Source: Candidatus Levyibacteriota bacterium | Lineage (GTDB): Bacteria; Patescibacteriota; Microgenomatia; Levybacterales; UBA12049 | NCBI GenBank assembly: GCA_016182185.1 | Contig: JACOXU010000001.1 | Coordinates: 207,251 to 271,250 of the forward strand | Reading direction: 5' to 3' | Length of the DNA: 64,000 bases | Shown here: positions 1 to 64,000 of the stretch, piece by piece | Position numbering within the stretch: position 1 is the stretch's first letter | How the letters are laid out: each line of letters opens with the position of its first letter | Program-made: the position numbers and the translations under genes | Notes under the pieces: generated by a model | Told to the model about the DNA's origin: nothing | What the model saw: the letters and a program-made list of their open reading frames with translations, nothing else | Databases searched by the model: none

Positions 1-264
1 AAGAATTTCAGGAAGCACAACCTGTTCTTTAAGAGAATGCCAGAGGATATTTACCTTAACAATTTTAAATTTTAAATTTTTCCCCGCTTCGCCCAAGCTT
101 CGCGGGGCGAGAATTTTTAATTCAACCTGATCGTAATCTTGACGTCTTACAAACAGAATATACTGATTTTTTCGATCTACTTGCGCAAGCTGATCAATCA
201 AGTTACGGGTATATCTCCCAACTCCTGTCTGATTCCATAACCTGCAATCAATTCCAATTTTCAT
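1..264 (-). CDS. GT4-family glycosyltransferase, N-terminal part only; the gene runs off the left edge of the window
   Basis: Not in the ORF track because there is no stop in the window. A minus-strand ATG at 262-264 overlaps the stop of 261..1160 (ATGA). The open frame to position 1 reads MKIGIDCRLWNQTGVGRYTRNLIDQLAQVDRKNQYILFV..., the typical GT4 N-terminus. Confidence 0.55.
   Translation of the reverse strand, partial: MKIGIDCRLWNQTGVGRYTRNLIDQLAQVDRKNQYILFVRRQDYDQVELKILAPRSLGEAGKNLKFKIVKVNILWHSLKEQVVLPEIL
61..81. repeat. heptanucleotide tandem repeat (AATTTTA)x3 inside a coding sequence
   Basis: aatttta aatttta aattttt, encoding KNLKFKI on the minus strand. Confidence 0.7.
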
Positions 265-1160
265 TTTTGAATAGATGAAAGAGAAATCTTACGCTTAAAC
301 TCAATTACTGATAATATGAAGGAATTAAGAATTTTTGGGTATTTTTTTTCATAATGTTTTTTGTAAAAGATCCTCATAGCATTAAAACGAGCATTTGTCG
401 CTATCATTTTTGTTTGTAAATTTGCTGTAGATTTTCTTTCTGAATGTTTTTTGATTCCGCCTGAAATTCCTTTATGATGAAGTACGAAAACTTTTGGAAC
501 AAAATAAACTTTCCAGCCCTTCTCTTTAAGCCGGAAACAAAAATCTATGTCTTCTCCGTAAAAAAAATAATCCTCATCCCACCAATTTATCTCATCTCCT
601 GCTCTTCTTCTTACCATCATAAAAGCACCCACTACTGAATCGACTTCATGCTCAGTTGACAAATCAAGCCAGCCCATTGTATAGCCTGAAAATATTTTAC
701 TTTTTGGAAAAACTCTAGAAAAACCTGAAAAATAACAGAAAGAATTCCAGGGTGTAGGAAATCCCCGATGAGCCCCGTCATCAAGTTTCCCCGTTGGAAG
801 TCTTACAAAGCAGGTCGATACTCCTACATCGCTATGTTTATTCATAAAAGAAATCATATATGGCAATGTATTTTCATCAACCTGTGTATCTGGATTTAGA
901 AACAGAAGAAATTTTCCCTGTGATTTTCTGATGCCTATATTGTTTGCTTTTGAAAAACCAAAATTATCACTATTTTTTATTATGAAAACTTGTGGGAAAT
1001 GTTTTTTAACCTCTTCAACAGTACCGTCGGATGAAGCATTATCAACTAAAATAATCTCATAATTTCTTCTAGAAAGATCTGAGTTATAAATCGCGTCTAT
1101 GCATTGTTTTATGAATCCTTTTGTATTAAATGAGACAATAATTATTGAAAGCTCAATCAT
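261..1160 (-). CDS. GT2-family glycosyltransferase
   Basis: The N-terminus SIIIVSFNT...ILVDNASSDGT is typical of GT2, followed by the NPD/DxD region. It overlaps the next gene by 4 nt. Confidence 0.8.
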   Translation of the reverse strand: MIELSIIIVSFNTKGFIKQCIDAIYNSDLSRRNYEIILVDNASSDGTVEEVKKHFPQVFIIKNSDNFGFSKANNIGIRKSQGKFLLFLNPDTQVDENTLPYMISFMNKHSDVGVSTCFVRLPTGKLDDGAHRGFPTPWNSFCYFSGFSRVFPKSKIFSGYTMGWLDLSTEHEVDSVVGAFMMVRRRAGDEINWWDEDYFFYGEDIDFCFRLKEKGWKVYFVPKVFVLHHKGISGGIKKHSERKSTANLQTKMIATNARFNAMRIFYKKHYEKKYPKILNSFILSVIEFKRKISLSSIQK

Positions 1161-2353
1161 GATCTTAAAACGATCCTATATACATCTTCCAATTTCTTTG
1201 TAACCTTCTTCCAATCATATTTTTGCTCTACCAATTGCCTTGCATTTGCTGAAATCTTTTTATAAAACTCCTCATCGGTTACTAGTTTAATAATTTGATC
1301 TGCTATCTCTTTCTCGTTTTCTGAAACAATAATTTCTTTATCTTCAACTGCTCCGAGAGGGCCGGCTCCTAATCGGGTTGTAACAACAGGAACTCCTGAT
1401 GCCATTGCTTCAAGAATCTTATAACTTGACCCTCCACCGACTCTGATTGGCGAAAGTAAAAGGTCTACTTTCTGAAAGATAAGCGAAGTATCATCTGGAG
1501 CATTTTCATCGAAAAAAATATCACTACCGGCAAGTTTTTTTATATCATTATGAATATTTTTTCCAACTACCCACAATTTAACTTTTAATTTCTCACTTTT
1601 TACTTTTAACTTTATTGATGGCCAAATTTTCTCGATAATCCATTTTATTGCATCTCTATTCTGCACCCATTTAAAATCACCAATATATAGAATTGTTTTT
1701 TCGCCGCCAGTTTCTAAATCTGAACTTATGACTTTGAATTTTTCAAGGTCGACTCCGTTCGGGACAACTGCCGTATTCTCATTTTTTGGCTGCATCAAAT
1801 TTTTCTCTTCTTCTGAAACTGCTACGAGAAAATTTGCTTTTTCCCAGAATTTTTCTTCCTGTCTTTTTAACTTCAAGATATCAATATTTAATAATGGACG
1901 GGCGAAAAAAGGTGCCGTATTCGAATATCTTTTATAAACCATATATTCAATATTATGCTCAACTAAAACAATTGGAAGAGATGTCTCTGGTAAATTCTGC
2001 ATAATATAAGAGGTTTCAATATGGATCAAGTCAAATTTCTCTTTTTCTAAAAGATTTTTGATTTTTTGTTTCATTTCAGGACTGGTGTGTCCGGCAATAA
2101 GAAATGATGAAAAAGAAAAACCGGTCTTAAGAATATTATCTAATGACCACTGTTTTTTTCTTTTGACAGTAATCACTTCTTTACAAACATTAGTAACCTC
2201 ATCAACATCTTTTTGAGTCTGATAATCTCTTTTCTCACAAACTAGAGTAATTTGATGCGTTTTACTTAAATTTTTCAAAATATTATATAAGCGAATATGC
2301 CCGCCAGAAAAAAGAGGGTAGGGTAAGAACGACGAGACCATTAAAATCTTCAT
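1157..2353 (-). CDS. GT4-family glycosyltransferase
   Basis: Two-Rossmann GT4 layout with the C-terminal E(A)M..G.PVV motif (EAMASGVPVVTTRLGAGP). Confidence 0.8.
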   Translation of the reverse strand: MKILMVSSFLPYPLFSGGHIRLYNILKNLSKTHQITLVCEKRDYQTQKDVDEVTNVCKEVITVKRKKQWSLDNILKTGFSFSSFLIAGHTSPEMKQKIKNLLEKEKFDLIHIETSYIMQNLPETSLPIVLVEHNIEYMVYKRYSNTAPFFARPLLNIDILKLKRQEEKFWEKANFLVAVSEEEKNLMQPKNENTAVVPNGVDLEKFKVISSDLETGGEKTILYIGDFKWVQNRDAIKWIIEKIWPSIKLKVKSEKLKVKLWVVGKNIHNDIKKLAGSDIFFDENAPDDTSLIFQKVDLLLSPIRVGGGSSYKILEAMASGVPVVTTRLGAGPLGAVEDKEIIVSENEKEIADQIIKLVTDEEFYKKISANARQLVEQKYDWKKVTKKLEDVYRIVLRS

Positions 2354-3795
2354 GGTTTTTGGTGAAGATCAACCAAAATATAATCAGGAGTTGAAGAAAT
2401 AATTTTATAAGTTTCACCAATATCATCTCCTGTCGGATTAACAATCACCAAATAATCTGCACCCATCATTATCATTTTGGGTAATTCTTCCTGAAAGCTT
2501 GCCCAGCCCTGCCTATTTATTTGATATAAAAATGCTGTGTCTCCATCATATGGAGCAATAACTTTTGCGTCTTTAGGAATCAAATTATTTACTGCTTGAC
2601 CCGCCCGTACTATGGCCGGATTATTTATGTTATAGTAATCTCGAATACTCTGCCAGGAAAAAGCAAACATAAATAGCGCACAAACAGCAAATAGCAATAA
2701 ACCAAAACCACGTCTTATAAGTGAACTGTTTAATTTAAGTAAATATTCACTACCTAAAGCCAAGAAGATAACCAAGCTTGGAACTATAGGAATTTGATAA
2801 TAATCATGATGGACATTTCCACCGGCGACTACAAAAATATAAATAAGAGATGAGATAACAAAAGAAAGAAAAAATAAGTGCTCCTTGATTTTAACTTTTT
2901 GAATCAAGCCCAAAACAAAAAGCGGAAGCCCCCAAGATCCCAAAATTAAAGTCGCTATTCTTTTTTCAAATATCCAGGAGAAAAATGCACCTTTAAATCG
3001 TATATTATTCATATTAAACAGCCAATCGCTTCGAGGAATTCCTTCAGGATTTTGGATAATCCATATTCGCCAAAGAATAAGGGGGTAGATAGAAAAAATT
3101 AAAAAAATCCATAATTGCCATTTTTTTAAAAAACTCAATCCTAACTTGTTCAAAGCAAGAACAAATAACGGTAGTGTAAAAAATAAGGCAAATGGTTTAA
3201 GAAGAAATGACGAAGCAATCAGAATTAAAGATAGAATGAATCTGAAATCATAAATCTTAAGTTTTGAATTTTTTTCAAGCCATAAATCAAAAAAATAAAT
3301 ACCTCCAAGCAAAGTCATAAGCATCATGGCGTCAGGTAAAATCGTTCTGCTATAATAAACGTTATAAGGAAGAAATATAAAAAAGAACAAAGCCAACATT
3401 CCTGCAAAATTATTCTGGTATTTTTTAACAATTAGATACATGAAGATGGCAGCAAGAAGAGAAGAGAAAATCGAAACCAGTCTTCCCCATTGTTCAATCG
3501 TAAATATTCCAAATATTTTAAAAAGTCCGGCTTGAATAATATTATATATCGGAAATTCCACAAAACGATACCCATTTGGATTGTCATAGAAATTTGAGGG
3601 CACATTTGAGAGATCGTCAAACCGAGGATATAAAACATAAAAGCCGTATTTAATAAAATTCCTAGAAACTGCCGATGTATCTGCTTGTCGCCAGCTATGC
3701 CAGTCTGCTACTGGATTATTGAATTTATAAAGCCTTAATACAAAACCTAGTATTAAAATAGAAATTAAAAGAAAAAATTCTTTTTTTTTCATCAA
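2350..3795 (-). CDS. polytopic membrane glycosyltransferase, GT-C fold (ArnT/PMT, GT39/GT83-like)
   Basis: About 12 predicted TM helices. The first loop carries VADWHSWRQADT, which resembles the ArnT/PMT_2 aspartate-containing loop. Confidence 0.55.
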   Translation of the reverse strand: MMKKKEFFLLISILILGFVLRLYKFNNPVADWHSWRQADTSAVSRNFIKYGFYVLYPRFDDLSNVPSNFYDNPNGYRFVEFPIYNIIQAGLFKIFGIFTIEQWGRLVSIFSSLLAAIFMYLIVKKYQNNFAGMLALFFFIFLPYNVYYSRTILPDAMMLMTLLGGIYFFDLWLEKNSKLKIYDFRFILSLILIASSFLLKPFALFFTLPLFVLALNKLGLSFLKKWQLWIFLIFSIYPLILWRIWIIQNPEGIPRSDWLFNMNNIRFKGAFFSWIFEKRIATLILGSWGLPLFVLGLIQKVKIKEHLFFLSFVISSLIYIFVVAGGNVHHDYYQIPIVPSLVIFLALGSEYLLKLNSSLIRRGFGLLLFAVCALFMFAFSWQSIRDYYNINNPAIVRAGQAVNNLIPKDAKVIAPYDGDTAFLYQINRQGWASFQEELPKMIMMGADYLVIVNPTGDDIGETYKIISSTPDYILVDLHQKP

Positions 3796-3798
3796 ATA

Positions 3799-6700
3799 TC
3801 AAATATTTAGGGGAGTAATTTCTCCATGAATATTCTTAATCCACTCAACCAAAGTTCCATCCTCATTGAATTTGAACACTCTCCCGTTTGGTTCACTCAT
3901 TATAGCAAAAGCTTCATCCACTGATTTAACGATATTGACTTTTATATTTTTACCGGGAAAAAGAAGCCATGTCGCATCCTCAAGACCTACCGGGAAAATC
4001 CATGCCTCGCCTTCCCTAATTGGAACATCAACGAAATATAAAGTTGATGCCTCAGAAACACCATAATGAACGTAAGCATTTTCTAAAGATGAAAGAAAAC
4101 TTTTAGATTTTTGACCTGCTCTTTGCCAATCTGTTTGGGTTTTTTGAAACTGAAAAAGCTGAATTGATAAAAAAAATACTGCTATCAGTGCAAAAATAGA
4201 AATTGTAATTTGCCTATCTTTGACATAAAGAAACTTAAAAAGCTTTACGAGAAAGAATGAAAGAAGAAGAGATATTCCAAAAGAAGCAAGATAGCTGTAC
4301 CTTGATGTGATATTTCCTAGTCCTAAAAACGGTAGGAGAGACACAATAAAAAATAGAATCGAAAAGACTAAAATTCTTTTTTCATTATTTTCCAATTTTC
4401 TAAATAAAAATCTATAGAATAAAATAAATATTAATAATAAAACCACCAATGATAAAAAGGCAAATGGAATGTTCGCCCGTAAAAGTGACCTGAGTCCTTC
4501 ATAAAAATTTAAAGAAAAAGAACCAAAAAGTATAAGAATAAAATAGCCAAGAATATTACCAAAAAAATTAAAAGGAAGTTTCAGAAGATTATAATTATAG
4601 TCTCCGCTTAGCCAGTGACTTTGAGATAATAATCTTAGCAGTAAATAAGGTAAGACTGGGAAAAATAATATATAGTAATAAAGTTTGCTAAATAGAGATT
4701 TCAATATAATTTTTTCTTGAAAAATCAAATCATAAAAAATAATCAGTAGTGGAGCAATAATTCCCAGTTCATGAAAAAGTAAGCTTATTATGATTGATAC
4801 AAAAGAAAGAGCAAAATAAAATATTTTTTTATTTTCGCGCCACAAGATAAAAGACAATAACGCCAGGAGAATAAACGTAATGTTAAATAAATGTCCTGTT
4901 GCGGCAATCCAGAAAATCGCCTCTGTATATCCGCTTAGGAAAATAAAAATCAATACAGAAATTACAGACAAATAATAATTTTTAAATATTTTTCTTGAAA
5001 TCAGAAAAAAGAGAACTATATTCAGAAGATGAAGAACGATTGAGACAAAGTGGTAAACTGTTTGATTCAACCAGAATAAATTTTGCATTAAATAAAAATA
5101 AAGTTTTGTTCCCGGCCGGTAAAAAAACCCATTGGCTTTTGTGAAGTACTCGCTAACTATTGCAAGGGGGTTACAATTTATACAATCAGTAGCCCAACGA
5201 AGCCAAGTAAAATCGTCGCCAACGAAATAGTAACTTATGGCACCAGCAAATAATATAAATCCTGCCGTAATTAAGTAGATAATAAATGCATAGGGAGAAA
5301 TTAATATTTTTTTAATCTCACTAACTGTATCTATTTCTTTTTTCTTATAAAGAGCCAGACCTCCGATTACTATTCCCATAATAAGCCAATAAGAAAAAGC
5401 AATTTTTGATGCTTCAAAAACATCGATAAATATTGCGTTTAGGAAAAGACCTACGGATCCTGCAATAAATCCAATGATAAAACTTTTTACCGGCCCTGAA
5501 TCAATATCAGGCAAAATCTTCTTAATATATATGGCGGAAATTAGAAAAATTATTAGAAAAGAAAGAAAACCGATAAGACCTGATTCGCCCAATATTCTTA
5601 AATAATCATTGTCAACTGCAAGACTTACCGATCCATAGCCGCTTCCCAAAAAAATATTTCTTTTGAAGGCCGCAAGCGTATTGGGCCACTCGCCTTGAAA
5701 CCTAGTTGTAAATGAAATGTCATAAGCTTTGGCATTTTTTATAACGAAATCTCCGAAGACGGCTCGAATCTCTCCTTGTCCTTCAGGTTCTTTGTCGCTG
5801 GCTTTTTCAAAGAAATAAAGATGGGAAGTTTTGATAACGGGCGAGAGTGAAAGATTTATATAGCTTGATCCTTGAGGCAAGCTTTCTCCGTTTGGTTTAT
5901 TTGACTCTACAATTAATTGTGATTGAGGAGGTATTTTTTCAAATGGGAATACCGCAGAAGAAGTAGTATTTTTCTTATCAACTTCTGAGATTGGCTGAAT
6001 AAAAACGATTCTGTTTTTAAAATATGATGCTGGTACTTCCTTAATATGTCCGATTGCCTGTCCTGTTTTCGTATCTACCAAAACATCTACTTTCCCAACT
6101 GTGCTTGCAAAACGAGACAACAGGCTTGGAGCCAGTATTACAAAGACAGATATGAGTAAGATCAAAGAGATAACTGCCAGTTTTTTCTTTTGTATAATTA
6201 TTACGATTAAAAGGGCGATTAAAAGTACAGCAAAAGATATACGTGAAACAGTCATAAACATCAAAATAAAACCTAATGAAGCAGAAATTAGAAAAAAGAT
6301 CCGAAGCAATATTTTTTTAAAACCAAATATAGCGCTTACAATAATTGGAACAACAAGTACCAAATATGCTGCGAGATCATAGTGACCAGCAAAAGTTGAG
6401 GGCACACGACCAAGCGTTGAAATCCGAAGAGGAATACCCTTGGCGAACTCTTCATTTCCAGTAAGAAAGGCTGGAAACCCGAGGAATTTTTGACCAAACC
6501 CATATAATGAAGCAAGAATAACTATAATTCCTAGAAGTATAGGAATATATTGTAATAATTTCTTATCTCGCATTCCTGAAAAAGCTACAAAGAATAAAAA
6601 CATATACTCAATTCTCCGAATAAAGCTTAAAATTGCAACATTTGAAAAAACATTTGATAGTGTGGGAAAAAGAATTAATACTCCATGAAGAGTTGATATC

Positions 6701-6945
6701 CCGCCAATAATCCAAAAGAGAATTATAGGTAAAGTCAGGGGCGTTTTGAAACTAATTTTATTTTTCAAAAGTAAAATAAACCAGACAATAATTGTCGACA
6801 AGACTACAAAATCTTCAAGTCGGACATACGCCCACGTATTTCTCACATCGATTAAGGGAAGTTTTGGATAAAGAGGGATAAAAGCAAAAAGTGCCAAGGT
6901 AATTAAATATAAAATATTATCTTTTATAAAGGTAAAAAACTTCAT
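3799..6945 (-). CDS. fusion of an O-antigen ligase/polymerase-like (Wzy_C) domain and a GT-C-like membrane domain, 1048 aa
   Basis: The N-terminal half has Wzy_C-like motifs (RVPSTFAGHYDLAAYLVLVVP, TVSRISF, GSGYGS...DNDYLRILGESGLIGF) with a large inserted periplasmic loop. The C-terminal half is a second multi-TM domain (YYFVGDDFTWLRW) plus a soluble tail. Confidence 0.5.
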   Translation of the reverse strand: MKFFTFIKDNILYLITLALFAFIPLYPKLPLIDVRNTWAYVRLEDFVVLSTIIVWFILLLKNKISFKTPLTLPIILFWIIGGISTLHGVLILFPTLSNVFSNVAILSFIRRIEYMFLFFVAFSGMRDKKLLQYIPILLGIIVILASLYGFGQKFLGFPAFLTGNEEFAKGIPLRISTLGRVPSTFAGHYDLAAYLVLVVPIIVSAIFGFKKILLRIFFLISASLGFILMFMTVSRISFAVLLIALLIVIIIQKKKLAVISLILLISVFVILAPSLLSRFASTVGKVDVLVDTKTGQAIGHIKEVPASYFKNRIVFIQPISEVDKKNTTSSAVFPFEKIPPQSQLIVESNKPNGESLPQGSSYINLSLSPVIKTSHLYFFEKASDKEPEGQGEIRAVFGDFVIKNAKAYDISFTTRFQGEWPNTLAAFKRNIFLGSGYGSVSLAVDNDYLRILGESGLIGFLSFLIIFLISAIYIKKILPDIDSGPVKSFIIGFIAGSVGLFLNAIFIDVFEASKIAFSYWLIMGIVIGGLALYKKKEIDTVSEIKKILISPYAFIIYLITAGFILFAGAISYYFVGDDFTWLRWATDCINCNPLAIVSEYFTKANGFFYRPGTKLYFYLMQNLFWLNQTVYHFVSIVLHLLNIVLFFLISRKIFKNYYLSVISVLIFIFLSGYTEAIFWIAATGHLFNITFILLALLSFILWRENKKIFYFALSFVSIIISLLFHELGIIAPLLIIFYDLIFQEKIILKSLFSKLYYYILFFPVLPYLLLRLLSQSHWLSGDYNYNLLKLPFNFFGNILGYFILILFGSFSLNFYEGLRSLLRANIPFAFLSLVVLLLIFILFYRFLFRKLENNEKRILVFSILFFIVSLLPFLGLGNITSRYSYLASFGISLLLSFFLVKLFKFLYVKDRQITISIFALIAVFFLSIQLFQFQKTQTDWQRAGQKSKSFLSSLENAYVHYGVSEASTLYFVDVPIREGEAWIFPVGLEDATWLLFPGKNIKVNIVKSVDEAFAIMSEPNGRVFKFNEDGTLVEWIKNIHGEITPLNI

Positions 6946-6946
6946 A

Positions 6947-7822
6947 TTAAAACTTAAGTGCCTGCTTGTAGGTTTTCTTAAGATATTTATTTCCTGTAAT
7001 TATTCCAATTATAAATGCCGCAAATGCTTTTGTATTAAGTAATATTTTGACCAAATTATATTCCCAGAAACTTTTATGTTTCTTGTAAAAATACAATATC
7101 CCTTTATAAATATTTAATATGGCAAAGGTTTTATTTCCACTTCCCCTTTCTGTATGTAAAAGCTTTAAGTTAGGAAAAAAATAAGTATCAAATCCAAATT
7201 TTTTAGCTCTGAAACATAATTCTACATCATCCATATACATAAATATATTTTCATCAAATCCTTTAATTTTTTCAAAAACATCTCTTCTTATCATCATGCA
7301 GGCACCGCTCACCCAATCTACTTTTGTAATTATGGAAGGGTTTACTCGCACCAGTCCAAATCTTTCTCCTCCTATCAACATGATGACTAAATTGAAAAGA
7401 TTATAAAATTTACCTGCCGACAATTGAGAAGAACCATTTATATTGGTAAGTTTTCCTCCTAAAATTCCAGCACCGGTATTTTTCTCTAAAAATTCGATCA
7501 TGTTTAAAAAATTACGATCCTTCACTTCCGTATCCGAGTTTAGAAACAAAATATACTTACCGCCTGCAGTTTTGGCAGCTATGTTATTTCCTTTGCTAAA
7601 ACCGTAGTTTTCTTTATTTCCGACAATGTTTAAATTTGGGATTTGAAATTTAGGATCTGAGACTTCATTTAAAGTTCCATCTGTTGAAGCATTATCAGCA
7701 AGAATTATTTCAAAATCACCCATTTCAAGCTCTTTCCTGTACTGTTTTATTAACGACTGAATGCAATTAAGGGTTAATTCTTTTGTATTATACGAGAGGA
7801 TAATAATAGACAATTTAACCAT
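6947..7822 (-). CDS. GT2-family glycosyltransferase
   Basis: LSIIILSYNT...ILADNASTDGT and the rest of the GT2-A fold motifs. Confidence 0.8.
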   Translation of the reverse strand: MVKLSIIILSYNTKELTLNCIQSLIKQYRKELEMGDFEIILADNASTDGTLNEVSDPKFQIPNLNIVGNKENYGFSKGNNIAAKTAGGKYILFLNSDTEVKDRNFLNMIEFLEKNTGAGILGGKLTNINGSSQLSAGKFYNLFNLVIMLIGGERFGLVRVNPSIITKVDWVSGACMMIRRDVFEKIKGFDENIFMYMDDVELCFRAKKFGFDTYFFPNLKLLHTERGSGNKTFAILNIYKGILYFYKKHKSFWEYNLVKILLNTKAFAAFIIGIITGNKYLKKTYKQALKF

Positions 7823-7823
7823 C

Positions 7824-8375
7824 TTATCTAAACCAAGCTGCTCTACCCAGTTTGTAATTTAACTCTTTGTTTCTTTTTCCGATTTCTTTGGCGGGAACTC
7901 CACCGACTATTGTGAACTCTTCGACATCCTTTGTAACCACAGCTCCAGCTCCCACGACTGCTCCCTTTTTAATCTTTACTCCAGGCAAAATAATTGTCCT
8001 AGGTCCTACGAAAACATAATCTTCTATAGTTACCGGTGCTGTTATAGCGTGAAAATCAACGCTTTGTACATCATGCTGGGCATTATAAATCATAACCTCC
8101 GAAGCAATATCAACATGATTTCCTATAATAAGAGCGTCTCTTCCATCCAGAACCGTGCCTTCTCCTATAATCGAATCTTCACCTATCTTTATATTCTTAG
8201 GGTCATAAAAAACTGCGCCCATGTGAACAGCTGACCCTTTTCCAATGCTTAATCCTGAAATTCTGTAGAAAAATCTTCTGACATGATGAGACGGAATAAA
8301 ACCTACAACTCGCAATATAAAATTAATAAGTTCCGTAAGTATCGTATATAATCTCTTGAAAATTTTTCCAATCAT
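7824..8375 (-). CDS. hexapeptide-repeat (left-handed beta-helix) sugar O-acetyltransferase
   Basis: Tandem [LIV]G..xx hexapeptide repeats (IGEDSIIGEGTVLDG...IGNHVDIASEVMI...VGPRTIILPGVKIKKGAVVGAGAVV). Confidence 0.75.
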   Translation of the reverse strand: MIGKIFKRLYTILTELINFILRVVGFIPSHHVRRFFYRISGLSIGKGSAVHMGAVFYDPKNIKIGEDSIIGEGTVLDGRDALIIGNHVDIASEVMIYNAQHDVQSVDFHAITAPVTIEDYVFVGPRTIILPGVKIKKGAVVGAGAVVTKDVEEFTIVGGVPAKEIGKRNKELNYKLGRAAWFR

Positions 8376-9499
8376 ATACTTTCAAGTGCCTTCAATGTTT
8401 CCCTTGCTGTTTTTTCCCAAGAGAATTTTTTGACTTGTTCATAGCCTTTCGTAGCTAGTTCTCTACGAAGATCTAAGTCCTCAATAATTTTTTTTAAATT
8501 TTTCGTAATCTCTTCCACATTTTCAGGATTAAAATAAATAGCCGCTTGTCCCCCTGCTTCAGGCAGACTTGAGATATTACTGGTCAAAACCGGACATCCA
8601 TATTTCATGGCCTCAAGAATTGGTAATCCGAATCCCTCATAAAGACTAGGCAATACAAAACAAATGGCATTTTTGTAAAAATTTGGAAGCTCATCATCCG
8701 GAATTTCATGTAAAAATTTAACTCTTTTTTCTACATCAAATTTTTCAGGGGCCACAAGAATTTCTTCCCACATCCAGCCCTTTCTGCCTACAATTACTAA
8801 TTCAACATCTGTCTTAAGCTTTGAAAAAGCTTCTATAAGTCTTACAATATTTTTCCTTGGCTGAATTGTACCGACAAATAAAATGTAAGGGTTATTAATT
8901 CCGTATTTTTTCTTTAAATCTTCCATATTTTGAGATTTGAGATTTGAGATTTGAGATTTTATACCCGGATATGTAACTATGATTTTTTCGCTGGGTATTT
9001 TATATAAATTGATTATATCATCTTTGGAAGCTTGGCTTATGGTAAAAATTCGCTTGGCTTTTTTGATGGAATACCTTCCCCAGTATTTAAGTTGAATAAA
9101 GTCTTTCCCTTTAAAAAGTTGAGGGAAATGTAGATAAGAAAGGTCTAAAATTGAAATTGCGGACGGGATAGACGTAAAAAGAGGAAGATAATGGGTGGGT
9201 GTAAAAAAAATATCAGGTTTTGAATTTCCCAATATTAGCTCAAAAGACAAACCAAACATTGTCCATAATTTCCGGGGTTTTACTATTTTATAATTCCAAT
9301 TTTCTGATTCTTGAGGCATATCTGAAGCAGGATTGTCTGGAATATAAATAATGTAGTTATTTTTTTTGTCAATTTCATTAAAATTCAAAAGAAGCTCGAA
9401 GCAGTATTGTCCGCTTCCAACTCTGTTTGGCAAACCTGTTTTTGGATCGTATCCGAATCTCGACACAACAGCTTCAAAACCATTTATTCCAATTGTCAT
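8372..9499 (-). CDS. GT4-family glycosyltransferase; its interdomain linker contains a heptanucleotide repeat
   Basis: GT4 N-domain (MTIGINGFE...) and C-domain (ILFVGTIQPRKN...EAMKYGCPVLTSN). The linker KSQISNLKSQN is encoded by (TTTGAGA)x4 at 8929-8956. Confidence 0.8.
   Translation of the reverse strand: MTIGINGFEAVVSRFGYDPKTGLPNRVGSGQYCFELLLNFNEIDKKNNYIIYIPDNPASDMPQESENWNYKIVKPRKLWTMFGLSFELILGNSKPDIFFTPTHYLPLFTSIPSAISILDLSYLHFPQLFKGKDFIQLKYWGRYSIKKAKRIFTISQASKDDIINLYKIPSEKIIVTYPGIKSQISNLKSQNMEDLKKKYGINNPYILFVGTIQPRKNIVRLIEAFSKLKTDVELVIVGRKGWMWEEILVAPEKFDVEKRVKFLHEIPDDELPNFYKNAICFVLPSLYEGFGLPILEAMKYGCPVLTSNISSLPEAGGQAAIYFNPENVEEITKNLKKIIEDLDLRRELATKGYEQVKKFSWEKTARETLKALESI
8929..8960. repeat. 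heptanucleotide tandem repeat (TTTGAGA)x4.4 inside a GT4 coding sequence
   Basis: tttgaga x4 followed by tttt. The 7-nt unit is not a multiple of 3. Confidence 0.85.
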
Positions 9500-9500
9500 A

Positions 9501-10040
9501 TTAAATACCAGGATAAATAACTTTTATTTTTTTTTCTGGAATTTCTAAAATATCCATTACGTCTTTCTTAGTAGAATCCGAGATGCAAAATATCATATCT
9601 GATTCTTTTTTAACCAACTCAAATTTTCTTTTTTGAGTATTGATAATTTTTTTATCCATTTCATTTGAAGCTTTATAAATTGTTAGATCGTAGATAATTG
9701 TAGTCTTTTTTCCATTCCTCAGTGGTGGCTCTGTCCAATCAGATGTCATGAAAATATCGATATCATCGATAAGCTTATCGATCGACAGCACATGAAGCTT
9801 ATTCCATAAAATGTCCAAAAGAGTTGGTGGAAACTTAAATTTCTTTATTGTGACCTTTTTATTAAGCCTGACCTTGTTCTCAAATGGAATAGGCAATGAT
9901 CTTCTTAATGAAGAAAAAAATAAAATATAATAATTTTCTTTATCAATTGCTGTAAGGTTTAATAAAAGATTTGACAGATAATTATAAACTCCGGTTTTGC
10001 TTGGATAAGCAAGCTGAGAGATATCAATTCCAATTCTCAT
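9501..10040 (-). CDS. GT4 N-terminal-domain-only ORF; a gene-fission product or truncated duplicate
   Basis: MRIGIDISQLAYPSKTGVYNYL...KIKVIYPGI stops exactly at the GT4 interdomain boundary (YPGI). One nt later a complete GT4 gene begins. Confidence 0.5.
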   Translation of the reverse strand: MRIGIDISQLAYPSKTGVYNYLSNLLLNLTAIDKENYYILFFSSLRRSLPIPFENKVRLNKKVTIKKFKFPPTLLDILWNKLHVLSIDKLIDDIDIFMTSDWTEPPLRNGKKTTIIYDLTIYKASNEMDKKIINTQKRKFELVKKESDMIFCISDSTKKDVMDILEIPEKKIKVIYPGI

Positions 10041-10065
10041 ATATTAATTCTAAGTCAACTCAAGG

Positions 10066-10941
10066 TTATTTTCTAGTAGATAGATATATTCCCAGAAGAG
10101 CAAGCGTACCTCCGATGAGAAGTCCTAGCGTAAGTCTCTCGCTCAAAAGCACGAATGCTGCTATAAACGCGAAAATTGGCAAAAGATAAAAAGACATTGA
10201 CGCAAATACTGATCCGCCGTGTTTTATGGCGTATTGGTTAAGAAGATAAGTTATTATTGTACCAAAAATTGCTACATATCCAAGAGATAAAATGCTTGGG
10301 AAATTTATAATTGATATCCATTCGTTATTTTTCCAAAAGTCGACAATAAAGATGGGAAAAAGAATTATTGTTGTGATAAGTATGAATACGCTGTTTATCA
10401 AAAATGGTGAGTAATCTTTGCTATATTTTTTGGAAAATACTATATAAAATGACCAAGATAAAACTCCTCCCGCAATCAAGAGATTTCCTATTAAATCTCC
10501 TGCAAACGGCTTACCCTGTTCAAGAACGGGAAGAAAAGCTACAATAGCAACACCGATAAATCCTACGATAATGCCAATAGATTTGCTAATTGATTGCCTA
10601 TCATTAAAAAGAATAAATAAAATTAAAGATGTGATAAATGGTGTCCCTGCATAAAGCAGTTGTCCTATTGTTGCAGTTGTTGTTCTAATTCCTACTATAA
10701 AAAGAATAATATTAAGAGTTGCAAAAAGAGTAAACGGAATTAATTTTTTTAGCTGCTTAATTGAAAAATTATATTTTTTAAAAAATAGAGGAAGTATGAT
10801 TACTGATGCAATAAAAAATCTCAGAAAGGCAAAAGTAAGAGGAGGAATACTTACCAGTCCAATTTTTGTGGCTGTTGTTACCGCACCACCCATCAATGAG
10901 CCAAGGAAAACTGCCAAAAATGCTATTTGCCGATCAGACAT
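10066..10941 (-). CDS. EamA/DMT-superfamily transporter
   Basis: About 10 TM helices with duplicated EamA-like halves (LRFFIASVIILPLFF...; ...LSERLTLGLLIGGTLALLGIYL). Confidence 0.6.
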   Translation of the reverse strand: MSDRQIAFLAVFLGSLMGGAVTTATKIGLVSIPPLTFAFLRFFIASVIILPLFFKKYNFSIKQLKKLIPFTLFATLNIILFIVGIRTTTATIGQLLYAGTPFITSLILFILFNDRQSISKSIGIIVGFIGVAIVAFLPVLEQGKPFAGDLIGNLLIAGGVLSWSFYIVFSKKYSKDYSPFLINSVFILITTIILFPIFIVDFWKNNEWISIINFPSILSLGYVAIFGTIITYLLNQYAIKHGGSVFASMSFYLLPIFAFIAAFVLLSERLTLGLLIGGTLALLGIYLSTRK

Positions 10942-10942
10942 T

Positions 10943-11164
10943 TTATTTTGCTTTCTTTAAGCTTAATAGATGAAAAATAACTGAGACTAAAAAAAAGGCT
11001 GCAGCATAATAAGTCAGTCTTTGAGCTGTAAAAAATATTTGGAGATAAAAAAGAGGAATAGATACAATAAGCGAAATAATTCCAGTATATGCCGATATAG
11101 CCGGATTACGCTTTAAAATTAAAAAAACAAAGATAATTAAAAAAATAATATCTTGGATTTTCAT
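10943..11164 (-). CDS. small 2-TM membrane protein
   Basis: A 73-aa hydrophobic ORF packed between the transporter and a GT2 gene. It could be a GT2 accessory such as a GtrA- or DUF2304-like protein, but this is unverified. Confidence 0.35.
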   Translation of the reverse strand: MKIQDIIFLIIFVFLILKRNPAISAYTGIISLIVSIPLFYLQIFFTAQRLTYYAAAFFLVSVIFHLLSLKKAK

Positions 11165-11166
11165 TT

Positions 11167-12093
11167 CTATTCATCACTTGAAAACTTAAGCATTTTTCTT
11201 TCGGAAACTTTATCTGAGCTATGAAGAAAAAGATCAGCCAAGAATCCGGTGAAAAATATCTGAATTCCGCTTATAACCAAAAGGATTCCGAGAAAAAGCA
11301 GTGGTCTATTTCCAATTGTATAACCTTCAATACGAAGAACTGTAAGATAGAGAAGAACTATAGTTCCTGCTATAAATAGGAGTCCGCCAACAGGGGCAAA
11401 GAAATGAAGAGGTCTTTTAGCATATTTTGAAAGAAAAAGCATGGTAAACATATCAGGAATTTCAGTAAATACTTTGGAAAATCCATATTTTGATTTACCG
11501 AACTTTCTTTTTTCATGAGTAACCGGAATTTCTGTTACTCTAAAACCATCCTCGTGGAGAAAAAGCGGGATAAAACGATGTCTTCCTCCATATAAATTTA
11601 AGGATTTAGCAGCATCACTTGTATAAAGTTTTAAACCACAATTGTAATCATGCAGCTTTGTTCCCCAAAAGACAGATGCAATCAGATTAAAAAATTTTGA
11701 TGAAATAACCTTTACGATAGAATCCTTACGATTTTTTCTCCAGCCAGAAACAGCATCCCAGCCCTCTTCTTGTTTTTTGATTAATTTTGAAATCTCACTT
11801 GGTTTGTCCTGAAGATCAGCATCAAGTGTAGCTATCAATTCTCCTCTTGCTTTTTGAAATCCAAAGGTTAAGGCTTCTGCTTTCCCCCGATTTCGCCTAA
11901 ATGAAAATATATGAACGCTTTTTTCTTTACTATGAAATTCTTTTAATATTGTAAGGCTATTATCACTTGACCCATCATCAACAAAAATTACCTCATAATC
12001 CACTTTTAGCTTTTTAAATTCTGCTGTAAGCTCTTTAAAAAATGGATTTAAGCTCTCTTCTTCGTTAAAAACAGGCACAATTACGCTTAGCAT
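11167..12093 (-). CDS. GT2 polyprenyl-phosphate sugar transferase (DPM1/GtrB/ArnC-like) with C-terminal TM helices
   Basis: MLSVIVPVFNEEESL...VIFVDDGSSDNS...DADLQD, plus two C-terminal TM helices typical of GtrB/ArnC. Confidence 0.8.
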   Translation of the reverse strand: MLSVIVPVFNEEESLNPFFKELTAEFKKLKVDYEVIFVDDGSSDNSLTILKEFHSKEKSVHIFSFRRNRGKAEALTFGFQKARGELIATLDADLQDKPSEISKLIKKQEEGWDAVSGWRKNRKDSIVKVISSKFFNLIASVFWGTKLHDYNCGLKLYTSDAAKSLNLYGGRHRFIPLFLHEDGFRVTEIPVTHEKRKFGKSKYGFSKVFTEIPDMFTMLFLSKYAKRPLHFFAPVGGLLFIAGTIVLLYLTVLRIEGYTIGNRPLLFLGILLVISGIQIFFTGFLADLFLHSSDKVSERKMLKFSSDE

Positions 12094-12102
12094 ATGCCTA
12101 TT

Positions 12103-14166
12103 TTACCATTTTTTACTTATGTAGCCAAAAATAAGAAGACCTAGAACCAAAGAAACACTAATTAAACTTATCACAACTCCCCTATTGACCCAGTCTTGGG
12201 GGGTATAGTAGATCTCAAGCGTATAATCCCCGCCCTTGGGAAGAGTAAAGCTATTGAATAAATTACTATATTTATGGCTTTTTATACTAATCTCATTATT
12301 TCTTGCCACCCAATATTTATCAAAACTTTCAGAAAAAACAAGAACGTCGTTTTTCTGTGCATTTTTCACTGAAAGTTTATATTTCGTTGGATTAATAGAT
12401 TGAAAACTAATTTCTAAATTTTCCGACGGACTCCAAAAATGACCTCTTGGATCTAAGATTTCAAAAACTGTAATCTTCCCAAATCCCTTAACTTCCTTTA
12501 GCCAATTAATTTTTCTCACGTCTTCTATCGTTTTCAGATATAACGAATCAAAATATTTTCTGTCTTTTAAGAAAATCTCGTGTTGTGAATCAAAGGGGAC
12601 AATTACATATTTAACAGAAAGGTTTTGAAGCTCTACTTGTGATTTTTTATCATTCAGATATTTAACGACATCATAAGGATTATATTTATTTATAAATTCC
12701 TGGCCTGAAATTGAAGGATGAATATCTGATCGAAATCCAAATCTTTCATGTGTAGGGATCCAAAAAGTTCTGTAAAAAACTTTTTCTTTTGATAAGAAAT
12801 TTGCAAGTTTTACATATTCCTGAGGTAAACTTTGTTGCCTGAATGTTCCAGTCAACTCTCCAAAAAATGCAGGGCGGATTAAATACAATAGATATAAAGT
12901 TATAAATAACAAAAAAAAATTCTTTACATTTAGGATCTTGCCTTTGGTGGTTATTTGAAATTTGAAGTTAGAAATTTGAAATTTTAGCTGAGATTCCAGC
13001 AACTTATATAATTTCCAAATGCTAAATGGGATTAGTATTGAATATGAGAGAACAACTAGAAAATACCATTTAGTCGGATCTCTAAACATTACAAATCCCG
13101 GGATATGTTCAAAAAGCCATAAATATATTCCGCCAAATGGGTCATTTGCCCCTTTTGCCAAAAAGGAACCAATTAAGCCCAGGAATATAAAAAAAATTAT
13201 ATATTTTTTTTCATCTTGAGCTAATTTTTTGACAAAAAATAAACTTAAGTATGCAAGAATCGGTATTAGTAAAAACTCTGATTTCATAAAATAAACTTTA
13301 CCAAAAATATTTTCCGGCCAATATGGATGAAGCATTGATATTGTCTGTTCAAATTTTGCAAAACTAAGATATGGAACTATTTCCACCGATGAATAAGCCG
13401 GTCCAAGTTGTTGTATGGGATTTTGCTTAGTAACCAAAAGGGGAATAAGCCAAAAAGCATGAACCAAAAAAGCAATTACACCAGGAGGAACAAAAATAAC
13501 TATAAATTTCTTTATTAAGTCTATGCTATTCCTATTTGCGAGCTGAACAACTATGAAGTAAATCAATACAGAAACAATTGTCGCGTAAAATGCTCTAGGA
13601 TCAAATATTAATTGTAGGGCAATAATTAAACCGGTCAGTATTGATTTCTTAAGATCAAAGTGTTCTTCTTCAATAAGTTTTATGAAAATCCCCAAAACTA
13701 AAGGGGCGATTGCGTAGGCGATTGCAATTGCCATTTGCCCTCCCCCCACAATCATTAAAAGATATGTGTTAAAGATAAATACAAAAGGAGATAAAAAGGA
13801 AAGTTTATTCTTAGGCATCGTTATCTTAAACAAATACCAGGAGGATAAAAATGAAATCAGAATAAATGGCCAAAACCAAATTAATCTTTCTATAAATATC
13901 CATGGAAGATTAAAGTATCTGAATAACACAATCGTTGTGGTTGAAAAATAGGTATGAAGACCTAAAATAAAATTAATATTTATACCCGTATTGCTTAATA
14001 GATAACTCCATACATAGGGGAAGATGGTAAGGCTTTCTATTTGATTTTCAAATCTGAAATTCCAATCACCTGAGGAAATAACATCAAAAGAAAGCCAAGT
14101 TTTAAAAACGGCCAGAACGAGAAAAAAAATGAACAAATATGCAAGCTTTGTAATTATATTTTTCAA
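12103..14166 (-). CDS. large polytopic membrane protein, putative GT-C glycosyltransferase (687 aa) with an extracytoplasmic C-terminal domain
   Basis: At least 12 TM helices, an early-loop ISSGDW motif, a soluble roughly 250-aa C-terminal domain and a terminal TM anchor. It contains heptamer repeats at 12954-12987. Confidence 0.45.
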   Translation of the reverse strand: MKNIITKLAYLFIFFLVLAVFKTWLSFDVISSGDWNFRFENQIESLTIFPYVWSYLLSNTGININFILGLHTYFSTTTIVLFRYFNLPWIFIERLIWFWPFILISFLSSWYLFKITMPKNKLSFLSPFVFIFNTYLLMIVGGGQMAIAIAYAIAPLVLGIFIKLIEEEHFDLKKSILTGLIIALQLIFDPRAFYATIVSVLIYFIVVQLANRNSIDLIKKFIVIFVPPGVIAFLVHAFWLIPLLVTKQNPIQQLGPAYSSVEIVPYLSFAKFEQTISMLHPYWPENIFGKVYFMKSEFLLIPILAYLSLFFVKKLAQDEKKYIIFFIFLGLIGSFLAKGANDPFGGIYLWLFEHIPGFVMFRDPTKWYFLVVLSYSILIPFSIWKLYKLLESQLKFQISNFKFQITTKGKILNVKNFFLLFITLYLLYLIRPAFFGELTGTFRQQSLPQEYVKLANFLSKEKVFYRTFWIPTHERFGFRSDIHPSISGQEFINKYNPYDVVKYLNDKKSQVELQNLSVKYVIVPFDSQHEIFLKDRKYFDSLYLKTIEDVRKINWLKEVKGFGKITVFEILDPRGHFWSPSENLEISFQSINPTKYKLSVKNAQKNDVLVFSESFDKYWVARNNEISIKSHKYSNLFNSFTLPKGGDYTLEIYYTPQDWVNRGVVISLISVSLVLGLLIFGYISKKW
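12954..12987. repeat. imperfect heptanucleotide repeat (TTTGAAA-like)x4.7 inside the coding sequence of 12103..14166
   Basis: tttgaaa tttgaag ttagaaa tttgaaa ttttag, encoding KFQISNFKFQI. Confidence 0.7.
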
Positions 14167-14172
14167 TCTAGC

Positions 14173-15384
14173 CTACTTGTTGGTTTTAATAAATTCTTCA
14201 ATCGCATCAATCATATAATCGAGCATCTCTTTTGTCTGAGAAGAATGCACGCCGAGCAGGAATGAATCTCGATGAACCTTATCCGCTGTTTCTAGTCCGC
14301 CTACCAAAATGACAGGTAAGGATTTGAATCCTGATTGACGAAGAATATTTCCGGCGAAGAAAAGACGGGTTCTAATCTTATTTTTTTCTAAAAATTCTAC
14401 CAGATCTTTCCTACTAAAAGGAACTTTATCTCTCAAAGTTAAGGGAAAATTGAACCATGATGGATTAGCCTGTGGCAAAGTTTCAACAAAATGAAAGTAA
14501 TCTCCCAACTTATTTAATTTTGTCATAAGATATTTAAAATTTTTTCTTCTATCCCTGTGGAAATTTTCTAGCCTGTCCATTTGAACCAAGCCAAATGCTG
14601 CCATAATTTCAGGTACTTTAAAATTATAGCCTATTTCAGAATATGAATACCTATGGTCATAAGGAACTCCATTGCTTATGCTATCAAAATAAACACCATG
14701 ATCTTTGTCGTAACCTAATGTAATCTGTTCTTTTCCCCATTCCCTAAGGCTTTTAACCCGATAGGCAGACTTTTCATTTTTTGAAAGAACTATTCCTCCT
14801 GCACCTGCAAGTGTCATGTGATGGCTGGCATAGAAAGAGCATGTGGAAAAATTGCCAAACGAACCTGTTTTTCTACCATAAATTTCACTTCCTAAACCAT
14901 CACAGTTATCTTCAATAACCTGAAGCTTATACTTAGATGCAAGATGCATAATTCTTTTCATATCAACCGGATTACCAAGGGTGTGAGCAAAAATTATTGC
15001 TTTTATATCTTTATGTTTCTTAACCGCCTGTTCAACTCTATCAAGATCGATGTTTAAACTTTTAAGATCAACATCAACGGCAACAACCTGAAGATGGGAG
15101 TGCCATATAGGAGAAAGAGTCGAAGGAAATCCAGCTGCGCAGGTCAAAACCTTACTCCCCTCGGGAAGATTTAGCACACGTATAGCCAGAAGGTTTGCGG
15201 ATGAACCTGAGTTTACCAGACTTGCATAGGGCATTCCGATATATTTTGCAAAACGTTTTTCGAAACGCTCTGTCAGTCGTCCAGTACCAAGCCATCCGTA
15301 TTTTAGGCAATCCACGACTGCGTTTATCTCTTTCCCATCATAAACTGCTTTTGCAAAAAATATCTGATCTTTTCTTTTCTTCAC
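14173..15384 (-). CDS. DegT/DnrJ/EryC1/StrS-family PLP/PMP enzyme, E1-like sugar 3-dehydrase (RfbH/DdhC-type); GTG start
   Basis: VNSGSSANLLA is the DegT signature. The active-site segment reads SFYASHHMTLAGAGG, with His where aminotransferases have the PLP lysine; this is the hallmark of 3-dehydrases (E1, ColD). AGGA sits 7 nt before the GTG. Confidence 0.6.
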   Translation of the reverse strand: MKKRKDQIFFAKAVYDGKEINAVVDCLKYGWLGTGRLTERFEKRFAKYIGMPYASLVNSGSSANLLAIRVLNLPEGSKVLTCAAGFPSTLSPIWHSHLQVVAVDVDLKSLNIDLDRVEQAVKKHKDIKAIIFAHTLGNPVDMKRIMHLASKYKLQVIEDNCDGLGSEIYGRKTGSFGNFSTCSFYASHHMTLAGAGGIVLSKNEKSAYRVKSLREWGKEQITLGYDKDHGVYFDSISNGVPYDHRYSYSEIGYNFKVPEIMAAFGLVQMDRLENFHRDRRKNFKYLMTKLNKLGDYFHFVETLPQANPSWFNFPLTLRDKVPFSRKDLVEFLEKNKIRTRLFFAGNILRQSGFKSLPVILVGGLETADKVHRDSFLLGVHSSQTKEMLDYMIDAIEEFIKTNK

Positions 15385-15456
15385 AAGATTTTCCTAAAAG
15401 TTTTTATTTTGGAGTATATCATAGTGAAATTTCAATAGTAAAGAAGAATTTTCAAG

Positions 15457-16470
15457 TCAATGTTGCTTAACATTTTTCTTTACCCACAAATAAAGTTTTT
15501 CCAGCCCTTCATAAACACCTGTTTTTGGTTCCCATCCAAAATCTTTTTTTGCTTTACGAATGTCCGAGATATAAATACGCTGATCTCCCGGACGCCAGTC
15601 CGAAAAACTAACGTTTATCCTTCTTTTCATCAATTTTTCAAGCATTGGCTTGAATTCAATCCAAACGGAAATTGATTTATCTGTTCCTCCGCCGATGTTG
15701 TATATCTGCCCTTTCGTTTTACTTATGTTCTTTATTGCAAGCTCAAATGCCCTGATGAGATCTTGAATAAATAAAACATCTCTTACTTGTTTGCCGTCAC
15801 CGTAAATTGTGAACTTTTGTCCTAATGTAAGTGCAATAATAAACCACGCCAGCCAGCCCTGATCTTCGACTCCATATTGGTGCGGTCCGTAAATACAGGA
15901 TTGCCTAAAAACTATGGTTTTTAATCCATAGATTCTCGCATAATCCCGAACATATTGATCCGCAGCTCCCTTACTGCACCCATAGGGAGAATGAAAGTCT
16001 AAATTTCTCTCCTCTGAAATACCGTTTGGAAAATCCTCAAGTACGTACCTTGTTCTTTTTTCTCCAATCCTAAGATCTTCAAGTCCGCCGTAAACTTTAT
16101 TGGTTGAACTATACAAAATAATAGGTTTACTTTTGGATAAGCGGATTGACTCAAGGACATTTAATGTTGCAAGCGTGTTATTTTCAAAATCATCGCGTGG
16201 GTTTTCAACAGAGGTCGTAACTGCGACCTGACCTGCAAAGTGAAAAACAACATCACTGCCTTCTACCGCCTTTTTAAGAGAGGTGAAATCTCTTACATCT
16301 TTTTCCGCAACCCTTACCTTTGGGAAATTCTTTGATAAAAACACAAGATTTTTCTCAACATTTTTTCTTGAAAGATTATCATATATCGTCACTGAATCTT
16401 CTTTCTTTAAAAAATGTATAGCCGTATTTATACCGATGAAACCCGCTCCTCCCGTGATTAAAATTTTCAT
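15457..16470 (-). CDS. NAD-dependent SDR epimerase, CDP-paratose/tyvelose 2-epimerase-like
   Basis: GGAGFIG, DNLSRK, HFAGQVAVTTS, YSSTNKVYG, DFHSPYGCSKGAADQY and GDGKQVRDVL match my memory of tyvelose epimerase (RfbE). Not database-verified. Confidence 0.5.
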   Translation of the reverse strand: MKILITGGAGFIGINTAIHFLKKEDSVTIYDNLSRKNVEKNLVFLSKNFPKVRVAEKDVRDFTSLKKAVEGSDVVFHFAGQVAVTTSVENPRDDFENNTLATLNVLESIRLSKSKPIILYSSTNKVYGGLEDLRIGEKRTRYVLEDFPNGISEERNLDFHSPYGCSKGAADQYVRDYARIYGLKTIVFRQSCIYGPHQYGVEDQGWLAWFIIALTLGQKFTIYGDGKQVRDVLFIQDLIRAFELAIKNISKTKGQIYNIGGGTDKSISVWIEFKPMLEKLMKRRINVSFSDWRPGDQRIYISDIRKAKKDFGWEPKTGVYEGLEKLYLWVKKNVKQH

Positions 16471-16514
16471 ATTTTATTATTTAAAGATTATTATGAATAA
16501 TTCCCAAAAAAATA

Positions 16515-18179
16515 TTATAATTTTTTTTGAATTTCCCTAGTTATATCATAAATCTCATTTTTTTCAGAATTATAGCGAAATGCTGTAATATTTTCCTTTT
16601 TAAATTTTTCGTTTGCGATCTCTTCTTTTAGCTTAGTAAGATCGGTAAAGAAGCCGAATCCCTGGCCATTTTTTTCAAAATACCCCTGGTTTCCTAGCTT
16701 CCAGAAAAAATTATCAAGCAAAAAGGGATTTAACCTATCTGTATTATTTTTGTATGCATAGACAACTAAAAGTGTGTATCCAATTCCATTTTGAAATGGC
16801 AAGGGATTATTTGGGACAATAAAACTATGATCACTTTCTATATAAATTACCTCCCTCTGTGCAATAATTGGATGCTTCACTAATATTTCAGAAAGAATAT
16901 GTCTTTGAATTGCTCCCCTTTCTTTAAGAAAACTTATCTGATCTTGAATAAAACCAGCATTCATAATTAAATAGAATCCTATCAAAAAAAGGGTTACGGA
17001 GTAAATTGGTAGTGAAAGTTTTATATTATTGGTTATTCTTTTTAATCCTCCAAAGAAGCCTTGAAAGCCCATGCCGATTATTAAGACTAAGGGAGCCGCA
17101 GGGAGATAATAATATCTCGACTCTAAATACCCATTTGGCTTTATTAACACGATAAAAGGAATAAAGGCTAATAAATAGAAGGGGAAAGAAAAAATTATCG
17201 GCCATTTCTCTTTGCGCGAAAATAAAAAAAATAATATTGGTAGAATAAACAACGAAGCAGCCAAAACTGAAATAAACTCTACGATTATCTGTTCTGATAT
17301 GATTCCTGCATACCCTGTAGGCTCAAAATAGGGGAAAATAATTTCCGTAACCTTTCTTGATAAAGGAAAAATGATTTCTCCGGGAATGATTATCTGCGAC
17401 AATGATTCGAAAGGATAGGTTATTGCAGCCCAAACCAATCTCAGTAAACCACCAGATACTTCGCTACCTATATATCTAGTATTACTAGTAACGGTGAAAA
17501 AAAGACTTAAGAATTTTAAAACAAATATTAGGATCCCCAAAAATAAAAAAAAGAACGAAAATCGGGAAACTTTTACCTTATTTTTTTTGCTGATAAAATA
17601 AACAAATTCGACGAATGGAAAAAGCAAAAACAAAAAAAGGGCGTTTTCCTTAAAACCTAGTGAAATAGATAGAGTTATAACTGATCCAATTAGATAGAAT
17701 GTTTTCTTTGAATGTAAAAAATTCAAAAAAAAGAGTATCGATAATAAAATAAAACTTACTGCCGGAAGTGTCCCCGTGGATGCTCCAAACCATAATACTG
17801 CTTGCTTGCTTGTCGCATTGAATATGAAAAACAGCACAACTAAAGCTGAAAAAAAATGATTTCTGATAAAACGGTAGGCAATTTTATAAAGCAGGTAGGA
17901 ATTTATTGTGTGAAAAAAAGTCGAAAATAAAAATAAGGGGATAATATTGAGGGGAAATTGTCCAAAAAGCACCAAGTTTGTCAATCTGGCTAATGGCCTG
18001 TTCTCCAACAATAATAATCCTGTGAGAGATGGACCTGAAAAAATATATGAGATCCCTTCAGCTCTCAGCGTTCCCAGCGTATGCCATTCATCTTGTTGAT
18101 AAAAAGTTTGTATTAAATCTCTGTATAAAAATAGAATTATAGCAAAGAAAAAAATGATTATAAAAACGTCTCTTTTCAT
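16515..18179 (-). CDS. polytopic membrane protein, putative GT-C glycosyltransferase (554 aa)
   Basis: At least 12 TM helices. The first loop has FYQQDEWHTLG (a DE motif). It is a paralog of the C-terminal half of 3799..6945 and of 37808..40387. Confidence 0.45.
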   Translation of the reverse strand: MKRDVFIIIFFFAIILFLYRDLIQTFYQQDEWHTLGTLRAEGISYIFSGPSLTGLLLLENRPLARLTNLVLFGQFPLNIIPLFLFSTFFHTINSYLLYKIAYRFIRNHFFSALVVLFFIFNATSKQAVLWFGASTGTLPAVSFILLSILFFLNFLHSKKTFYLIGSVITLSISLGFKENALFLFLLFPFVEFVYFISKKNKVKVSRFSFFFLFLGILIFVLKFLSLFFTVTSNTRYIGSEVSGGLLRLVWAAITYPFESLSQIIIPGEIIFPLSRKVTEIIFPYFEPTGYAGIISEQIIVEFISVLAASLFILPILFFLFSRKEKWPIIFSFPFYLLAFIPFIVLIKPNGYLESRYYYLPAAPLVLIIGMGFQGFFGGLKRITNNIKLSLPIYSVTLFLIGFYLIMNAGFIQDQISFLKERGAIQRHILSEILVKHPIIAQREVIYIESDHSFIVPNNPLPFQNGIGYTLLVVYAYKNNTDRLNPFLLDNFFWKLGNQGYFEKNGQGFGFFTDLTKLKEEIANEKFKKENITAFRYNSEKNEIYDITREIQKKL

Positions 18180-18928
18180 TTTTTTTCTAAATAAATTATA
18201 AGATTTGAGGAAAAATATGGTATCAAAGAAAAAATGTAGTCAAGCAAATCATACACTTGTTGTAGTCCAGGAGGAAATTCATACTTAATAGTTGCTCCAC
18301 GCAATGCCAGTAATTTGAAATTATAAATTTTGGCCATATCTTTTATCGCCAATGCTGTAAAAATTCTTATATGACCGACGGGCTGTGTATTATGGAGAAT
18401 TTTTTTTAATACACCCAAACCTACACTTCTGTCTTTTGTGCTCATCTCGCAGAAAGTCGGAACAATTCCCACAACACAAAGTAATCGTTGATACCAAGCG
18501 AGAAGATTTGGTGTTGTGATAACGACCCTGCCTCCTTTTTTTAACACTCGGTTAAACTCTTCGAAATACCTATCCGTATCTAGAATATGTTCAAGAACTT
18601 CTTGCGAAACAATAAAATCAAAGTAATTGTTTGGGTAAGGAATTTTTTTATTAAGATCTGCCACTTTTGTTTCGACGCAATATTTTTTAGCCAATCTACA
18701 TCCCTCTCTTGAAATATCTACTCCATATAATTTCACCGTAGAAAAACGCGCTGCGATTTCTTTTGCCAGGCCACCATCCCCACAGCCAGCGTCTAAAATA
18801 TTTCCTTTGAATTTGAGGTTTAATTTATTAATAAGCAAAGATAATCGTAGTGGATAATAATGGTCTTTTCTCCATTGAATCATTTTTTTTTCGTAACGAG
18901 TTGTCTGGTAGTATTGATCTATTTTCAT
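18176..18928 (-). CDS. class I SAM-dependent methyltransferase
   Basis: Motif I ILDAGCGDGGLAKEIAARF and the post-I acidic residue (YGVDIS). Confidence 0.75.
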   Translation of the reverse strand: MKIDQYYQTTRYEKKMIQWRKDHYYPLRLSLLINKLNLKFKGNILDAGCGDGGLAKEIAARFSTVKLYGVDISREGCRLAKKYCVETKVADLNKKIPYPNNYFDFIVSQEVLEHILDTDRYFEEFNRVLKKGGRVVITTPNLLAWYQRLLCVVGIVPTFCEMSTKDRSVGLGVLKKILHNTQPVGHIRIFTALAIKDMAKIYNFKLLALRGATIKYEFPPGLQQVYDLLDYIFSLIPYFSSNLIIYLEKK

Positions 18929-19866
18929 CTTATCTTTAATTTATATAAAAAAAATATTGCAACGTATACAACTATGGTAAGAAAAGAAACTATTGGGTGC
19001 CAAAACCAGATCGGATTCTTACTCTTATTATACATTTTTATTGCCTCAATTAAGGGAGCGACAATTGAAAGATTATAAAGTACTGCCAAAAAAAAGTCTA
19101 TCTTCGAAGTTTTATCTACCCATGTTTCCTGACCTCTGTTCTTTCTTGCCATAAATTTTTTGCCAATTTTAATTCTTTTTTTGACATAGCCCCCTAGAGA
19201 AGAAACGTAATGATGATAGATGCCGATATTCTTAGGCACTGCATAGCGAACGAGCCCCCCGCTTACAAGTTTTGACACAAAATTAACTTCTTCAAATCTA
19301 TCGCCAAATCCTATTCTATCGATAAAATTTTTTCTATATAAAAATCCGTTTGCACCTATAACCGGTGCTTCTCCTATCTTAAGTTCATAGATTAGATAAT
19401 CTTTCTTTTCAATTATATTTGCTCTTGGATGAAGTTTTCTCGCTAATGGATCGGCAATCCTCAGAAGAGCAAAATATTGATTAAGAGAAGAGTCGTTTTT
19501 CCGAACTAGCCACGGTGACTCTACGCCAAAAACTCTTCTGTCTTCTTTTAACGGTTTTAGCATCTGCGTCAGCCATATTTTTTCAACCAACTCGTTATCA
19601 GCATCGATAAGCGCAATTATTTCTCCTTTTGCATTTTTTATACCTATCGCTTTTCCTCTTTCAGCATCACGAAGTTGGTTCTTAAGAATCTTAGTTCCCC
19701 ATTTTTTGGCAACCTTGATGGTATTATCAGTACTCCCCCCATCTATAACTAGAATTTCATACTTATTTTTTGGATAATCCTGTTTTCTAATACTCTTAAG
19801 ACACCTATCTAAAAACTTCTGTGCATTGTATGTTGGAATGATAATTGAAACAAAATATTTTCTCAC
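18925..19866 (-). CDS. GT2-family glycosyltransferase with C-terminal TM helices
   Basis: VSIIIPTYNAQKFL...ILVIDGGSTDNT...IDADN. Confidence 0.8.
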   Translation of the reverse strand: MRKYFVSIIIPTYNAQKFLDRCLKSIRKQDYPKNKYEILVIDGGSTDNTIKVAKKWGTKILKNQLRDAERGKAIGIKNAKGEIIALIDADNELVEKIWLTQMLKPLKEDRRVFGVESPWLVRKNDSSLNQYFALLRIADPLARKLHPRANIIEKKDYLIYELKIGEAPVIGANGFLYRKNFIDRIGFGDRFEEVNFVSKLVSGGLVRYAVPKNIGIYHHYVSSLGGYVKKRIKIGKKFMARKNRGQETWVDKTSKIDFFLAVLYNLSIVAPLIEAIKMYNKSKNPIWFWHPIVSFLTIVVYVAIFFLYKLKIR

Positions 19867-19878
19867 TCTAGAAAAAAT

Positions 19879-20871
19879 TTATTCATCATCAAATAAATTC
19901 GTATTAAAATATTTATGATTTATTTTCAGATCCCTACTGATTAATAGATGTGAGAAATTCTTGTACAGCAATTTTGTAATCTCCAATGCGCTCGACGGTA
20001 TACAGTAAACTACTTTATATGGTATACTTTCCAATCCTTTATTCAAAGCTAAACATTCCTGATAATATTTATGAATATTTCTTGTACTACCCGAGTAAAT
20101 TTTATAATTTATTAATTCGGCCACGGAAACATGTCTTGTGTATTTACGTCCGATAATTTTATATGATTTTTCGAGAGCATCCTGATTAGAAGTATGTTCA
20201 TTATATACTAACGTAGCCAATTGCATGTGTTCAGTTTTTACTAAAACAGTGATCTTATTAGGCAAAAAATTGAATTTCTTCTTGATAAGAATTTTAAGCA
20301 GTGGGGCAATAAAAGGAGTAATTAGATCAACATCACGACAGAGATATGGATTAAAATAATCATTTCTATATAAAATGCCTGAATAAGACGTAATGTGCAA
20401 TATAACTCCTTTATCAACTTCTTCTAAACCCTGCACTTGTTCTAAGTATTTATGATCATGAATTGTTATTCTTGTAAATCGAGGAGGCTTGCTTATAAAT
20501 TCTACATACCCCCCTCTTACAACATGTACGTCTTTATCCTTCTTGATTAAAGTAAGTAAATCCCTCAAAACACCACTGTAAGCCAGGATGTCATCATCTC
20601 CCAACAGGAATGAATACTTAAAGCCTCTGATTTTGACATAGTTTGTAGCAAGCCTAAAATTTTTTGCAAAACCGATATTCCTTCTGTGTCTTACGTATGT
20701 AATCTTTGAATTTTTTGGAAAATACTCAGAAACAGGTTTTTTTGAAGCATTATCAAAAACAAATATGTGGAATGGGGCATGTTTTTGCATGAGCACAGAT
20801 TTTAAAGCTAGTCCAAATTCCTCAAACCTGTTATGGGTTAGAATAATTACAGCAATTTTGTTATGATTCAT
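19879..20871 (-). CDS. GT2-like glycosyltransferase
   Basis: IAVIILTHNR...FVFDNAS...LLGDDD (GT-A fold DxD). Confidence 0.55.
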   Translation of the reverse strand: MNHNKIAVIILTHNRFEEFGLALKSVLMQKHAPFHIFVFDNASKKPVSEYFPKNSKITYVRHRRNIGFAKNFRLATNYVKIRGFKYSFLLGDDDILAYSGVLRDLLTLIKKDKDVHVVRGGYVEFISKPPRFTRITIHDHKYLEQVQGLEEVDKGVILHITSYSGILYRNDYFNPYLCRDVDLITPFIAPLLKILIKKKFNFLPNKITVLVKTEHMQLATLVYNEHTSNQDALEKSYKIIGRKYTRHVSVAELINYKIYSGSTRNIHKYYQECLALNKGLESIPYKVVYCIPSSALEITKLLYKNFSHLLISRDLKINHKYFNTNLFDDE

Positions 20872-20895
20872 TGGTAATGGCTTATTTAGGATCCG

Positions 20896-21756
20896 CTAAG
20901 GTAAGGTAGCTAAATATCTTATCAATGCAGTTCTCCATGGAGGCAAAACAACACCCAAAGATTTTGCGCTTGTATTCTTAAGAGAGGACACTACGGGAAT
21001 TCTTATACCTTTAAAAACTCCTTTTCTGTCTACAGGAACAATTTCTAAATTAAGCCTTCTTAATTTAACAATTTCCTGTGCAATTTTTACCCAAGAGCAA
21101 TAACCGGTGTTTACCAAATGATAAATTCCTGAACTTGCTTTTTTTTCCAATAATTCTAGTACTCCGCTTGCCAAGTCTTCTGCGTACGCTACGCTTACAA
21201 TTTGCTCCGATGAGATCTCCAAAGTTTTTTTGTTTTTCGCCTCATTTAATATATACAGTATGAAATTTCCTTTTTTAGCTCTACTTCCTCTCTGTCCTCC
21301 AAAAACTCCGCATGTTCTTATTATAATCGTATCCGAATTATAATTAATTGAAGCGATTTCTCCTGCAAATTTTGATAGTCCATAAATTTGCAAAGGGTTT
21401 GGTATATCTTTTTCAACATACGGACCCTCCTTGTCCCCATCGAAAACCCAACTCGTACTAAAATGAACAAATTTTATTTTTTTTTGACTGCATAAATCTC
21501 CTATGTTTCTTACAGCCAAGGTATTAATATTAAAGGCTTTTTGAGGATACCTCTCGCAATTTAATACTACATGATATGCGGCAGTATTAATAACAATTTC
21601 CGGTCTGACTCTATCGATCTTTTTTTTTAGTCTATCAAAATTAGTAATATCTAATTCTTGTTTACTAAAAGCGTGTATTTCATGTCCGTAAATATTAGAA
21701 ATGCGTTCAATTTGGGCGCCTATCTGACCATTTTTACCTAAAAGCAATATTCTCAT
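20896..21756 (-). CDS. RmlD-family (dTDP-4-dehydrorhamnose reductase-like) nucleotide-sugar 4-reductase
   Basis: MRILLLGKNGQIGAQI...INTAAY...NINTLAVRNI...YGLSKFAGE (YxxxK) follows RmlD/RfbD. Its substrate may be a CDP-sugar, given its neighbours. Confidence 0.65.
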   Translation of the reverse strand: MRILLLGKNGQIGAQIERISNIYGHEIHAFSKQELDITNFDRLKKKIDRVRPEIVINTAAYHVVLNCERYPQKAFNINTLAVRNIGDLCSQKKIKFVHFSTSWVFDGDKEGPYVEKDIPNPLQIYGLSKFAGEIASINYNSDTIIIRTCGVFGGQRGSRAKKGNFILYILNEAKNKKTLEISSEQIVSVAYAEDLASGVLELLEKKASSGIYHLVNTGYCSWVKIAQEIVKLRRLNLEIVPVDRKGVFKGIRIPVVSSLKNTSAKSLGVVLPPWRTALIRYLATLP

Positions 21757-21762
21757 TTTTTT

Positions 21763-22212
21763 TCATTTCATGACAATATCCCAGGAATATGGGACTTTTT
21801 GACTTAATGGATCTATTCTAATTATCTCTTTCTCATTGTATGGATGCGTAGAGCAATTAATAAGTACTGCTGGTTTTACGCCGATCGTTTTATAACCATT
21901 AATTACTCCCGGGGGAATTTGTACTAGGCAGTAATTATCTTCTCCAACAAATATTTCCTGAAGTCTCTTGTATGTTTTTGAATTCTTCCTATCATCAAAT
22001 AGGACCAGCTTAATCATTCCCTCCGCAACACAATAGTTTAGTGTCATTTTTTTGTGTTTATGCCAGCCTTTAATAATTCCCGGATAGCTTTTGGAAAAAT
22101 AGACTTCTCCAAAACGCTCGAACTCCCTATCGTCCTCTCTTAACATATGCATAATTGTGCCTCTTTCATCTGGGATTTTACTCAATTTTTTAATGTGGAC
22201 TCCGTCTATCAT
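21763..22212 (-). CDS. RmlC-like cupin sugar 3,5-(or 5-)epimerase
   Basis: DERGTIMHM..., KGWHKHKK (compare RGLHFQ) and a LNYCVAEGMIKLVLFDDR core; about 150 aa. Confidence 0.5.
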   Translation of the reverse strand: MIDGVHIKKLSKIPDERGTIMHMLREDDREFERFGEVYFSKSYPGIIKGWHKHKKMTLNYCVAEGMIKLVLFDDRKNSKTYKRLQEIFVGEDNYCLVQIPPGVINGYKTIGVKPAVLINCSTHPYNEKEIIRIDPLSQKVPYSWDIVMK

Positions 22213-23240
22213 ATCCAGTAAAGTTTTTTGTTTATTTTACGACTATCCAGTAAATATTTCAATTTTTTCATTCTGAAATAATCCGCGCTCTTAAGTTCCG
22301 CCGCAGTCAATTTGGTTTCCTTAAAAAATTTTATCAACTCACTAATACTCTTTTGCAAGTTCATCTTGAATCTGAATTTTGGAAATTTTGTGTTAAACTT
22401 GTAAAAATTCATTTTATAACTTCTTCTATCTCTGCTCTTCTTGTCGCCGAAAACTATTTTACATTCAGGCAATTGTCCATGTATCTCTTGAGCGATATTA
22501 ATAATTAAATAGTTTTGGCTATTTTCTCCTACCAGAAATACTTGATTGTGCACAAGCAACCTCTGACTCTCTATCATTAGCATAAAAACGCGGGATAAAT
22601 CTTTTACATGAATTACAGGACGCCAAGCTCTTCCATCGGATAGAAGAATTATCTTACGGTTAGCTATAGCACAGGCCACAAGATTATTAACCACAAGATC
22701 CAATCTTATGTTGGGAGAATAACCATGAACTGTCGGGTTACGCAGAATAATAGGAGAAAAATTTTCATTAGACAATTCCAGCAATGCTTTTTCTGTCTGA
22801 ACTTTGGTTTTTGCGTAACTGGTCAAAGGGTTGACTGAATCCTCCTCTGTTACCGAAGCTTTAAATTTATTTCCATAAACACTACAAGAAGAGGAAAATA
22901 TAAATCTCTTAACTCCTGTCTGCTTACTTAATTCTGCTAGTCGAACTGAAGCCGAAAAGTTTATTTCGCGAGTTAAGGCAGAATTTAGCTCAGCCATCGG
23001 ATCATTGGACAGAGCTGCTAGATGAACAACAGAGTCAACTCCTTCTAAATCCCTTTTCTCCAGTTTTCGAATATCTTTTTTGAGTCTTGGGTAGGAAAAC
23101 TTTTTCTTATTACTCACAAAATAGTCGGTGTCGCAACCGACAACAGAATATTTTTTGTGAACGAGCATAGGAACCAATACTGCTCCGATATAACCTTGAT
23201 CGCCGGTAACCAAAATTTTTTTCATAACTTTCTCTACCAA
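22209..23240 (-). CDS. NAD-dependent epimerase/dehydratase (SDR); candidate CDP-sugar dehydratase or reductase
   Basis: VTGDQGYIGAVL (GxxGxxG), SSSCSVYG, YAKTK (YxxxK). It lacks the GHTGFKG N-terminus of canonical CDP-glucose 4,6-dehydratase, so the exact reaction is unresolved. Confidence 0.6.
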   Translation of the reverse strand: MVEKVMKKILVTGDQGYIGAVLVPMLVHKKYSVVGCDTDYFVSNKKKFSYPRLKKDIRKLEKRDLEGVDSVVHLAALSNDPMAELNSALTREINFSASVRLAELSKQTGVKRFIFSSSCSVYGNKFKASVTEEDSVNPLTSYAKTKVQTEKALLELSNENFSPIILRNPTVHGYSPNIRLDLVVNNLVACAIANRKIILLSDGRAWRPVIHVKDLSRVFMLMIESQRLLVHNQVFLVGENSQNYLIINIAQEIHGQLPECKIVFGDKKSRDRRSYKMNFYKFNTKFPKFRFKMNLQKSISELIKFFKETKLTAAELKSADYFRMKKLKYLLDSRKINKKLYWI

Positions 23241-24025
23241 ATTTTCCAGACAGGATTATCCACCCATTGTTTGTTCAGCTCTTCTAAATCTTGATAAGTA
23301 TCTACAGCCGACCAATAACCGTTGTGGGCATAAACAGCCAATTGTCTTATCTTAACTAAACGCTCGAGTGCAATTTCTATTGTTTCTTCTGGTTTCACGT
23401 ATTTTAAAAAGGACTTTTTAAAAACCATAAAACCCCCATTAACATATTGATTAAGAAGAGGCTTTTGTACAAAATTTTTGATGATGCCATCCTTATCCGC
23501 TATCACTAAACCCCACTTTGATTTAGGATGTACACCTGTAATAGCGCCAACTGTTTTTTTTGATTTAAAATAAGATAACAATTTAAGTATGTTTATATTA
23601 CCTATACCATCTCCATAGGTTGCCATAAAAATGTCTGACTTGATATATTTTTTAACGCGGAGCAAACGTTCTCCAGTTAGGGTTTCAAGTCCTGTATTAA
23701 CAAAAGTAATTTTAAAATTTTCATGCTTTTCGACACTTCTTCGATAAATTATTTTCCTACCCGTTTTTACTTTAATAGTAAAATCATGAATAAGATACTC
23801 TTCATTTAGAAAGTAGCTTTTAATATAGTCTCCCTTATAGCCTAAAGCGATAATAAAATTATTAAATCCGTAATGAGAATAAATTTTCATGATATGCCAA
23901 AGAATCGGTTTCTCTCCGACAAGCACCATTGGTTTTGGACGAAATTCTGTTTCTTCTTTCATTCTAGTCCCTTGTCCGCCACAAAAAATAACAATAGGAA
24001 TATTCATGATTAACGAGTATAGCAT
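23234..24025 (-). CDS. rfbF: glucose-1-phosphate cytidylyltransferase
   Basis: IVIFCGGQGTRM...RPKPMVLVGEKPILWHIMKIYSHYGFNNFIIALGYKGDYIKSYF...GGFMVF...W.AVDT and a C-terminal PVWKIW match RfbF/DdhA closely. It is the first gene of the leftward operon. Confidence 0.8.
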   Translation of the reverse strand: MLYSLIMNIPIVIFCGGQGTRMKEETEFRPKPMVLVGEKPILWHIMKIYSHYGFNNFIIALGYKGDYIKSYFLNEEYLIHDFTIKVKTGRKIIYRRSVEKHENFKITFVNTGLETLTGERLLRVKKYIKSDIFMATYGDGIGNINILKLLSYFKSKKTVGAITGVHPKSKWGLVIADKDGIIKNFVQKPLLNQYVNGGFMVFKKSFLKYVKPEETIEIALERLVKIRQLAVYAHNGYWSAVDTYQDLEELNKQWVDNPVWKIW

Positions 24026-24030
24026 AGCTA

Positions 24031-24060
24031 ATTCTACCTTGTCGAATATTTTAATTTCAA
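24031..24060 (-). promoter_or_regulatory. sigma70-like promoter of the 24-kb leftward operon; leaderless
   Basis: On the minus strand: TTGAAA (24060-24055), an 18-nt spacer, TAGAAT (24036-24031), then 5 nt to the ATG at 24025. Confidence 0.4.
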
Positions 24061-24067
24061 GTATAAT
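24039..24067 (+). promoter_or_regulatory. sigma70-like promoter; near-leaderless transcript for 24076..25290
   Basis: TTGTCG (24039-44), a 17-nt spacer, TATAAT (24062-67); the ATG is 8 nt downstream. It overlaps the leftward promoter face-to-face. Confidence 0.45.
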
Positions 24068-24075
24068 CCTGAATA

Positions 24076-25290
24076 ATGATTAGCAGTCCAAAAAAAATAA
24101 GAATCCCATATGCTTTGGCTGTATATGATGAGAAAGAAAAAAAACGAATTATAAAAGTTTTAGACGAACACAGAACCAATCTTGGGAGTGAAACTATTTC
24201 GTTTGAGAAAAGTGTGGCAAGACTTTTTGGTAAAAAATTTGGGGTAATGGTAAATTCCGGATCTTCGGCAAATTATCTCGCAGTTGAGTTACTTCAGCTT
24301 CCTCCCGGATCAGAAGTGATCACTCCTCTTTTGACTTTCTCAACAACGGTTGCACCACTTATTCAGCACCGCCTTATTCCAGTTTTTGCAGACGTTGAAC
24401 CAGGTAAATATACGATTGACATAAATCAAATCGAAAAACTCATCTCAAAAAAAACAAAAGCTTTAATGATTCCGCTACTTTTAGGTAATGTGCCAGACAT
24501 GCATGAACTCGCAGGTCTTGCCAAAAAATACAAACTACGATTTATTGAGGACTCATGTGATACATTGGGTGCAAGGTTTAACAAAAAACCTACCGGAAGT
24601 TTTTCCGATATTTCTACTACTAGCTTTTTTGGGTCACATATTATAACTACCGGAGGGAATGGAGGCATGATCTTGATGAATAAATCTAAATGGAAAGACA
24701 GAGCGAAAGTTTTAAGAGGTTGGGGAAGAAGTTCTTCCCTTTTTAGTGAGTCAGAGCAAATTTCAAAACGTTTCAAAACAAAGATAGGTGATATTCCATA
24801 TGATGCTAAATTTATATTTGAAGAGATTGGATATAATTTCCTTCCTTCGGAAATTGGCTCCGCCTTTGGTAACGAGCAGCTTAAAAAACTTCCGACATTC
24901 AGAAGAAAAAGGAGAATACATTTTGCAAGATTACGGAAATTTTTTAAAAAGTATGAAGAATTTTTTATCCTTCCCATACAAAACCCCTCTGCGGAAACTC
25001 AATGGCTCGCTTTCCCGCTGACGATTAGGAAAGAGTCTCCTTTTTCCAGAATGGAAATTACTACATATCTTGAAAAAAATAATGTTCAAACTCGTCCAAT
25101 TTTTACGGGGAGCGTTCTTAGGCAACCTGGCTTTAGAAACATAGTTCATCGCTCTGTTAATAATGGGGCTCCAGTGACTCGCGAAGTTATGGAACGAGGT
25201 TTTCTAATAGGTTGTCATCATGGACTTGAAGAAAAACATATAGAAAAGCTGAAGGAACTTTTCAGGAGATTTTTAAAACGGTACGCTTAA
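24076..25290 (+). CDS. DegT-family PLP/PMP enzyme, second E1-like sugar 3-dehydrase paralog
   Basis: VNSGSSANYLA; the active-site segment SFFGSHIITTGGNGG has His in place of Lys, as in 14173..15384. Confidence 0.6.
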   Translation: MISSPKKIRIPYALAVYDEKEKKRIIKVLDEHRTNLGSETISFEKSVARLFGKKFGVMVNSGSSANYLAVELLQLPPGSEVITPLLTFSTTVAPLIQHRLIPVFADVEPGKYTIDINQIEKLISKKTKALMIPLLLGNVPDMHELAGLAKKYKLRFIEDSCDTLGARFNKKPTGSFSDISTTSFFGSHIITTGGNGGMILMNKSKWKDRAKVLRGWGRSSSLFSESEQISKRFKTKIGDIPYDAKFIFEEIGYNFLPSEIGSAFGNEQLKKLPTFRRKRRIHFARLRKFFKKYEEFFILPIQNPSAETQWLAFPLTIRKESPFSRMEITTYLEKNNVQTRPIFTGSVLRQPGFRNIVHRSVNNGAPVTREVMERGFLIGCHHGLEEKHIEKLKELFRRFLKRYA

Positions 25291-26750
25291 ATTTTAATCA
25301 ACTTTTTAATTTTATAAATACGAACATCTCCAAACTTAGCGGCCATCATATAGTTTTCATCGAGGAATTCATAAAACGGCCAGTCATTAAGAGAAGGTAC
25401 CTGCGGATAATCGACGTGATTTAATTTACTATCGATAACAAATTTAGGAGGATCCATTTCAATTTCTCGGGCGCTTTTGTCGTAAGGTTTAAGAAGCCAT
25501 GGAATAGGCCACAAATACTTATTCGCTGGAAGGCGCTGACTTAAAAAAAGTATATAGTGATTTCCAAGATTCATAATCTTTTCGTCTTTAACCGTATTCT
25601 TCTTAAGCCACACCACAGCTTTCAAATCGTCTTTATTATAATCTACAATATTGTATGGTTTTCCTGGAAAAGATTGGATGTACTCAAAAAGGTTTTGTAC
25701 GTAAGGAATTGAAACAAGTGTGAAAACGATCAGAATAATAAATGACGTTTTAGAAAAAAGGCCGAAGTTTTTGTCGGAGAATTTTGATGACATTGAAATG
25801 AGCTTTGCGAATAAAAATCCGTATCCGACTGAAGAAATGACAAAAAGACCGCGCAAACGATTGATATAAAAGCTCGGTAAAAGTCCAAAAAGAAGCCCGA
25901 ACGCAAACAAGACTAACACAATTACGGCTTCTCTTTCAAATGATGATAAATATTTTTTCTTGTAGATGAAAAGTAAAGGAAAAACAAAAGATGTAAAAAT
26001 AAAAGCGACTTTTAGTCCTTCAGAAGCTGATGCTACGGGCGCATCTTTTGCATATGTTGTTAGATTAAATAAAATGTTCCAGTAAAAGAAATCGATGAAT
26101 GCATTCTGTAAAAAAAAATATAGTGAAATAATCCCTATTACAGAACTGAGTCCTAGAGAAAACCACCAAATTTCTATATTTAATGCCCATCTCTCTTCCC
26201 TGATTTTTTTTACGAAAAGATATATAAATATAACAGGAGCAAGAACAGCAACAACTTGTTTTGTCATAATAGCGGCGCCTATAGATGCGCCGCTTAAAAA
26301 AATGTATTTATCTTTATTTGTTTTTATATACCGCACGAAAAGATACAAGGAGATTGAAGAGAAAAACGCAACAGTTACTTCTTCAAGCTGTGAGTCGGAA
26401 AAGAAAGGAAGGTAGAAAATCGTAAAAAACAAAACGGCAAAAAATCCCGATTTCTGTGAAAGATAGCTTCCGCTTTTGTAGACAAAAAAAAGAGTTAATA
26501 AAACGGTTAATAAAAAATACAGTCTGTAGGCAAAGAATGTATAACCGAAAGTCGTATAGAATCCAGTTAATATAAACTGCATAAGTGGAGTATGGTGATA
26601 AACAATATCTCTATATAAAACGAGGCCATTTTTAATAAGATATGGGACAGTTATATGAATAAGTTGTATGGGTAAGGAAAGTCCCAGATAGACGTAGGCA
26701 AAAAATGAACAAAGAAGAACAAACGCTACTACCAAAAGGATGTGTCGCAT
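25287..26750 (-). CDS. polytopic membrane protein, putative GT-C glycosyltransferase (487 aa)
   Basis: At least 11 TM helices with a conserved early loop (LYRDIVYHHTPL). It is convergent with, and overlaps, the plus-strand gene at TTAA. Confidence 0.4.
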   Translation of the reverse strand: MRHILLVVAFVLLCSFFAYVYLGLSLPIQLIHITVPYLIKNGLVLYRDIVYHHTPLMQFILTGFYTTFGYTFFAYRLYFLLTVLLTLFFVYKSGSYLSQKSGFFAVLFFTIFYLPFFSDSQLEEVTVAFFSSISLYLFVRYIKTNKDKYIFLSGASIGAAIMTKQVVAVLAPVIFIYLFVKKIREERWALNIEIWWFSLGLSSVIGIISLYFFLQNAFIDFFYWNILFNLTTYAKDAPVASASEGLKVAFIFTSFVFPLLFIYKKKYLSSFEREAVIVLVLFAFGLLFGLLPSFYINRLRGLFVISSVGYGFLFAKLISMSSKFSDKNFGLFSKTSFIILIVFTLVSIPYVQNLFEYIQSFPGKPYNIVDYNKDDLKAVVWLKKNTVKDEKIMNLGNHYILFLSQRLPANKYLWPIPWLLKPYDKSAREIEMDPPKFVIDSKLNHVDYPQVPSLNDWPFYEFLDENYMMAAKFGDVRIYKIKKLIKI

Positions 26751-27470
26751 TTAAAAATATCCTAAAGCCCGAAGTCTTTTCATGATTACTTCTCTATCCT
26801 TTGCTCGTCCAGACCTTTCATCTCCCCCAGACTTTGCTGGTTTTGTAAATTCTTTCTCGCCCAGAGACCTGTACCCCAAATCGTATAATGAGATGTAGGG
26901 AACATTTTTACTATGAATGTACTCCCATATATCTTCTTCTGTCCAATGAAGAAGCGGGTGAATCCGGATATGATCTTCTCGCTTGGAAAAATATTTCTCA
27001 TCTATTCTTTCCTTATGCTCGTCCCATCGAATTCCAATAACAAGAGCGGGCAGTTTGTGTTCTTTTACCGCCTGTTTTAGAAGAATAATTTTCATCATAC
27101 TTGCAAAGGTTACCCTATCCCTTTTTGTTTTTTGTTTTTTATACTCGGATGCTAATTTTTTCGAGGGCTTTATAGTAATTAGGTTAAGATTCCACATTCT
27201 GTTTGTCCTTTCTATAAAATTGTAAACCTCCTCAAAATCTAATCCCGTATCCAGAAATAAAACAGGAAATTTTGCTTTTGCTCCAAACATTTCTCGAATT
27301 AAATGAAGTAGGACCGTGGAGTCCTTACCTCCTGTCCAGAATATTGCCATCTGCTCCCCATGCGCTTTAAACGCTTCATTTAATTTCTCTCTACTTTTAG
27401 CAATCTTTTTACTAAGAGAGGTGATTAATTTTTTTTTCATTTTTTTATTTTTATTTTTATTTAATTTCAT
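26751..27470 (-). CDS. CysD-like PP-loop ATP pyrophosphatase (PAPS reductase/sulfate adenylyltransferase subunit 2 family)
   Basis: WTGGKDSTVLLHL is the SGGKDS PP-loop. LFLDTGLDFEEVY matches the CysD HVDTGWKF region. The C-terminus ERSGRAKDREVIMKRLRALGYF resembles the E. coli CysD C-terminus (ERQGRVIDRD...KKRQGYF). Confidence 0.55.
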   Translation of the reverse strand: MKLNKNKNKKMKKKLITSLSKKIAKSREKLNEAFKAHGEQMAIFWTGGKDSTVLLHLIREMFGAKAKFPVLFLDTGLDFEEVYNFIERTNRMWNLNLITIKPSKKLASEYKKQKTKRDRVTFASMMKIILLKQAVKEHKLPALVIGIRWDEHKERIDEKYFSKREDHIRIHPLLHWTEEDIWEYIHSKNVPYISLYDLGYRSLGEKEFTKPAKSGGDERSGRAKDREVIMKRLRALGYF

Positions 27471-27487
27471 AAATCTTTAATCATATT

Positions 27488-27516
27488 AGTTTATCAGTGA
27501 AAACATATACTGTCAA
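27488..27516 (-). promoter_or_regulatory. candidate sigma70-like promoter for 26751..27470
   Basis: On the minus strand: TTGACA (27516-27511), a 17-nt spacer, TAAACT (27493-27488), then 17 nt to the ATG. It lies back-to-back with the plus-strand promoter. Confidence 0.3.
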
Positions 27517-27521
27517 CCTAA

Positions 27522-27550
27522 TTGACTTATGAAGAGTCCTTATTTATACT
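27522..27550 (+). promoter_or_regulatory. sigma70-like promoter; leaderless transcript for 27557..28252
   Basis: TTGACT (27522-27), a 17-nt spacer, TATACT (27545-50), then 6 nt to the ATG at 27557. Confidence 0.5.
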
Positions 27551-27556
27551 TCTGTA

Positions 27557-28252
27557 ATGAACAGAATAAAACCAACAGTTTCTATTATTGTCCCTCTTTA
27601 TAACGACAAGAAATTTATTCTCGAAACTCTAAAAAGAATCGAAAAAGCAAAAATTCCGGGATTTAAAAAAGAAATAATTGTCGTCGATGATTATTCAACA
27701 GATGGAGGGCGCGAACTTATTAAAAAATATAAAAACAAATATAAAATCATTCTTCACAAAAAAAATATCGGGGTCGGCGGCGCATTACGCTCGGGCATTA
27801 AGGTGGCGACAGGAGAATATATTGTAAGACAAGACGATGATCTTGAATATGACCCGAATGATATTTTTTACCTTCTTCATCCGCTCATAACAAACCAGGC
27901 TGACATAGTATATGGATCCCGAACCCTAAATAAAAATAATGATTATTCTAAAAAATCCTACTATTGGGGAGGAAGACTACTTAATCTAATTTTTAACATC
28001 TTATATTTAAATACCATAAGCGATTTCATCACGGGTTCAAAAGTTTTTAAAAGAAGTGTATTTAACAATTTGCACCTTGAGACAAATGGGTTTGAGATTG
28101 AATCTGAAATATCGGCAAAAGCCACCAAGGAAAAATACCGGATAGTAAGCCTGCCTATAGCGTATCGCTCCCGAAGTTTTGAAGAGGGTAAAAATATCCG
28201 TTGGTACCATGCTTTTTCAATAATAGTGACTTTGATTAAATATAGGTTCTAG
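27557..28252 (+). CDS. GT2-family glycosyltransferase (DPM1-like, soluble)
   Basis: VSIIVPLYNDKKFI...IIVVDDYSTDGG...QDDDLEYDP. Confidence 0.8.
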   Translation: MNRIKPTVSIIVPLYNDKKFILETLKRIEKAKIPGFKKEIIVVDDYSTDGGRELIKKYKNKYKIILHKKNIGVGGALRSGIKVATGEYIVRQDDDLEYDPNDIFYLLHPLITNQADIVYGSRTLNKNNDYSKKSYYWGGRLLNLIFNILYLNTISDFITGSKVFKRSVFNNLHLETNGFEIESEISAKATKEKYRIVSLPIAYRSRSFEEGKNIRWYHAFSIIVTLIKYRF

Positions 28253-28267
28253 ATAACATTTTCAATA

Positions 28268-28296
28268 TTGCTACAATTTTCCTAATCGTGTATTAT
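28268..28296 (+). promoter_or_regulatory. sigma70-like promoter; leaderless transcript for 28304..28846
   Basis: TTGCTA (28268-73), a 17-nt spacer, TATTAT (28291-96), then 7 nt to the ATG at 28304. Confidence 0.45.
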
Positions 28297-28303
28297 TTAT
28301 AGA

Positions 28304-28846
28304 ATGAAATTTATAACTCTCTTATCCTTGTTTTTCGTAACTTTATTTTTAGCAAATACACCATCGCTTTATGCGCAGGGGTCAACGGAATCTGCAAGCC
28401 CAAAGGTAGATTACACGCTTCCCTATCCTGGAATACTTCCTGATCATCCGCTTTATAAACTAAAAGTTCTGCGGGATAAATTAATTCCTTTATTTATCAG
28501 TGCTCCGCAAAAAAAGGTTGAATTTTATTTACTTCAAACAGATAAAGGTATCGAGGCAACCAGAGTGCTTGTAAAAAAGGGTGATATTGAGCTTGCTAAA
28601 GAAACGGGACTCAAGGCAGAAAATAATTATACAATCCTTTCATATATTGTCAAAGCAAATAAATTGGATATATCCGATAAAGAGTATGCTAAGCTTTATT
28701 TGGCGGCTGAGAAACATCAGGATGTATTACGCACGATTATTTCATCAGTTCCCAAGAAGGATCAAAAGATCTTTCAGACAATACTATATTTTTCTGAGAA
28801 GAATGAGAAAGAAATCAAAAATACACAAAATTCTCTCATCAAGTAA
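28304..28846 (+). CDS. small secreted protein with a conserved LPYPG(I/F)xPxxPxYK N-terminal motif (paralog A)
   Basis: Signal peptide (MKFITLLSLFFVTLFLANTPSLYAQG), then YTLPYPGILPDHPLYKLKVLRDKLI. It is homologous over its full length to 57806..58333. Confidence 0.6.
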   Translation: MKFITLLSLFFVTLFLANTPSLYAQGSTESASPKVDYTLPYPGILPDHPLYKLKVLRDKLIPLFISAPQKKVEFYLLQTDKGIEATRVLVKKGDIELAKETGLKAENNYTILSYIVKANKLDISDKEYAKLYLAAEKHQDVLRTIISSVPKKDQKIFQTILYFSEKNEKEIKNTQNSLIK

Positions 28847-28895
28847 AACTCGATCCATTCTTCTAAGTCACCGCTTTCAAACAGTTAAGGAATTT

Positions 28896-30599
28896 GTGGA
28901 GAAAAATTTTTACTCAATTCTTCTTGTTTCTCTTATTATCGGAATTTCTATAAGTCATATCCTATACGTCATAAAGACCTATCAATACCCCCAATGGGAC
29001 GAACATCCATACCTAGATTATGCTGTCAATGTGCTCCCCCTTATAAAACATCCAACAATTTCCATATGGAACGATATACTGCATATTACAAAATTTAGAC
29101 AACCGCTTTATTCAGTTATTATTGCCATTGTACTTAGTATCTTTGGAACAATACATGCCTACAAAACTATACTCATTCTAAACGGCATTTTCTATTCCTT
29201 AACAATAATTGGAACATATTTTTTGGCAAAACACTTTATGAATCGCTTTCTTTCGCTTCTAGCAGCATACAGCTTTGCCTTTTATGGATTTCCGCTTTTT
29301 TATCTTCATTTCACCGTAAGTGAAACAGCCACGACAACATTTATTATTCTTTCGTTACTCTTTCTTATGAAATCAGATATCTTTAAAAAAAATATCTACA
29401 CCATATTATTTTCAATTTTTGCCAGTTTTAGCTTACTTGTTAGATGGGAAAGTATTATTTTCCTCATCGGCCCATCGCTATGGATTTTTTTGTTTTATAT
29501 AAAATTTGTTTTAAAACAGAATAAACTGAATGTCATTCGCATTGTATCCACGGTTAAGCCTATGCTTCTCATAATATTTTTCTTTGTTATTCCTACGCTC
29601 CTCCTCTATTACGTGCCCAATTTTAACTATTTTAAACAATATGTAGAAGAAAATAGAATGTATGGACCAATCTGGGCACCTGGATCAATAAAAAACCCCT
29701 TTTCCCCATCTTCATTAATTTGGTACTCAAATGTCTTAGCGCAGCAAACGATTTTCTTTTGGTTATTATTTATCGCCGGATTTTTACTAAGCGTATCAAA
29801 AATAAGAAAAAATGGCTTTCTTGTTATAACCTTCCTGACGCCATATATAGTTTTGACAATTGGTGGAGTTTGGAAAGACGACAGATTTATTGTTCCAATT
29901 TATCCATACATGGCTATTTTATCTATAACGTGTATAGATATGATTAAATTAAAAAAAATAAAATATTTGTTGATAGGCAGTGTTATCGTAATCGGATTTC
30001 TTAATTTTTTGGGCGCAAGTTGGGGCATTGGCCCTATGAAATTCAGCGTAACAGGAAACCGTACAACTGTTCCGCATTCAATTCTCGTCCCAATGCCAAT
30101 CGGGCATCCCAGGCGGGTGTGGTTTGCTCCAATTTCCTGGCCCCCAAGAGAAAACGAAGGAAATTCAGATTTAATCCTCAAGACAATTCTGGAAGATAAT
30201 AAAAATGAGAAAAGACCAAATGTCCTTCTTACATTTTCTATCCCTCAGATAGAAGGACCTTTATATAAAACTGTTCTCTATGAACAAAGAGATATTATTG
30301 ACCTTCGCGCTCTTTGGGGATTCAATGCCGATGATTACGAAATATTGTTTAACAGAATCAAAAATGCTGACTACATCTTGATTAAAGAAGAAGGCGCCTT
30401 TGATGATCAGTTTGATGGCAAACTTGACTTGCTGCAAACCTTTAACGAAACCATACGATCTTCTAATGTCCGGCTTCCCATGGCGTACCAGAAATTAAAA
30501 GAGGTAAACATTCCTTTTGATGAAAGTCGAGTATATATTTATAAAAGAATTCGCTCTCTGTCTCAAGAAGATATTGAAACATTTGAAGAAATTTTTTAG
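28896..30599 (+). CDS. polytopic membrane protein, putative GT-C glycosyltransferase with a C-terminal soluble domain; start uncertain
   Basis: The track ORF 28581..30599 overlaps the previous gene by 266 nt. An in-frame GTG at 28896, preceded by AAGGA, gives MEKNFYSILLV... without overlap. The first loop has YPQWDEHPYLDY (DE motif). Confidence 0.45.
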   Translation: MEKNFYSILLVSLIIGISISHILYVIKTYQYPQWDEHPYLDYAVNVLPLIKHPTISIWNDILHITKFRQPLYSVIIAIVLSIFGTIHAYKTILILNGIFYSLTIIGTYFLAKHFMNRFLSLLAAYSFAFYGFPLFYLHFTVSETATTTFIILSLLFLMKSDIFKKNIYTILFSIFASFSLLVRWESIIFLIGPSLWIFLFYIKFVLKQNKLNVIRIVSTVKPMLLIIFFFVIPTLLLYYVPNFNYFKQYVEENRMYGPIWAPGSIKNPFSPSSLIWYSNVLAQQTIFFWLLFIAGFLLSVSKIRKNGFLVITFLTPYIVLTIGGVWKDDRFIVPIYPYMAILSITCIDMIKLKKIKYLLIGSVIVIGFLNFLGASWGIGPMKFSVTGNRTTVPHSILVPMPIGHPRRVWFAPISWPPRENEGNSDLILKTILEDNKNEKRPNVLLTFSIPQIEGPLYKTVLYEQRDIIDLRALWGFNADDYEILFNRIKNADYILIKEEGAFDDQFDGKLDLLQTFNETIRSSNVRLPMAYQKLKEVNIPFDESRVYIYKRIRSLSQEDIETFEEIF

Positions 30600-30961
30600 A
30601 TTTTATTTCTTAAATCCCACAGATATTGTCCAAGACCTAAAACCATCAGACCGTAAACGATATTTCCCAGGTTCTCCGAAAGAGGGCTATCAATGGTTAA
30701 TATATTTATCACTGCGTTTACCCCAAGAAGAGTCATGGTAAAAATAACCGTATGTCTTGCCTTTAAATTAAAAAGAAGTAAAATTGCAATATAGAAAACG
30801 ATAGCTGAAATTATTGGATCACCAAACACTAAGTTTAAATATGGAACATTTTTTGAGAAATCAAAGAAGTAAAGTAAGAAAAGCAGGAATATAATTTTTG
30901 TAAAATTTCTTCGTATAAATTCAGAACTTTTGTTCCGTAAATAATCTAATCTATTTTTCAT
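30596..30961 (-). CDS. small 3-4-TM membrane protein; last gene of the long leftward operon
   Basis: A 121-aa hydrophobic ORF. It is convergent with the plus-strand gene and its stop codon overlaps at TTAG. Confidence 0.4.
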   Translation of the reverse strand: MKNRLDYLRNKSSEFIRRNFTKIIFLLFLLYFFDFSKNVPYLNLVFGDPIISAIVFYIAILLLFNLKARHTVIFTMTLLGVNAVINILTIDSPLSENLGNIVYGLMVLGLGQYLWDLRNKI

Positions 30962-33900
30962 TTTTAATCAAAACTATAGCTAGCGAACCTAAGACAATAA
31001 AAACGCTCGAAAATGTAATTAAAAATCCAATCCAGGTTATGATCTGAGGAAAATAAATTACTGCCAGAAAACTATTATCATCAAGATTATTCGGGTCGAT
31101 ATACCACGCGTTTGCGTAATTATTGGCCATGTAATGATTGGATTTTTCAAGTTCTCTGCCTTTAATAACTGTGTATATTTGCATTGTTGCTTGACAAACT
31201 ATATTTGTACAATCTTTAAGCGGCATTTTATTGGGCATTTTAAATAGCCTCCAACCCTCAGAGTAACCCTGTTTCAGTAAAATAAAAAATGGATTTTTTT
31301 GAGATTTTATATTAAATGCATAAAACGTAGGATTATGTTTTTGTAAATCAGGAAAAATTGTTGACGAAACAGGAATAACATCTCTCCTGGTTGGCAAAAG
31401 CATTAGGATTGGATCTTTTATCAACTGATGCATTTTTAATTTTTCAATATTTATAGATTGAGAGTTATTTCGCGGATCTGAATAATTAAATCCTAAAATA
31501 ATTTCTCTAGTCCTGTTTGGGGTCTCAAATATAATTCGTTGTTCTTCGTCTTTTTTGGGAGTCAGCACTTTAGATGCAACTGTTTGTTTCTTTTCACCCT
31601 GTAATACGGCAGTGACGCTTATTTTAGTATCTCTAGTCGAATTCTCTTTATATTTAAAGCTCAATAGATATTTCTGATTTGGTTTTATAAATGTAGGAGA
31701 AATATAAGAAGGATCGCCGTAGGACGCGATATCTACATTAGAAACGGAAAGCAAATTTTTATATTGAGGCGTATTAACGGAAACTTTATAAGTTCCCTTA
31801 TCTAGGGAAATCTTTCCGTAATTAAACCCGAGATTCGGATCAGAAGATTCTATGTCTTTATTTTCTTTCGTATTTTCTAACACAATGCTTGATTTGACAG
31901 AATTCTCATCAAAAATATTTGCATATTCAATGGGGTCTTCTGAGACTAGGTAAAAAGTGTATGAATCTAGTTTGGGAATATTAACTGTAAATTTTAAAGA
32001 ACTTTCCTGGGATGTCCGCCAAAAATTTTTATTTCCGAGAATCCGTAATTTTTCTATTTTTTCATATATAGATTCGAGCTTCTTATCAAATTCACTTGAA
32101 TGAGAAAGTTCATAGCTTAAATTTCTAGTTTCATTCGCCATTGCAGTCGTAAAACTTTCCATGTACTGATTGTAGGGATAATTAATCGGCTCATTAAGAA
32201 TCTCTATACTTCTGATCTTATAAATATCATCAAGTAGTATTTCTACATCAGCGAAAGTTTCGTTTATTACTTTTGCGTATGTGGACTGAGAAAACTTATT
32301 TTCTGTTTTTGATAAAATAAGTGATAAATTTTTTATTTCGTCTATCCTCCTTAGTGCGTATCCTGCCATAAGAGAAGTTTTCTTCTGGTTAGTTCCTGAA
32401 ATTTTAACATTTATTCTCTCCTTTAATCTTAGAAAGCTGTAAAAAGGGGATGTAGAAAGCATGTTTGATTTTTGAATAGGAAAACTTGGAGGAGAAATAT
32501 CAGTGTCGCAAAAATTGCACTCTGCTGTGATTACTGCTCTGTCAATTGGCGTTTTTATTTTTTCAGTATCGACTGTATTTGGAATTACAATTGTATTAAC
32601 GTTTAAAAGTTTTATAAATTTATCCAGATTCGTTACATCGTTTGTATAGGACACGGCTTGTTTTACATCAAGTGGTAAAAATTTGTAACCATCTCTTTTT
32701 GGCAACTCGTAAACAACCCATCTATCAAATATATAAACAGGCTTTATCCAAGGCGATTCTGAGAGTATATTCTCGTAATAACTTACTGGGAAATCATCTA
32801 GATTTGTTTGCACGTCTTTTCTGAATAAAATAAACTTAACATCGAGTAAATCAGCAATTGAAATGGTTTTTTTCTCATCTTTTGATTCAATTACCTTGTA
32901 AAACTGATCGACGATATCATACTGTTCCTTGCTTAAAAAGATGCTATCTGAAATGACAGATTTTTCTGTCAGAAGGTTTATAAAGGGAGTTAGGCTCCAA
33001 TAATTCCATGTATATTGATCCGCCCGTCCTCTTTGAAGCCTAGGGTAAAGCAGAATTTTGTTATTATCTTTTTTCTCATTAATCCACTTTTGGAAGTCAA
33101 AAGAATATTGAGGAGGACGAACCATTGTCGAAAGGGGCGTATCCCATTTGAAAAAAACCCCTGTAAAAAACGGGTAGCTATAGATACCTGTCAGAAGTAG
33201 AAAAAGTACCAACGTAAGTAACTTGATGATTTTTTTAAACAATTCTCTTTTAAAATTTATTTGAGATATTTTTTCAATAAACGTAGAAAAGGAATAAGAT
33301 ATCAAAACCGCATATCCAATCCAAAGCATATAGCCAAACTTGTAAAATGGGGTACGTATTGTGGCGAAACCGGGAATATTAAGTAGACTTGAGAATATAA
33401 AACCCAAAGGAGATCTGGTTCCGCTCATGAAAAATATTGTCAAAAGTAATAAACCAAAGAAAAAACCTATAAAAACTTTATCCTTACGATTTACTTTCTT
33501 TAGAATTAATGAAGTCAATACCATTAGAGACCAAACAAAACTAATAATAATAAAAAACGGATTTTTCAAAAGTATATTTGAATAAGGATGGTTTTCAATG
33601 TCGTACCAGCCCGAGAATCCTTGAAGTCTTAGTAAATTATCAAACGTCGCATATCTTGTAATTATCTCAACCCAGCTTGAAACACCCGCAACTCCTCCTG
33701 CTAAATTAAGTTCTGCTGTATAATTATTTTTTACATAATTACCAAAGGGTAAAATCCAATAAGCATTAAATAAAATAAAAAATATTATTAACACTGTGAT
33801 AAATTTACCGCAGGCGAAAAAATTTTTCCTTCTATGTTTTTGTGAAAATGAGATAAACCCAAAGTAGATAAAAAACCAGATCAGAGCTAGTCCTAAACCC

Positions 33901-34505
33901 GCAACTATTGGAATACCGACTCCTCCCGTACCATTAAAAATGGTAAGAAGAAATGCTCCAATTATACCCAGTAAAAGAAAATTATCTCCTTTTGTAAAAA
34001 TTTTTATTAAAAATGCAATAAGTATTGGGGTAACAATTACAAAGGAGATTTCTTGCTTTAAGGCCACAAACCAAGCTTGAAGCAAATAGTGATTTAGACT
34101 ATAAAAAATACTACCTGAGAGAAGAAAATATAAACTATATTTTCTTGGAAAATCTTTATTGTCTATAATTGTTTTTAAAAGATAAAACATCGATAAGCCT
34201 GGCAAAACAAACCAAATCATAAAGACTATTATTTGTCCAGTTCTAATGGGAACTCCTAAAAGTTGAAGAATTGCCTCCGGAAGATACGTAGCGATAGCCC
34301 CTATGTTAAATGATGCATCAGAGCCTAAATTCAATGTATCAGACCAGATAAAAATTCTATTAATAACTCTTGAAAGAGGATCTAGCGAATAACCCATATC
34401 ATGACCGGAAGCAATAAATCCCGGCTTAAACCAAAGTAGAGGAATTAAACCAATTAAAAAAAGGGGAAATAATGGAATAAGAGCTTTCAATCTATTGCGC
34501 CACAT
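30951..34505 (-). CDS. giant (1184 aa) polytopic membrane protein, AftD/arabinofuranosyltransferase-like GT-C architecture
   Basis: About 12 N-terminal TM helices with an early loop FIASGHDMGYSLDP, a 600-aa soluble domain and a C-terminal TM anchor (ITWIGFLITFSSVFIVLGSLAIVL). Confidence 0.45.
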   Translation of the reverse strand: MWRNRLKALIPLFPLFLIGLIPLLWFKPGFIASGHDMGYSLDPLSRVINRIFIWSDTLNLGSDASFNIGAIATYLPEAILQLLGVPIRTGQIIVFMIWFVLPGLSMFYLLKTIIDNKDFPRKYSLYFLLSGSIFYSLNHYLLQAWFVALKQEISFVIVTPILIAFLIKIFTKGDNFLLLGIIGAFLLTIFNGTGGVGIPIVAGLGLALIWFFIYFGFISFSQKHRRKNFFACGKFITVLIIFFILFNAYWILPFGNYVKNNYTAELNLAGGVAGVSSWVEIITRYATFDNLLRLQGFSGWYDIENHPYSNILLKNPFFIIISFVWSLMVLTSLILKKVNRKDKVFIGFFFGLLLLTIFFMSGTRSPLGFIFSSLLNIPGFATIRTPFYKFGYMLWIGYAVLISYSFSTFIEKISQINFKRELFKKIIKLLTLVLFLLLTGIYSYPFFTGVFFKWDTPLSTMVRPPQYSFDFQKWINEKKDNNKILLYPRLQRGRADQYTWNYWSLTPFINLLTEKSVISDSIFLSKEQYDIVDQFYKVIESKDEKKTISIADLLDVKFILFRKDVQTNLDDFPVSYYENILSESPWIKPVYIFDRWVVYELPKRDGYKFLPLDVKQAVSYTNDVTNLDKFIKLLNVNTIVIPNTVDTEKIKTPIDRAVITAECNFCDTDISPPSFPIQKSNMLSTSPFYSFLRLKERINVKISGTNQKKTSLMAGYALRRIDEIKNLSLILSKTENKFSQSTYAKVINETFADVEILLDDIYKIRSIEILNEPINYPYNQYMESFTTAMANETRNLSYELSHSSEFDKKLESIYEKIEKLRILGNKNFWRTSQESSLKFTVNIPKLDSYTFYLVSEDPIEYANIFDENSVKSSIVLENTKENKDIESSDPNLGFNYGKISLDKGTYKVSVNTPQYKNLLSVSNVDIASYGDPSYISPTFIKPNQKYLLSFKYKENSTRDTKISVTAVLQGEKKQTVASKVLTPKKDEEQRIIFETPNRTREIILGFNYSDPRNNSQSINIEKLKMHQLIKDPILMLLPTRRDVIPVSSTIFPDLQKHNPTFYAFNIKSQKNPFFILLKQGYSEGWRLFKMPNKMPLKDCTNIVCQATMQIYTVIKGRELEKSNHYMANNYANAWYIDPNNLDDNSFLAVIYFPQIITWIGFLITFSSVFIVLGSLAIVLIKNEK

Positions 34506-35178
34506 AAAAAACAGTCGAGTTTATGAAGGGAAGATTGCTGTTAAATGGAAAAATTATGTTTAATCTGGAATCAATTCTGTATAAAAATGGAAAAAATGTA
34601 ACAGGTTGAAATTTTACCTCTTTAAAACCGGCATCTTTCATAAACCTCCTCCACTTTTTAGGATGTAAAACATTGACATGAGTATTAATCTCTATATATT
34701 TTTTAAAAGGGTATGGAGTAGTAGCGATCAACTTTCCATTCTTATTAAGTGATTTCTTTATGTTAATCAAACCTGATAAAGGATCAGTCAGATGCTCTAG
34801 TACTTCAAATGCGAAAATAAAATCGAATTTTTCCCTGATAGGAATTTCCTCCTGTACATCACACACCAAAAAATTTACCTCTGGGGAAAGTTTTTTCGCT
34901 CTACTTATAGCATACCTTGATATATCTACTGCCCATGCATTGCTTCCCTTCTCCTGAAAAATGTCTGCTATGCCACCTATCGCACATCCTACTTCCAATA
35001 CTTTCCTTGCCTTCTTAAATGAAACTGAAAAGTGTTGCTCAAAAAATGAAAGCTGCCCTTTAAACCAATACCTGTTTCTTTTTAACGCGCTTGAATCAAA
35101 GTCTCCAACTGCATTAAACTGTTTTATAAAATAGCCTTTGTCGTAATCTTTTTTTTTATTCTTAAGTTTTTTGTTCAT
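34492..35178 (-). CDS. class I SAM-dependent methyltransferase
   Basis: VLEVGCAIGGIADIF...AVDIS...FDFIFAFEVLEHL. Confidence 0.75.
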   Translation of the reverse strand: MNKKLKNKKKDYDKGYFIKQFNAVGDFDSSALKRNRYWFKGQLSFFEQHFSVSFKKARKVLEVGCAIGGIADIFQEKGSNAWAVDISRYAISRAKKLSPEVNFLVCDVQEEIPIREKFDFIFAFEVLEHLTDPLSGLINIKKSLNKNGKLIATTPYPFKKYIEINTHVNVLHPKKWRRFMKDAGFKEVKFQPVTFFPFLYRIDSRLNIIFPFNSNLPFINSTVFYVAQ

Positions 35179-36719
35179 CTGTCAAATATATCTTTTCTTA
35201 TTTTTCCTTCCATTGTTTTGGGAGCCGGTAAACCTAGAATATATAGCAAAGATGGTGCAATATCAAGTATTTGCATTTTCTCTACTTTAGAATTTCTTTT
35301 TTTAAGTTTATCATGATAATAAATAAACATTCCATCCCTCCCGTGCTCTGCACTTTTCGGAACCCCACCCTCAGATGCAAGCCCTATTTTACCCTTTTTT
35401 ATCCCTTTTTGAAGATGATACCCGCTCTTAGTTTCAACAATCAAATCCTGAGCATTTTCAACATACGGACCCGAGTATATCTCTTCCCTTCTGTAGACTC
35501 GTTTAATTATTTTTTCTCCGGTATTTGGATCTTTAAGGTTAAGTAACTTATTGATAACATAATTTCTTATTTTATTATAATCTTTTTCTTTTACAGCTCC
35601 TTTTTCTTCTCTACCGACAAGATTTACCCTTAAGCCTTGGCTTGAAGGCGTGGGAAAATAGACTTTTGTATTTGACCATTCAATGTGTAATTCTTTGCCC
35701 TCAATACCAGATGTTTGTGCCAAAAACGTAAAAATATTACCCGGTAAGATTCTCTGAACATATTGAGCAAGTCCCAATTTATAAGCCAATTTTCTTCCTA
35801 TTAAAATACTCTCTGTAAAGTACTTGGTTAAATATCCCGCATAATTTTTTTTAAAAGATAAAAGCTTCCATTCCTCCAAATATTTTTCAATAAACACATC
35901 ATTATAGAGAGCTTCGGTGCCATGATCTGAAAATATGAAAAAAGAGAAATTACGGAACGATTTGAGCAAATCTTCTAAAATCTTATCAAGAACTACATAA
36001 TATTCTTCTATTCTATTTTTTTTCTTTTTATTATCATAAAGCGGATGGCTCTTGTCGATATGGTGGTAAAAATAATGATGAACTCGATCTAACTGTGTAA
36101 GGAATATAAGAGACAAGTCCCAAGGATACTTTCTTAGCAAATATTTCACTGCTTTTGCATGATCGAGTGTTAAACGCACAATATCATCAAAATATAAATC
36201 TTCCTTGCCGTTTATAATATGATCACCAAGTACATCTATTTTGTATGATGGTGCCACTTGGAGTATTTCTTTTTTAATCGATGCAGGGTATGTAAAGTTT
36301 GTATTGACCCCAGGAGTGTTCATCCCGGAAACAAAAATTCCTTCAATTTTTTTTGGAGGATACCCCATCGGATAATTGAAAACGATTGTCTTTTTTTTGG
36401 CAAAACCAAGGAAATCCCAAACGGCGAGGGATGATCTATCAGTTGAATTTAATACCTCAACTCCATAATCGCTTGTATAAGAAAAGAAATCAAAAATATT
36501 ATGTTTTCCCGCATTTACTCCTGTCACTGCAGTTTCCCATGCGCAAGGAGTAATTGGAGGAACTGTACTTTCAAGTGCTCCATATATCCCCTCCTCCATT
36601 ATTTTTTTAAATGTAGGAAGATAACCTTTTTCTACTAACGGAGATAAAATACTTAAGGTTGCACTATCCAGCCCTAGACCGATTAGTTTCTTTTGACCAG
36701 CGCTCTTTTTTGCTTTCAT
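35175..36719 (-). CDS. alkaline-phosphatase-superfamily enzyme (type I phosphodiesterase/nucleotide pyrophosphatase-like)
   Basis: LIGLGLDSATLS...PPITPCAWETAVTGVNAGKHNIFDFF matches the NPP-family metal-site motifs (GlDg...PTxTxP...TG..P.HGI). Downstream there are LDRVHHYF and SDHG. Confidence 0.55.
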   Translation of the reverse strand: MKAKKSAGQKKLIGLGLDSATLSILSPLVEKGYLPTFKKIMEEGIYGALESTVPPITPCAWETAVTGVNAGKHNIFDFFSYTSDYGVEVLNSTDRSSLAVWDFLGFAKKKTIVFNYPMGYPPKKIEGIFVSGMNTPGVNTNFTYPASIKKEILQVAPSYKIDVLGDHIINGKEDLYFDDIVRLTLDHAKAVKYLLRKYPWDLSLIFLTQLDRVHHYFYHHIDKSHPLYDNKKKKNRIEEYYVVLDKILEDLLKSFRNFSFFIFSDHGTEALYNDVFIEKYLEEWKLLSFKKNYAGYLTKYFTESILIGRKLAYKLGLAQYVQRILPGNIFTFLAQTSGIEGKELHIEWSNTKVYFPTPSSQGLRVNLVGREEKGAVKEKDYNKIRNYVINKLLNLKDPNTGEKIIKRVYRREEIYSGPYVENAQDLIVETKSGYHLQKGIKKGKIGLASEGGVPKSAEHGRDGMFIYYHDKLKKRNSKVEKMQILDIAPSLLYILGLPAPKTMEGKIRKDIFDR

Positions 36720-36764
36720 ATGTTTTAAAGGGTAAAATTTTCTAGGTATTTACCAGAAACAATG

Positions 36765-37811
36765 TCAATCTGGATAATCTTCATTTTCAAATAACACCTC
36801 CTTATTAAGAAACATGTTTAAATAATATTTAAGATTAAATTTTCTGCTTATCCAAGGAAGATAAGCTTTGTCAGCGACCGCTCTTATTTTAGTTTGGATT
36901 ACCCTGCGTTTTTTGAGAGTATTGTCGATATTTACAACATTCCATAAAAGAGCATTTATTACTGCTATGCTCAGTCTTAACTTAAACTTTATCGAATAAA
37001 TAATAGCCAGAAATAAATATATTACTACCAATGATAAGACAATTCTGGCAAGCGTTGGAAGTTCAAAATTTTTAATGGAGCTTGCCAACCTATTCTTGAA
37101 TGAGTGAAAAAAAATAAAACTTTCTGCCATTTTCTGACTTGTCTGTCCTCCTTTGTGATATATCACCGATGCCGGTTCATAGACGACTTTATAGCCTGAA
37201 AGCCAAACCCGATGACAAAAATCAGTTTCTTCGTAATATGCAAAAAAATCCTTGTCAAATAAAGAAACTTTCTTTATGGCCTCTCTTCTTATCAGTAAGC
37301 AAGCTCCATTGCCGGAGAATATGGGCATTGATTTGTTGTAGATTTTTTTCTCGGGATCCTGGCCGTAACCGAAGTAATATAAAAAACCGGGAGTAGTAAA
37401 AAAAGCACCCCCGGATTGAAGACGCTTGTTATCAAGAAATATAATCTTAGGCTGAACAACTCCTATCAGTCTATCTGATCTTATTTTTTCAACTAAAACT
37501 GTTAAAAAATTGGGTTTAACAATAGTATCATTATTTAAAAGCAGTACTAGATTCCCATTTACCATTGGTATAGCCTGATTATTAGCCTCGGCAAAACCTA
37601 CATTTTTGACATTCCTGATTAATCTTATATTTAAATCTTGATATCTTTTTTTTGATAATTCTTCGAGTGAGCCATCTGTTGAACCATTATCTACAATAAT
37701 TATCTCTGTATTTTTATATGTATTGTTTTTAAAAGACATAAGACATTCTTTAAGTAGCCCAGAGCCATTAAGATTAACAATAATGATTGATACAAGATAA
37801 GATTTTTTCAT
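36765..37811 (-). CDS. GT2-family glycosyltransferase with C-terminal TM helices
   Basis: VSIIIVNLNGSGLL...IIIVDNGSTDGS...LLNNDT. Confidence 0.8.
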   Translation of the reverse strand: MKKSYLVSIIIVNLNGSGLLKECLMSFKNNTYKNTEIIIVDNGSTDGSLEELSKKRYQDLNIRLIRNVKNVGFAEANNQAIPMVNGNLVLLLNNDTIVKPNFLTVLVEKIRSDRLIGVVQPKIIFLDNKRLQSGGAFFTTPGFLYYFGYGQDPEKKIYNKSMPIFSGNGACLLIRREAIKKVSLFDKDFFAYYEETDFCHRVWLSGYKVVYEPASVIYHKGGQTSQKMAESFIFFHSFKNRLASSIKNFELPTLARIVLSLVVIYLFLAIIYSIKFKLRLSIAVINALLWNVVNIDNTLKKRRVIQTKIRAVADKAYLPWISRKFNLKYYLNMFLNKEVLFENEDYPD

Positions 37812-40387
37812 TCTGAAACGGAGATTTTAGGTACCAGCCGTAGGCTTTCTACGACGACATTTCCAGGAAAATTGCTAAAATCAAGACTTATCTTCTGAAT
37901 TTTTCTTTTTAAAAATTGTCCTGGTAAGCTATAATTTTCAGATTCGTAAATTGGAATTTTGTATGCATGAAACTTCCCATCAACTGCAATTTTGAAATAA
38001 AAACTTGTTTGGTCTTGGGGAATATTTGTAAGATTTGTTTCCCATGTCAACTTCCCAAATGAATAATCGGGTATTTCAGTAAATTTTGAATTCATAACGT
38101 ATGCATGAAGGTTGTATAAATCTTCTTTTAATTCTTGTCTGCTAGACCACAAATTAAATATCCCTACTGCATCTGCAAGCACCGGCTCAACTTCATCAAG
38201 CTTGACAAAACTTCCTTTTTGAGTTGAATCAACACTTGCTCTAACAAAACGCGCATTATAAGTCTTGGGCCATTTATCTAATATTTCCCATCTTGTATTA
38301 TTCTTAACAGTCATAACCTTTTCCCAAGCTTTCCCGTCCTTAGATACCTCATAGTTATAATCCTGAGGAAGTAGCGGGTCATCTTTGATCCCTCCCATTA
38401 TGAAACCTGAAAGCTCGTATTCTTTTCCCAAATCCATAATAAACCACCCTGGTAAACAATCTGCCCACCAGGTAGAGCGTGTTCCGAAATTCCCGTCGAC
38501 TAGATGATCTGGATCAAACATTAGCATGTTTCCGCGGGTTCTACACACCTCTAAAATTTTTCTATCTATCATCTCCTCGTAGCTTTTGGAATACGCCAAC
38601 AATGCTTTTAATTTTTCTTCGGTCATTTGAGCATCATCCTGTTCCTTGGGTATTTTTGCTGGAAACAAATCAGCTTTTAAACTAATCTCTGCGATATATG
38701 GAATTTCAACGGGAGATATATCATCAACAGAAAGGTTTAAAAAAGATTTCTGAGACTGTTCATTTGAGAGGTTAAATTGAACTGTTTTCTGATGCAATAT
38801 TACTTCTTTTACCTCATCTGTGTAATTAACAACGCCAATATCTGGATCGAAATCAATAAAATGTAGATTCTGAAAAACAGAGGGTTCATGTTTTATAAGC
38901 GTGATGACTTTTTCCATCTCGCCATACGACCAATCTGTTCTTAAGGTTGATAAACCCTTATAGTAAAATTCTTTAGAAAAGTACCATTCCCATAAATAGT
39001 CTCCCAGTTGATATGAATAGGGATACACGTAAAGAATACTATCTTTTGAATAACTTGGGAATGTTTTTAAAAAAGTTGAATAAAAAAGTTTCTGAGCACG
39101 AAACATATCAGAATACATCCTATCCTGTTCTGTCCAGAGAAAAAAAATATTCCCTACGATATTTAAAAAAAATATACCGCCAATAAGAATCAATCCAAAC
39201 GACTTTCTAAGCTTTTTAAGTTTAAGGCTCAATAGGGAAATTACGATAAACAGTGATGTTCCATAAAAAGCGAAATAACGCCATCTATTTTCGTCATAAC
39301 TATAGTTCCGAAGAAACATGTTTTCATCCATGCTGATTGCCGTTGAATAGAAAAATGTCGGAACGGTTATCATCACAATTGAAAAAAGAAGTAATTTGAA
39401 GTACTTACTTTTTTTTTGCTTATAGACAACATAGAACGCGCTGGCATAGATAAGAAACCCCAAGACAGAAAAGAAATATACTTTTGCAATTTTTTGCGGC
39501 AGTAAAATGACAACAATCTCACGCAACGTATTTAACACCGGATAGGGAATTACGTGAGGAGGAAGATATGTGCCAAATGATGCAATAGAAATAAAAAAAT
39601 ATTCTAAATATCTTTTCTGAGTAAGAAGTACGAACTGGAATTTTACTCTTTCATCGATGAAATAATTGGGCGGTTCAAGAAAACTTTTTGAGAGAACAAA
39701 GTAAATACATGCAATAATGATAAGTGGAAGCTGCGGAAGGAGAAAACGTATGATTTTCTTTCCATTTGCTAAAATAGACTCTTTCTTATGATGGGGAAAA
39801 AAAAAGATGATATCGAAAAAAAGCAAAATAGGAAAAAATATAAGTCCCAGTTCACGAAGAGGCAGAGTGATTACAAGAGAAATAAATGCAATAATATAAC
39901 TTGCTGCGGCGTGTTTTTTTTCTCGAAATTGTTTATAAAAAAATAATGCTATAAAAAATAAAAAAAACTGTAAACTATAAACTCCTTCCTGGCTTCCAAA
40001 AGTAATCGCATCGATCCAGGACAAGTTTGCAGAAAACCATATACCAGTAAGAAAGCCTATTACTCTGCTTTTCGCAAGATTTGTTGTTAAAACAATAAGC
40101 ATGAATGTTGCGAGAATATGAAATAAGATAGCTGTTGCATACCAGCCAGCAGGATTAACGCCAAATAACTTGTAATTTATGAATGATAAAAACCCATGGC
40201 TTCTAATAAGGTTCACTAGGGTAAACTGCTCCCCGGTTGTGCCAATCAGCCATCCGATTTCTCTATTTGCATGGAAGGAGAAATTAAATACTTTATAAAA
40301 ACCGACCAATACAAGGCTTGCGACAATAACAAATTGTAAGAGATATGACTGTAAAATTTTTTTAAATATTAATTTTGCAATTATCAT
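37808..40387 (-). CDS. polytopic membrane protein (putative GT-C) fused to a C-terminal discoidin/F5-8-type-C-like carbohydrate-binding domain
   Basis: At least 13 TM helices in the N-terminal half. The C-terminal VDGNFGTRSTWWADCLPGWFIMDLGKEYELSGFIMG...YEVSKDGKAWEKV fits the F5/8 type C pattern. The start was moved to M11 (40387), giving a TAATG overlap with the upstream MTase. Confidence 0.5.
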   Translation of the reverse strand: MIIAKLIFKKILQSYLLQFVIVASLVLVGFYKVFNFSFHANREIGWLIGTTGEQFTLVNLIRSHGFLSFINYKLFGVNPAGWYATAILFHILATFMLIVLTTNLAKSRVIGFLTGIWFSANLSWIDAITFGSQEGVYSLQFFLFFIALFFYKQFREKKHAAASYIIAFISLVITLPLRELGLIFFPILLFFDIIFFFPHHKKESILANGKKIIRFLLPQLPLIIIACIYFVLSKSFLEPPNYFIDERVKFQFVLLTQKRYLEYFFISIASFGTYLPPHVIPYPVLNTLREIVVILLPQKIAKVYFFSVLGFLIYASAFYVVYKQKKSKYFKLLLFSIVMITVPTFFYSTAISMDENMFLRNYSYDENRWRYFAFYGTSLFIVISLLSLKLKKLRKSFGLILIGGIFFLNIVGNIFFLWTEQDRMYSDMFRAQKLFYSTFLKTFPSYSKDSILYVYPYSYQLGDYLWEWYFSKEFYYKGLSTLRTDWSYGEMEKVITLIKHEPSVFQNLHFIDFDPDIGVVNYTDEVKEVILHQKTVQFNLSNEQSQKSFLNLSVDDISPVEIPYIAEISLKADLFPAKIPKEQDDAQMTEEKLKALLAYSKSYEEMIDRKILEVCRTRGNMLMFDPDHLVDGNFGTRSTWWADCLPGWFIMDLGKEYELSGFIMGGIKDDPLLPQDYNYEVSKDGKAWEKVMTVKNNTRWEILDKWPKTYNARFVRASVDSTQKGSFVKLDEVEPVLADAVGIFNLWSSRQELKEDLYNLHAYVMNSKFTEIPDYSFGKLTWETNLTNIPQDQTSFYFKIAVDGKFHAYKIPIYESENYSLPGQFLKRKIQKISLDFSNFPGNVVVESLRLVPKISVSE

Positions 40388-41139
40388 TACTTCTTGCGGC
40401 AAACAAAAATGAAACAATAACTCAAATTAAAAGGTACGAATTTGTTAAAGAACACGTTATAAAGTTTTATTATGAGAGGATGTGCGAATCTGGTACCTCC
40501 TAGATGGTTATATACGCTTGCCGATTCTATTTCAAGACCTCCTTTAGCCAGAACTTCTCTCCAGCCCTGATATGTATAAAATTTCTCGTTATTGTAATCA
40601 TATATGTTCTCGCCGCTATTTGTAGTTCCTCCGTGGGTGGGCATAAGGCCACGACGTAATGCGAGCCATACATAACCTACAAACATAAGATTTGGCACAA
40701 ATATAACTGCCCGTCCATTATTCTTAAGAACGCGGGCGATTTCCCTTGCGCCTTTCACTGGATTTTGGTAGTACTCAAGTCCGCCAAGACAGGAAACAAA
40801 ATCGAATTGGCTGCTCGTAAAGGAGAGCGCTTCTCCGTCATCTACGGAAAACGTTGCATTTGGAACAATTTTTTTTGCATTAGTAATTGCGTATCTTGAA
40901 ATATCTGATCCGTAAAGTTCAAGGTAATTATTCTTTTCATTAATTTGTTTAATTAGTAGTCCTTTTCCGCAAGCCACGTCCAATAACCTTCCTCTTGTTT
41001 TACTGGTGATGCCTAAAGCCTGCATGACATTCCTGTTGGAGAACGAAAAGTCTTTTATGCTTTTTTCTATATCAAGTTGGTAAACTTCTTTATGCCAACG
41101 ATCGTATAGTTCCTGCTTGGTTCTATTCCTTTTTCTCAT
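40387..41139 (-). CDS. class I SAM-dependent methyltransferase
   Basis: RLLDVACGKGLLIKQI...GSDIS...FDFVSCLGGLEY. Confidence 0.75.
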   Translation of the reverse strand: MRKRNRTKQELYDRWHKEVYQLDIEKSIKDFSFSNRNVMQALGITSKTRGRLLDVACGKGLLIKQINEKNNYLELYGSDISRYAITNAKKIVPNATFSVDDGEALSFTSSQFDFVSCLGGLEYYQNPVKGAREIARVLKNNGRAVIFVPNLMFVGYVWLALRRGLMPTHGGTTNSGENIYDYNNEKFYTYQGWREVLAKGGLEIESASVYNHLGGTRFAHPLIIKLYNVFFNKFVPFNLSYCFIFVCRKK

Positions 41140-41752
41140 TGTTTACTATTGCTAAATTATATGCACGAAAAGGTTCTAAAAAGGGAACTTTTTCCATAAA
41201 AAATTCAAAAATTTTGAAAGGGAAACGTACGAAAGAAGGATATGCGTGTGCTTCAAAATATTTAAACTGGGACCTAGGAAATATTGAGCGGATTATTCTT
41301 ATAAAATATCCTTTCGTAAAATGATTATGACCTTCCATTTTGACCATATGCGGGTAGAAAAGAGGATTATACCTATTGGCCTCAAGAATAATAATCTTCC
41401 CCCCCCGCTTACAAACCCTTCTTAGCTCCTTTAAACCATCGAGATGCAACCTAGTACTTTGATTTTTCTCATCTATGTGATGGAGTACATCGTGTAAAAA
41501 AACGTAATCAAAAGAATTATCTTTGAAAGGAATTTTGTAGATACTTCCTTTCTTAAAATTAAGAGCTTTTATGTTTTTGATGTTTTTGTCCTTATAAATA
41601 TCTGTCCCCCATGTTTTTAGACTATATTTTTCAATAAAAATTTTATCATCATCACCGTCGCCGCATCCCACATCCAGAAGTGTGTTTCCTTTTTTGAAGG
41701 AAAGTCCCATTTTTTCAAAAATATCTTTTTTGTAAAGCTGTTTTACAGTCAT
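41123..41752 (-). CDS. class I SAM-dependent methyltransferase (type 11-like)
   Basis: TLLDVGCGDGDDDKIF...GTDI...FDYVFLHDVLHHI. Confidence 0.75.
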   Translation of the reverse strand: MTVKQLYKKDIFEKMGLSFKKGNTLLDVGCGDGDDDKIFIEKYSLKTWGTDIYKDKNIKNIKALNFKKGSIYKIPFKDNSFDYVFLHDVLHHIDEKNQSTRLHLDGLKELRRVCKRGGKIIILEANRYNPLFYPHMVKMEGHNHFTKGYFIRIIRSIFPRSQFKYFEAHAYPSFVRFPFKIFEFFMEKVPFLEPFRAYNLAIVNNEKKE

Positions 41753-42936
41753 ACAAATACTCTTTTCAGGTGCTTAGCAAGAAGAGACGGATAATCAAAT
41801 TGTTTTGCATACCGAAGAGATGATCTCCTATATTCTTTTAAGCGTTTGTCATTACCTATGATTGATATTATAGCACTTGCTGCTTCTTTCGAACTCTCTT
41901 TTATTACTATTCCTCCTCCTGCATCCTGAATATCATACGCATTATAGAAAGTATCAGTCATAACAACAGGTATACCAGCTCCTAAATATAATTTAGTCTT
42001 TGCAGGATCCGCATAAAAGGTGAGACCACTTTCATCTTCATTGGTATATGTTGCAATACCTACACCACATGAAGCAATAATATTTTCCACTTCTTTGTGA
42101 TCTTCGACATATCCCATAAATTTTACATTATCTGAAACTCCTAAATTCTTTGCTAATTTTTCAAGCGAGTTTTTATAATCACCTTTTCCGATAATAATAA
42201 GAATAAAATCAGGGATTCTTTCAAGAATTATCGGCATTGCGCGAATAACAATTTGAACACCCATTCTTTTGACAATATGTCCTACAAATATTGCTGAATG
42301 TTTATTAACATTGAAAAATGGTAATCTTTTAATTCTATCAATCCAGACACCCTCAGGGACAAGTTTTTGTTTTTTGTCATACTTATTATTCAACTCAAGT
42401 AGATTCCGTCTTCCTTCAATCACTCTAGGGGACAGTATCCAAACTTCATCGGAAAAAATTACTGCAAGTTTTTCAACCCAATGATAAAAATTATTCAAAA
42501 GTTTATTTTCAAATCTTTGAGGGACGAAATCGACTGTATAAAAAATGACCTTATCTACAAAACCCAGTTTTTTTAAAATTACTCCAGATATGGTATTGAG
42601 ATTATCAGCGCCGATGTAAAGATCCCATCTCTTTCTCTTACTCAAAACGAAAACAATATTTAAAATGCCGTCTTTTAAATAAGTCAGTAATCCCTTATTC
42701 TTTAAAAAAGAAAACTTCTTCATTTCTACAGCTTTACCTTTTTTTGAAAAACGATAAAAGGATAGTTCATTTTCTCTTTCTGGATGCAATGGGTGGCCTA
42801 TGTATAAAAGTTTTTTTATTTTTATAATACGAAGGAATTCTTCCAGGTGCTGTATAAATGCAGTTGATGAATAATGTGTTGCAATGATAACAGATTTGTT
42901 TTGAAGAATAGTGTTGTCATTATCGCGCTTGTGCAT
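41749..42936 (-). CDS. GT4-family glycosyltransferase
   Basis: The C-domain ...IIIGKGDYKNSLEKLAKNLGVSDNVKFMGYV...GIPVVMTD is typical of GT4. Confidence 0.75.
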   Translation of the reverse strand: MHKRDNDNTILQNKSVIIATHYSSTAFIQHLEEFLRIIKIKKLLYIGHPLHPERENELSFYRFSKKGKAVEMKKFSFLKNKGLLTYLKDGILNIVFVLSKRKRWDLYIGADNLNTISGVILKKLGFVDKVIFYTVDFVPQRFENKLLNNFYHWVEKLAVIFSDEVWILSPRVIEGRRNLLELNNKYDKKQKLVPEGVWIDRIKRLPFFNVNKHSAIFVGHIVKRMGVQIVIRAMPIILERIPDFILIIIGKGDYKNSLEKLAKNLGVSDNVKFMGYVEDHKEVENIIASCGVGIATYTNEDESGLTFYADPAKTKLYLGAGIPVVMTDTFYNAYDIQDAGGGIVIKESSKEAASAIISIIGNDKRLKEYRRSSLRYAKQFDYPSLLAKHLKRVFV

Positions 42937-44026
42937 AAAATTTTTTTATAGCATCACAGATATATTTTATTTGTCCTTTTTTTAATTCATAATAAACAGG
43001 GAGCGATAATCCATTTTTATATGCATAAATTGAATTTGGAAAATTTTGGTCATTGTATTTATACATTTTATAGCAAGGCTGCTTATGCAGAGGATAAAAC
43101 ATTTCTCTAGTTTGAATTCCTTTTTCTTGTAAAAATTCTGTAAGCCCTGGTAGATTTTGGACAAAAATATTAAATCTGAATGGAGTAAAGCTTGAGTATG
43201 AAAGCGGTTTTATTATTTCAACATTCTTAAGATTTACTAAGTATTTTTCATACAAGCTGTGATTTTCTAATCTTTTCTTCAAAATTTTGTCAAATTTTTT
43301 AATCTGCGCGAGACCAACAGCGCATTGAAGATCCGTCATTCTGAAATTATAACCTATTTGAGGATGGATAAAGGAACCGCTTGTTAATCTTCCTTGATTT
43401 CTAAAATACAAAAGTTTTTCGTACAATCTCTTGTCGTTGGTAACAACCATTCCTCCTTCCCCGCCCGTTGTAAAAGCTTTGTCAGCAAAAAAAGAAAAAC
43501 AGCCTAAATCTCCAATAGTTCCCACGTGTTTATTTTTGTAAAACAACCCATGACCCTGACATGCATCTTCGACAATAAATAATTTATTTTTCTTGGCAAT
43601 TTTTTGAATTATATCTATATCGCATGCTGCGCCATAAATATGAACAGGCATTATCGCTTTGGTTTTCTTAGTTATCACTTTTTCGATCTTGTCGGTATCA
43701 ATGTTTAAATCATCAATTTTTACATCAACAAATATTGGTGTTGCGCCTGTTAAATAGACGGCATTCGATGACGCAATCATAGTAAAATCAGGCACTATTA
43801 TCTCATCTCCCGGACCAATACCGAGAACCATTAATGACATATATAAAGCCAGCGTCCCATTTGGAGCAAGAACACCATATTTTGATCCAGTTATTTTCAG
43901 CATTTCTGAAATAAAACTTTTGGCTTTTGGCCCTTCAGTAACCCAGGCATTTCTTAAAGTATCTAAGACTTCTTTTTCTTCATCTTTTGTAAAATATGGA
44001 TAAACTTGTGGAATTATTTGTTTCAT
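42920..44026 (-). CDS. DegT/DnrJ/EryC1-family PLP-dependent sugar aminotransferase
   Basis: The active-site segment FSFFADKAFTTGGEGGMVV keeps the catalytic Lys, unlike the two E1-like paralogs. It is about 368 aa. Confidence 0.75.
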   Translation of the reverse strand: MKQIIPQVYPYFTKDEEKEVLDTLRNAWVTEGPKAKSFISEMLKITGSKYGVLAPNGTLALYMSLMVLGIGPGDEIIVPDFTMIASSNAVYLTGATPIFVDVKIDDLNIDTDKIEKVITKKTKAIMPVHIYGAACDIDIIQKIAKKNKLFIVEDACQGHGLFYKNKHVGTIGDLGCFSFFADKAFTTGGEGGMVVTNDKRLYEKLLYFRNQGRLTSGSFIHPQIGYNFRMTDLQCAVGLAQIKKFDKILKKRLENHSLYEKYLVNLKNVEIIKPLSYSSFTPFRFNIFVQNLPGLTEFLQEKGIQTREMFYPLHKQPCYKMYKYNDQNFPNSIYAYKNGLSLPVYYELKKGQIKYICDAIKKFYAQAR

Positions 44027-44030
44027 AAAT

Positions 44031-44963
44031 TTAATCGTTTAAATAGGATTTGTACGTTGTTTTAATTCCTTGTTCAATACCGGTTTCTGGTAACCATTTA
44101 AAAATTTTTTTGCATAGGGAAACATCCATAACTTTATAGGGAGCTCCATCCGGTTTTGTTTTATCAAAGACTAACCTACCTTTATATCCAACAATTTTTT
44201 TAATTAACTTTGCCAAATCTAATATGGTTATTCCCTTGCCAACTCCTATATTTATTGGCTCTATGAAGTAATCGATATTTATAGCTTTGATCAGTGCTTC
44301 AGCCCCATCGTCAACATATAACCATTCTCTGACAGGTTTTCCTGTTCCCCATACCACAACTTCAGATAGCCCCTTCTTTTTGGCATTAATAATTTTCATA
44401 AGAAGAGCTCCTAAAGCATGGGATCTTTCGGGATCAAAGTAATCACCGGGTCCGTACATATTTGGTAAGACTAAGTTGATAAATTTCATTCCGTACTGCC
44501 GTGCATACGCCCATGTTTGCGCCCACTGTGCTTTTCTAACCATGCCGTACACCATAACTGAGGGGTGAAGCGGACCATTCCAAAACTCAGATTCTTTAAA
44601 ATCTTTATTCACCACATCAGGATACGCACAATTGGCAATGGGACTTATAAAAAGCTCAACTCCAGTAAGTCTTGCTGCCTCTATTAAATTTGTGCTGATC
44701 AAAATATTATTAAAATATACTTCACCTGCATGATCCAATCCAAACTTAATTCCGCCTATATAGGCAGCTGAGTGAATTACGATATCAGCTTTATTTTTCC
44801 TGAAGTAGGTAAGGGTTTTGTTAAAATTTCTGAAGTCAACTCCACTAGTTAAAGAGGCAGAAACAACCTTGTATTGTTTTTTTTCTTTTAGTTTTTTGAC
44901 TATCCTTTTACCTAAAAATCCATTTCCACCGGCAACAAAAACAGTTTTATTTATCATGCGCAC
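44031..44963 (-). CDS. fcl: GDP-L-fucose synthase-like 3,5-epimerase/4-reductase (Fcl/GMER family; ColC is a homolog)
   Basis: VVVWGTGKPVREWLYVDD and VGYKGRLVFDKTKPDGAPYKVMDV closely parallel E. coli Fcl ([42 protein letters not shown]). Confidence 0.7.
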   Translation of the reverse strand: MRMINKTVFVAGGNGFLGKRIVKKLKEKKQYKVVSASLTSGVDFRNFNKTLTYFRKNKADIVIHSAAYIGGIKFGLDHAGEVYFNNILISTNLIEAARLTGVELFISPIANCAYPDVVNKDFKESEFWNGPLHPSVMVYGMVRKAQWAQTWAYARQYGMKFINLVLPNMYGPGDYFDPERSHALGALLMKIINAKKKGLSEVVVWGTGKPVREWLYVDDGAEALIKAINIDYFIEPINIGVGKGITILDLAKLIKKIVGYKGRLVFDKTKPDGAPYKVMDVSLCKKIFKWLPETGIEQGIKTTYKSYLND

Positions 44964-44996
44964 AGATTAATCTTCAATATCATATAGAATATACGA

Positions 44997-46208
44997 TCAT
45001 TTTTCAACAGGAATCAAAGGAAGAATAAGGGGATCGCGAGGTCCTGACTTGAAATCGAAAGCGTTCAGCATATTTGCAGATTTCCCATCACGCTCTGTTA
45101 AAGAAGGCAAGTTATAAAGTGTTTGAAAAAATTTTAGTACAGAACTTGTATTATACGTGGTATGATCTATATACCCCTTTTTACTGTAGGCTGAAATTAC
45201 TAAACCTGGCACTCTTGGTCCAGGACCAAACTGGTCTGTTATTTCTGGCTTAACATGATCAAAATAACCCCCGAAATCATCCCAAATAACAATTATGGCT
45301 GTGTCCTTCCAATATTTGCTTTTCATAATTTCGTTTATAACCTCCGTTACATGATTCATTCCCTTTCTCACATTTTGAGGAGGATGCTCGCTTTCTTCCG
45401 CTTCCGGAAAAATCCAGGAGAATTGTGGCAAGGTACCATTTTTTATATCCTTAAAAATTTTATCTCTATGAACAATGTTACTAATGACTTTTTTGTCATT
45501 TTTATGCTGCTTAAAAGTAAGGATGTAATTAAAACCATTAGGGACATTTGTTAGATTATTAAAAGTTTCGCCGGAGTAAAGCTTCCAGCTGATGGAGTAT
45601 TCTTTAAAAAGGTCTATCATGGTCTTTGAAGCTAGATAAGGTTTCTCCATTCTGTTGGTCATCCAACCTTCTGCAGTTGCAGCAATTAAATAAAAATGCG
45701 ACGGCACAGAATATCTGACTCTCACTGCGCTAAAAAGTCTGTCTAAAAGCACAAAATTTTTAGCATATGCCCAGTAATTGGGAATTTCCTTCTCCTCAAA
45801 ATATTGCATTACAACCATCCCGTTAGCATCTTCTCTACCAGTATCAAAATCCTTATGATAGGCTCTTTCTCTTAAACTGGGAGTTTTTGTATTTTGTGTG
45901 CGTCGCAAACCAATTGATGGTTTTTCGCCTGGAAGCCTAGGAAGCAGAGTATTTGGATCAAAACCATCCGCTCCAGGATATGTTCCGAAATAACTATCAA
46001 AACTATGGTTTTCCTGAACTATTAAAACTACCCTTTTAATCGGGTAGCTTGAAACAGCTTTTTTCTGATCAAGTACGATTGGAACTTTTGTTTTATGACG
46101 AACAAAGGTCTTGATAGTTAAGGACAAGGTGACAATTAAGATCAGTAAGGCAAATAGTAAAAATGATTTTCTCATCAAGAAATCCACCATATTTTTTTGT
46201 TTTTTCAT
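44997..46208 (-). CDS. phosphoesterase-family protein (phospholipase C/AcpA-like), N-terminally membrane-anchored
   Basis: VVLIVQENHSFDSYFGTYPG is the phosphoesterase-family (PF04185-type) signature. There is an N-terminal TM helix. Confidence 0.6.
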   Translation of the reverse strand: MKKQKNMVDFLMRKSFLLFALLILIVTLSLTIKTFVRHKTKVPIVLDQKKAVSSYPIKRVVLIVQENHSFDSYFGTYPGADGFDPNTLLPRLPGEKPSIGLRRTQNTKTPSLRERAYHKDFDTGREDANGMVVMQYFEEKEIPNYWAYAKNFVLLDRLFSAVRVRYSVPSHFYLIAATAEGWMTNRMEKPYLASKTMIDLFKEYSISWKLYSGETFNNLTNVPNGFNYILTFKQHKNDKKVISNIVHRDKIFKDIKNGTLPQFSWIFPEAEESEHPPQNVRKGMNHVTEVINEIMKSKYWKDTAIIVIWDDFGGYFDHVKPEITDQFGPGPRVPGLVISAYSKKGYIDHTTYNTSSVLKFFQTLYNLPSLTERDGKSANMLNAFDFKSGPRDPLILPLIPVEK

Positions 46209-46237
46209 TAGATATCTAAATACGTAATAAACCCATG

Positions 46238-47143
46238 CTATCTTTTTTTAAAATAGTCTACCGTTTGTCTAAGTCCCTCTCCTATAGTTGTCTTTGGTTG
46301 CCAATTAAGTAGCTTTGACGCTTTATGAATATCTAGTAACCATTCATCCGCTTCCCCCAATCTTTCCGGAATTTGTCCGTAGAAAACCTTAGATTTGCTT
46401 TTTGCGAAAGATAGTATAAGATCTACTATTTTACGTAGAGAATAACTTCTACCGCCGCTAATATTTATTATATTTACACCATTGTTAAATGTTGCTTCTT
46501 TAATTCTAATAAGTGCCTCAACAACGTCATCTATAAAAACATAGTCTCTTTTTTTTAGCCCTGAATTTAGGTCAATTTGTTTATTATTTATTGCCCGGAC
46601 AATAATCTGTGGTATTAATCTATGTATTCTATCGCCTGGCCCATACATAGTTCCTATTCGTGCAATAATTAATTGAAATTTAAATTCTTTTGCATAAATC
46701 ATGCACAATCTTTCGGCCGCCAGTTTAGAAATTGAGTATCCTGAGGGAGGATCCACTTTTGATTCTTCAGTGTAAGGAATATTGCTGTTTCCATATATTT
46801 CTTCTGTACTGATGAAAACAAATTTTTTTGGTGGATAATCTCTTAGAGATTCTAAAAGATTGAGAGTTCCTATCGTATTTATCTCAAGACAATTTTTGTA
46901 TACCTCATAATCCCTTGAAAGATTAACTAAACCCCCTATGTGGTAGATAACTGATGATCTTGCCCTGCTTATTGTTTCTTTTACCTCCTCAGGAAACAAA
47001 AAATTCATCTTTTGAATTTTTAGATTCTTATTTTCGCCTGAAGCAGTCGCAAAAACGTCTACTTTTTGTTTTGAAAGATACGCCAAGAAGCGTCTTCCTA
47101 AAAAACTTGTAGCGCCTGTCATCAATATTGTATCTTTTATCAT
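46238..47143 (-). CDS. NAD-dependent epimerase/dehydratase (SDR)
   Basis: The start was moved to the internal ATG at 47141-47143 (MIKDTILMTGATSFLGRRF), which forms an ATGA overlap with the upstream gene. STEEIYG and YSISK (YxxxK) are present. Confidence 0.65.
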   Translation of the reverse strand: MIKDTILMTGATSFLGRRFLAYLSKQKVDVFATASGENKNLKIQKMNFLFPEEVKETISRARSSVIYHIGGLVNLSRDYEVYKNCLEINTIGTLNLLESLRDYPPKKFVFISTEEIYGNSNIPYTEESKVDPPSGYSISKLAAERLCMIYAKEFKFQLIIARIGTMYGPGDRIHRLIPQIIVRAINNKQIDLNSGLKKRDYVFIDDVVEALIRIKEATFNNGVNIINISGGRSYSLRKIVDLILSFAKSKSKVFYGQIPERLGEADEWLLDIHKASKLLNWQPKTTIGEGLRQTVDYFKKR

Positions 47144-48156
47144 ATATGTAGAATTTTTTTGAGTGTTGCAAAAGAATATGCCAGAAGATACACCCAACAC
47201 ACAATTGGATGAAGAAACCAAGCTCGATCCCGAATGACAATGTATCCTCTTAAGCTGTCCATAAATGGCTTTACTAAAGTGATCGTATACAAAATGAATA
47301 AAATAAGTTTAATCGTGTCACTCAGTTTTTTTGGATTGTAGATATAATATCTCCTTTCCATTCTACTGTTTTTAGATTTAAAATAATACGAAAGAAGAAA
47401 GGCCATTCTTTTTTTCATCAACGTTCTTAGATTAACTGCCGTATCATGTGAGATGCTATTTTTAACTATCGCATACGTGTCGTATTTTTTATCAAGCAAA
47501 TCAACAAAAACATCCATGTGAAGAAACTTTGACGGATCACTTTGAGCATGCGCAAGTAATAAGTCTTTTCTATATACAACTCCATTGCATCCAACAGTCG
47601 GAAGAGTTTCGTGAGTGAACTTTACTATATAATAACGCTGTGTTTCCTTTAAAATTGTACCAACGGCCCACTTTTTCTTAAAATAAGGAAGTCGATCGGG
47701 TTTACCTATGTAGAAAACGACAGGATCTAACACTCCAAATAACGCAACGTATCTGTTAAAAATGTTGTCTGTTTCTGTATATGTAAAGTAAATTGTACCA
47801 GCATGAATTATTTTCTTTTCACTCATAAAAGGCTCAACCATTTGCTTGAGCCAATTTTTATGGGGAATGTAATTGTCTGCATCTAATGATACGATGAGAT
47901 TATTTTTTGCATACATCAAGCCAATTGCTCTTTGAGCCTCGGCGTTATGCGGAATCGGACTTTTAATTATTTTGAAAGAATGATTCTTTAATATTTTTTC
48001 TGTATTGTCAGTAGATCCTCCATCGATATTTAAATATTCAATTTTTTCTTTGGGGTAATCTTGAAACTTAATGGCCTGAACGCATTTTTTGATCGTCCTT
48101 CCATTATTGTAGGTAACAATTACTATCGAGATTTTTGGTAATTTTTTATTTTTCAT
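47140..48156 (-). CDS. GT2-family glycosyltransferase with C-terminal TM helices
   Basis: ISIVIVTYNNGRTI...NIDGGSTDNT...LDADN. Confidence 0.8.
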   Translation of the reverse strand: MKNKKLPKISIVIVTYNNGRTIKKCVQAIKFQDYPKEKIEYLNIDGGSTDNTEKILKNHSFKIIKSPIPHNAEAQRAIGLMYAKNNLIVSLDADNYIPHKNWLKQMVEPFMSEKKIIHAGTIYFTYTETDNIFNRYVALFGVLDPVVFYIGKPDRLPYFKKKWAVGTILKETQRYYIVKFTHETLPTVGCNGVVYRKDLLLAHAQSDPSKFLHMDVFVDLLDKKYDTYAIVKNSISHDTAVNLRTLMKKRMAFLLSYYFKSKNSRMERRYYIYNPKKLSDTIKLILFILYTITLVKPFMDSLRGYIVIRDRAWFLHPIVCWVYLLAYSFATLKKILHI

Positions 48157-49270
48157 TTAGTTTATGATTAAGTAAATAGTTATTGAAATTATTGAAGCTT
48201 TTAGACCAAGAGAAATTTTTACTCCACTTAATTGAGTTCTGATAAAGACTACTTCTGTCTTTATTTTCAATTAAACTGATTAAGGCATTAGCAATCTCAG
48301 TGGGCGATGGATTACTTGATAAAATTGTTCCTGTTCTTTTATGAATTACAGAATCCCGCAGACCCGTTACATTTGATACTATTGATGGTGTCCCGCATGC
48401 GGCCGCTTCGGTAACCACCATGCCCCAGCCCTCTTTTACCGATGGTAATATTAATGCCCACGCTTGCTGCATTAATCTAACTTTTTCATCGCGCATATCC
48501 CTTTTGAGAAAAAAATTATTTTTGTTAACTATAAATACATTTTTTTTGAGTTTTAATTTTTCGATTTGTGTTTTTAAGTTTTTCTCCTCTTTCCCATATC
48601 CTATTAAATATAATTTAGCTTTTGGATATTTAGAAATAACAATAATCATTGCAGAAACACATCTTTCAGGTCTTTTATTCCGAACAAACCTTGCGACAAA
48701 AATGAACGTTGGGTTTTCGGATTTCTTTTGTGGATAATATCTTTTGTGATCGAGTCCAAGAGGAAAAACATAAATATTCTTCTTATCAATCCCAAGAGAT
48801 ATTAAATCCTCTTTTGTGCTATTACTATAACAAACAACATCTGTATTCTTATAAGTAAGGTATTGTAACGGTTCAACTAGATAAGCCAGTATGGAAAAAG
48901 GGAACGGGTATTCATAAAAGAATACTTCCCTCGCCGCTTGATTAGTATATAAAACCCTTCTATCTTTACTTACATAAAGAGGCGTTTGCCAACAAGCCGT
49001 ATTTACGCAATCTAGCACGATGTCGGGTTTTACTTTTAGACTCCGATAATATTGAAAAGCATGAAAAAATACTGAATATTTTCCTCCTGAACGAATTATT
49101 TTTATTCCTTCCTGCACCTCTTCTTCGGAAGAATTCTTAAAACCACTGCAAAACCAAGTAACAGAATTACCTTTTTTGACAAGTCTTTTGACGAGCTCGT
49201 AAAGAATAATTTCAGCTCCTCCGCCTTCCGGATTCTTGATATCACGCCAATTAAGTATTAATATATTCAT
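48146..49270 (-). CDS. GT4-family glycosyltransferase
   Basis: MNILILNWRDIKNPEGGGAEI...EGWGMVVTEAAACGTPSIVSN. Confidence 0.8.
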   Translation of the reverse strand: MNILILNWRDIKNPEGGGAEIILYELVKRLVKKGNSVTWFCSGFKNSSEEEVQEGIKIIRSGGKYSVFFHAFQYYRSLKVKPDIVLDCVNTACWQTPLYVSKDRRVLYTNQAAREVFFYEYPFPFSILAYLVEPLQYLTYKNTDVVCYSNSTKEDLISLGIDKKNIYVFPLGLDHKRYYPQKKSENPTFIFVARFVRNKRPERCVSAMIIVISKYPKAKLYLIGYGKEEKNLKTQIEKLKLKKNVFIVNKNNFFLKRDMRDEKVRLMQQAWALILPSVKEGWGMVVTEAAACGTPSIVSNVTGLRDSVIHKRTGTILSSNPSPTEIANALISLIENKDRSSLYQNSIKWSKNFSWSKSFNNFNNYLLNHKLNEK

Positions 49271-50157
49271 TACAAAAGACTAATTATTTCTCGAAGATCA
49301 TCTATCCTGATTATTTTTCCCTCAATGTGCGCACCCTTTATTGTCTCGTCGACCAGAATGCCCATACCAAAACCAAGCTCACTTATTGGAACCACAAGAT
49401 CGTCTTCAAAAGAATTCCCAACGACTACCAAATCTTCTGAACCTACATATCTCCCTAAAACTTTATTTATCGTAGATATTCCTTTCTTAAAATAATCCCT
49501 TGAAGGCTTATCATGTGGATCTCCAACTATAATATCATTAAAATATAATCCTTCTTTTCGAAGCTCTTCCATACGCCTCTTTTTGAATTCTTCGGAATAA
49601 ATTGGGTCATAAGAAAAAACTCCGTTTTCAAAAAGTAACCTTCCATCACTACTTGTTAATAAATAAATTGGGATATTATGTTTTTTAAGCTCCTTGAATA
49701 AAATTTTTGCAGATATGAAAGTTTTTGCTTTTTTTGTAATTGCATGCCAATGAGCATCTACTACTGATTTTATTATTCTGTTGTCTATTTCTACCCCTAC
49801 ACTATCTGCAGCAATCTTAAGAAATACCTCCCTGCTCCATTTTTTTATAAATCCCCATTTGTCATTTATTAATTTCTGATGAAGACTTATCTTTGAAAGT
49901 ATCTCCTTATATGCCTTCTTACCACCCGGAACACCATCCCAATCCTTCTCGTTTGTTATGAGAAAACCTGCAATCATAAGACTTGTTATATAGTGAACAT
50001 GCTTAATAATACTATTTGCTTTATGTTTCTCTATTCCGTTATCTATAAGTTCTTGTTCCATGCTCTTCATTGCATAAAGATGACCCGTTGCTGTATTAAT
50101 CAAAGTATGGTTAACATCAAATAGAAAAATTTTATTCTTTAAATTCACGCTTTTCAT
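49270..50157 (-). CDS. HAD-superfamily-like hydrolase (atypical motif I)
   Basis: IFLFDVNHTL (the DxDxT position, with D-x-N), LLTSS, a K...D pair and a terminal VVVGNSFEDD (GDxxxD-like). Weak. Confidence 0.35.
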   Translation of the reverse strand: MKSVNLKNKIFLFDVNHTLINTATGHLYAMKSMEQELIDNGIEKHKANSIIKHVHYITSLMIAGFLITNEKDWDGVPGGKKAYKEILSKISLHQKLINDKWGFIKKWSREVFLKIAADSVGVEIDNRIIKSVVDAHWHAITKKAKTFISAKILFKELKKHNIPIYLLTSSDGRLLFENGVFSYDPIYSEEFKKRRMEELRKEGLYFNDIIVGDPHDKPSRDYFKKGISTINKVLGRYVGSEDLVVVGNSFEDDLVVPISELGFGMGILVDETIKGAHIEGKIIRIDDLREIISLL

Positions 50158-50237
50158 GTTTTTTGCATAAACCGTTTACTTCTTTATAGAAACACCTGCG
50201 GTTTTTTAAGTGTTGTCAGCCCTTTAATATCCCAGTG

Positions 50238-50990
50238 TTAATGAGTTTTATTTATTTTACTATAATAATTAAGTATTTTAAGTCTGTAGAATACAGCAAT
50301 TGTATCCCACAATGCGTTAAATATTATATTCCAAAAATTTCTAGAGGTTATACTTCCGCTTTTAAAATTGAGTTTTATAGGAGACTCATAAATTCTTGTA
50401 TATCCCAGTTTATGTGCCAGAGCTAAAACTTCTATGTCAAAGGCAAATCTTTTAACAATTATCATCGGGAAAACTTCTTTTGCAACCCGTTTTTTAAATA
50501 TTTTAAGTCCAACCTGCGTGTCTTTAATTTCAAATCCAAAAAGTGCGTGGGTAAGAGTTCTATATCCCCAAGATAGGATTTTTCTAGTAAATGGGTAATT
50601 CACCTTTGATTCAGGATGAAGTTTACTGCCCATAACAATGTCTGCTTTATTCCAATCCATAATATCAAGCATTATTGAAATTTGCGTCGGATCTAAATCC
50701 ATCCCCGCATCAATAAAACCTATTGTTTCGCCTCTAGCTTCGCTTACTCCGTATTTAATTGCAAAACCCTTTCCTTTGTTTTCTTCGTACCCGAAGATTT
50801 TTATATTATTATTTTTTATTGATTTTAGAATTTCATATGTTTTATCCACAAAACCATCAACAACTATAAGTATTTCGTAATTAATATGAAGTGAGGTTAA
50901 AATTCTATTAAGATTCTTAATATCTCTAATTATAGTTTTTTCTTGTTTATAGGCAGGAACTATTATTGAAAGAAGATTTCCTTCACTCAT
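50238..50990 (-). CDS. GT2-family glycosyltransferase (DPM1-like)
   Basis: SIIVPAYKQEKTI...LIVVDGFVDKT...IDAGMD. The start was moved to the internal ATG (MSEGNLLSII) to avoid an 83-nt overlap; the longer form would add an N-terminal TM helix. Confidence 0.7.
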   Translation of the reverse strand: MSEGNLLSIIVPAYKQEKTIIRDIKNLNRILTSLHINYEILIVVDGFVDKTYEILKSIKNNNIKIFGYEENKGKGFAIKYGVSEARGETIGFIDAGMDLDPTQISIMLDIMDWNKADIVMGSKLHPESKVNYPFTRKILSWGYRTLTHALFGFEIKDTQVGLKIFKKRVAKEVFPMIIVKRFAFDIEVLALAHKLGYTRIYESPIKLNFKSGSITSRNFWNIIFNALWDTIAVFYRLKILNYYSKINKTH

Positions 50991-51537
50991 TAGTATTGAA
51001 AAGTTTCCTAATAATATCCCAATTAAAAAAAGTGTCATCGGGAAATTTAATACCAGCTCTATCAAAAGGCAATCTTTCTTCTTCTTCTGGATTATAAAGT
51101 GCAGTCGGAAAGTTTAGCAAAATCGCTGGCTTTTGAGATACGACTAGGAACCCATGAAGAGTCTTCTTTGGTATCAACAGGATATATGGGTCAATGTCAG
51201 ATTGCATGTGAAATAAATTCAATAATCCTTTTGTCGGTGATTCTTCTCGGTTATCTGCAATTGCAACTACTGTTGCACCTTGGACAACAATAAATCTGTC
51301 GTCCTGAACTGTTGGATGATAATGCCAAACGTCTTCATCTCGAGCCGTACCTGGAGGAGTAACAGAGTAATATTGCATAAAAAATTCTCTTTTTTTTCCG
51401 TAAATCTCCTTCCAATCTATCCTTAAAGTTTCAACCAGGACTCCCGATTCGTCGCTATTTATTTTGAGCGGATAAAGAAAAACGTCTTTAATAAGATCAG
51501 CACTATCCTTATTCTTAAAATCAATAAACTCAATCAT
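50983..51537 (-). CDS. rmlC: dTDP-4-dehydrorhamnose 3,5-epimerase
   Basis: KINSDESGVLVE..., ESPTKG, LLIPKKTLHGF and YNPEEEERLPFDRAGIKFP match RmlC family motifs. Confidence 0.75.
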   Translation of the reverse strand: MIEFIDFKNKDSADLIKDVFLYPLKINSDESGVLVETLRIDWKEIYGKKREFFMQYYSVTPPGTARDEDVWHYHPTVQDDRFIVVQGATVVAIADNREESPTKGLLNLFHMQSDIDPYILLIPKKTLHGFLVVSQKPAILLNFPTALYNPEEEERLPFDRAGIKFPDDTFFNWDIIRKLFNTNE

Positions 51538-51581
51538 TGATAAATGATATCAAATATTAATTGTTATTCCAACTACGTGCT

Positions 51582-52901
51582 CTAATTTCTTGGATTATTA
51601 ACAAAAGTAATGGCTTTTATAATTCTATTAAAATTTCCGTATTCTTTAAAATAGTATGCGAGAAGAATTATAAAAATTACCGATGAGGCAATAAGGGAAA
51701 CGCCAATTACCTGAAAAAAAGTTCTATGGAAAGCCGAAATAAGTATTATTTGAGAGAGCACCCCTAATCCAATAATTATAAATACATTTGTTTTTTTTAA
51801 AGAAAGGAAAAAATTTGCACATACATTTAACAAGCTAAATACTACAATAAACAAACCATAAATTCCAAGATAGGGAGAGATTTCTACATACTCTCTTCCT
51901 CCTAAAAAGAAATTAATAGTAAGTAGTGGAAAGAGAAAGTAAAATAGCATTATCACAATTGAAGGAATAGCTACCAATATTAAAGCCAGGTAAAATAAAG
52001 AATTATAATCTTTCCCGAGATTATGTCTTTTAATAAGCAAAGGGAACATAACAGATACTATAGGGCTAGTAAAATAGAATATTACCTTGCCTGCGAGAGA
52101 AAGACCTGCATATAGCCCTGCATCATGAGCATGGAAAAAATGCTTAACTAAAATTATGTCTATTGAAGTAAGAGAATTAAGAGAAAGAATTGTAATAGTG
52201 GTTGGAAGAGCATAAATTATGATTTCTTTTGTTGGAAATTTAATATCCATAGTTTTCTTTTTATTTATCAAGAAACGAAGCGGTATAAATGTAAAAAATA
52301 AAGGTAATAAAAAAGCGAGCACTATTGCCCAAAGAGCAGCGAATACCTTAAATCCCAAAAATACCAGCAGTCCTCCAATCGCAATCTTTAAAGCCCCTCC
52401 TGCTATCTGAGTAAAAGAAATAAACGAAAATTTAAGCAAGCTTTGTAGATAAGCATTATTAACTATTCCCAAATAATTAATGCTCACAATAAAGCCAGTT
52501 AAAATAACATACCAAATATTATCTAGATTTAAAAATTCTTTTATTGAGATCGAAAATAAAACAAATCCCAGAAATATAAAAATGGAAAAAATTATAGACA
52601 ATTTTAATAATCTAGAATATAATACTTTAGCTTCATCGATTTTGTTTTTGGTAAAATAGTCAGCGGCAAATTTAATAATTACAGTCGTTATAGACTGAGC
52701 AGGAATTCCTATAAGAATAAAAAGTGATAATAAACTAGCATAAGCTCCATAATCTACGGTATTAAGATTTCGAGCAAGGAGAAGATTAAATAAGAAAGCA
52801 AAAATGTTGGCAATTAAAGATCCTGTGAATATATAAAAACTCCCTGTTATTAATTCATGTTTTATAAATTTTTCTCCTATATTTAATAAATTCTGTTTCA
52901 T
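51582..52901 (-). CDS. wzx: Wzx-type polysaccharide/oligosaccharide flippase (MOP superfamily)
   Basis: A 439-aa protein with about 12 TM helices and N-terminal ...FTGSLIANIFAFLFNLLLARNLNTVDYG, as in polysaccharide biosynthesis protein family members. Confidence 0.6.
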   Translation of the reverse strand: MKQNLLNIGEKFIKHELITGSFYIFTGSLIANIFAFLFNLLLARNLNTVDYGAYASLLSLFILIGIPAQSITTVIIKFAADYFTKNKIDEAKVLYSRLLKLSIIFSIFIFLGFVLFSISIKEFLNLDNIWYVILTGFIVSINYLGIVNNAYLQSLLKFSFISFTQIAGGALKIAIGGLLVFLGFKVFAALWAIVLAFLLPLFFTFIPLRFLINKKKTMDIKFPTKEIIIYALPTTITILSLNSLTSIDIILVKHFFHAHDAGLYAGLSLAGKVIFYFTSPIVSVMFPLLIKRHNLGKDYNSLFYLALILVAIPSIVIMLFYFLFPLLTINFFLGGREYVEISPYLGIYGLFIVVFSLLNVCANFFLSLKKTNVFIIIGLGVLSQIILISAFHRTFFQVIGVSLIASSVIFIILLAYYFKEYGNFNRIIKAITFVNNPRN

Positions 52902-52902
52902 A

Positions 52903-54033
52903 TTAAGCTATAAAATAACCTCTAAGAAAGAAGGATGTTAATATGATTAATAATATTGATAATATTGTCAATAATAATAGTTTATATACAGTTTTTTTAA
53001 TTCTAGCCAGTAATATAAAAATGGGAAAAACAACAAGCGTATATCTTGGCATGGAAGATAACGTCCCTGAAAATGTTGGAACTATAATAGCAAATAAACT
53101 AAACAATACATAGGAAAACCTAATGTTTTTTCTAAATAACATTAGCAAAAGTAAAAATGCAGAAAAAATAATAATTTCCAAGAGAGCGATAAGATAATTA
53201 TGTGTTAGAGGATTGAGGGTAGTCAATATTTTCACATATCTAAAAAATAATTGTGGCAGTAAAATTATTTCCCCCCCGCTTCTTTCTGCCCCGAAAGCAG
53301 GCTGAGTATGAATGAATAAGAAGGAATCTTGGTAGTTAACCCATAAGTAAATCATATAAGCAAGTACTCCAGATGAAGAAATTAGAGTAAAAGAAAGAAA
53401 ATTTAAGAGATATGACTTTAAATTACTCACATTTTTAATTCTAGAAAGATAAAATTCTAGTAAAAGAGGAATCAAAAGAAAAATTCCGATTATTCTTGTT
53501 GCTGAAGCAAATCCAATTAAAATACTCGTCAAAGTAAATTTTTGCCTACGCATGAAATAAAAAGACGAAAAGACAAAGGCAAGAAATAAAGATTCAGTAT
53601 ATATACTGCCTAAAAAAAATGCTGTTGGGAAAAACAACAAGAAAATAAGAGTCCACTTTACGGTATCAGTTTTAAAATCCATTGAAGCTAACTTATATAA
53701 AAATATTAGAGAGATTAATAAACTAACATGAACAATAAATAACGCGCTGAGAATATAATTTCCCATAAAGAAAAGAGAAAAAAATTTAATTAATAACGGA
53801 AATAAGGGGAAAAATGCCTGTTGATAAATACCGTATCCATATTTAGCAATGTTTAGATAATGCTCTCCGTCAAAATTCGCCCATGGAATAAGACCTGTAA
53901 ATTGAGGGTTTAAAATAATATATTTACTGAAATATTCAACAACATAAAGAACGAGTTTCCAAATAACAAATAATATAAAAATAAATAAAAATAAATCCCT
54001 ATTGCCCTTTAATAACTTCTTCATATACGGCAT
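52903..54033 (-). CDS. polytopic membrane protein, PIG-V/DUF2029-like mannosyltransferase-type GT-C; start uncertain
   Basis: WANFDGEHYLNIAKYGY...AFFPLFPLL resembles PIG-V-type GT-C motifs. The track ORF start (54195) would overlap the upstream GT4 by 197 nt. An internal ATG at 54033 (or 54024) is preferred. Confidence 0.4.
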   Translation of the reverse strand: MPYMKKLLKGNRDLFLFIFILFVIWKLVLYVVEYFSKYIILNPQFTGLIPWANFDGEHYLNIAKYGYGIYQQAFFPLFPLLIKFFSLFFMGNYILSALFIVHVSLLISLIFLYKLASMDFKTDTVKWTLIFLLFFPTAFFLGSIYTESLFLAFVFSSFYFMRRQKFTLTSILIGFASATRIIGIFLLIPLLLEFYLSRIKNVSNLKSYLLNFLSFTLISSSGVLAYMIYLWVNYQDSFLFIHTQPAFGAERSGGEIILLPQLFFRYVKILTTLNPLTHNYLIALLEIIIFSAFLLLLMLFRKNIRFSYVLFSLFAIIVPTFSGTLSSMPRYTLVVFPIFILLARIKKTVYKLLLLTILSILLIILTSFFLRGYFIA

Positions 54034-55066
54034 TCGTTTCTTTAGCTGTTTTTTGCCAGGAAAATTTTTTGGACTGAATTGATCCTTTTTCTGAAAGTTC
54101 TTTCTGTAAATTTGTATTCGAAAAAACCTCTTCAATTCCCTCTCTAATACTATTGGCATCATAGGGATCAACATAGAAAACAGCATCTTCTGCAACTTCG
54201 GGAATTGATCCCTCTCTTGAGGTTACTACCGGACAACCGCAAGACATTGCCTCAAGAATCGGCAGTCCAAATCCCTCATACAAGCTCGGCATTGCAAAAA
54301 CTGATGCGTAATTATAAAGAGAAACTAAATCTTTTTGATCCACAAATCCAAGCCTAATAAATCTGCCATCATTTCTAATCATTTCTTGAATTTTTCTAAG
54401 ATCCTGATTCCATGGATTATCAATGTCGTAATCTTTAGATATTAAAGCTTCTCCAATCATTACGATCTTAAGGTTCGTTTTTTTAATCGCTTCGATTAAC
54501 CGAGGTAAATTCTTATTCCATGTCACATCACCTACATAAAGAACAAAACTTTCCGGCAGGCTGTATTTCTTTCTCAAATTCTGAATTTTGAATTCTGAAT
54601 TTTGAATTCTTTTGAATTCTTCTCCCGCAGCTAAATATACAACACTAATTTTATTTTCATCAATTCCGGCGAATTTGCTTATATCTCTCTTTGATGACTC
54701 AGAATCTGTAATAATAGTTTCTACCTTATTCAGCGCTTTTTTTTGTATTTGCCACCTCAATTCTCCTTTTATGCCTCTTGGAAAATAATTGGGAAAAACA
54801 AGAGGAGTTAAATCATGAACAGTGACAATTGTCTTAAATTTTTTAAAAAAGGGCAGCGTCAAAAAAAAGGGTTCAAAATAAGGGTAGTGGACTAAATCTA
54901 GTTTTTGGAGTAATTTTTCTCCTCGAGTAAAAAAAATATACTTATTTTCTGGATAGTACTTCAATAGAGCCTTTTTAAGATTTTTTAAATAAAAGCCCGT
55001 ACCCCTAACTCTGTGCTGTAAATAATTTTTCTTTTCCAATGGAGAGATATCGATACCAATTATCAT
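53999..55066 (-). CDS. GT4-family glycosyltransferase; its interdomain linker contains a heptamer/14-mer repeat
   Basis: MIIGIDISPL...EAMSCGCPVVTSREGSIPE. The linker EEFKRIQNSEFKIQNLRKK is encoded by (AATTCTGAATTTTG)x2 and related copies at 54577-54620. Confidence 0.8.
   Translation of the reverse strand: MIIGIDISPLEKKNYLQHRVRGTGFYLKNLKKALLKYYPENKYIFFTRGEKLLQKLDLVHYPYFEPFFLTLPFFKKFKTIVTVHDLTPLVFPNYFPRGIKGELRWQIQKKALNKVETIITDSESSKRDISKFAGIDENKISVVYLAAGEEFKRIQNSEFKIQNLRKKYSLPESFVLYVGDVTWNKNLPRLIEAIKKTNLKIVMIGEALISKDYDIDNPWNQDLRKIQEMIRNDGRFIRLGFVDQKDLVSLYNYASVFAMPSLYEGFGLPILEAMSCGCPVVTSREGSIPEVAEDAVFYVDPYDANSIREGIEEVFSNTNLQKELSEKGSIQSKKFSWQKTAKETNAVYEEVIKGQ
54577..54620. repeat. 14-nt tandem repeat (AATTCTGAATTTTG)x2 plus degenerate copies inside a GT4 coding sequence
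   Basis: Two exact 14-mers at 54577-54604, followed by aattcttttg aattcttc. Confidence 0.8.
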
Positions 55067-56697
55067 ATTATCTTATATCGAAAATTTTTGAAAATTATTA
55101 TCGTAAATATTACGAAAGATATCAATGAAAGAGCTTCAGCAAAATTTCTGACCGAAGTATTTCCAAATTTTAGTTCAACAACATGTTTCCCTCTTGGAAC
55201 TAAAAATTTAATTAAACCGTTTTCAGTACGTCCCAGAGCTGAAGGTCTATTATCTATAGTAACATACCAGCCGGGAAAATAAGCAGTGTTTACAATAATT
55301 TCGCTTTTTTCTTTTATCTTTATTTCAAATAAGTATCTCGATGGGTTTAATTTTTTTATGAAAATTTCTCCGTGATTTTTATTAATAGATATCTTTTTAT
55401 CACTTCTGGAAAATGATCCATTGATCCAATTTGTGTTAAATAAATTCCCTGGACTATTTGTCCCGTCCATAAAATTTGATCGGGTTAAATAGTAATTATC
55501 TTCTCTATCAAAATAATGAGCTGGTCGAGCATAACCTATCCCGAGCAGGAATACTAAAAAAATTATGATTCCGGCTAGTATTTTTGAATGATATACAGAA
55601 AATAGGCTTCCAGCCATGAACGACGCTGTAAGCATCACGATACTTAAAAATCGCCATGGAAACTGAAAATAGTTCATAAGCGGGAAAAAATCCCAAATAG
55701 AGATAGAGAACTTTGTTATCAATAAAACTGATAAAAAAAACCAAATTAAGAAAAACAAGAGGATTTTAAATTTTTTATCTTTCCTCTTCAGCAAGGGGAC
55801 AAGTAAAACAATACTTGCTAAAACCGCAAAAATATTTGCTATTCCAATTTGAACTGACATTTCGTTTCCTCCCCCCGTTCCGAAAAAGCCGGAACCCCAC
55901 GATGGAATAATGAGCTGGTAAATCTCGGCAAAGTTTCTTTTGACATCAAAAATTTGAAGACCGGTAACGTATTTTAGTTCAAAAATTGCCGGAATCCAAA
56001 AAATAGACGCTAACCCTAGTCCGAGAAAAATAACGGCTACAGAATTTTTTAAACTTGTAATTATATTATTACCTAAATAACTTAGTAATAACATATAAGA
56101 CAGGACGAATGGAAAAAAGGCAAAGGCAAGTATATTGTGTGCAAATATTATTAAAGCCAAAATTAAACCGGAAAATGCAATAAAGATTTTTTCATCTCTA
56201 AATATTGCTTTTGTTACAGCCCATAAAAAAACGGGAAATAATCCCAAAGCCCAAACCTCACCGACTGATCCTCTAATATAGATGTCTACAAAAAAATATG
56301 GTGAAAATGAATAGAAAATTGCGCCAACTACTCCTCCTAACTTACCCCAAAATTCTTTACTCCATAAATAAAAAGATATAGCACCAAAAACATAGGCCAT
56401 GAACATATTCAACTTAAAGGCATTAATAAAGCTAATTCCAAGCAAATGCAAGAACGATGCAATATAGTTAGGTAAGGGGTAAACATAGTTAAAAAGTGGT
56501 ACTCCCAAACCGAAATTTAAGTCCGGTGCCCAACGGGGATATAAATTTCCATCTGCTAAAACTTTATAAAATTCATAAAAACGCACAATATGATACTCAC
56601 CGTCATGGGTTGGAATGAGACCGGAATAAAGCAAAGGGAATCCTCCTATCAAAGGAAAAATAATTAACAAAACCCATACTAGATATTTCTTGACCAT
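55063..56697 (-). CDS. polytopic membrane protein, uncharacterised GT-C-like family (paralog of 60120..61763)
   Basis: Shared N-terminal motif PTHDGEYHIVRF...NLYPRWAPDLNFGLGVPLF.YVYPLPNY. The C-terminal soluble domain has YFPGWYV...VPRGKHVVE, followed by a TM anchor. Confidence 0.45.
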   Translation of the reverse strand: MVKKYLVWVLLIIFPLIGGFPLLYSGLIPTHDGEYHIVRFYEFYKVLADGNLYPRWAPDLNFGLGVPLFNYVYPLPNYIASFLHLLGISFINAFKLNMFMAYVFGAISFYLWSKEFWGKLGGVVGAIFYSFSPYFFVDIYIRGSVGEVWALGLFPVFLWAVTKAIFRDEKIFIAFSGLILALIIFAHNILAFAFFPFVLSYMLLLSYLGNNIITSLKNSVAVIFLGLGLASIFWIPAIFELKYVTGLQIFDVKRNFAEIYQLIIPSWGSGFFGTGGGNEMSVQIGIANIFAVLASIVLLVPLLKRKDKKFKILLFFLIWFFLSVLLITKFSISIWDFFPLMNYFQFPWRFLSIVMLTASFMAGSLFSVYHSKILAGIIIFLVFLLGIGYARPAHYFDREDNYYLTRSNFMDGTNSPGNLFNTNWINGSFSRSDKKISINKNHGEIFIKKLNPSRYLFEIKIKEKSEIIVNTAYFPGWYVTIDNRPSALGRTENGLIKFLVPRGKHVVELKFGNTSVRNFAEALSLISFVIFTIIIFKNFRYKII

Positions 56698-57809
56698 AGA
56701 ATTTTTTTGGAATAAAAGAAAATTAGTAAGATTAACGATGGGAAAAATAGAAATAATGTTTTTAATACTGGTGTTATCTCAAAATGAGTTCCTAAAAACA
56801 TAAAAGGTATATAACGCAAGAGAAGACCGAAAGATAAAGATATAGATAAATAAAAAATGATCTTTTTTTCAGGAATCAAAGCTGTAAACACTAAGAACCA
56901 TATTGCATACCACGGATATATCTCCTCCCTTAACGGGGACAGAAGAAAAATTAGAAACATTGATATTGCTGAAAAATAAATAAATTTTTCAATGTTTAAA
57001 TTTTTATTCTTAATTATTTGAAAGATTCCATAAAAATAAATTGGAATTAAAAATAATGTAGAATATTTTATCAGTACTGAAAGTATTATTGTTAATAAAC
57101 CACTCCAAATTTTTTTCTTTATTAGGAAAAACAATGAAGCAATTGCCAAAAACATCATCACAGTATCATTATGTCCTGAAACCATTGTTTCAATTATAAC
57201 TAGAGGATTTAAGCCAAAAATTATTAATGATATATTTTTTTTTGAAATTTTCCAAATGAAATATAAAGTCCCTATGTAAAAAAGAATATTTAAAAATTTA
57301 AAGCTAAATAGAATTATAAGAAAATTTCCAAAACCCAAGGAAAATGGTATTACGGACAGCAAAATCCAAAATGGTCCATAAAGAGCAATCTTATTTGCGG
57401 CATGTGTAAAAGACAAAAGTGGATCATTTATAAATTCAATTGGCATAATAATATAGGGGTTTTCATGATAAAAGAAAGCAACCTTGGCTGTTGAAATATA
57501 ATTAAAAATATCATATGAAAGCATTGCTGGATATGAAAAAAGTAAGGAAAGAGTTGTAATTGTTATTAAAACTACTACTCCCCTTTTGTTAAGTAACTTA
57601 TTCCTTCCAAACTGAATAAATGATATATAAAATATAAAAAAAATGATGATACCTATTAGATATATTACTGTTGTGATTTCTCTATTATTAAATGCAAAAC
57701 CTGTATACAAATTACTTAAATATATTAAGTTAGGATCTACAAATAGATATGAAAATATGCTAAACGACAGTAGAAAGAGTCCGTATAAAATGAGGAATAA
57801 TTTTTTCAT
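56679..57809 (-). CDS. polytopic membrane protein, putative GT-C glycosyltransferase (376 aa)
   Basis: At least 10 TM helices and no soluble domain. Hypothetical. Confidence 0.35.
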   Translation of the reverse strand: MKKLFLILYGLFLLSFSIFSYLFVDPNLIYLSNLYTGFAFNNREITTVIYLIGIIIFFIFYISFIQFGRNKLLNKRGVVVLITITTLSLLFSYPAMLSYDIFNYISTAKVAFFYHENPYIIMPIEFINDPLLSFTHAANKIALYGPFWILLSVIPFSLGFGNFLIILFSFKFLNILFYIGTLYFIWKISKKNISLIIFGLNPLVIIETMVSGHNDTVMMFLAIASLFFLIKKKIWSGLLTIILSVLIKYSTLFLIPIYFYGIFQIIKNKNLNIEKFIYFSAISMFLIFLLSPLREEIYPWYAIWFLVFTALIPEKKIIFYLSISLSFGLLLRYIPFMFLGTHFEITPVLKTLFLFFPSLILLIFFYSKKILWSRNI

Positions 57810-58333
57810 AAATTTTTCCTTCGAATAGATATAGACATTTCTATATCTTTCTTAAGATAGATTTTGGTTGAAAAAGATTTCTCCGGCCTCCAATAAACTT
57901 TTTCCGGAATTCCTTCTCTCAACATCAATAACGCTTCTATATGCTTTAGGCTCGCCTCTTTTAATAATGTCCGTTTTGAATCAATGCTCTCTTTATTAGC
58001 TTTCGAATTGTCAAGATTTGATCGAATATTATAAAAATATTCGTCAGATTTTTTTAGCGCTTTTTGCCCTAATAAAAACTGGTCATATTCAAAAAGCGTT
58101 TTTGCTTCAACTAGATATTTATCTGCTTGTTTAAGATTATAATTAAACTGCCCAAATTTACCAAAATACCAGTATTTTAAGATTTTATCCTTAATAAGAT
58201 TGATTTTGTAAAAAGGGCTTCCTGGCATAAATGATGGGTATGGAAGTACATAAGAAGATTGAGCAAAAATTGGACTATAGAAAAAAAATAAAAACATGAT
58301 AGAAAGGAGAAAAGATCGAAGAATCCACCTCAT
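57806..58333 (-). CDS. small secreted protein, paralog B of 28304..28846 (LPYPxxxPxxPxYK motif)
   Basis: Signal peptide (MRWILRSFLLSIMFLFFFYSPIFAQS), then YVLPYPSFMPGSPFYKINLIKDKIL. Its start codon sits inside the (TTTTGAA)x4 repeat. Confidence 0.55.
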   Translation of the reverse strand: MRWILRSFLLSIMFLFFFYSPIFAQSSYVLPYPSFMPGSPFYKINLIKDKILKYWYFGKFGQFNYNLKQADKYLVEAKTLFEYDQFLLGQKALKKSDEYFYNIRSNLDNSKANKESIDSKRTLLKEASLKHIEALLMLREGIPEKVYWRPEKSFSTKIYLKKDIEMSISIRRKNL

Positions 58334-59325
58334 TTTGAATTTTGAATTTTGAATTTTGAATTATTTTTGCGCCATTCCCATGCGGTTTTAACAATTGTTT
58401 CAAGATCAGAATATTTTGGCTCAAACCCCAATTCCTTTTTAATCTTTGTCGGATCCGCAATTAAAACATCTACATCCCCTGATCTTCTTGAGGAGTTTTT
58501 TACCTTAAAATCAATTCCTGATATTTTTTTTACCATTTCAAGTACTTCTTTATTTGAATATCCTTTTCCGGTTCCAACGTTGTAATAGTAATCATCTGGA
58601 TTTTCTTTTAGTTTTTGAAGCGTTAAAAGATGAGATTCAACTAAATCAATCACATGAATATAATCCCTAATACATGTTCCATCAGGGGTATCATAATCAT
58701 TTCCAAAAAGACTAAATTCGGAGTTTCCTAAGGTTGCTTTAATTGCTAGAGGAATTATATGAGTTTCAGGATCATGATCTTCTCCCATATTTCCATCAAG
58801 AGAGGCGCCAGCTGCATTAAAATAGCGAAGACTTGCAAAGCTCAATCCAAAGATTTTATTATACCAAGCAAGAATTTTCTCAACCATTAATTTACTTTCT
58901 CCATAAGGGTTAGTGGGAAGAGTCTGGTGATCCTCAGATATAGGAGTTTTAATTGGATTCCCATAAACTCCGGCCGTAGAAGAAAAAACTAAAGATTTAA
59001 TATTGTGCCTTACAGCTTGCTCGATCAAATTAAGAGATCCAAGAGTATTGTTTTGAAAATACAATTTGGGATTTTCCATAGATTCTGCCATAGATATATA
59101 TCCTGCGAAATGGATCACGGCATCGAACTTATCGGTGGAAAATGTATTTTCTAGTATTTCAGGATTTAAAAGGTCTCCTTGAACAAACTTTGCTTTCGTA
59201 TCAATAGCTTCTCTTTGACCGCGCTCCAAACTATCAAGCACAACCACATCATCTCCATTTTTTAGAAGTCGCTTAACCATAAAGCTTCCAATATAACCTG
59301 CCCCACCCGTAACCAAGATTTTCAT
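58330..59325 (-). CDS. galE: UDP-glucose 4-epimerase
   Basis: MKILVTGGAGYIGSFMVKRL...AVIHFAGY...FSSTAGVYG...YGESK matches GalE throughout. The C-terminus NNSKFKIQNSK is encoded by a heptamer repeat. Confidence 0.8.
   Translation of the reverse strand: MKILVTGGAGYIGSFMVKRLLKNGDDVVVLDSLERGQREAIDTKAKFVQGDLLNPEILENTFSTDKFDAVIHFAGYISMAESMENPKLYFQNNTLGSLNLIEQAVRHNIKSLVFSSTAGVYGNPIKTPISEDHQTLPTNPYGESKLMVEKILAWYNKIFGLSFASLRYFNAAGASLDGNMGEDHDPETHIIPLAIKATLGNSEFSLFGNDYDTPDGTCIRDYIHVIDLVESHLLTLQKLKENPDDYYYNVGTGKGYSNKEVLEMVKKISGIDFKVKNSSRRSGDVDVLIADPTKIKKELGFEPKYSDLETIVKTAWEWRKNNSKFKIQNSK
58333..58362. repeat. heptanucleotide tandem repeat (TTTTGAA)x4 spanning the galE stop codon and the next gene's start
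   Basis: Four exact copies at 58333-58360. It encodes the GalE C-terminus KFKIQNSK-stop and overlaps the ATG of 57806..58333. Confidence 0.85.
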
Positions 59326-60104
59326 AATTTTAAGTACTTAATATATGATACAGGAAATCGAAGAGATGAGAAAAGAGAGAAGACAAATCCTGGCCACAAA
59401 TCCATAAAACCTTTATGCCTTAAATAAGTAAAAAGAAACCAATAAACAGGTTTAAAAGTTAAGGAGGCGCCTGCAAAAATTATTTTGTAAAAAATATTTT
59501 TATTTTTTAGCTTTTCTTTAATTTGCGATGCAATAAGATCAGTATATCTATCCCACTTTAAAAGATAATCGTTAAAATCTTTATATGGATAATGTAATAA
59601 CGGGTTTTTAAGATATGTGACTTCTCCTTCAACTTCTGCTTGTTCATGAACATCCTTCTGAGGAAGCCTTCCTTTTCCCCTTTTATACAGTCTTAAAGTA
59701 TAGTCAGGATACTGCCCGCCCTTCATAAGAAATCTACCCAAAAACCAATTTTTTCTCGGAATCCAATATCCATTAACATGACTGACTATTGATGACTGAC
59801 TATTGATGACTGACTTAATCTCTTTTCTAAGTCCTTTGGAGACCACTTCATCTGCATCAAGTTGCAAGATCCAATCAGAAGTTGCCATATCTATAGCCAT
59901 TTGCTTATTGATATGAAAAATAGGTTTATTTGTTGTGATTTTAATTTTGGCTCCGAATTGCTTCGCCTTATCAACTGTCTTGTCACTTGAAGCTCCATCA
60001 ACAACAACAATCTCATCTGCCAAACCATCTACGCTTTCAAGACAAGCTGGAAGATTCTTTTCCTCATTGTAAGTTGCCAAAACCACAGACAAAGTTGCCT
60101 TCAT
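59322..60104 (-). CDS. GT2-family glycosyltransferase; contains a 14-bp tandem repeat
   Basis: LSVVLATYNEEKNL...IVVVDGASSDKT...LDADEVV. The segment KSVINSQSSIVSHVNG is encoded by (ATGACTGACTATTG)x2.7 at 59779-59818. Confidence 0.75.
   Translation of the reverse strand: MKATLSVVLATYNEEKNLPACLESVDGLADEIVVVDGASSDKTVDKAKQFGAKIKITTNKPIFHINKQMAIDMATSDWILQLDADEVVSKGLRKEIKSVINSQSSIVSHVNGYWIPRKNWFLGRFLMKGGQYPDYTLRLYKRGKGRLPQKDVHEQAEVEGEVTYLKNPLLHYPYKDFNDYLLKWDRYTDLIASQIKEKLKNKNIFYKIIFAGASLTFKPVYWFLFTYLRHKGFMDLWPGFVFSLFSSLRFPVSYIKYLKL
59779..59818. repeat. 14-nt tandem repeat (ATGACTGACTATTG)x2.7 inside a GT2 coding sequence
   Basis: atgactgactattg atgactgactattg atgactgact. Confidence 0.85.
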
Positions 60105-60119
60105 AATACATATGATACC

Positions 60120-61763
60120 CTAAAATTTCGTTTTTATAAACTTGAATAAGTAAAAAGTTAATATACCAAATAAAACAAACGTTGAAGCAATATTGGAAAA
60201 CAATCTTAATTTAGTTTCTCTGTAAACAATTTCAATATCGTGTTTTCCTTCCGGGACGTAAAAGGTTATTAAGCCTCGGAAACGTTGATCTTGAAACTCA
60301 ACTATTGCAGGTTTACTGTCCAACAAAACCGTCCAGCCTGGAAAATATAATGTATTTTCAAGAATTCTGCTTGTTTTCTGGGCGTTAATTTTATAAATAC
60401 GTTTCGTCGTTGACCTTTGAACGAGCTCTATTGATGCTTTTCCGTCAATCAGCTGTATTTGCTCTAAAGCTCTCTTTTCCATAAACCTCACAGACCAGAT
60501 TGGGGAACTTTCACCGGTGTCAGTTGTGCTGTTATAAATTCCAGTGTAAAAGTTTTCAGGTTTGTAGAGATAATCTATCGGCCTCATATAATCTTTGCTC
60601 AAAAACAAAAGTAAAATAATCGCAAAGACTGTAAACCAGATTCGAGATTTACGAAAAACCTGCTCAAAAACGACTGCTCCTAATACAGACGTTGTGAAAA
60701 CCGGAATTGCCAAGAATCGCCAGGGAAATTGAAAATTTTGAAGGAGAATAAATTTCTGCCAAATAAAACTAGAGATAGGAAGCATTAAAAAAATCGCAAT
60801 TAATGTATAGACGATTAATCCTAAAGAGAATACCAGGTTTTTTCTATCTTTTTTTATATAAAATTTAGTAAGTAATATAATAGACAAAATAAAACTAGCC
60901 CAATGTAGAATTCCAAGTTGGACCGTAAATTGTCCGGATATACCATAGCTCCACGGTCCATATAGTAAATCTCTGAAATTTACAAACCTTCCGATATAAC
61001 CTCCGGCCGTCACAATATTCCTTAATGTATATTTTCCCTCCAAAAGTCCCGGTATCCAGAAGAATGCAGAAAGGCCGAATCCGATGAGCATTAAAGAAGT
61101 AAGATTTATGATATAAGATTTACGATTTTTAGATAAATTAAGAAGAAAAAATCCATAAAAAATAATAAATGGCATAAGCATAAGGCTAATGGCATTATGA
61201 GAAAGAATTAGGAACGCCAAGGAAAAACCTCCTAGAAAAATGTTGTTCATATTTTTCTTTTTATAAATACTATAAATAAAAAATAAAACAAGAGGTATAA
61301 AAGCAAAAGCGAGATGCTCTCCTATATCTCCCCTTACATAAACTTCAACAAATCTATAAGGCGCATGTGTATATAAAACTGCTCCAAAAAGAGCAGAAAA
61401 CTTGTTAAGAAAAGATGATAACCATAAATACATAAATATTATTGATAATATTGTGCCTAATCCGAAAACTATTTTCACTGAATCAACCAATGAAAATCCC
61501 AAGAAATGAAAAAATGAGGCTGTATAAGATGGAAAAGGATACAGAAACTCAAGGATCGGATGGCCATATCCCCAATTAAGGTTCCCCGCCCAACGAGGAA
61601 TAATATTTCCCTCGGAAAGATTTTGGTAAAAATTTGCAATTCTTGCCACATGATCCTGTCCATCATGAGTAATCGGAAGTCCTGAATGGAAAAGAGATAT
61701 CGCTGGAATAATACCGATAAAAATTAAAACTAAATATAAAAAATGTTTTTTATATTTTTTCAT
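60120..61763 (-). CDS. polytopic membrane protein, uncharacterised GT-C-like family (paralog of 55063..56697)
   Basis: PITHDGQDHVARIANF...NIIPRWAGNLNWGYGHPILEFLYPFPSY. The C-terminus has YFPGWTV...VPEGKHDIE and a TM anchor. Confidence 0.45.
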   Translation of the reverse strand: MKKYKKHFLYLVLIFIGIIPAISLFHSGLPITHDGQDHVARIANFYQNLSEGNIIPRWAGNLNWGYGHPILEFLYPFPSYTASFFHFLGFSLVDSVKIVFGLGTILSIIFMYLWLSSFLNKFSALFGAVLYTHAPYRFVEVYVRGDIGEHLAFAFIPLVLFFIYSIYKKKNMNNIFLGGFSLAFLILSHNAISLMLMPFIIFYGFFLLNLSKNRKSYIINLTSLMLIGFGLSAFFWIPGLLEGKYTLRNIVTAGGYIGRFVNFRDLLYGPWSYGISGQFTVQLGILHWASFILSIILLTKFYIKKDRKNLVFSLGLIVYTLIAIFLMLPISSFIWQKFILLQNFQFPWRFLAIPVFTTSVLGAVVFEQVFRKSRIWFTVFAIILLLFLSKDYMRPIDYLYKPENFYTGIYNSTTDTGESSPIWSVRFMEKRALEQIQLIDGKASIELVQRSTTKRIYKINAQKTSRILENTLYFPGWTVLLDSKPAIVEFQDQRFRGLITFYVPEGKHDIEIVYRETKLRLFSNIASTFVLFGILTFYLFKFIKTKF

Positions 61764-63324
61764 CTTCTATTCGTTTTTGAATAATAAAACCCGATGGCAA
61801 TGTTTGAGTCCATTCAATTTTACCTGATTTAATTACCGTCTCCATCCATCCTTTGTAAGACCATGGTTTTGAAGAATCAACCTCTATCCATAAGTAAAAC
61901 GTGTCTTTTTTTTCTTTGCTAGGAACATAATTATATTTTCTCTGACCATACCACCATATAACATAATCATAGGGATAAGTATAAACCGGAGGGCTAAAAA
62001 CCAAAAGGTTAAATGGTTTTCCTTTTGAATCTTGATAAATGAAATCGAGTGCGTCTATTTTCCCTTTAATTTTTGCCGTTCCTCCGTAATCTTTATAATC
62101 ATAGAAAAATGTTACTGAACCTTTAATAGAGGCGTTGATAACCATTACTATAGTCAAGACAATTCCGACAAGCTGAACAATTTTAAGCTTATATTTAAAA
62201 GAAGAATATAAAATATAGACAAAAAACAGGATGTAAACAAAATAAAGATGTGTTAGATAATAAACATATATTGCTCCTTTAATGAAAGATAAAATAAAAA
62301 AACTGATTATTGGAAGTAGAATAATAAAAAAAAGAAAATTTTTTAACTTTCCTCTTGGTTCCCTTAGGAAAAAGTAAATAAATACAAGGAAAAATAATAT
62401 TAAAAAGAAAGTATTTTGTACAGGAAAAACTCGTTGAAAAGTATCAAGAAAATTGTAAATAAATAATCCAAAATGATCTTTTAGATTTAGCTCAATAAAT
62501 TTAGCCGTTACGATATTTTTTTCTCTAATAAAGATGTACGTATATATTCCATTAATTGTTGTAAAACCATGTCTAATCTCAAAGAAAATCATAGGAGCAA
62601 AAGCCAAGATGAAACCAGAGAATAAAGTGATAAACTTGATAATTCTTTCTTTTCTGATAATAAATATATAGAAAAGGATAACAGTCAAACTAAGAGGTGT
62701 GGCGACTGCAAGCTGAAAATTATAGGAAAAACCTGCAAAGAATGAAGTAAGAAATAGATTTCTCAATTTTATTTGTTTTTCCTCAAGACTCTTAAGTAAA
62801 AAATAGAAAGACAGCAGGATAAAAATAGTTGAGCCATGGGTATTCCAGACAAAACGAGAATAAGATATTAAAGGAGGAGATATGGCAATAAGAAGCGACG
62901 TTACGATCCCTGCCCAACGTCCTAATAATTTTTTTCCAAGAAGATAACCGAGAAAAATTGTGATTGCTCCATAAAGAAATGTCAGTAAAACCCCACCGTA
63001 TGGATTACCATTTAAGACAGCGAAAAAAGTCGCCAGAAAAAAATAATGTAAAGGGCCGTGGAATACTCCTTGAAATCCAGCAGATCCTGCTCCAATCTCA
63101 GAACCAATCAGCGTCAGCTTCTTATCTACCACGATATTTTTAACTGCGAGATAATCCCTGCCCTGATCAAAGCCAAATAAATAGTTTCCGCTTAAGACTT
63201 CCGCTGCTCGCGGAAATACGGATAAAAAAATAATTAATGTAATTATTAAATATTCGATAATTTTCAAGGTTTTTTTAGAAAAAATTTTCTCTCTGTTATT
63301 TTTCAAAAAAGTTTTTGTTTTCAT
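61750..63324 (-). CDS. polytopic membrane glycosyltransferase, GT-C fold (ArnT/PMT, GT39-like) with a C-terminal soluble domain
   Basis: The first loop has YLFGFDQGRDYLAV (a DxxRD/DE-type motif). There are about 11 TM helices, and the soluble C-terminal domain is rich in Y and W. Confidence 0.5.
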   Translation of the reverse strand: MKTKTFLKNNREKIFSKKTLKIIEYLIITLIIFLSVFPRAAEVLSGNYLFGFDQGRDYLAVKNIVVDKKLTLIGSEIGAGSAGFQGVFHGPLHYFFLATFFAVLNGNPYGGVLLTFLYGAITIFLGYLLGKKLLGRWAGIVTSLLIAISPPLISYSRFVWNTHGSTIFILLSFYFLLKSLEEKQIKLRNLFLTSFFAGFSYNFQLAVATPLSLTVILFYIFIIRKERIIKFITLFSGFILAFAPMIFFEIRHGFTTINGIYTYIFIREKNIVTAKFIELNLKDHFGLFIYNFLDTFQRVFPVQNTFFLILFFLVFIYFFLREPRGKLKNFLFFIILLPIISFFILSFIKGAIYVYYLTHLYFVYILFFVYILYSSFKYKLKIVQLVGIVLTIVMVINASIKGSVTFFYDYKDYGGTAKIKGKIDALDFIYQDSKGKPFNLLVFSPPVYTYPYDYVIWWYGQRKYNYVPSKEKKDTFYLWIEVDSSKPWSYKGWMETVIKSGKIEWTQTLPSGFIIQKRIEDEKI

Positions 63325-64000
63325 GTTTCTGTTATTACAACAACTACATTCCCGTCAAGATTTTTAAATTCTGTTACGGATTGTATATCTTTAGGAAAAT
63401 CTGTGGGATTACCAACATAAAGAGTTTTTTCTTTTTTGACTTCACTATTCCAATTGATAGGCCGGAATTCGTACTTTCCAATTTTATGTGTTGCCGCAAA
63501 ACCCCCCGAAAGTGTTCCCCCCTGCTTAAGATATTTTTCCGGATCATATTTAGTATGAAAAAGAAAAAACATATATGATTGATAAAGATTATCCTTATTC
63601 GATAAAACTATATGGTTATAATCATTTTGTCTTGAAAATACATATGGGATAGCCTGAGTTAAACCGTATTGAAAAGATTTGGATTGTTCCTTTGGAAAAT
63701 TATTGAAATAATTTTTGAAAAGAGTAAATAAACTAAATAAAGTAACGAGTAAAAAAAGAGAGAGTATCCACAGCTTAAGCTTTCGTAATTTGTAAAATAA
63801 ATAACCCAAACCAAGCGCAGTAAATATTTGCCAGACTGGAACGAAATTGTACGATCTCATCGCATGAGGGGCTTGTGTGGCAATTGAAGCAGGAACTGCC
63901 GATAATAAAAACCATAGTAAGATTAATTTTTTATAATTAGCATCAACCTCTTTTCGTAGAAGAATAAACCCTGTCCCAAAAATTATAAAAGGGGCCTGCC
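63321..64000 (-). CDS. C-terminal part of a membrane protein whose 5' end lies beyond the window (probably another GT-C-like protein)
   Basis: The track ORF starts at M (63860), but the frame stays open upstream to position 64000 (...FGTGFILLRKEVDANYKKLILLWFLLSAVPASIATQAPHAMRSYNF), encoding TM helices. There is an ATGA overlap with 61750..63324. Confidence 0.5.
   Translation of the reverse strand, partial: QAPFIIFGTGFILLRKEVDANYKKLILLWFLLSAVPASIATQAPHAMRSYNFVPVWQIFTALGLGYLFYKLRKLKLWILSLFLLVTLFSLFTLFKNYFNNFPKEQSKSFQYGLTQAIPYVFSRQNDYNHIVLSNKDNLYQSYMFFLFHTKYDPEKYLKQGGTLSGGFAATHKIGKYEFRPINWNSEVKKEKTLYVGNPTDFPKDIQSVTEFKNLDGNVVVVITET

What the first reader, a model, noticed from the sequence alone, without database searches (positions are those of the whole stretch)
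8929..8960. (TTTGAGA)x4 repeat sits exactly in the interdomain linker of a GT4 glycosyltransferase
The repeat encodes KSQISNLKSQN between the conserved YPGI end of the N-domain and the ILFVG start of the C-domain of 8372..9499. A plus or minus one unit change would truncate the enzyme after its N-terminal domain. This makes it a plausible ON/OFF switch for one glycosyl addition.
Basis: seen in the sequence. Interest (0 to 1): 0.55.

Follow-up and report, generated by a model that had tools for sequence, protein, structure and literature searches.

The report
Heptamer repeat in glycosyltransferase linker
A perfect 7-base repeat really does encode the floppy linker between the two halves of a sugar-adding enzyme in a Levybacteria (CPR) genome, and similar 7-base tracts sit at the same spot in many related species, but no evidence was found that it is used as an on/off switch.

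Summary
(TTTGAGA)x4.4 lies at 8929..8959. On the coding strand it is (AAATCTC)x4.4 and encodes K181-N191 of the GT4 gene 8372..9499. That segment is a disordered coil between the two Rossmann domains. A change of one or two units truncates the protein at 192-203 aa.

The tract is not isolated.
- The linker DNA of 69 distinct orthologues is 7-nt periodic (lag-7 identity 0.51 against 0.28 in controls).
- The repeat units differ between species, and four lineages carry perfect 4.4-4.6-unit tracts.
- The neighbouring N-domain-only GT4 and GT2 genes, a second GT4 linker and an epimerase C-terminus carry similar tracts.
- All 25 perfect repeats found in 656 kb of related DNA have period 7.

Several results count against a routinely used switch.
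- The tract is short and sits mid-gene.
- 85 of 86 orthologous loci are in frame.
- Contigs of the same species carry identical tracts.
- No copy-number variant of this gene exists in public data.

My best reading is a slippage-born heptamer microsatellite serving as spacer coding sequence. It is evolutionarily dynamic and can cause rare reversible knock-outs. A true contingency locus remains possible (about 0.3). Read-level data would decide between the two.

The parts
8929..8959 (-). Perfect heptanucleotide tract. It reads (AAATCTC)x4.4 on the coding strand and (TTTGAGA)x4.4 on the + strand, and encodes K181-N191 (KSQISNLKSQN).
8372..9499 (-). GT4 (GT-B fold) glycosyltransferase gene, 375 aa, identical to NCBI MBI2031218.1 from a Candidatus Levybacteria MAG.
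8960..9499 (-). Part of the gene that encodes the N-terminal Rossmann domain (residues 1-180, ending VTYPGI).
   Evidence: Pfam Glyco_transf_4 at 75-180; structure model
8372..8928 (-). Part of the gene that encodes the C-terminal Rossmann domain (residues 192-375) and the stop codon. It contains the E288-x7-E296 motif.
   Evidence: Pfam Glycos_transf_1 at 193-354; invariant E288 and E296 in alignment A1
9501..10040 (-). Conserved stand-alone GT4 N-domain ORF (179 aa) that ends VIYPGI*, one base before the ATG of the full GT4. Its orthologues in other species carry a heptamer tract in the loop after FSSLR[RK]; this copy does not.
7632..7660 (-). Degenerate 7/14-nt periodic tract in a loop (residues 55-64, SDPKFQIPNL) of the GT2 gene 6947..7822. 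The same loop carries perfect (AAATCTC) or (AATTTTC) tracts in orthologues L097 and L128.
54577..54610 (-). Tract of 14-mer x2.4 (heptamers AATTCAG/AATTCAA) in the interdomain linker (residues 153-164, RIQNSEFKIQNL) of a second GT4 gene, 53999..55066.
58332..58362 (-). Perfect (TTCAAAA)x4.4 tract that encodes the last ten residues (NSKFKIQNSK*) of the NAD-dependent epimerase gene 58330..59325. It ends in an ATGA overlap with the next gene.
1577..1613 (-). Degenerate heptamer tract (residues 247-259, IKLKVKSEKLKVK) in a C-domain loop of the GT4 gene 1157..2353.
12953..12984 (-). Near-perfect heptamer tract (TTCAAAT-type, 4.6 units, 84%) that encodes KFQISNFKFQI (residues 395-405) of the 687-aa ORF 12103..14166, which has no Pfam match.

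Best explanation
The tract is a genuine heptanucleotide microsatellite born by replication slippage. It now serves as coding sequence for a disordered spacer of about 11 residues between the two Rossmann domains of a GT4 glycosyltransferase. The peptide it encodes appears not to matter. Only the length class, the reading frame and the absence of stop codons are constrained.

It is one member of a class of short, stop-free, A/T-rich heptamer tracts of about 4-5 units. These tracts occupy permissive loops and termini of glycan-synthesis enzymes in Levybacteria.

The tract evolves by unit gain and loss. Units are replaced and re-homogenised between species, and flanking indels shift the frame in which the tract is read. 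A slip of one or two units truncates the enzyme after its N-domain. The site is therefore a hotspot for rare, reversible loss of one glycosyl-transfer step.

The steady state in nature is ON, and the tract is too short to behave as a classical high-frequency phase switch.

Shown: the tract itself, its location, the consequences of a frameshift, 7-nt periodicity across species with different units, in-frame status in nearly all orthologues, and the exclusive period-7 bias. Inferred: slippage as the origin, passage through OFF intermediates, and a low switching rate.
For: - The tract encodes a low-confidence coil between the domains.
- In 69 distinct orthologous linkers the mean lag-7 identity is 0.51, against 0.28 (sd 0.085) in 8949 control windows of the same genes. 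41% of linkers reach 0.6 or more, against 0.6% of controls. No other lag from 3 to 12 stands out.
- The units differ between species. The window has (AAATCTC)x4.4. L109 has (AAATCTC)x4.6 read in another frame. L110 and L159 have (AAATCCG)x4.4. L005 has (AAAACTC/AAAATTC). L093 has (AAACTCA). Most others have degenerate (AAGTATN)x5. So the periodicity is conserved while the peptide is not.
- Linker lengths peak at 72 nt and 93 nt, which is three units apart.
- 85 of 86 loci are in frame.
- The same kind of tract occurs where no ON/OFF effect is possible, at the epimerase C-terminus.
- It also occurs in loops of the adjacent N-domain-only GT4 and GT2 genes.
- All 25 perfect SSRs in 656 kb of related DNA have period 7. 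The window has six lag-7 hotspots against 0-1 at other lags.
- The literature reports that heptamers are over-represented among bacterial SSRs, that the proposed cause is polymerase slippage, and that four units is the commonest length of the Xanthomonas GGGAATC arrays (PMC4692102).
- Long (AAATCTC)n tracts also exist in unrelated bacteria.
Against: - If loops were simply permissive, units of 3, 6 or 9 nt should be tolerated best, yet none is seen.
- I infer that perfect period-7 tracts in four lineages, with three different units or frames, arose through repeated single-unit steps, which means viable out-of-frame intermediates. This fits a dispensable, switchable gene. Ectopic conversion from another tract could avoid such intermediates, and it was not tested.
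- Several glycosyltransferase genes in one surface-glycan cluster carry frameshift-prone tracts. This is the classic signature of contingency loci.
- Positional persistence over deep divergence (55-72% protein identity) suggests that something maintains the tract.
- A frameshifted allele (L161) and a split allele (L056) do exist in the family.
Confidence: 0.55

Rival explanations
1. The tract is a true contingency locus. Slipped-strand mispairing toggles the GT4 gene ON and OFF at an elevated rate. Together with the tracts in neighbouring glycosyltransferase genes, this gives the population a mixture of surface-glycan variants, for example to escape phage, predators or host recognition.
For: - The tract is perfect, its unit is not divisible by 3, and it lies inside a glycosyltransferase of a 64-kb surface-glycan cluster.
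- A change of one unit truncates the enzyme.
- Sibling tracts occur in a second GT4 linker and in the GT2 loop, and the N-domain-only GT4 of related species carries one too.
- Only frameshifting period-7 repeats exist in 656 kb.
- The tract position is conserved while the units turn over.
- There is a precedent: a heptanucleotide repeat controls phase variation of the Neisseria pilin glycosyltransferase pglE (PMC7157529).
- Three or more heptamers is an accepted candidate threshold in H. influenzae (PMC2651432).
Against: - 85 of 86 orthologous loci are ON.
- Same-species contigs have identical tracts.
- No variant alleles are found in public data.
- All tracts are about 4-5 units long. No long tract of 8 or more units was seen in any Levybacteria-type locus, although phase-variation rates depend on repeat number (the review PMC11868660 lists such studies).
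- The tract is mid-gene rather than at the 5' end, where phase-variation repeats are typically enriched (PMC3315296).
- A similar tract at the extreme C-terminus of the epimerase cannot act as a switch.
Confidence: 0.3
2. The heptamer tract has a function at the DNA level. It could be a preferred landing site for very small GC-rich palindromic mobile elements, or a recombination junction that helps shuffle glycosyltransferase modules. On this view its coding role is incidental.
For: - The same small palindromes are embedded in heptamer tracts at different sites and in different genomes. CCGCCA[AG]TTGGCGG is in the GT4 linker of L152, L153 and L155 and in the N-only loop of L157. CC..CCTTCGCTAAAGC..GG is in L088 and L163.
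- In the pair L150/L151, megablast shows 99% identity that starts 4 nt after the end of the tract, with no comparable match upstream.
- From my own memory, Nostoc small dispersed repeats are often embedded in tandem heptamers (Elhai et al. 2008; the paper is not held in the library).
Against: - The window tract carries no insertion.
- Only one breakpoint coincidence was seen, and a more sensitive blastn run joins the L150/L151 pair into one alignment at 94% identity.
- Other close pairs show no clean junction at the tract.
- No protein or mechanism that would recognise the tract was identified.
Confidence: 0.07
3. The repeat is maintained because the protein needs a particular repetitive (heptad-like) peptide in its linker.
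For: Three heptamers make 21 nt, which is 7 residues, so the peptide has a heptad period. Linker lengths cluster at 72 and 93 nt.
Against: - The tract encodes only 1.5 heptads.
- Orthologues encode unrelated peptides from different units (KSQISNLKSQN, KSEIRNPKSET, KTQNSKLKIQN, KKVSSIKYKVLS).
- The same unit is read in a different frame in L109.
- The segment is predicted to be disordered.
- Selection on the protein would give period 21 at most, not period 7, at the DNA level.
Confidence: 0.03
4. The repeat is a chance occurrence or an assembly artefact.
For: None beyond the fact that the sequence comes from a metagenome-assembled genome.
Against: - The probability of such a run by chance is negligible.
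- Equivalent tracts are present at the same site in independent assemblies from many samples and projects.
Confidence: 0.01

Closest known systems
Heptanucleotide-repeat phase variation of the Neisseria pilin/protein glycosyltransferase gene pglE
   Same: In both cases a tandem heptanucleotide tract lies inside the coding sequence of a glycosyltransferase that adds one sugar to a surface glycan. Unit gain or loss shifts the reading frame (PMC7157529).
   Different: [quoted passage not shown] Here no variant allele was found and 85 of 86 orthologous loci are ON. The tract here has only 4.4 units, sits in the interdomain linker, and belongs to a CPR bacterium. Homology to PglE was not tested.
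Simple-sequence contingency loci of LOS, capsule and glycosylation clusters (Haemophilus tetranucleotides, Campylobacter poly-G)
   Same: Several glycosyltransferase genes in one glycan cluster each carry a repeat whose unit is not divisible by 3. One unit length is characteristic of the lineage (PMC2651432, PMC11868660).
   Different: Known loci have long, hypermutable tracts, usually near the 5' end, and a large share of OFF alleles among genomes (PMC3315296). Here the tracts are short, lie in internal loops or at the C-terminus, and are almost always in frame.
Over-represented heptameric SSRs of bacteria (Xanthomonas GGGAATC arrays, cyanobacterial tandem heptamers or STRR)
   Same: The SSR excess is exclusive to period 7, and the modal length is about four units. 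Length and sequence vary between related species at conserved positions. Polymerase slippage has been proposed as the cause (PMC4692102). From my own memory, Nostoc has small palindromic elements embedded in heptamer arrays (Elhai 2008), as seen here.
   Different: Those arrays are mainly intergenic and often G-rich. Here the tracts are A/T-rich, free of stop codons, and translated as loops of enzymes.
Helicobacter pylori fucosyltransferase heptad (21-bp) repeats (own knowledge, not checked here)
   Same: A tandem DNA repeat encodes a variable-length spacer in a glycosyltransferase. Changes of three heptamers here would likewise alter spacer length by 7 residues.
   Different: The H. pylori unit is 21 bp, so it stays in frame at every step. 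Here the unit is 7 bp, so single steps are frameshifts.

Membership tests
GT4 (GT-B fold) glycosyltransferase | N-terminal Glyco_transf_4 and C-terminal Glycos_transf_1 Rossmann domains | tested here: met
   Pfam PF13439 at residues 75-180 (E 2.3e-07) and PF00534 at 193-354 (E 2.3e-36). Matches to solved MshA and GlgM-type GT4 structures. Two-domain alpha/beta model.
GT4 (GT-B fold) glycosyltransferase | E-x7-E motif in the C-terminal domain | tested here: met
   E288-GFGLPIL-E296 is read directly in the translation. Both glutamates are invariant in 32 orthologues.
SSR-mediated phase-variable (contingency) locus | Uninterrupted tandem repeat, with a unit not divisible by 3, inside the reading frame or promoter | tested here: met
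   7 nt x 4.4, 100% perfect, in codons 181-191.
SSR-mediated phase-variable (contingency) locus | Repeat number above what genome composition predicts | tested here: met
   0.0 lag-7 hotspots in codon-shuffled windows against 6 observed. Three or more heptamers is the threshold used for H. influenzae (PMC2651432).
SSR-mediated phase-variable (contingency) locus | Repeat-number polymorphism between or within strains, producing both ON and OFF alleles | tested here: inconclusive
   No second genome of this species is available. An exact flank-plus-repeat pattern gave 0 metagenome hits. Predicted products for -3 to +3 units are absent from 15 billion proteins. Across species, 85 of 86 loci are in frame, and same-species contigs carry identical tracts. 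One frameshifted allele (L161) and one split allele (L056) exist, but the cause is ambiguous. Reads were not available.
SSR-mediated phase-variable (contingency) locus | Switching rate well above the basal mutation rate, and reversible | not testable with these tools
   This needs read-level allele counts or a reporter assay. Only indirect evidence is available: unit turnover between species.
SSR-mediated phase-variable (contingency) locus | A switch in a selectable, usually surface, phenotype | not testable with these tools
   The genomic context is a surface-glycan cluster. The substrate and product of this GT4 are unknown.
Bacterial tandem heptameric repeats (STRR / heptamer SSR class) | Head-to-tail repeats of a 7-nt unit, recurring at many sites in the genome, with period 7 in excess over other periods | tested here: met
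   25 of 25 perfect SSRs in 656 kb have period 7. The window has six lag-7 hotspots against 0-1 at other lags.
Bacterial tandem heptameric repeats (STRR / heptamer SSR class) | Predominantly intergenic location | tested here: not met
   24 of 25 perfect tracts lie wholly or almost wholly inside ORFs, mostly glycosyltransferase genes, and are read in frame. The window tract at 58332..58362 is assigned to the epimerase gene.

The most novel reading that the evidence does not exclude
Levybacteria, and perhaps other CPR bacteria, maintain a 'phasome' of short heptanucleotide contingency tracts. The tracts sit at fixed loop positions in several glycosyltransferases of their surface-glycan cluster: the GT4 interdomain linker, a loop of the N-domain-only GT4, and a loop of the GT2. 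Their positions have been kept over deep evolutionary time while the units turn over. Slippage at these tracts would give combinatorial, reversible variation of the cell-surface glycan in organisms that live attached to hosts and are exposed to phage. This would be the first simple-sequence phase-variation system described in the Candidate Phyla Radiation.
Probability: 0.25. Interest if true: 0.75.

Novelty: new member of a known kind. Interest (0 to 1): 0.5.

Why it matters
CPR (Patescibacteria) cells are tiny, mostly uncultured and often episymbiotic. Their surface glycans are likely to be central to host attachment and phage defence. Nothing is known about whether they use phase variation, and no paper in the searched library combines Patescibacteria with phase-variable genes.

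This locus gives a concrete, checkable candidate. The test is to count 3-, 4- and 5-unit alleles in existing metagenomic reads.

Whatever that test shows, one finding bears on how microsatellites are born, kept and turned over inside coding sequence. A frameshift-prone 7-nt periodicity is conserved in position, but not in sequence, across dozens of species, and it is the only SSR period present. The finding also extends the long-noted and unexplained excess of heptameric repeats in bacteria to translated regions of a new phylum.

Tried and rejected
- Exact look-up of the gene product in the contig index found nothing, although the protein is in NCBI as MBI2031218.1.
- An exact DNA pattern (two repeat units plus a degenerate YPGI flank) found 0 hits in the metagenome collection. 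No same-species alleles could therefore be compared.
- The genome-contig scan with the full-length alignment was swamped by the generic GT4 motif PSLYEGFGL. I fixed this for the metagenome scan by using an alignment of the N-domain only.
- My first regex-based linker extraction missed about 30 loci. I replaced it with local tblastn anchoring.
- The protein search with the N-terminal 191 residues returned only short proteins. Most of these end at or near contig ends. L162 and L163 have stops in the linker, but the contig ends 16-21 nt later at low coverage, so they are not reliable OFF alleles.
- I considered that contig ends pile up at the linker as a sign of population heterogeneity. The tails of L082, L100, L121 and L125 do not end in tracts, so I dropped the idea.
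- I looked for a clean case of tract replacement between close relatives (L090/L098/L095 against L108, and L150 against L151). The whole N-only gene is mosaic there, so the comparison is not informative.
- Searching with a synthetic (AAATCTC)n peptide found long tracts only in unrelated bacteria, as spurious small ORFs, and none in CPR glycosyltransferases.
- Elhai et al. 2008 could not be read, so the comparison with Nostoc small dispersed repeats rests on my memory.
- I rejected the idea that the upstream N-domain-only ORF is a frameshift relic in this genome. It is a conserved 177-184 aa gene in many species.
Full report
**1. The observation**

Tandem Repeats Finder reports a perfect period-7 array, TTTGAGA x4.4, at 8929..8959. 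An independent scan for exact periodic runs gives the same coordinates. The array lies in a 375-aa ORF on the minus strand, 8372..9499. On the coding strand it reads (AAATCTC)x4.4 and encodes K181-S-Q-I-S-N-L-K-S-Q-N191.

The protein is a GT4 glycosyltransferase.
- Pfam finds Glyco_transf_4 at residues 75-180 and Glycos_transf_1 at 193-354.
- Weak NCBIfam matches to many GT4 subfamilies fall below their cut-offs.
- The protein matches solved MshA-type and GlgM-type enzymes.
- It carries the E288-x7-E296 motif, invariant in 32 orthologues.

An AlphaFold2 model built on 32 orthologues has a mean pLDDT of 83. Residues 181-191 are coil between strand 173-175 and helix 192-199, and this block has the lowest confidence in the protein (mean 54).

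Simulated slippage gives these products:

| Change in units | Product length |
|---|---|
| -1 | 192 aa |
| +1 | 203 aa |
| -2 | 196 aa |
| +2 | 199 aa |
| -3 | 368 aa, in frame |
| +3 | 382 aa, in frame |

A run of 24 lag-7 matches cannot arise by chance in 64 kb. Codon-shuffled windows give 0.0 lag-7 hotspots, against six observed.

**2. Origin and context**

The protein is identical to MBI2031218.1 from a Candidatus Levybacteria MAG, on a contig of 617 kb. The window is 33% G+C. Almost the whole window is one surface-glycan cluster transcribed from the minus strand. The cluster contains:
- sugar-nucleotide enzymes;
- five full GT4 genes and at least seven GT2 genes;
- GT-C/PMT-like membrane proteins;
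- a flippase, an acetyltransferase and a methyltransferase.

The nearest homologue is only 71% identical, and the 90%-identity cluster has a single member. There is therefore no second strain of this species in the collections.

**3. The proposed test, comparison with orthologues**

A protein alignment showed that the segment after YPGIK is hypervariable in length and sequence. I then fetched orthologous DNA. About ten loci came from reference genomes. Eighty came from metagenomes, using an alignment of the N-domain only so that frameshifted alleles would also be found. I anchored each locus by local tblastn on both sides of the linker.
- 85 of 86 loci are in frame through the linker, representing 69 distinct linker sequences.
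- The exception, L056, has the linker deleted. The gene is split there into two ORFs with an ATGA stop/start overlap.

The linker DNA is 7-nt periodic in a large share of species. The identity between bases seven apart, over the first 42 nt, averages 0.51. In 8949 control windows from the same genes it is 0.28 (sd 0.085). 41% of linkers reach 0.6 or more, against 0.6% of controls. Every other lag from 3 to 12 stays between 0.26 and 0.33.

The units differ between species:

| Locus | Tract in the linker |
|---|---|
| window | (AAATCTC)x4.4 |
| L109 | (AAATCTC)x4.6, read in another frame (REISNLKSQISNM), with compensating flank changes of +4 and -1 nt |
| L110, L159 | perfect (AAATCCG)x4.4, followed by a degenerate (AAATTCA) array |
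| L005 | (AAAACTC/AAAATTC)x2.4 |
| L093 | (AAACTCA), about six units |
| commonest type (KKVSSIKYKVLSM) | degenerate (AAGTATN)x5 |

Linker lengths peak at 72 and 93 nt, which is three units apart. What is conserved is the period and the position. The peptide is not conserved.

**4. The tract is one of a class**

The window has six lag-7 hotspots, against none or one at any other lag apart from two at lag 14. Besides the tract in question, they are:
- the interdomain linker of a second GT4 (54577..54610, RIQNSEFKIQNL);
- the last ten codons of an epimerase (58332..58362, NSKFKIQNSK*);
- a C-domain loop of a third GT4 (1577..1613);
- a 687-aa ORF with no Pfam match (12953..12984);
- a membrane protein (61094..61128).

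I scanned 656 kb of Levybacteria-type loci plus the window for perfect SSRs of period 2-16 with at least 3 copies and at least 17 matched positions. All 25 found have period 7, and 24 of them lie in ORFs.

Besides the GT4 linker, two more sites recur across species.
- One is the loop after FSSLR[RK] in the stand-alone N-domain GT4 ORF just upstream. It carries (AATTTTC)x4.4, (AAATCTC)x4.6 or (AAATTTC)x3.9.
- The other is a loop at residues 53-66 of the downstream GT2. The window GT2 has a degenerate version at 7632..7660.

GT4 homologues from G+C-rich Anaerolineae also carry A/T-rich heptamer tracts in a C-domain loop (L015, L020). Several tracts contain small G+C-rich palindromes inserted in frame. 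The same palindrome families recur at different sites and in different genomes.

**5. Search for OFF or length variants of this gene**

- An exact DNA pattern found nothing in the metagenome contigs.
- The predicted products for -3 to +3 units, and the free C-terminal fragment, are absent from 15 billion proteins.
- Same-species contigs from different samples carry identical tracts (L113/114/115, L152/153/155, L118/119, L134/135).
- A search with the N-terminal half found one convincing frameshifted orthologue, L161. Its N- and C-domains are called as separate, overlapping ORFs. The linker is 61 nt long and contains an (AAGAATT)-type tract. A 1-nt error and a unit slip cannot be told apart there.
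- Two further cases, L162 and L163, have stops in the linker but lie at low-coverage contig ends.

**6. Interpretation**

Three things have to be explained: the exclusive period 7, the conservation of position with turnover of units, and the near-universal ON state.

The period-7 bias is a known feature of bacterial SSRs and has been attributed to polymerase slippage. In Xanthomonas the commonest length of the GGGAATC arrays is also four units, and arrays at conserved positions vary between related species (PMC4692102). Long (AAATCTC)n tracts exist in unrelated bacteria. So the mutational origin needs no special pleading.

Tracts persist only where an insertion is tolerated, that is in loops, linkers and termini, and only if they are free of stop codons on the coding strand. 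All observed units meet that condition.

I infer that perfect period-7 tracts do not arise from in-frame 21-nt steps. They call for single-unit gains and losses, which means out-of-frame intermediates, unless a whole tract was copied in from elsewhere. No donor with the same unit exists in this window.

Frameshifted states must therefore have been viable in the past. The site is a real hotspot for reversible inactivation.

Several results argue against the high-rate, balanced switching that defines classical contingency loci (PMC11868660, PMC3315296):
- consensus sequences are almost never OFF;
- all tracts are short;
- the tract is mid-gene;
- the same kind of tract sits at an epimerase C-terminus, where a frameshift would have little effect.

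I therefore put about 0.55 on a slippage-born spacer microsatellite that is a rare mutational OFF site. I put about 0.3 on a true contingency locus. The remainder goes to a DNA-level role (a target for the small palindromes, or a recombination junction), selection on the peptide, or an artefact.

**7. Comparison with what is known**

The closest functional analogue is the heptanucleotide repeat that phase-varies the Neisseria glycosyltransferase gene pglE (PMC7157529). Intragenic and promoter heptamers are also known in H. influenzae hmw genes (PMC2651432). The closest structural class is the over-represented heptameric SSRs of bacteria (PMC4692102).

From my own memory, that class includes the cyanobacterial tandem heptamers that host very small palindromic mobile elements (Elhai et al. 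2008; the paper could not be read).

Membership of the GT4 family is met. Membership of the class of phase-variable loci fails only on the decisive criterion, observed ON/OFF polymorphism, which was inconclusive here.

No paper in the library links Patescibacteria with phase-variable genes.

**8. Verdict**

The object is a new member, in a new phylum and at an unusual mid-gene linker position, of a known kind: a coding heptanucleotide SSR and candidate contingency tract.

The broader pattern found here is more interesting than the single tract. Frameshift-prone heptamer periodicity is conserved in position across dozens of species and in three adjacent glycosyltransferase genes. Existing reads could test what it means.

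Noticed in passing
window 9501..10040 (-); also L001, L004, L006-L008 and most of L081-L160, just upstream of the GT4: A stand-alone GT4 N-terminal domain protein (177-184 aa, Pfam Glyco_transf_4 only) ends at ...YPGI*, exactly at the domain boundary. In this window the stop is one base before the ATG of the full-length GT4. The arrangement is conserved across Levybacteria and Gottesmanbacteria, so it is a gene and not a relic. It may act as a partner subunit of the GT4, in the way Alg14 partners Alg13, but that is speculation.
   Followed up: partly
L152/L153/L155 (GT4 linker), L157 and L088 (N-only loop), L163 (GT4 linker), L097, L111, L113-L115, L118/L119, L159: Small G+C-rich palindromes of 14-30 nt are inserted, mostly in frame, inside the A/T-rich heptamer tracts. 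Examples are CCGCCA[AG]TTGGCGG and CC..CCTTCGCTAAAGCTT..GG. The same element families recur at different sites and in different genomes. They look like very small mobile hairpin elements that target the tracts.
   Followed up: partly
L056:2540-2680: In one more distant orthologue with higher G+C, the linker is deleted and the GT4 is split at the domain boundary into two ORFs with an ATGA stop/start overlap (…VTYPGFTK* / MKNYILSVGTLQPRKN…). This suggests the two halves could work as separate, translationally coupled polypeptides.
   Followed up: partly
L161:246-1365: In a farmland-soil contig the orthologue is frameshifted inside the linker, which is 61 nt long and contains an (AAGAATT)-type tract. 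It is called as two overlapping ORFs of 211 and 172 aa. This is the only convincing OFF-type allele found. A unit slip and a 1-nt error cannot be distinguished.
   Followed up: partly
window 59778..59815 (-), inside GT2 gene 59322..60104: A perfect 14-mer tandem repeat, ATGACTGACTATTG x2.7 on the + strand, encodes KSVINSQSSIVSH (residues 97-109). It is another repeat with a frameshifting unit inside a glycosyltransferase.
   Followed up: no
window 58332..58362 (-): A perfect (TTCAAAA)x4.4 tract forms the last ten codons of the epimerase gene 58330..59325. It runs into an ATGA overlap with the next gene (DUF5667 protein, 57806..58333). A slip would change the C-terminal tail and the stop/start overlap, and so perhaps translational coupling.
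   Followed up: partly
L015:934-961 and L020:2880-2911: GT4 homologues from Anaerolineae MAGs (57-62% G+C) carry perfect A/T-rich heptamer tracts, (AAATTAC)x4.0 and (CCAATCT)x4.6. The tracts are in the loop between ...EAFxxL and LxIVG of the C-domain. The window GT4 1157..2353 and some Levybacteria orthologues are heptamer-periodic in the same loop. The phenomenon is therefore not confined to CPR.
   Followed up: partly
L059:4250-4550: A Roseiflexus contig has a run of more than 300 nt of degenerate heptamers (CAACGTT and CAACATC types). All three frames are open, apart from a single stop near the start of one frame in the 324-nt stretch examined.
   Followed up: no
L150:3555-3592 against L151:1191-1230: By megablast, two contigs are 99% identical for 4.9 kb downstream, starting 4 nt after the end of the (AAATCTC)x4.9 tract in the N-only gene of L150. 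Upstream there is only a separate, weaker match of 79% identity. L151 has no tract at that position. This may be a recombination junction at the tract, but a more sensitive blastn run joins everything into one alignment at 94% identity.
   Followed up: partly
L164:3001-3201, L165:3001-3201 and proteins P0159-P0175: Long (AAATCTC)n tracts of about 10-16 units exist in unrelated bacteria, including records labelled Microcoleus and Planctomycetaceae. They are annotated as spurious 60-70 aa ORFs that encode (KSQISNL)n.
   Followed up: partly
window 1..64000: The whole window is one surface-glycan cluster, almost entirely on a single strand. It has five full GT4 genes, at least seven GT2 genes, four or more GT-C/PMT-like membrane proteins, and a 1184-aa AftD-like GT-C protein. 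It also has two DegT aminotransferases, dTDP-sugar enzymes, a flippase, and large ORFs with no Pfam match (3799..6945, 12103..14166, 16515..18179, 28581..30599).
   Followed up: partly

What the first reader, a model, noticed from the sequence alone, without database searches (positions are those of the whole stretch)
14173..16470. Second E1-like 3-dehydrase paralog paired with a tyvelose-epimerase-like SDR
14173..15384 is a second DegT-family protein with the Lys-to-His active site (SFYASHHMTLAGAGG). It sits directly beside an SDR whose motifs (DNLSRK, HFAGQVAVTTS, YSSTNKVYG, DFHSPYGCSKGAADQY, GDGKQVRDVL) resemble CDP-paratose 2-epimerase. This suggests a second dideoxyhexose branch (paratose or tyvelose type) in the same locus. 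Two E1 paralogs about 9 kb apart is unusual.
Basis: partly seen in the sequence, partly recalled or inferred. Interest (0 to 1): 0.5.

Follow-up and report, generated by a model that had tools for sequence, protein, structure and literature searches.

The report
Iron-sulfur-less E1-like sugar dehydratase pair
In a Candidatus Levybacteria genome, a sugar 3-deoxygenating enzyme that looks like the classic E1 dehydrase but has lost E1's iron-sulfur site sits next to a tyvelose-epimerase-like enzyme, inside a block of genes that probably builds an unusual deoxy sugar for the cell surface; it is an uncharacterised variant of known chemistry, not a new kind of system.

Summary
14173..15384(-) encodes a 403-aa DegT-fold protein with His in place of the catalytic Lys. 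15457..16470(-) encodes a 337-aa SDR that clearly belongs with CDP-tyvelose 2-epimerases.

The interpretation needs three corrections.
1. Neither E1-like paralog is a canonical E1. Both lack three of the four [2Fe-2S] cysteines, and the window has no E3-type reductase. They fall in a large cysteine-less branch of the E1/RfbH lineage, separate from ColD, and most likely turn over ColD-style without a reductase.
2. The SDR keeps every TyvE catalytic residue but lies in an uncharacterised sister clade (45-49% identity). 79 of 80 genomic loci with its homologs have no 3-dehydratase nearby. The usual neighbour of the dehydratase clade is a 4,6-dehydratase-type SDR.
3. The pair is adjacent only in four close Levy-/Roizmanbacteria relatives. 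There it sits in a fixed block: GT2, methyltransferase, GT-C, SDR, dehydratase, GT-C, ArnC-like GT2.

A 3,6-dideoxyhexose (tyvelose-like) branch delivered through a polyprenyl-phosphate carrier is the best reading, but it is unproven. The two paralogs are ancient (37% identity), and the other one lies in a variable insertion. Verdict: new variant of a known kind, modest interest.

The parts
14173..15384 (-). ORF A: His-type DegT-fold protein of the E1/RfbH lineage without the [2Fe-2S] cysteines; predicted reductase-independent NDP-4-keto-6-deoxyhexose 3-dehydratase
   Evidence: PF01041 at 269.9 bits. NCBIfam RfbH at 407.1 bits, below the cutoff of 423. E1 3bcx 313.8 bits against ColD 145. H220, D194, Y217 and F345 equivalents are kept; C251/C253/C261 are absent. 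The clade gets 200/200 bootstrap support. Homologs sit next to 4,6-dehydratase-type SDRs.
15457..16470 (-). ORF B: TyvE-like extended SDR; predicted NDP-hexose C2-epimerase
   Evidence: 9rl0 TaTyvE 347.9 bits and 1orr 299.5 bits; the next family scores 129. T-N-K, YxxxK, DQGW and KQVRD are conserved. Identity is 48.8% and 45.2% to the two TyvEs, which are 65.7% identical to each other.
16515..18179 (-). Polytopic membrane protein, GT-C (PMT_2-like) glycosyltransferase candidate, directly upstream of B
   Evidence: No Pfam hit of its own. hhalign of its family against PMT_2 proteins gives probability 96.9%, E 1.8e-10. Position is conserved in L009, L010 and L092.
12103..14166 (-). Polytopic membrane protein with a beta-rich C-terminal domain, GT-C-fold candidate, directly downstream of A
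   Evidence: No Pfam or NCBIfam family. AF2 model has pLDDT 76.6. The top 8 Foldseek PDB hits are all GT-C enzymes (AftD, STT3, AglB, PglB, AftA) at E 3.5e-6 to 2.9e-4 and TM 0.30-0.36; the next hit is at E 0.05.
11167..12093 (-). GT2 of the ArnC/GtrB/PgfS type; candidate polyprenyl-phosphate glycosyltransferase
   Evidence: The best NCBIfam hits are ArnC (180.1 bits) and PgfS (134.3), both below their cutoffs. It is 63% identical to the gene at the same position in L009 and L092.
18176..18928 (-). SAM-dependent methyltransferase of the conserved block
   Evidence: NCBIfam methyltransferase hits. 39-80% identical to the gene at the same position in L009 and L092.
18925..19866 (-). GT2 glycosyltransferase of the conserved block
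   Evidence: NCBIfam GT2 hits. 68-82% identical to the gene at the same position in L009 and L092.
20896..21756 (-). RmlD-family NDP-4-ketohexose reductase; candidate 4-ketoreductase
   Evidence: TIGR01214 at 234.6 bits, above the cutoff of 224. L009, L010 and L092 carry a different RmlD-family SDR (32% identity) at the edge of the block.
21763..24025 (-). Operon of glucose-1-phosphate cytidylyltransferase-like NT (23234..24025), SDR343 (22209..23240) and RmlC-like epimerase (21763..22212); candidate supply and L-sugar branch
   Evidence: TIGR02623 at 236.2 bits, below the cutoff of 300. SDR343 is generic, with best PDB hit 6vo6 at 101 bits. RmlC-like domain matches PF00908. The same cassette lies next to an A-type gene in L006 and L011.
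24076..25290 (+). Paralog C: second His-type, cysteine-less E1-lineage DegT protein
   Evidence: 37% identical to A. RfbH 345.3 bits. E1 231 bits and ColD 173. No Fe-S cysteines. A close cluster representative, P0326, is fused to a canonical 4,6-dehydratase with STDEIYG.
46238..47221 (-). SDR327: the only 4,6-dehydratase-type SDR in the window (motif STEEIYG); candidate supplier of the 4-keto-6-deoxy substrate
   Evidence: Its best NCBIfam and PDB hits are dTDP-glucose 4,6-dehydratases. Its 49-52% homologs sit directly beside A homologs in L005 and L006; L011 has a 304-aa SDR in the same position, which was not compared.

Best explanation
ORF A is an NDP-4-keto-6-deoxyhexose 3-dehydratase of the E1/RfbH lineage that has lost the [2Fe-2S] cluster.

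Proposed mechanism for A, all steps inferred:
1. PMP forms a Schiff base with the C4 keto group.
2. The conserved His (A His188, equivalent to E1 His220) abstracts the C4' proton and the C3 hydroxyl leaves.
3. With no cluster and no E3 partner, the 3,4-ene intermediate cannot be reduced by electron transfer. It is presumably hydrolysed as in ColD, giving the 3,6-dideoxy-4-keto sugar plus ammonia.
4. PLP is recharged to PMP by an amino-acid donor.

ORF B is a TyvE-type extended SDR. It inverts C2 of an NDP-hexose through a transient 2-keto intermediate on tightly bound NAD+ (inferred from conserved residues).

Proposed pathway in this Levybacteria lineage (inferred):
- A cytidylyltransferase-like enzyme supplies the NDP-glucose.
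- A 4,6-dehydratase-type SDR encoded elsewhere in the island (46238..47221) makes the 4-keto-6-deoxy substrate.
- A removes the 3-OH.
- An RmlD-family reductase reduces C4.
- B epimerises C2, giving a 3,6-dideoxyhexose of the paratose/tyvelose kind.
- The flanking ArnC-like GT2 loads the sugar onto polyprenyl phosphate.
- The two flanking GT-C-like membrane proteins transfer it to a surface acceptor.

What is shown: family placement, loss of the cysteines, absence of E3, conserved gene order, and GT-C homology or fold of the flanking proteins.
For: A belongs to the E1 lineage:
- 313.8 bits to E1 against 145 to ColD. RfbH is the best NCBIfam model.
- In 200 NJ bootstraps, A groups with E1 to the exclusion of ColD in 192.
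- The His220, D194, Y217 and F345 equivalents are kept.

Fe-S loss:
- Canonical RfbH homologs keep C193/C251/C253/C261. A, all 28 members of its clade and paralog C lack the last three.
- In the alignment of 124 of the 150 best 50%-identity representatives plus references, 83 sequences are His+Cys type and about 61 are His without Cys.
- A sits in an all-cysteine-less group with 193/200 support.
- No FNR/ferredoxin-like ORF or Cys motif occurs in the 64 kb.

Dehydratase role from context:
- A homologs lie beside 4,6-dehydratase-type SDRs. L001 has STDEVYG; L005 and L006 have S[ST]EE.YG; L011 has a 304-aa SDR in the same position, which was not aligned.
- In L006 and L011 they also lie beside an NT/RmlC/RmlD cassette.
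- A C-type relative is fused to a canonical 4,6-dehydratase and another to RmlC.

Precedent: the ColD mechanism is described in the review PMC8987622. A PLP/L-Glu C3-dehydratase works without a reductase in C. jejuni (PMC10680097).

B:
- 347.9 and 299.5 bits to TyvE structures against 129 for the next family.
- The T-N-K segment, Tyr/Lys, Gln205 and Arg237 equivalents are conserved; the Arg299 equivalent can be read from the alignment. The roles of these residues are described in PMC13098431.

Coupling of A and B, and use of the product:
- The block GT2-MT-GT-C-B-A-GT-C-GT2 is colinear in the window, L009, L010 and L092, with 81% (B) and 84-87% (A) identity.
- B homologs also lie near ColD-type His dehydratases in L094 and L025.
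- The flanking proteins are GT-C-like, and the GT2 is ArnC-like.
Against: - No enzymology exists for any member of the cysteine-less E1-lineage clade, as far as I could find.
- ColD-style turnover is inferred only from what is missing.
- B's clade is usually unlinked to dehydratases. 79 of 80 genome loci, mostly Chloroflexota, have none within 10 kb. CPR loci L014, L015 and L017 have only an ArnC-like GT2 next to it.
- TaTyvE, the closest characterised relative, is inactive on a 3-deoxy substrate (PMC7851689).
- The only 4,6-dehydratase-type SDR in the window is 30 kb away.
- The RmlD gene in the window belongs to the neighbouring NT-SDR343-RmlC operon. The RmlD-family gene in L009 and L010 is only about 32% identical to it, so the reductase assignment is weak.
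- The nucleotide carrier is not established. The cytidylyltransferase match is below its cutoff, and L001 uses an RmlB-like dehydratase.
- TM-scores for the GT-C assignment of 12103..14166 are low (0.30-0.36).
Confidence: 0.5

Rival explanations
1. A and B are neighbours but not partners. B is a TaTyvE-like NDP-glucose/NDP-mannose (or 6-deoxy) C2-epimerase that feeds the adjacent polyprenyl-phosphate GT2 and GT-C enzymes. A separately makes a 3,6-dideoxy sugar together with the 4,6-dehydratase, RmlC and RmlD enzymes of the island.
For: - 79 of 80 loci with B homologs have no 3-dehydratase nearby.
- In CPR loci L014, L015, L017 and L094 an ArnC-like GT2 sits directly upstream of B.
- TaTyvE converts CDP-Glc to CDP-Man and rejects a 3-deoxy substrate (PMC7851689).
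- A homologs occur without B in L001, L005, L006 and L011.
- None of the ten fusion proteins examined joins a His-type DegT to a TyvE-like SDR.
Against: - B-A adjacency with a 72-nt spacer is kept in four genomes whose surrounding genes vary.
- B homologs lie near non-orthologous ColD-type dehydratases in L094 and L025. That pattern suggests a functional link rather than chance.
Confidence: 0.3
2. A works as a 4-aminotransferase, or a mixed dehydratase/aminotransferase, rather than a net 3-dehydratase. It would make an NDP-4-amino-4,6-dideoxyhexose, as SpnQ does when no reductase is supplied.
For: - SpnQ without a reductase shows aminotransferase activity with PLP and glutamate (review PMC8987622).
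- A has no cluster and no reductase partner.
- A is a DegT-fold protein.
Against: - The catalytic Lys is replaced by His in every member of the clade.
- According to the same review, wild-type E1 and ColD show no transferase activity under these conditions.
- The island already encodes a Lys-type DegT aminotransferase, 42920..44026.
- Contexts with RmlC/RmlD and 4,6-dehydratases fit deoxygenation.
Confidence: 0.1
3. A is a canonical E1 (DdhC/RfbH/AscC) that works with an E3-type reductase encoded elsewhere.
For: - Its best database matches are E1 and RfbH.
- The His220, D194, Y217 and F345 equivalents are kept.
Against: - Three of the four cluster ligands (C251, C253, C261) are absent in A and in its whole clade, while they are conserved in 83 canonical relatives.
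- The one retained Cys (the C193 equivalent) is also present in ColD, which has no cluster.
- The score is below the RfbH curated cutoff.
- There is no E3-like ORF in 64 kb.
Confidence: 0.05

Closest known systems
E1 (CDP-6-deoxy-L-threo-D-glycero-4-hexulose 3-dehydrase; AscC/DdhC/RfbH; PDB 3BCX)
   Same: - Fold is the DegT/fold-type-I PMP enzyme.
- His replaces the Schiff-base Lys.
- D194, Y217 and F345 equivalents are kept.
- It is the closest solved structure (313.8 bits, about 40% identity).
- It is in the same lineage in the tree (192/200 bootstraps exclude ColD).
- It probably carries out the same first half-reaction, C3-OH elimination from a 4-keto-6-deoxy NDP-hexose.
   Different: - A lacks C251/C253/C261 of the C-X57-C-X-C-X7-C [2Fe-2S] motif.
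- A lacks about 32 N-terminal residues.
- A scores below the NCBIfam cutoff.
- No E3 reductase is present, so E1's defining one-electron reduction cannot occur.
ColD (GDP-4-keto-6-deoxy-D-mannose 3-dehydratase; PDB 2GMS/3GR9)
   Same: - It is a His-type PMP enzyme without an Fe-S cluster or reductase partner.
- It is the only known mechanism that fits A's anatomy: hydrolysis of the ene-amine, with PMP regenerated from glutamate.
   Different: - Sequence relation is distant (145 bits, 27% identity).
- It forms a separate basal clade.
- True ColD-type genes exist in related CPR loci (L005, L094, L025) and are distinct from the A type.
- A's context points to a glucose-derived, probably CDP-linked, substrate rather than GDP-mannose.
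CDP-tyvelose 2-epimerase (TyvE/RfbE; PDB 1ORR from S. Typhi, 9RL0 from T. atlanticus)
   Same: - It is an extended SDR with GxxGxxG.
- It shares the catalytic Thr-Asn-Lys segment, Tyr/Lys, and the Gln205 and Arg237/Arg299 equivalents.
- It is by far B's best structural-family match.
   Different: - B is 45-49% identical to both, while they are 66% identical to each other, so B is in a sister clade.
- The VAM segment reads VAV in B.
- Members of B's clade are mostly found among glycosyltransferases with no ddh/rfb genes.
- The substrate is unknown.
Arn pathway module (ArnA/ArnB/ArnC/ArnT: SDR, DegT enzyme, polyprenyl-phosphate GT2, GT-C transferase)
   Same: The gene inventory of the block matches: an SDR, a DegT-fold enzyme, an ArnC-like GT2 and GT-C-like membrane proteins. 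This suggests the sugar is delivered through a lipid carrier to an extracytoplasmic acceptor.
   Different: - The DegT enzyme here is a His-type dehydratase, not a Lys-type aminotransferase.
- The SDR is a TyvE-like epimerase, not a decarboxylase.
- There is no formyltransferase or deformylase in this window.
- The resemblance is architectural only.

Membership tests
E1 / RfbH / DdhC (NCBIfam NF011936) | DegT (fold-type I, PMP/PLP) domain | tested here: met
   PF01041 at 269.9 bits over residues 17-395.
E1 / RfbH / DdhC (NCBIfam NF011936) | His in place of the Schiff-base Lys (E1 His220), plus E1-type D194, Y217 and F345 | tested here: met
   The alignment to 3bcx shows SFYASHH against SFYPAHH, EDNCD against EDCCD, and SWFNFP against SWFGFP.
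E1 / RfbH / DdhC (NCBIfam NF011936) | [2Fe-2S] motif C193-X57-C251-X-C253-X7-C261 | tested here: not met
   Only the C193 equivalent is present. The loop reads EWGKEQITLGYDKDHGVYFD. The same holds for all 28 clade members and for paralog C, while canonical homologs keep all four Cys.
E1 / RfbH / DdhC (NCBIfam NF011936) | Score at or above the curated family cutoff | tested here: not met
   A scores 407.1 bits and paralog C 345.3, against a cutoff of 423.
E1 / RfbH / DdhC (NCBIfam NF011936) | Partner E3 (AscD/DdhD) flavin/[2Fe-2S] reductase in the locus | tested here: not met
   No such ORF was found among the ORFs of 120-140 aa or longer that were listed or among those scanned against family libraries. 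No ferredoxin-type Cys motif was found in any ORF of 80 aa or more. The rest of the genome was not examined.
ColD-type 3-dehydratase | His-type active site with no Fe-S ligands | tested here: met
ColD-type 3-dehydratase | Sequence membership in the ColD clade | tested here: not met
   ColD scores 145 bits against 314 for E1. The ColD clade is outside the A+E1 group in 192 of 200 bootstraps. Genuine ColD-like genes in L005, L094 and L025 are only 29-31% identical to A.
ColD-type 3-dehydratase | Glutamate-dependent PMP regeneration and hydrolytic product release | not testable with these tools
   Needs enzymology.
CDP-tyvelose 2-epimerase (TyvE) family of extended SDRs | NAD-binding GxxGxxG, catalytic Thr124/Tyr164/Lys168, and the TNK segment | tested here: met
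   B has GGAGFIG, SSTNKVYG and SPYGCSK. The roles of these residues are described in PMC13098431.
CDP-tyvelose 2-epimerase (TyvE) family of extended SDRs | Substrate-pocket residues Gln205, Arg237, Arg299 and the VAM segment | tested here: met
   DQGW and KQVRD are conserved. WRPGDQ, holding the Arg299 equivalent, can be read from the alignment. VAM is VAV in B, a conservative change.
CDP-tyvelose 2-epimerase (TyvE) family of extended SDRs | Closest relationship to characterised TyvEs rather than to other SDR families | tested here: met
   347.9 and 299.5 bits against 129 or less for dTDP-glucose dehydratases and GalE.
CDP-tyvelose 2-epimerase (TyvE) family of extended SDRs | Membership in the characterised TyvE clade, with activity on CDP-paratose | tested here: inconclusive
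   B is 48.8% and 45.2% identical to Ta and St TyvE, which are 65.7% identical to each other, so it is in a sister clade. Activity is not testable here.
CDP-tyvelose 2-epimerase (TyvE) family of extended SDRs | Genomic linkage to a complete ddhA-D/prt-type 3,6-dideoxyhexose pathway | tested here: inconclusive
   The window holds a cytidylyltransferase-like NT, a 4,6-dehydratase-type SDR, 3-dehydratases and an RmlD-type reductase, but they are dispersed over 35 kb. There is no E3 and no recognisable paratose synthase.

The most novel reading that the evidence does not exclude
The cysteine-less branch of the E1/RfbH lineage, to which both paralogs belong, would be a third, uncharacterised class of sugar 3-dehydratases. 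It accounts for roughly 40% of the sequences compared among A's nearest 50%-identity cluster representatives. Under this reading the class descends from E1 but needs no reductase, so it records how Fe-S/E3 dependence was lost (or gained) between E1 and ColD. In CPR bacteria it would be wired, together with a TyvE-like epimerase, into a polyprenyl-phosphate/GT-C route that places a 3,6-dideoxyhexose on the cell surface. CPR phages would also carry the same enzyme.
Probability: 0.3. Interest if true: 0.5.

Novelty: new variant of a known kind. Interest (0 to 1): 0.35.

Why it matters
C3 deoxygenation of sugars is a textbook case of two solutions. E1 with E3 uses PMP, an iron-sulfur cluster and radical chemistry. 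ColD uses PMP/PLP only.

A robust, abundant branch of the E1 lineage without the cluster ligands would be a natural experiment on how one mechanism turned into the other. It would also give a simpler, oxygen-tolerant, reductase-free enzyme for making CDP-3,6-dideoxyhexoses. The Nidetzky group reported that it was unable to prepare these sugars enzymatically (PMC13098431).

For CPR biology, the block suggests that these tiny-genome bacteria, and some of their phages, invest in rare dideoxy sugars delivered by lipid carriers.

For annotation, the locus shows three ways current labels mislead:
- 'RfbH' or 'E1' labels on cysteine-less proteins imply an E3 dependence that cannot exist.
- PGAP's 'GDP-mannose 4,6-dehydratase' name for B is wrong.
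- 'CDP-paratose 2-epimerase' for B's clade is unverified.

Tried and rejected
- Canonical E1/E3 reading: rejected on the missing cysteines and the absent E3.
- 'Aminotransferase despite the His': rejected. E1 scores 314 bits against 135 or less for aminotransferases.
- 'Generic UDP-sugar epimerase' for B: rejected.
- B as a CDP-glucose 4,6-dehydratase, and PGAP's name 'GDP-mannose 4,6-dehydratase': rejected. B has the epimerase-type T-N-K, not an acid/base pair such as the T-D-E seen in the L001 dehydratase-type SDR. The T-D-K motif of CDP-glucose 4,6-dehydratases is from my own knowledge.
- An alternative Fe-S site built from the A-clade-specific Cys26/Cys82 plus Cys161: not supported. Cys161 is also conserved in cluster-free ColD, and only three Cys would be available. 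I could not measure distances, so this remains an open footnote.
- Recent duplication of the two paralogs: rejected. They are 37% identical and fall in different subclades.
- Promoter and terminator scans: uninformative, with counts at shuffle level.
- Pfam and NCBIfam on the two flanking membrane proteins: no result. Profile-profile comparison and a structure search were needed instead. hhalign of the 687-aa family against PMT_2 proteins was negative.
- Literature searches for a characterised cysteine-less RfbH-like enzyme or CPR dideoxyhexose pathways: nothing found.
- One context look-up returned no DNA, and one contig ended right after the B homolog (L093).


Full report
**1. Observation**

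The window has about 33% G+C and is almost entirely a glycan-biosynthesis island, with genes mostly on the minus strand. The proteins match an NCBI MAG of Candidatus Levybacteria (CPR/Patescibacteria) at 100% identity (P0001 and P0121).

- ORF A is 14173..15384(-), 403 aa. It starts at GTG with an AGGA 8 nt upstream.
- ORF B is 15457..16470(-), 337 aa.
- The other His-type DegT protein, paralog C, is 24076..25290(+). It is 8.7 kb away and 37% identical to A.

**2. What A is**

A is a DegT-fold protein (PF01041, 269.9 bits).
- Its best NCBIfam model is RfbH: 407.1 bits against a curated cutoff of 423. The next model scores 188 bits.
- Its best solved relative is the E1 dehydrase 3bcx at 313.8 bits. 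ColD scores 145 and aminotransferases 135 or less.
- The His in SFYASHH aligns with E1 His220. The E1-specific D194, Y217 and F345 are also kept.

E1's defining [2Fe-2S] motif is gone. I reconstructed E1 residues 40-435 from the alignment and aligned it with 120 homologs. The canonical ~437-aa RfbH proteins keep C193, C251, C253 and C261. A and all 28 members of its clade (60% identity or more, about 402 aa, CPR) keep only the C193 equivalent. They replace the cysteine loop with EWGKEQ[VI]T.G[FY][DE].DHGV.FD. Paralog C also has no loop cysteines.

The retained Cys is not diagnostic, because ColD, which has no cluster, has it too.

No ORF in the 64 kb resembles an E3/FNR-type reductase, and no ORF of 80 aa or more has a ferredoxin-type Cys motif. 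So A belongs to the E1 lineage but cannot use the E1/E3 electron-transfer mechanism described in the review PMC8987622.

**3. How big and how distinct the cysteine-less group is**

An exhaustive HMMER search of 1.84 billion 50%-identity representatives gave 967 relatives at E of 1e-30 or better. I aligned 124 of the best 150 representatives with references (145 sequences). Of these, 83 are His-type with the cysteines and about 61 are His-type without them.

In a neighbour-joining tree rooted on the window's own Lys-type DegT (42920..44026):
- A and C both fall in a cysteine-less assemblage of about 39 representatives.
- Next come a few mixed lineages, then the main Fe-S clade of 67 that includes E1.
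- The ColD clade is basal.

Bootstrapping used 72 taxa, 392 columns and 200 replicates:

| Grouping | Support |
|---|---|
| A clade | 200/200 |
| A clade plus two other all-cysteine-less groups | 193/200 |
| A with E1, excluding ColD | 192/200 |
| A closer to C than to E1 | 139/200 |

These are distance trees, so the deeper branching is provisional.

I found no paper that characterises any member of this branch. This search covers only the held library.

**4. Evidence that A-type and C-type proteins are 3-dehydratases**

Gene context:
- In a Nomurabacteria contig (L001) the order is nucleotidyltransferase, RmlB-like SDR (STDEVYG), A homolog, short SDR.
- In L005 and L006 the A homolog lies directly after an SDR with S[ST]EE.YG. 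That SDR is 49-52% identical to the window's 46238..47221. L011 has a 304-aa SDR in the same position, but I did not compare it.
- In L006 and L011 the A homolog is followed by the same NT-SDR343-RmlC-RmlD cassette that lies beside paralog C in the window.

Natural fusions:
- A close C-type representative (P0326) is fused to a canonical 4,6-dehydratase (STDEIYG).
- Another (P0379) is fused to an RmlC-type epimerase.
- An A-side representative (P0284) is fused to an RmlD-like fragment.

These contexts are what one expects for an enzyme acting on NDP-4-keto-6-deoxyhexoses. With no cluster and no reductase, the only precedented way to complete turnover is ColD's: hydrolysis of the ene-amine and recharging of PMP from glutamate (PMC8987622). 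A PLP/L-Glu C3-dehydratase also works without a reductase in C. jejuni (PMC10680097). This mechanistic step is an inference.

**5. What B is**

B scores 347.9 bits to the T. atlanticus CDP-tyvelose 2-epimerase (9rl0) and 299.5 to the S. Typhi enzyme (1orr). The next SDR family scores 129.

B keeps GxxGxxG, the Thr-Asn-Lys segment, Tyr/Lys, and the Gln205 and Arg237 equivalents. The Arg299 equivalent can be read from the alignment. The roles of these residues come from PMC13098431. VAM reads VAV in B. An epimerase, not a 4,6-dehydratase, is therefore expected. PGAP's name 'GDP-mannose 4,6-dehydratase' is a generic Pfam-derived label.

Three cautions apply:
- B is only 48.8% and 45.2% identical to the two characterised TyvEs, which are 65.7% identical to each other. 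B therefore represents a sister clade. That clade is very large: thousands of hits at 60-68% identity in Patescibacteria, DPANN archaea and Chloroflexota.
- In 80 genome loci carrying B homologs (54-62% identity, mostly Anaerolineae), none has an A- or C-type gene, a cytidylyltransferase or an SDR343 within 10 kb. Only one (L025) has any 3-dehydratase-like gene. The usual neighbours are glycosyltransferases.
- TaTyvE interconverts CDP-Glc and CDP-Man, prefers 6-deoxy substrates and is inactive on a 3-deoxy substrate (PMC7851689).

**6. Is the A-B pairing meaningful?**

Adjacency is kept in the window, L009, L010 and L092. A is 84-87% identical and B about 81% identical across these. It is probably also kept on a 4-kb contig that carries P0006 and P0127.

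All four loci share a colinear core: GT2 (18925..19866), methyltransferase, membrane protein, B, A, membrane protein, ArnC-like GT2 (11167..12093). The region upstream of the core varies. In L009 the NT/SDR343/RmlC/paralog-C segment is absent, and a different RmlD-family SDR is present. So the A-B block is the conserved core, and paralog C's cassette is the variable insertion.

Beyond this lineage, B homologs lie 2-4 kb from non-orthologous ColD-type His dehydratases, paired with ColC-like SDRs, in a CPR MAG (L094) and a gammaproteobacterial MAG (L025). That recurrence is some evidence for a functional link. It is weighed against the many loci that show none.

**7. Surroundings and likely fate of the sugar**

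- The upstream membrane protein (16515..18179) has no Pfam hit. Its family aligns to PMT_2 proteins with hhalign probability 96.9%, E 1.8e-10.
- The downstream one (12103..14166) belongs to a CPR-wide 'hypothetical' family. A 40-sequence AlphaFold model has pLDDT 76.6 and pTM 0.65.
- The eight best PDB matches to that model are all GT-C enzymes (AftD, STT3, AglB, PglB, AftA), at E 3.5e-6 to 2.9e-4. TM-scores are low (0.30-0.36), and the next hit is at E 0.05.
- The GT2 at 11167..12093 is closest to ArnC and PgfS, which are polyprenyl-phosphate glycosyltransferases.

Together these suggest an Arn-like logic. An NDP-sugar is tailored in the cytoplasm by an SDR and a DegT-fold enzyme. It is loaded on polyprenyl phosphate, then transferred outside by GT-C enzymes. 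This is inferred from the gene inventory only.

**8. Best explanation and its limits**

A is a reductase-independent 3-dehydratase of the E1 lineage. I put about 0.8 on it being a 3-dehydratase and about 0.85 on it being Fe-S-independent. B is an NDP-hexose C2-epimerase (about 0.75). That they act in one pathway giving a paratose/tyvelose-type 3,6-dideoxyhexose is about even odds.

The remaining steps have weaker candidates:
- the 4,6-dehydratase step (46238..47221, 30 kb away);
- the 4-ketoreduction (an RmlD-family enzyme, not orthologous between relatives);
- the nucleotide carrier (cytidylyltransferase-like, 236 bits against a cutoff of 300).

The main rival is that B is an independent NDP-Glc/Man-type epimerase that feeds the lipid-carrier GT2.

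**9. Verdict**

The finding is real and the family assignments are right at the superfamily level. 'E1-like' must be qualified: there is no iron-sulfur site and no E3. 'Tyvelose epimerase' is a family resemblance, not a demonstrated function. Two His-type DegT genes in one CPR glycan island is not exceptional; L005 has two side by side.

What is mildly novel is the well-supported, abundant and uncharacterised cysteine-less branch of the E1 lineage, and its embedding in a GT-C/ArnC-like block. This is a new variant of a known kind, of modest interest.

Noticed in passing
L003:5242-10099 and L008 (contigs carrying A homologs P0017 and P0013): A homologs (68-71% identical to window A) lie on phage contigs. 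L003 has a major head protein (phrog_1357, E 1.2e-26) about 2 kb upstream and tail-like proteins downstream. The dehydratase gene sits between glycosyltransferase genes inside the structural region. Phages of CPR bacteria may carry this deoxysugar enzyme.
   Followed up: partly
window 22209..23240 (SDR343), with 23234..24025 and 21763..22212: The SDR translationally coupled to the cytidylyltransferase-like gene is not a 4,6-dehydratase type (motif SSSCSVYG). Its best solved relative is 6vo6 (101 bits), which I recall, from memory only, to be C. jejuni Cj1427, a C4-dehydrogenase. If SDR343 is a C4-dehydrogenase, paralog C could make a 3-deoxy sugar that keeps its 6-OH, as was done in vitro in PMC10680097.
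   Followed up: partly
L005:7413-10824; L094:13008-15168; L025:~14100-17100: Genuine ColD-type His dehydratases (FYVGHH, 34-36% identical to ColD), paired with GDP-fucose-synthase/ColC-like SDRs, occur in CPR and other MAG glycan loci. In L005 one sits directly beside an A-type gene, so two 3-dehydratase-like genes in one locus recurs.
   Followed up: partly
proteins P0326, P0277, P0309, P0379, P0284, P0245, P0252, P0258, P0280: Many RfbH-like His-type DegT domains occur as apparent fusions. Partners include a canonical 4,6-dehydratase, other extended SDRs, RmlD-like reductases, an RmlC-like epimerase and a GT2. I did not check whether any are gene-calling or assembly artefacts.
   Followed up: partly
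window 14173..15384, residues Cys26 and Cys82 of ORF A: Two cysteines are conserved specifically in the A clade: Cys26 in 26 of 28 members and Cys82 in 28 of 28. Cys82 is also kept in the neighbouring P0031 group. Canonical E1 and ColD have A/V/P/T at these positions. Their role is unknown, and I could not measure their distance to the active site.
   Followed up: partly
window 42920..47221: This looks like a separate sugar-tailoring cluster: a Lys-type DegT aminotransferase (LegC/PseC-like), a GDP-L-fucose-synthase-like SDR, a phosphoesterase-family protein (PF04185, 232 bits) and the 4,6-dehydratase-type SDR327. It probably represents a third deoxy/amino-sugar branch in the same island.
   Followed up: partly
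window 26751..27470: A PAPS-reductase/CysD-like PP-loop protein borders the glycan island. It is conserved at 88% identity in the same position in L009. Its role beside glycan genes is unexplained.
   Followed up: no
L092:3805-7186: The Roizmanbacteria-like relative has an insertion in the otherwise colinear block. It carries a Lys-type DegT aminotransferase, a GT2, a methyltransferase and a formyltransferase (PF00551). This suggests an N-formylated amino sugar and makes the Arn-like architecture more complete there.
   Followed up: no
L001:12420-15122: A 900-aa UDP-glucose/GDP-mannose dehydrogenase gene in the Nomurabacteria locus carries an intein (PF14890 hit in the precomputed annotation).
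   Followed up: no

What the first reader, a model, noticed from the sequence alone, without database searches (positions are those of the whole stretch)
20896..25290. CDP-3,6-dideoxyhexose (ascarylose-like) module without an E3 reductase
Adjacent genes encode glucose-1-P cytidylyltransferase (rfbF, near-certain), an SDR, an RmlC-like cupin epimerase and an RmlD-like 4-reductase. Divergently transcribed is a DegT-family enzyme with His replacing the PLP lysine (SFFGSHIITTGGNGG), the signature of E1/DdhC (or ColD) 3-dehydrases. This composition mirrors the Yersinia asc/ddh pathway (DdhA, DdhB, E1, AscE, AscF). No [2Fe-2S]/flavin E3 (DdhD) is visible anywhere in the window, and the SDR lacks the canonical DdhB N-terminus. 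3,6-dideoxyhexoses are rare outside a few Gram-negative pathogens and nematodes.
Basis: partly seen in the sequence, partly recalled or inferred. Interest (0 to 1): 0.6.

Follow-up and report, generated by a model that had tools for sequence, protein, structure and literature searches.

The report
Iron-sulfur-free 3-deoxysugar gene module
A candidate-phylum bacterium carries a real gene set for a rare 3-deoxy sugar, and the "missing" reductase is missing because its dehydratase lacks the iron-sulfur site that would need one; a different enzyme also replaces the usual first dehydratase.

Summary
The five genes are at the stated coordinates. The His of the DegT-family protein aligns with catalytic His220 of Yersinia E1 (PDB 3bcx).

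1. The DegT protein (E1a, 24076-25290) is not E1 in the strict sense. It keeps one of E1's four [2Fe-2S] cysteines and has two cysteines in total. It falls below the NCBIfam RfbH cut-off. All 50 full-length orthologues examined share these traits, and none of 80 fetched loci has an E3-like gene within 10 kb. About 35 lie in rfbF-rfbG-E1a order. The missing E3 is therefore expected; a ColD-type PLP/glutamate mechanism on a CDP-sugar is inferred.

2. The SDR is not DdhB. It lacks the dehydratase acid/base pair, and its closest solved relative is Cj1427, a C4-dehydrogenase. Its family follows rfbF-like genes and never co-occurs with rfbG (0 of 80 loci). The product may therefore be a 3-deoxyhexose, not a 3,6-dideoxyhexose. 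This is unresolved.

Verdict: a new variant of a known kind, untested biochemically.

The parts
24076..25290 (+). E1a: His-type DegT/PMP enzyme, inferred CDP-hexose 3-dehydratase without a [2Fe-2S] site
   Evidence: RfbH model 345 bits, below the 423 cut-off. PDB scores: E1 3bcx 231 bits, ColD 173 bits. His188 aligns with E1 His220. The E1 Cys251/253/261 loop reads RSSSLFSESEQISKRF. The protein has only two Cys. 50 full-length orthologues share these traits.
24026..24075 (.). 50-bp divergent intergenic region between E1a and the rfbF-led array
   Evidence: Promoter-like hexamers occur on both strands (24039-24067 on +, 24060-24031 on -). The region-wide count is not above shuffles (58 found, 62 expected), so this is only consistent with a divergent promoter.
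23234..24025 (-). RfbF-like glucose-1-phosphate cytidylyltransferase (probable start 24007)
   Evidence: TIGR02623 236 bits, full length, below the 300 cut-off. The next family scores 80 bits. 1tzf E 5e-48.
22209..23240 (-). SDR3: Cj1427-like NAD-dependent SDR, inferred CDP-hexose C4-oxidising entry enzyme in the place of DdhB/RfbG
   Evidence: No TIGR02622 hit. The family profile scores 172 bits (E 1e-49) against 6vo6, with the next hit at 107 bits. Invariant FSSSCSxYG, YAxxK and SP..R.DLVVNN motifs. An rfbF-like gene is present in 56 of 80 loci, and an rfbG-like gene in none.
21763..22212 (-). Small cupin of the RmlC/FdtA clan: 4-keto-sugar epimerase (C5 and/or C3), or possibly a 3,4-ketoisomerase
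   Evidence: PF00908 51.6 bits, PF05523 29.3 bits. Best PDB hit 3ejk, E 2e-30. KGWHxH is conserved in module cupins.
20896..21756 (-). RmlD-like NAD(P)H-dependent 4-ketoreductase
   Evidence: TIGR01214 234.6 bits, above the 224 cut-off. It follows the cupin in the window, L001, L005, L089, L090 and L092.
19879..20871 (-). GT2 glycosyltransferase conserved directly downstream of the module; likely user of the product
   Evidence: Orthologues score 386-438 bits and lie directly after the RmlD-like gene in L001, L089 and L090.
15457..16470 (-). CDP-tyvelose 2-epimerase-like SDR
   Evidence: 9rl0 (TaTyvE) E 6e-103; 1orr E 3e-88; STNKVYG and YGCSK motifs.
14173..15384 (-). E1b: second His-type DegT without [2Fe-2S] ligands, 37% identical to E1a
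   Evidence: RfbH model 407 bits, below 423. 3bcx 314 bits with His conserved; the loop reads KEQITLGYDKDHGVYF. The orthogroup of 27 listed homologues, those carrying a source name being candidate-phyla (CPR) bacteria, has no Cys in this loop (one member has a single Cys). 37% identity to E1a.
46238..47221 (-). SDR46: candidate NDP-hexose 4,6-dehydratase, likely partner of E1b (probable start 47146)
   Evidence: STEEIYG aligns with STDEVYG of dTDP-glucose 4,6-dehydratase 6bi4. Orthologues lie directly upstream of E1b orthologues in L088 and L092.
44031..44963 (-). Fcl/ColC-like SDR, possibly the terminal epimerase/reductase of the E1b branch
   Evidence: GDP-L-fucose synthase model 256 bits, below 500. 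An Fcl-like gene lies in the SDR46-E1b cluster of L088 and near the E1a modules of L005, L006 and L145.

Best explanation
This is an operon-like module of a Candidatus Levybacteria surface-glycan locus. It makes a CDP-activated 3-deoxy sugar without the E1/E3 iron-sulfur electron-transfer system. Steps are marked as shown or inferred.

1. RfbF-like enzyme makes CDP-D-glucose. Inferred from homology.
2. SDR3, a Cj1427-like SDR that takes DdhB's place, oxidises C4 to give the free 4-keto sugar. The position in the pathway is shown by conserved synteny; the chemistry is inferred. I lean about 55:35 towards plain C4-dehydrogenation with the 6-OH kept, rather than 4,6-dehydration. SDR3 has Cys-Ser where every known 4,6-dehydratase has an acid/base pair. 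A separate dehydratase-type SDR also exists in the same locus.
3. E1a forms a PMP ketimine at C4, and its active-site His drives elimination of the 3-OH. E1a has no iron-sulfur site. The enamine is therefore released and hydrolysed as in ColD, and PMP is regenerated from an amino donor such as L-glutamate. No E3 or NADH is needed. This step is inferred.
4. The cupin epimerises next to the 4-keto group.
5. The RmlD-like enzyme reduces C4.
6. The adjacent GT2 uses the product.

The product would be a CDP-3-deoxy-L-hexose. If SDR3 also dehydrates, it would be an ascarylose-like CDP-3,6-dideoxy-L-hexose.

A second branch runs in parallel: SDR46 (4,6-dehydratase-like), E1b, a reductase and a TyvE-like 2-epimerase. 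It probably gives a true 3,6-dideoxyhexose.
For: - His aligns with E1 His220. The cofactor motifs NSGSSAN and IEDSCD are kept.
- Only Cys193 of E1's C193/C251/C253/C261 is kept, and the protein has two Cys in total.
- All 50 full-length orthologues at 42-72% identity have the His and no Cys at the three cluster columns.
- An E3 motif scan (ferredoxin CxxxxCxxC plus RxYS plus GxGxxP) finds nothing in 80 loci with 10-kb flanks, or in the window.
- The same scan does find an FNR-like gene next to a Cys-rich E1 in L123, which serves as a positive control.
- About 35 loci have rfbF, a bona fide rfbG (459-521 bits) and E1a in that order.
- L021 has rfbF-rfbG-E1a-reductase-TyvE, the tyvelose gene set minus E3.
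- Cultured Roseibium has rfbF-rfbG-E1a with no E3.
- The unit E1a | RfbF-SDR3-cupin-RmlD (followed by the GT2 in L001, L089 and L090) recurs in L001, L005, L089 and L090.
- L145 (RfbF-SDR3-SDRx-cupin-E1a) and L006 (RfbF-SDRx-cupin-RfbG::E1a) show that SDR3 and RfbG are interchangeable.
- The SDR3 family profile hits Cj1427 at 172 bits against 107 for the next solved structure, and shares the SPxxRLDLxVN motif.
- Cj1427 plus a PLP/glutamate C3-dehydratase gives 3-deoxy sugars in vitro (PMC10680097).
- The ColD and C. jejuni C3-dehydratase mechanism is documented (PMC8987622; PMC10440746).
Against: - No enzyme of this module or of its orthogroups has been assayed.
- SDR3 sits exactly where RmlB or RfbG sits in RmlABCD-like operons. 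In L116, L123 and L134 it also pairs with canonical Cys-rich E1. It could therefore be an unconventional 4,6-dehydratase.
- Its invariant Cys114 might act as an acid/base.
- Identity to Cj1427 is modest: 101 bits for the single sequence.
- The glutamate dependence of E1a is inferred only from the absence of a cluster.
- Most proteobacterial E1a orthologues carry three other semi-conserved Cys of unknown role, although the window protein does not.
- RfbF is below its equivalog cut-off.
- The cupin has an HxHKK motif and an FdtA Pfam hit, so it could be a 3,4-ketoisomerase.
Confidence: 0.5

Rival explanations
1. SDR3 is a non-canonical CDP-glucose 4,6-dehydratase. The module then makes an ascarylose-like CDP-3,6-dideoxy-L-hexose, still with a cluster-free, E3-independent E1a.
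For: - The gene order RfbF-SDR3-cupin-RmlD mirrors RmlA-B-C-D.
- SDR3 and rfbG are mutually exclusive and interchangeable.
- E1a orthologues elsewhere follow bona fide rfbG, so their usual substrate is the 6-deoxy sugar.
- SDR3 family members also pair with canonical Cys-rich E1.
- A redox-neutral dehydratase needs no external oxidant.
Against: - SDR3 has invariant S-C-S where all known 4,6-dehydratases have an ionisable pair: T-D-E, T-S-E or T-D-K.
- It has no TIGR02622 hit.
- Its closest solved relative is a dehydrogenase that does not dehydrate.
- L092 and the window also carry a dehydratase-type SDR (SDR46, S-T-E-E). Two isofunctional enzymes would be redundant in a very small genome.
Confidence: 0.3
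2. E1a works like E1 or SpnQ and depends on a reductase encoded elsewhere: an E3 outside the window, or general ferredoxin or flavodoxin reductases.
For: - SpnQ uses general cellular reductases (PMC8987622).
- Only 64 kb of a contig of about 617 kb was inspected.
- In sequence, E1a is closer to E1 than to ColD.
Against: - Both E1 and SpnQ need their own [2Fe-2S] cluster to accept electrons.
- E1a keeps one of four ligands and has two Cys in all.
- No E3-like gene lies within 10 kb in any of the 80 fetched loci, 53 of which carry an orthologue. A reductase is found beside a Cys-rich E1.
Confidence: 0.07
3. E1a and/or E1b are His-variant transaminases that make 4-amino-4-deoxy sugars, or they are catalytically dead paralogues.
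For: - SpnQ shows glutamate-dependent transamination without a reductase.
- RefSeq annotates the orthologues as DegT-family aminotransferases.
- SDR3 modules elsewhere pair with ordinary Lys-type DegT.
Against: - The His is invariant in all 50 full-length orthologues and in all 119 top homologues of E1b.
- Contexts such as L021 and Roseibium fit 3-deoxygenation.
- ColD and E1 showed no transaminase activity under comparable conditions.
- The window has a separate Lys-type DegT.
Confidence: 0.08
4. The cupin is a 3,4-ketoisomerase (FdtA/QdtA-like). The RfbF-SDR3-cupin-RmlD core would then make a C3/C4-inverted hexose, and E1a would feed a separate side branch.
For: - PF05523 scores 29.3 bits, above the 23 cut-off.
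- The conserved WHxHKK motif resembles the FdtA H-x-H motif as I recall it.
- The core occurs without any E1-like gene in L091 and in most metagenome loci.
- Some loci have RfbF-SDR3-cupin followed by a Lys-type DegT.
Against: - PF00908 (RmlC family) scores higher, at 51.6 bits.
- The divergent E1a is conserved with the core in the window, L001, L089, L090 and L104.
- The C. jejuni precedent uses cupin epimerases.
Confidence: 0.1

Closest known systems
E1/E3 (DdhC-DdhD, AscC-AscD, RfbH-RfbI) of Yersinia pseudotuberculosis and Salmonella: CDP-4-keto-6-deoxy-D-glucose 3-dehydrase and its reductase
   Same: DegT fold. His in place of the PLP lysine. CDP-sugar context next to rfbF. It is the closest solved relative of both window paralogues (231 and 314 bits).
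   Different: Three of the four [2Fe-2S] cysteines are absent. The roughly 30-residue N-terminal extension is absent. Both paralogues score below the RfbH cut-off. There is no E3 partner in the window or beside any orthologue. The upstream enzyme is not DdhB.
ColD (GDP-4-keto-6-deoxy-D-mannose 3-dehydratase) and the C. jejuni HS:5/HS:11 C3-dehydratases
   Same: His-type, cluster-free and needing no reductase. They are the likely mechanistic model: PLP/PMP cycling with L-glutamate, then release of the enamine, then hydrolysis.
   Different: They act on GDP-sugars in gmd/colC or heptose contexts. They are more distant in sequence (173 bits) and form a separate branch in the rough tree. The window proteins sit with CDP-type genes.
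Cj1427-Cj1430-Cj1428 of Campylobacter jejuni: C4-dehydrogenase, cupin 3,5-epimerase and C4-reductase acting on GDP-heptose
   Same: The same three-enzyme logic: oxidise C4 without 6-deoxygenation, epimerise with a cupin, then reduce C4. The SDR3 family's best solved relative is Cj1427. Adding a C3-dehydratase to Cj1427 gives 3-deoxy sugars in vitro.
   Different: GDP-heptose versus a CDP-hexose. T-N-S versus S-C-S at the active site. The reductase there is Fcl-like, not RmlD-like. Use of alpha-ketoglutarate as oxidant is unknown for SDR3. No natural pairing of Cj1427 with a C3-dehydratase is reported there.
SpnQ (dTDP-4-keto-2,6-dideoxyglucose 3-dehydrase)
   Same: A His-type DegT 3-dehydrase with no dedicated E3 gene in its cluster.
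   Different: SpnQ has the [2Fe-2S] motif and needs general reductases. The window proteins have no such motif.
RmlA-RmlB-RmlC-RmlD (dTDP-L-rhamnose pathway)
   Same: The same gene order and enzyme classes: nucleotidyltransferase, SDR entry enzyme, cupin and RmlD-type reductase.
   Different: The nucleotidyltransferase is cytidylyl-type. The SDR lacks the RmlB acid/base pair. A 3-dehydratase is added.
CDP-tyvelose 2-epimerase (Salmonella TyvE; Thermodesulfatator TaTyvE)
   Same: The gene at 15457-16470 matches 9rl0 at E 6e-103 and keeps the STNKVYG and YGCSK motifs.
   Different: It lies next to a cluster-free E1b, and no paratose synthase is recognisable. Its substrate here is unknown.

Membership tests
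E1 / DdhC / RfbH (NF011936) | DegT fold with His replacing the PLP-binding Lys | tested here: met
   His188 (E1a) and His189 (E1b) align with E1 His220, and with Lys in the H220K structure 3bb8.
E1 / DdhC / RfbH (NF011936) | [2Fe-2S] binding motif C-X57-C-X1-C-X7-C (Cys193, 251, 253, 261). The motif is recalled from Agnihotri 2004; the positions were checked on the 3bcx sequence. | tested here: not met
   Only the Cys193 equivalent is present. The loops read RSSSLFSESEQISKRF (E1a) and KEQITLGYDKDHGVYF (E1b). E1a has two Cys in total.
E1 / DdhC / RfbH (NF011936) | Score at or above the curated equivalog cut-off (423 bits) | tested here: not met
   345 bits (E1a) and 407 bits (E1b). Both matches start at profile position 32-33 of 440.
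E1 / DdhC / RfbH (NF011936) | Dedicated E3 (DdhD/AscD) ferredoxin-FNR reductase partner | tested here: not met
   None in the window by Pfam or motif scan. None within 10 kb in 80 loci. The rest of the genome was not searched.
ColD-type 3-dehydratase | His-type DegT without an iron-sulfur site | tested here: met
ColD-type 3-dehydratase | GDP-mannose pathway context (gmd, colC) and closest sequence relationship to ColD | tested here: not met
   The context is rfbF-type. ColD scores 173 bits against 231 for E1. ColD-like sequences form a separate branch.
ColD-type 3-dehydratase | PMP regenerated from L-glutamate, with ammonia released | not testable with these tools
   Needs an enzyme assay.
DdhB / RfbG CDP-glucose 4,6-dehydratase (TIGR02622) | Match to the equivalog model (cut-off 278 bits) | tested here: not met
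   SDR3 has no TIGR02622 hit at E<=1e-3. Bona fide rfbG genes in related loci score 459-521 bits.
DdhB / RfbG CDP-glucose 4,6-dehydratase (TIGR02622) | Acid/base pair after the catalytic Thr/Ser (T-D-K; T-D-E in RmlB) | tested here: not met
   SDR3 has S-C-S, invariant across 120 homologues. RfbG in L018 has TTDKCYE.
Cj1427-type NDP-sugar C4-dehydrogenase | Closest relationship to Cj1427 among solved SDRs, with shared family motifs | tested here: met
   The profile of 22 SDR3 homologues scores 172 bits (E 1e-49) against 6vo6, with the next hit at 107 bits. Both share the SP..R.DL.VN motif and a non-ionisable pair at the dehydratase positions.
Cj1427-type NDP-sugar C4-dehydrogenase | Releases the 4-keto sugar with the 6-OH kept; tightly bound NADH reoxidised by alpha-ketoglutarate | not testable with these tools
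   Needs an assay. Context shows only that downstream enzymes need a free keto sugar.
RfbF glucose-1-phosphate cytidylyltransferase (TIGR02623) | Equivalog score of 300 bits or more | tested here: inconclusive
   236 bits over the full profile. The next family scores 80 bits. 1tzf matches at E 5e-48 over the full length.
RmlD 4-ketoreductase (TIGR01214) | Equivalog score of 224 bits or more | tested here: met
   234.6 bits. The nucleotide on the substrate is presumably CDP rather than dTDP; this is inferred.
RmlC-like cupin epimerase (PF00908) | Pfam gathering score; catalytic His | tested here: met
   51.6 bits against a cut-off of 27. WHxH is conserved. The protein also passes PF05523 (FdtA) at 29.3 bits, so the regiochemistry is open.
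CDP-tyvelose 2-epimerase | High similarity to TyvE structures and the STNKVYG / YxxxK motifs | tested here: met
   9rl0 E 6e-103; 1orr E 3e-88.

The most novel reading that the evidence does not exclude
The module is a natural route to a CDP-3-deoxy-hexose that keeps its 6-hydroxyl. A Cj1427-type C4-dehydrogenase (SDR3) feeds an iron-sulfur-free, E3-independent, CDP-specific 3-dehydratase (E1a), followed by a cupin and a C4-reductase. This enzyme combination has so far only been assembled in vitro for GDP-heptoses. The two enzymes could be cofactor-coupled: glutamate would give alpha-ketoglutarate at the dehydratase, and the dehydrogenase would use that alpha-ketoglutarate as its oxidant. The SDR3-led core is widespread in candidate-phyla bacteria and also occurs in Asgard archaea.
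Probability: 0.3. Interest if true: 0.75.

Novelty: new variant of a known kind. Interest (0 to 1): 0.5.

Why it matters
Textbook 3,6-dideoxyhexose biosynthesis on CDP-sugars needs the E1/E3 iron-sulfur pair. A 2022 review lists only E1, ColD and SpnQ as characterised 3-dehydratases.

Two separate clades of E1 relatives here lack the cluster, and the E1a clade sits beside CDP-sugar genes in many phyla. Reference annotation calls them plain 'aminotransferases'. If they work like ColD, three things follow:
- C3-deoxygenation of CDP-sugars is commonly iron-free and reductase-free.
- Deoxysugar potential in uncultured and marine bacteria is under-annotated.
- These enzymes would be easier tools for making CDP-deoxysugars than E1/E3, which is hard to reconstitute.

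The Cj1427-like SDR that replaces DdhB is a large family of unknown chemistry. It may define a new entry point into CDP-hexose modification.

Tried and rejected
- **E3 in the window.** I looked with Pfam on the ORFs of 110 aa or more (a few were identified by other calls instead) and with a six-frame motif scan. None was found.
- **DdhB in the window.** No SDR reaches TIGR02622. The best are SDR46 at 78 bits and the TyvE-like gene at 71 bits.
- **An alternative cysteine site in E1a.** I rejected this for the window protein, which has two Cys. Three semi-conserved Cys columns in proteobacterial orthologues remain unexplained.
- **Promoter and terminator scan.** Counts equal the shuffles, so it is not used as evidence.
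- **Literature.** Searches for a characterised CDP-linked cluster-free 3-dehydratase, or for ddhD-less clusters, found nothing relevant in the held library. Several key papers are not held: Smith 2008, Wu 2007, Cook 2006 and the two Cj1427 papers. The identity of 6vo6 as Cj1427 and the exact cluster motif therefore rest on my memory plus the sequence.
- **Structure prediction.** Not run. The model coordinates cannot be inspected, and sequence profiles already ranked the relatives.
- **The neighbour-joining tree** is rough and is used only for grouping.

Full report
**Setting.** The window has 33% G+C. Almost all of it is one strand-biased surface-glycan locus with GT2 and GT4 glycosyltransferases, PMT_2/GT-C membrane transferases, methyltransferases and several sugar-nucleotide enzymes. 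Identical proteins are recorded from a Candidatus Levybacteria (Patescibacteria) MAG on a contig of about 617 kb.

The ORFs at 20896-21756, 21763-22212, 22209-23240, 23234-24025 (all minus strand) and 24076-25290 (plus strand) are real. Their best matches are as follows.
- RmlD-like: TIGR01214 234.6 bits, above the 224 cut-off.
- Cupin: PF00908 51.6 bits and PF05523 29.3 bits.
- Extended SDR: PF01370 133 bits.
- RfbF-like: TIGR02623 236 bits over the full length, below the 300 cut-off, with the next family at 80 bits. PDB 1tzf matches at E 5e-48.
- DegT family: PF01041 247 bits.

The four minus-strand genes overlap or are 6 bp apart. They continue without a strand switch into two GT2 genes, a methyltransferase, a membrane protein, a TyvE-like SDR, a second DegT, a 687-aa membrane protein and a GT2 of 308 aa. 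The DegT gene is divergent across a 50-bp spacer.

The His in SFFGSHIITTGGNGG aligns with His220 of Yersinia E1 (3bcx). It also aligns with the Lys of the H220K mutant (3bb8) and with the Lys of the window's ordinary DegT at 42920-44026.

**The DegT enzyme (E1a) is not E1 in the strict sense.** From the 3bcx sequence, E1's cysteines lie at 193, 251, 253 and 261. That spacing is X57, X1, X7, the published unusual [2Fe-2S] motif as I recall it. The 2022 review confirms that E1 and SpnQ carry a four-cysteine cluster motif and ColD does not.
- E1a keeps only the Cys193 equivalent. The 251-261 loop reads RSSSLFSESEQISKRF.
- The whole protein has two cysteines.
- It lacks E1's N-terminal extension of about 30 residues and scores 345 bits against the RfbH cut-off of 423.
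- The cofactor-binding motifs NSGSSAN and IEDSCD are intact.

A protein with no cluster has nothing to receive electrons from E3. The absence of E3 is therefore expected rather than a gap.

**This is a family property, not a local decay.**
- A scan of species-representative genomes returned 53 loci with relatives at 42-72% identity. They come from Patescibacteria, Levyibacteriota, Saccharibacteria, Coxiellaceae, Legionellaceae, Thiotrichales, Pelagibacteraceae, Prochlorococcus, Rhizobiaceae and an archaeon.
- All 50 full-length orthologues have the His. None has Cys at the three cluster columns. The loop consensus is RSWGRSSSLFxESExIxxRF.
- A motif scan for E3 found nothing in any of the 80 loci with 10-kb flanks, or in the window. 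The scan looks for a plant-type ferredoxin CxxxxCxxC...C plus RxYS plus GxGxxP.
- The same scan did find a 242-aa FNR-like gene right after a canonical Cys-rich E1 in locus L123. That is a useful positive control.
- About 35 loci show the order rfbF, rfbG, E1a. In the three loci scanned, the rfbG scores 459-521 bits on TIGR02622 in two (L012, L018), and a shorter rfbG-like gene in L003 scores 216, below the 278 cut-off.
- L006 has an apparent RfbG::E1a fusion of 747 aa. SDR-E1 fusions are common among cluster representatives.
- L021 carries rfbF-rfbG-E1a-reductase-TyvE, the Salmonella tyvelose gene set minus E3.
- Cultured Roseibium aggregatum has rfbF-rfbG-E1a followed by a C-methyltransferase and an oxidoreductase. 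The orthologue is annotated only as 'DegT family aminotransferase'.

From this I infer that the E1a clade performs C3-deoxygenation of CDP-4-keto sugars alone. The only known chemistry for a cluster-free His-type DegT is that of ColD and the C. jejuni C3-dehydratases. There, PMP is made from PLP and L-glutamate, the 3-OH is eliminated, and the enamine is released and hydrolysed to the 3-deoxy-4-keto sugar plus ammonia. This mechanism is inferred, not shown.

**The SDR (SDR3) is not DdhB.**
- It has no TIGR02622 hit.
- Where 4,6-dehydratases carry an ionisable pair after the catalytic Thr/Ser, SDR3 has S-C-S. The pairs seen here are T-D-K in rfbG (L018), T-D-E in the RmlB of L084 and T-E-E in SDR46. 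S-C-S is invariant in 120 homologues, within FSSSCSxYG.
- A profile of 22 family members hits PDB 6vo6 at 172 bits (E 1e-49), against 107 bits for the next structure.
- I recall 6vo6 as Cj1427. That is the GDP-heptose C4-dehydrogenase that releases a 4-keto sugar, keeps the 6-OH and uses alpha-ketoglutarate as oxidant. Its function is documented in PMC10680097.
- Cj1427 shares the otherwise unusual SPxxRLDLxVN motif and also has a non-ionisable pair, T-N-S.

**Context fixes SDR3's place in the pathway.**
- Four homologues at 46-56% identity all sit in NTP-transferase, SDR3, cupin, SDR order. They come from candidate-phyla bacteria and a Promethearchaeota MAG.
- Of 80 metagenome loci, 56 carry an rfbF-like gene and none carries an rfbG-like gene.
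- What follows the cupin varies: an RmlD-like reductase, another SDR, a Lys-type DegT, E1a, E1b or a canonical E1.
- L145 (RfbF-SDR3-SDRx-cupin-E1a) and L006 (RfbF-SDRx-cupin-RfbG::E1a) differ essentially by swapping SDR3 for RfbG.

SDR3 is therefore the keto-generating entry enzyme. Whether it also removes the 6-OH cannot be decided by computation. I lean towards no, for three reasons: the active-site pair, the Cj1427 relationship, and the presence of a dehydratase-type SDR in the same loci (next section). The RmlABCD-like gene order and the pairing with canonical E1 keep the 4,6-dehydratase reading alive. Raushel's group combined Cj1427 with a C3-dehydratase in vitro and obtained GDP-3-deoxy-heptoses, which they describe as novel. 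The window may hold a natural CDP-hexose version of that combination.

- E1b (14173-15384) is 37% identical to E1a. It is closer to E1 (314 bits; RfbH model 407 of 423 bits), has the His, and again lacks the cluster cysteines.
- Its orthogroup has 27 members at 60% identity or more. The members that carry a source name come from candidate-phyla (CPR) bacteria. None has a Cys in the cluster loop except one member with a single Cys.
- Of the other top homologues, 83 have three or more Cys in that loop. A rough tree places E1a and E1b in different cluster-free clades.
- E1b orthologues lie directly after SDRs with S-T/S-E-E (orthologues of the window's SDR46, 46238-47221) in L088 and L092.
- In L084, the E1b orthologue follows an RmlA-like gene and a bona fide RmlB (465 bits, above the 365 cut-off). 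E1b may therefore act on a dTDP- rather than a CDP-sugar.
- In the window, E1b adjoins a CDP-tyvelose 2-epimerase-like gene (9rl0, E 6e-103). TaTyvE is known to epimerise C2 of CDP-glucose.
- The likely second route is SDR46, then E1b, then a reductase (perhaps the Fcl-like 44031-44963), then TyvE.

**The cupin and the reductase.** The cupin's best solved relative is the uncharacterised 3ejk (E 2e-30). C. jejuni heptose 3- and 3,5-epimerases match only weakly. Module cupins conserve KGWHxH, and the protein also passes the FdtA Pfam threshold. Epimerisation at C5 and/or C3 is the default reading, but a 3,4-ketoisomerase is not excluded. The RmlD-like enzyme passes the RmlD equivalog cut-off. 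A GT2 (19879-20871) follows it in the window, L001, L089 and L090.

**How common is this?** Against 1.84 billion cluster representatives, E1a has 979 relatives at E<=1e-30. By a rough loop test on the top 148, 56 are His-type without Cys and 40 are His-type with three or more Cys. The genes are therefore not rare. It is the biochemistry that is unexplored: the held literature has no characterised CDP-linked, cluster-free 3-dehydratase.

**Verdict.** The 'missing E3' is explained by a cluster-free E1 relative. The pathway's first enzyme is a Cj1427-like SDR rather than DdhB, so the product could be a 3-deoxy- or a 3,6-dideoxy-hexose. This is a new variant of a known kind, of moderate interest, and testable with four or five recombinant enzymes.

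Noticed in passing
L086:10001-11209 (36-kb JGI contig Ga0393997_0000867): An E1b orthologue (P0017, 68% identity) sits on a phage-like contig with an HNH endonuclease, an SU10-type adaptor, GT genes and many unannotated ORFs. A tblastn search also finds E1-like genes in 61 phage records, mostly Synechococcus phages, at about 31% identity.
   Followed up: partly
L084:8319-11209: In a Nomurabacteria contig, the E1b orthologue follows an RmlA-like gene (TIGR01207 240 bits) and a bona fide RmlB (TIGR01181 465 bits). The E1b clade may therefore be a dTDP-linked, cluster-free 3-dehydratase.
   Followed up: partly
L088:7413-10824: An E1b orthologue is followed directly by a second His-type DegT of ColD-like sequence (SFYVGHH, RAHGW) and an Fcl-like SDR. 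That places two different 3-dehydratase types side by side.
   Followed up: no
L123:416-5062: An SDR3-family gene is followed by a canonical Cys-rich E1, a 242-aa FNR-like flavoprotein with no ferredoxin domain, a cupin and an SDR. This may be a truncated E3 variant.
   Followed up: no
window 24076-25290, alignment columns 192, 200 and 380-382: Most proteobacterial E1a orthologues have semi-conserved Cys at columns 192, 200 and 380 (75-88%), plus near-invariant His381/His382. The window protein has only Cys380. The role of these residues is unknown; a metal site is possible.
   Followed up: partly
window 26751-27470 (-): A PAPS-reductase-family gene (PF01507, 148 bits) is conserved next to E1a in L001 and L090 as well. 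Its link to the sugar pathway is unexplained.
   Followed up: no
window 42920-47221 (-): A further sugar module holds a Lys-type DegT aminotransferase, an Fcl-like SDR, a phosphoesterase-family protein (PF04185) and the SDR46 dehydratase-like gene. A second cupin lies at 50983-51537 and a GalE at 58330-59325.
   Followed up: partly
L006:8942-11185: An apparent in-frame fusion of RfbG and E1a (747 aa). Many 600-870-aa SDR-E1 fusions appear among the cluster representatives. Some E1 domains are split by insertions of about 220 aa, which may be inteins.
   Followed up: partly
L084:14420-17122: A UDP-glucose/GDP-mannose dehydrogenase gene carries an intein (PF14890) in the Nomurabacteria locus.
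   Followed up: no
L173 (Roseibium aggregatum plasmid NZ_CP045632, 343905-348530): A cultured alphaproteobacterium has rfbF-rfbG-E1a followed by a TylC3-like C-methyltransferase and an oxidoreductase. This suggests a branched 3,6-dideoxy sugar made without E3. RefSeq calls the E1a orthologue an aminotransferase.
   Followed up: partly
L012:14581-18345: In Gammaproteobacteria and Aquirickettsiella-type loci, rfbF-rfbG-E1a is followed by an acetaldehyde dehydrogenase, a 4-hydroxy-2-oxovalerate aldolase and a thiamine-diphosphate enzyme. This resembles yersiniose-type branched-sugar synthesis, which I recall only from memory.
   Followed up: no
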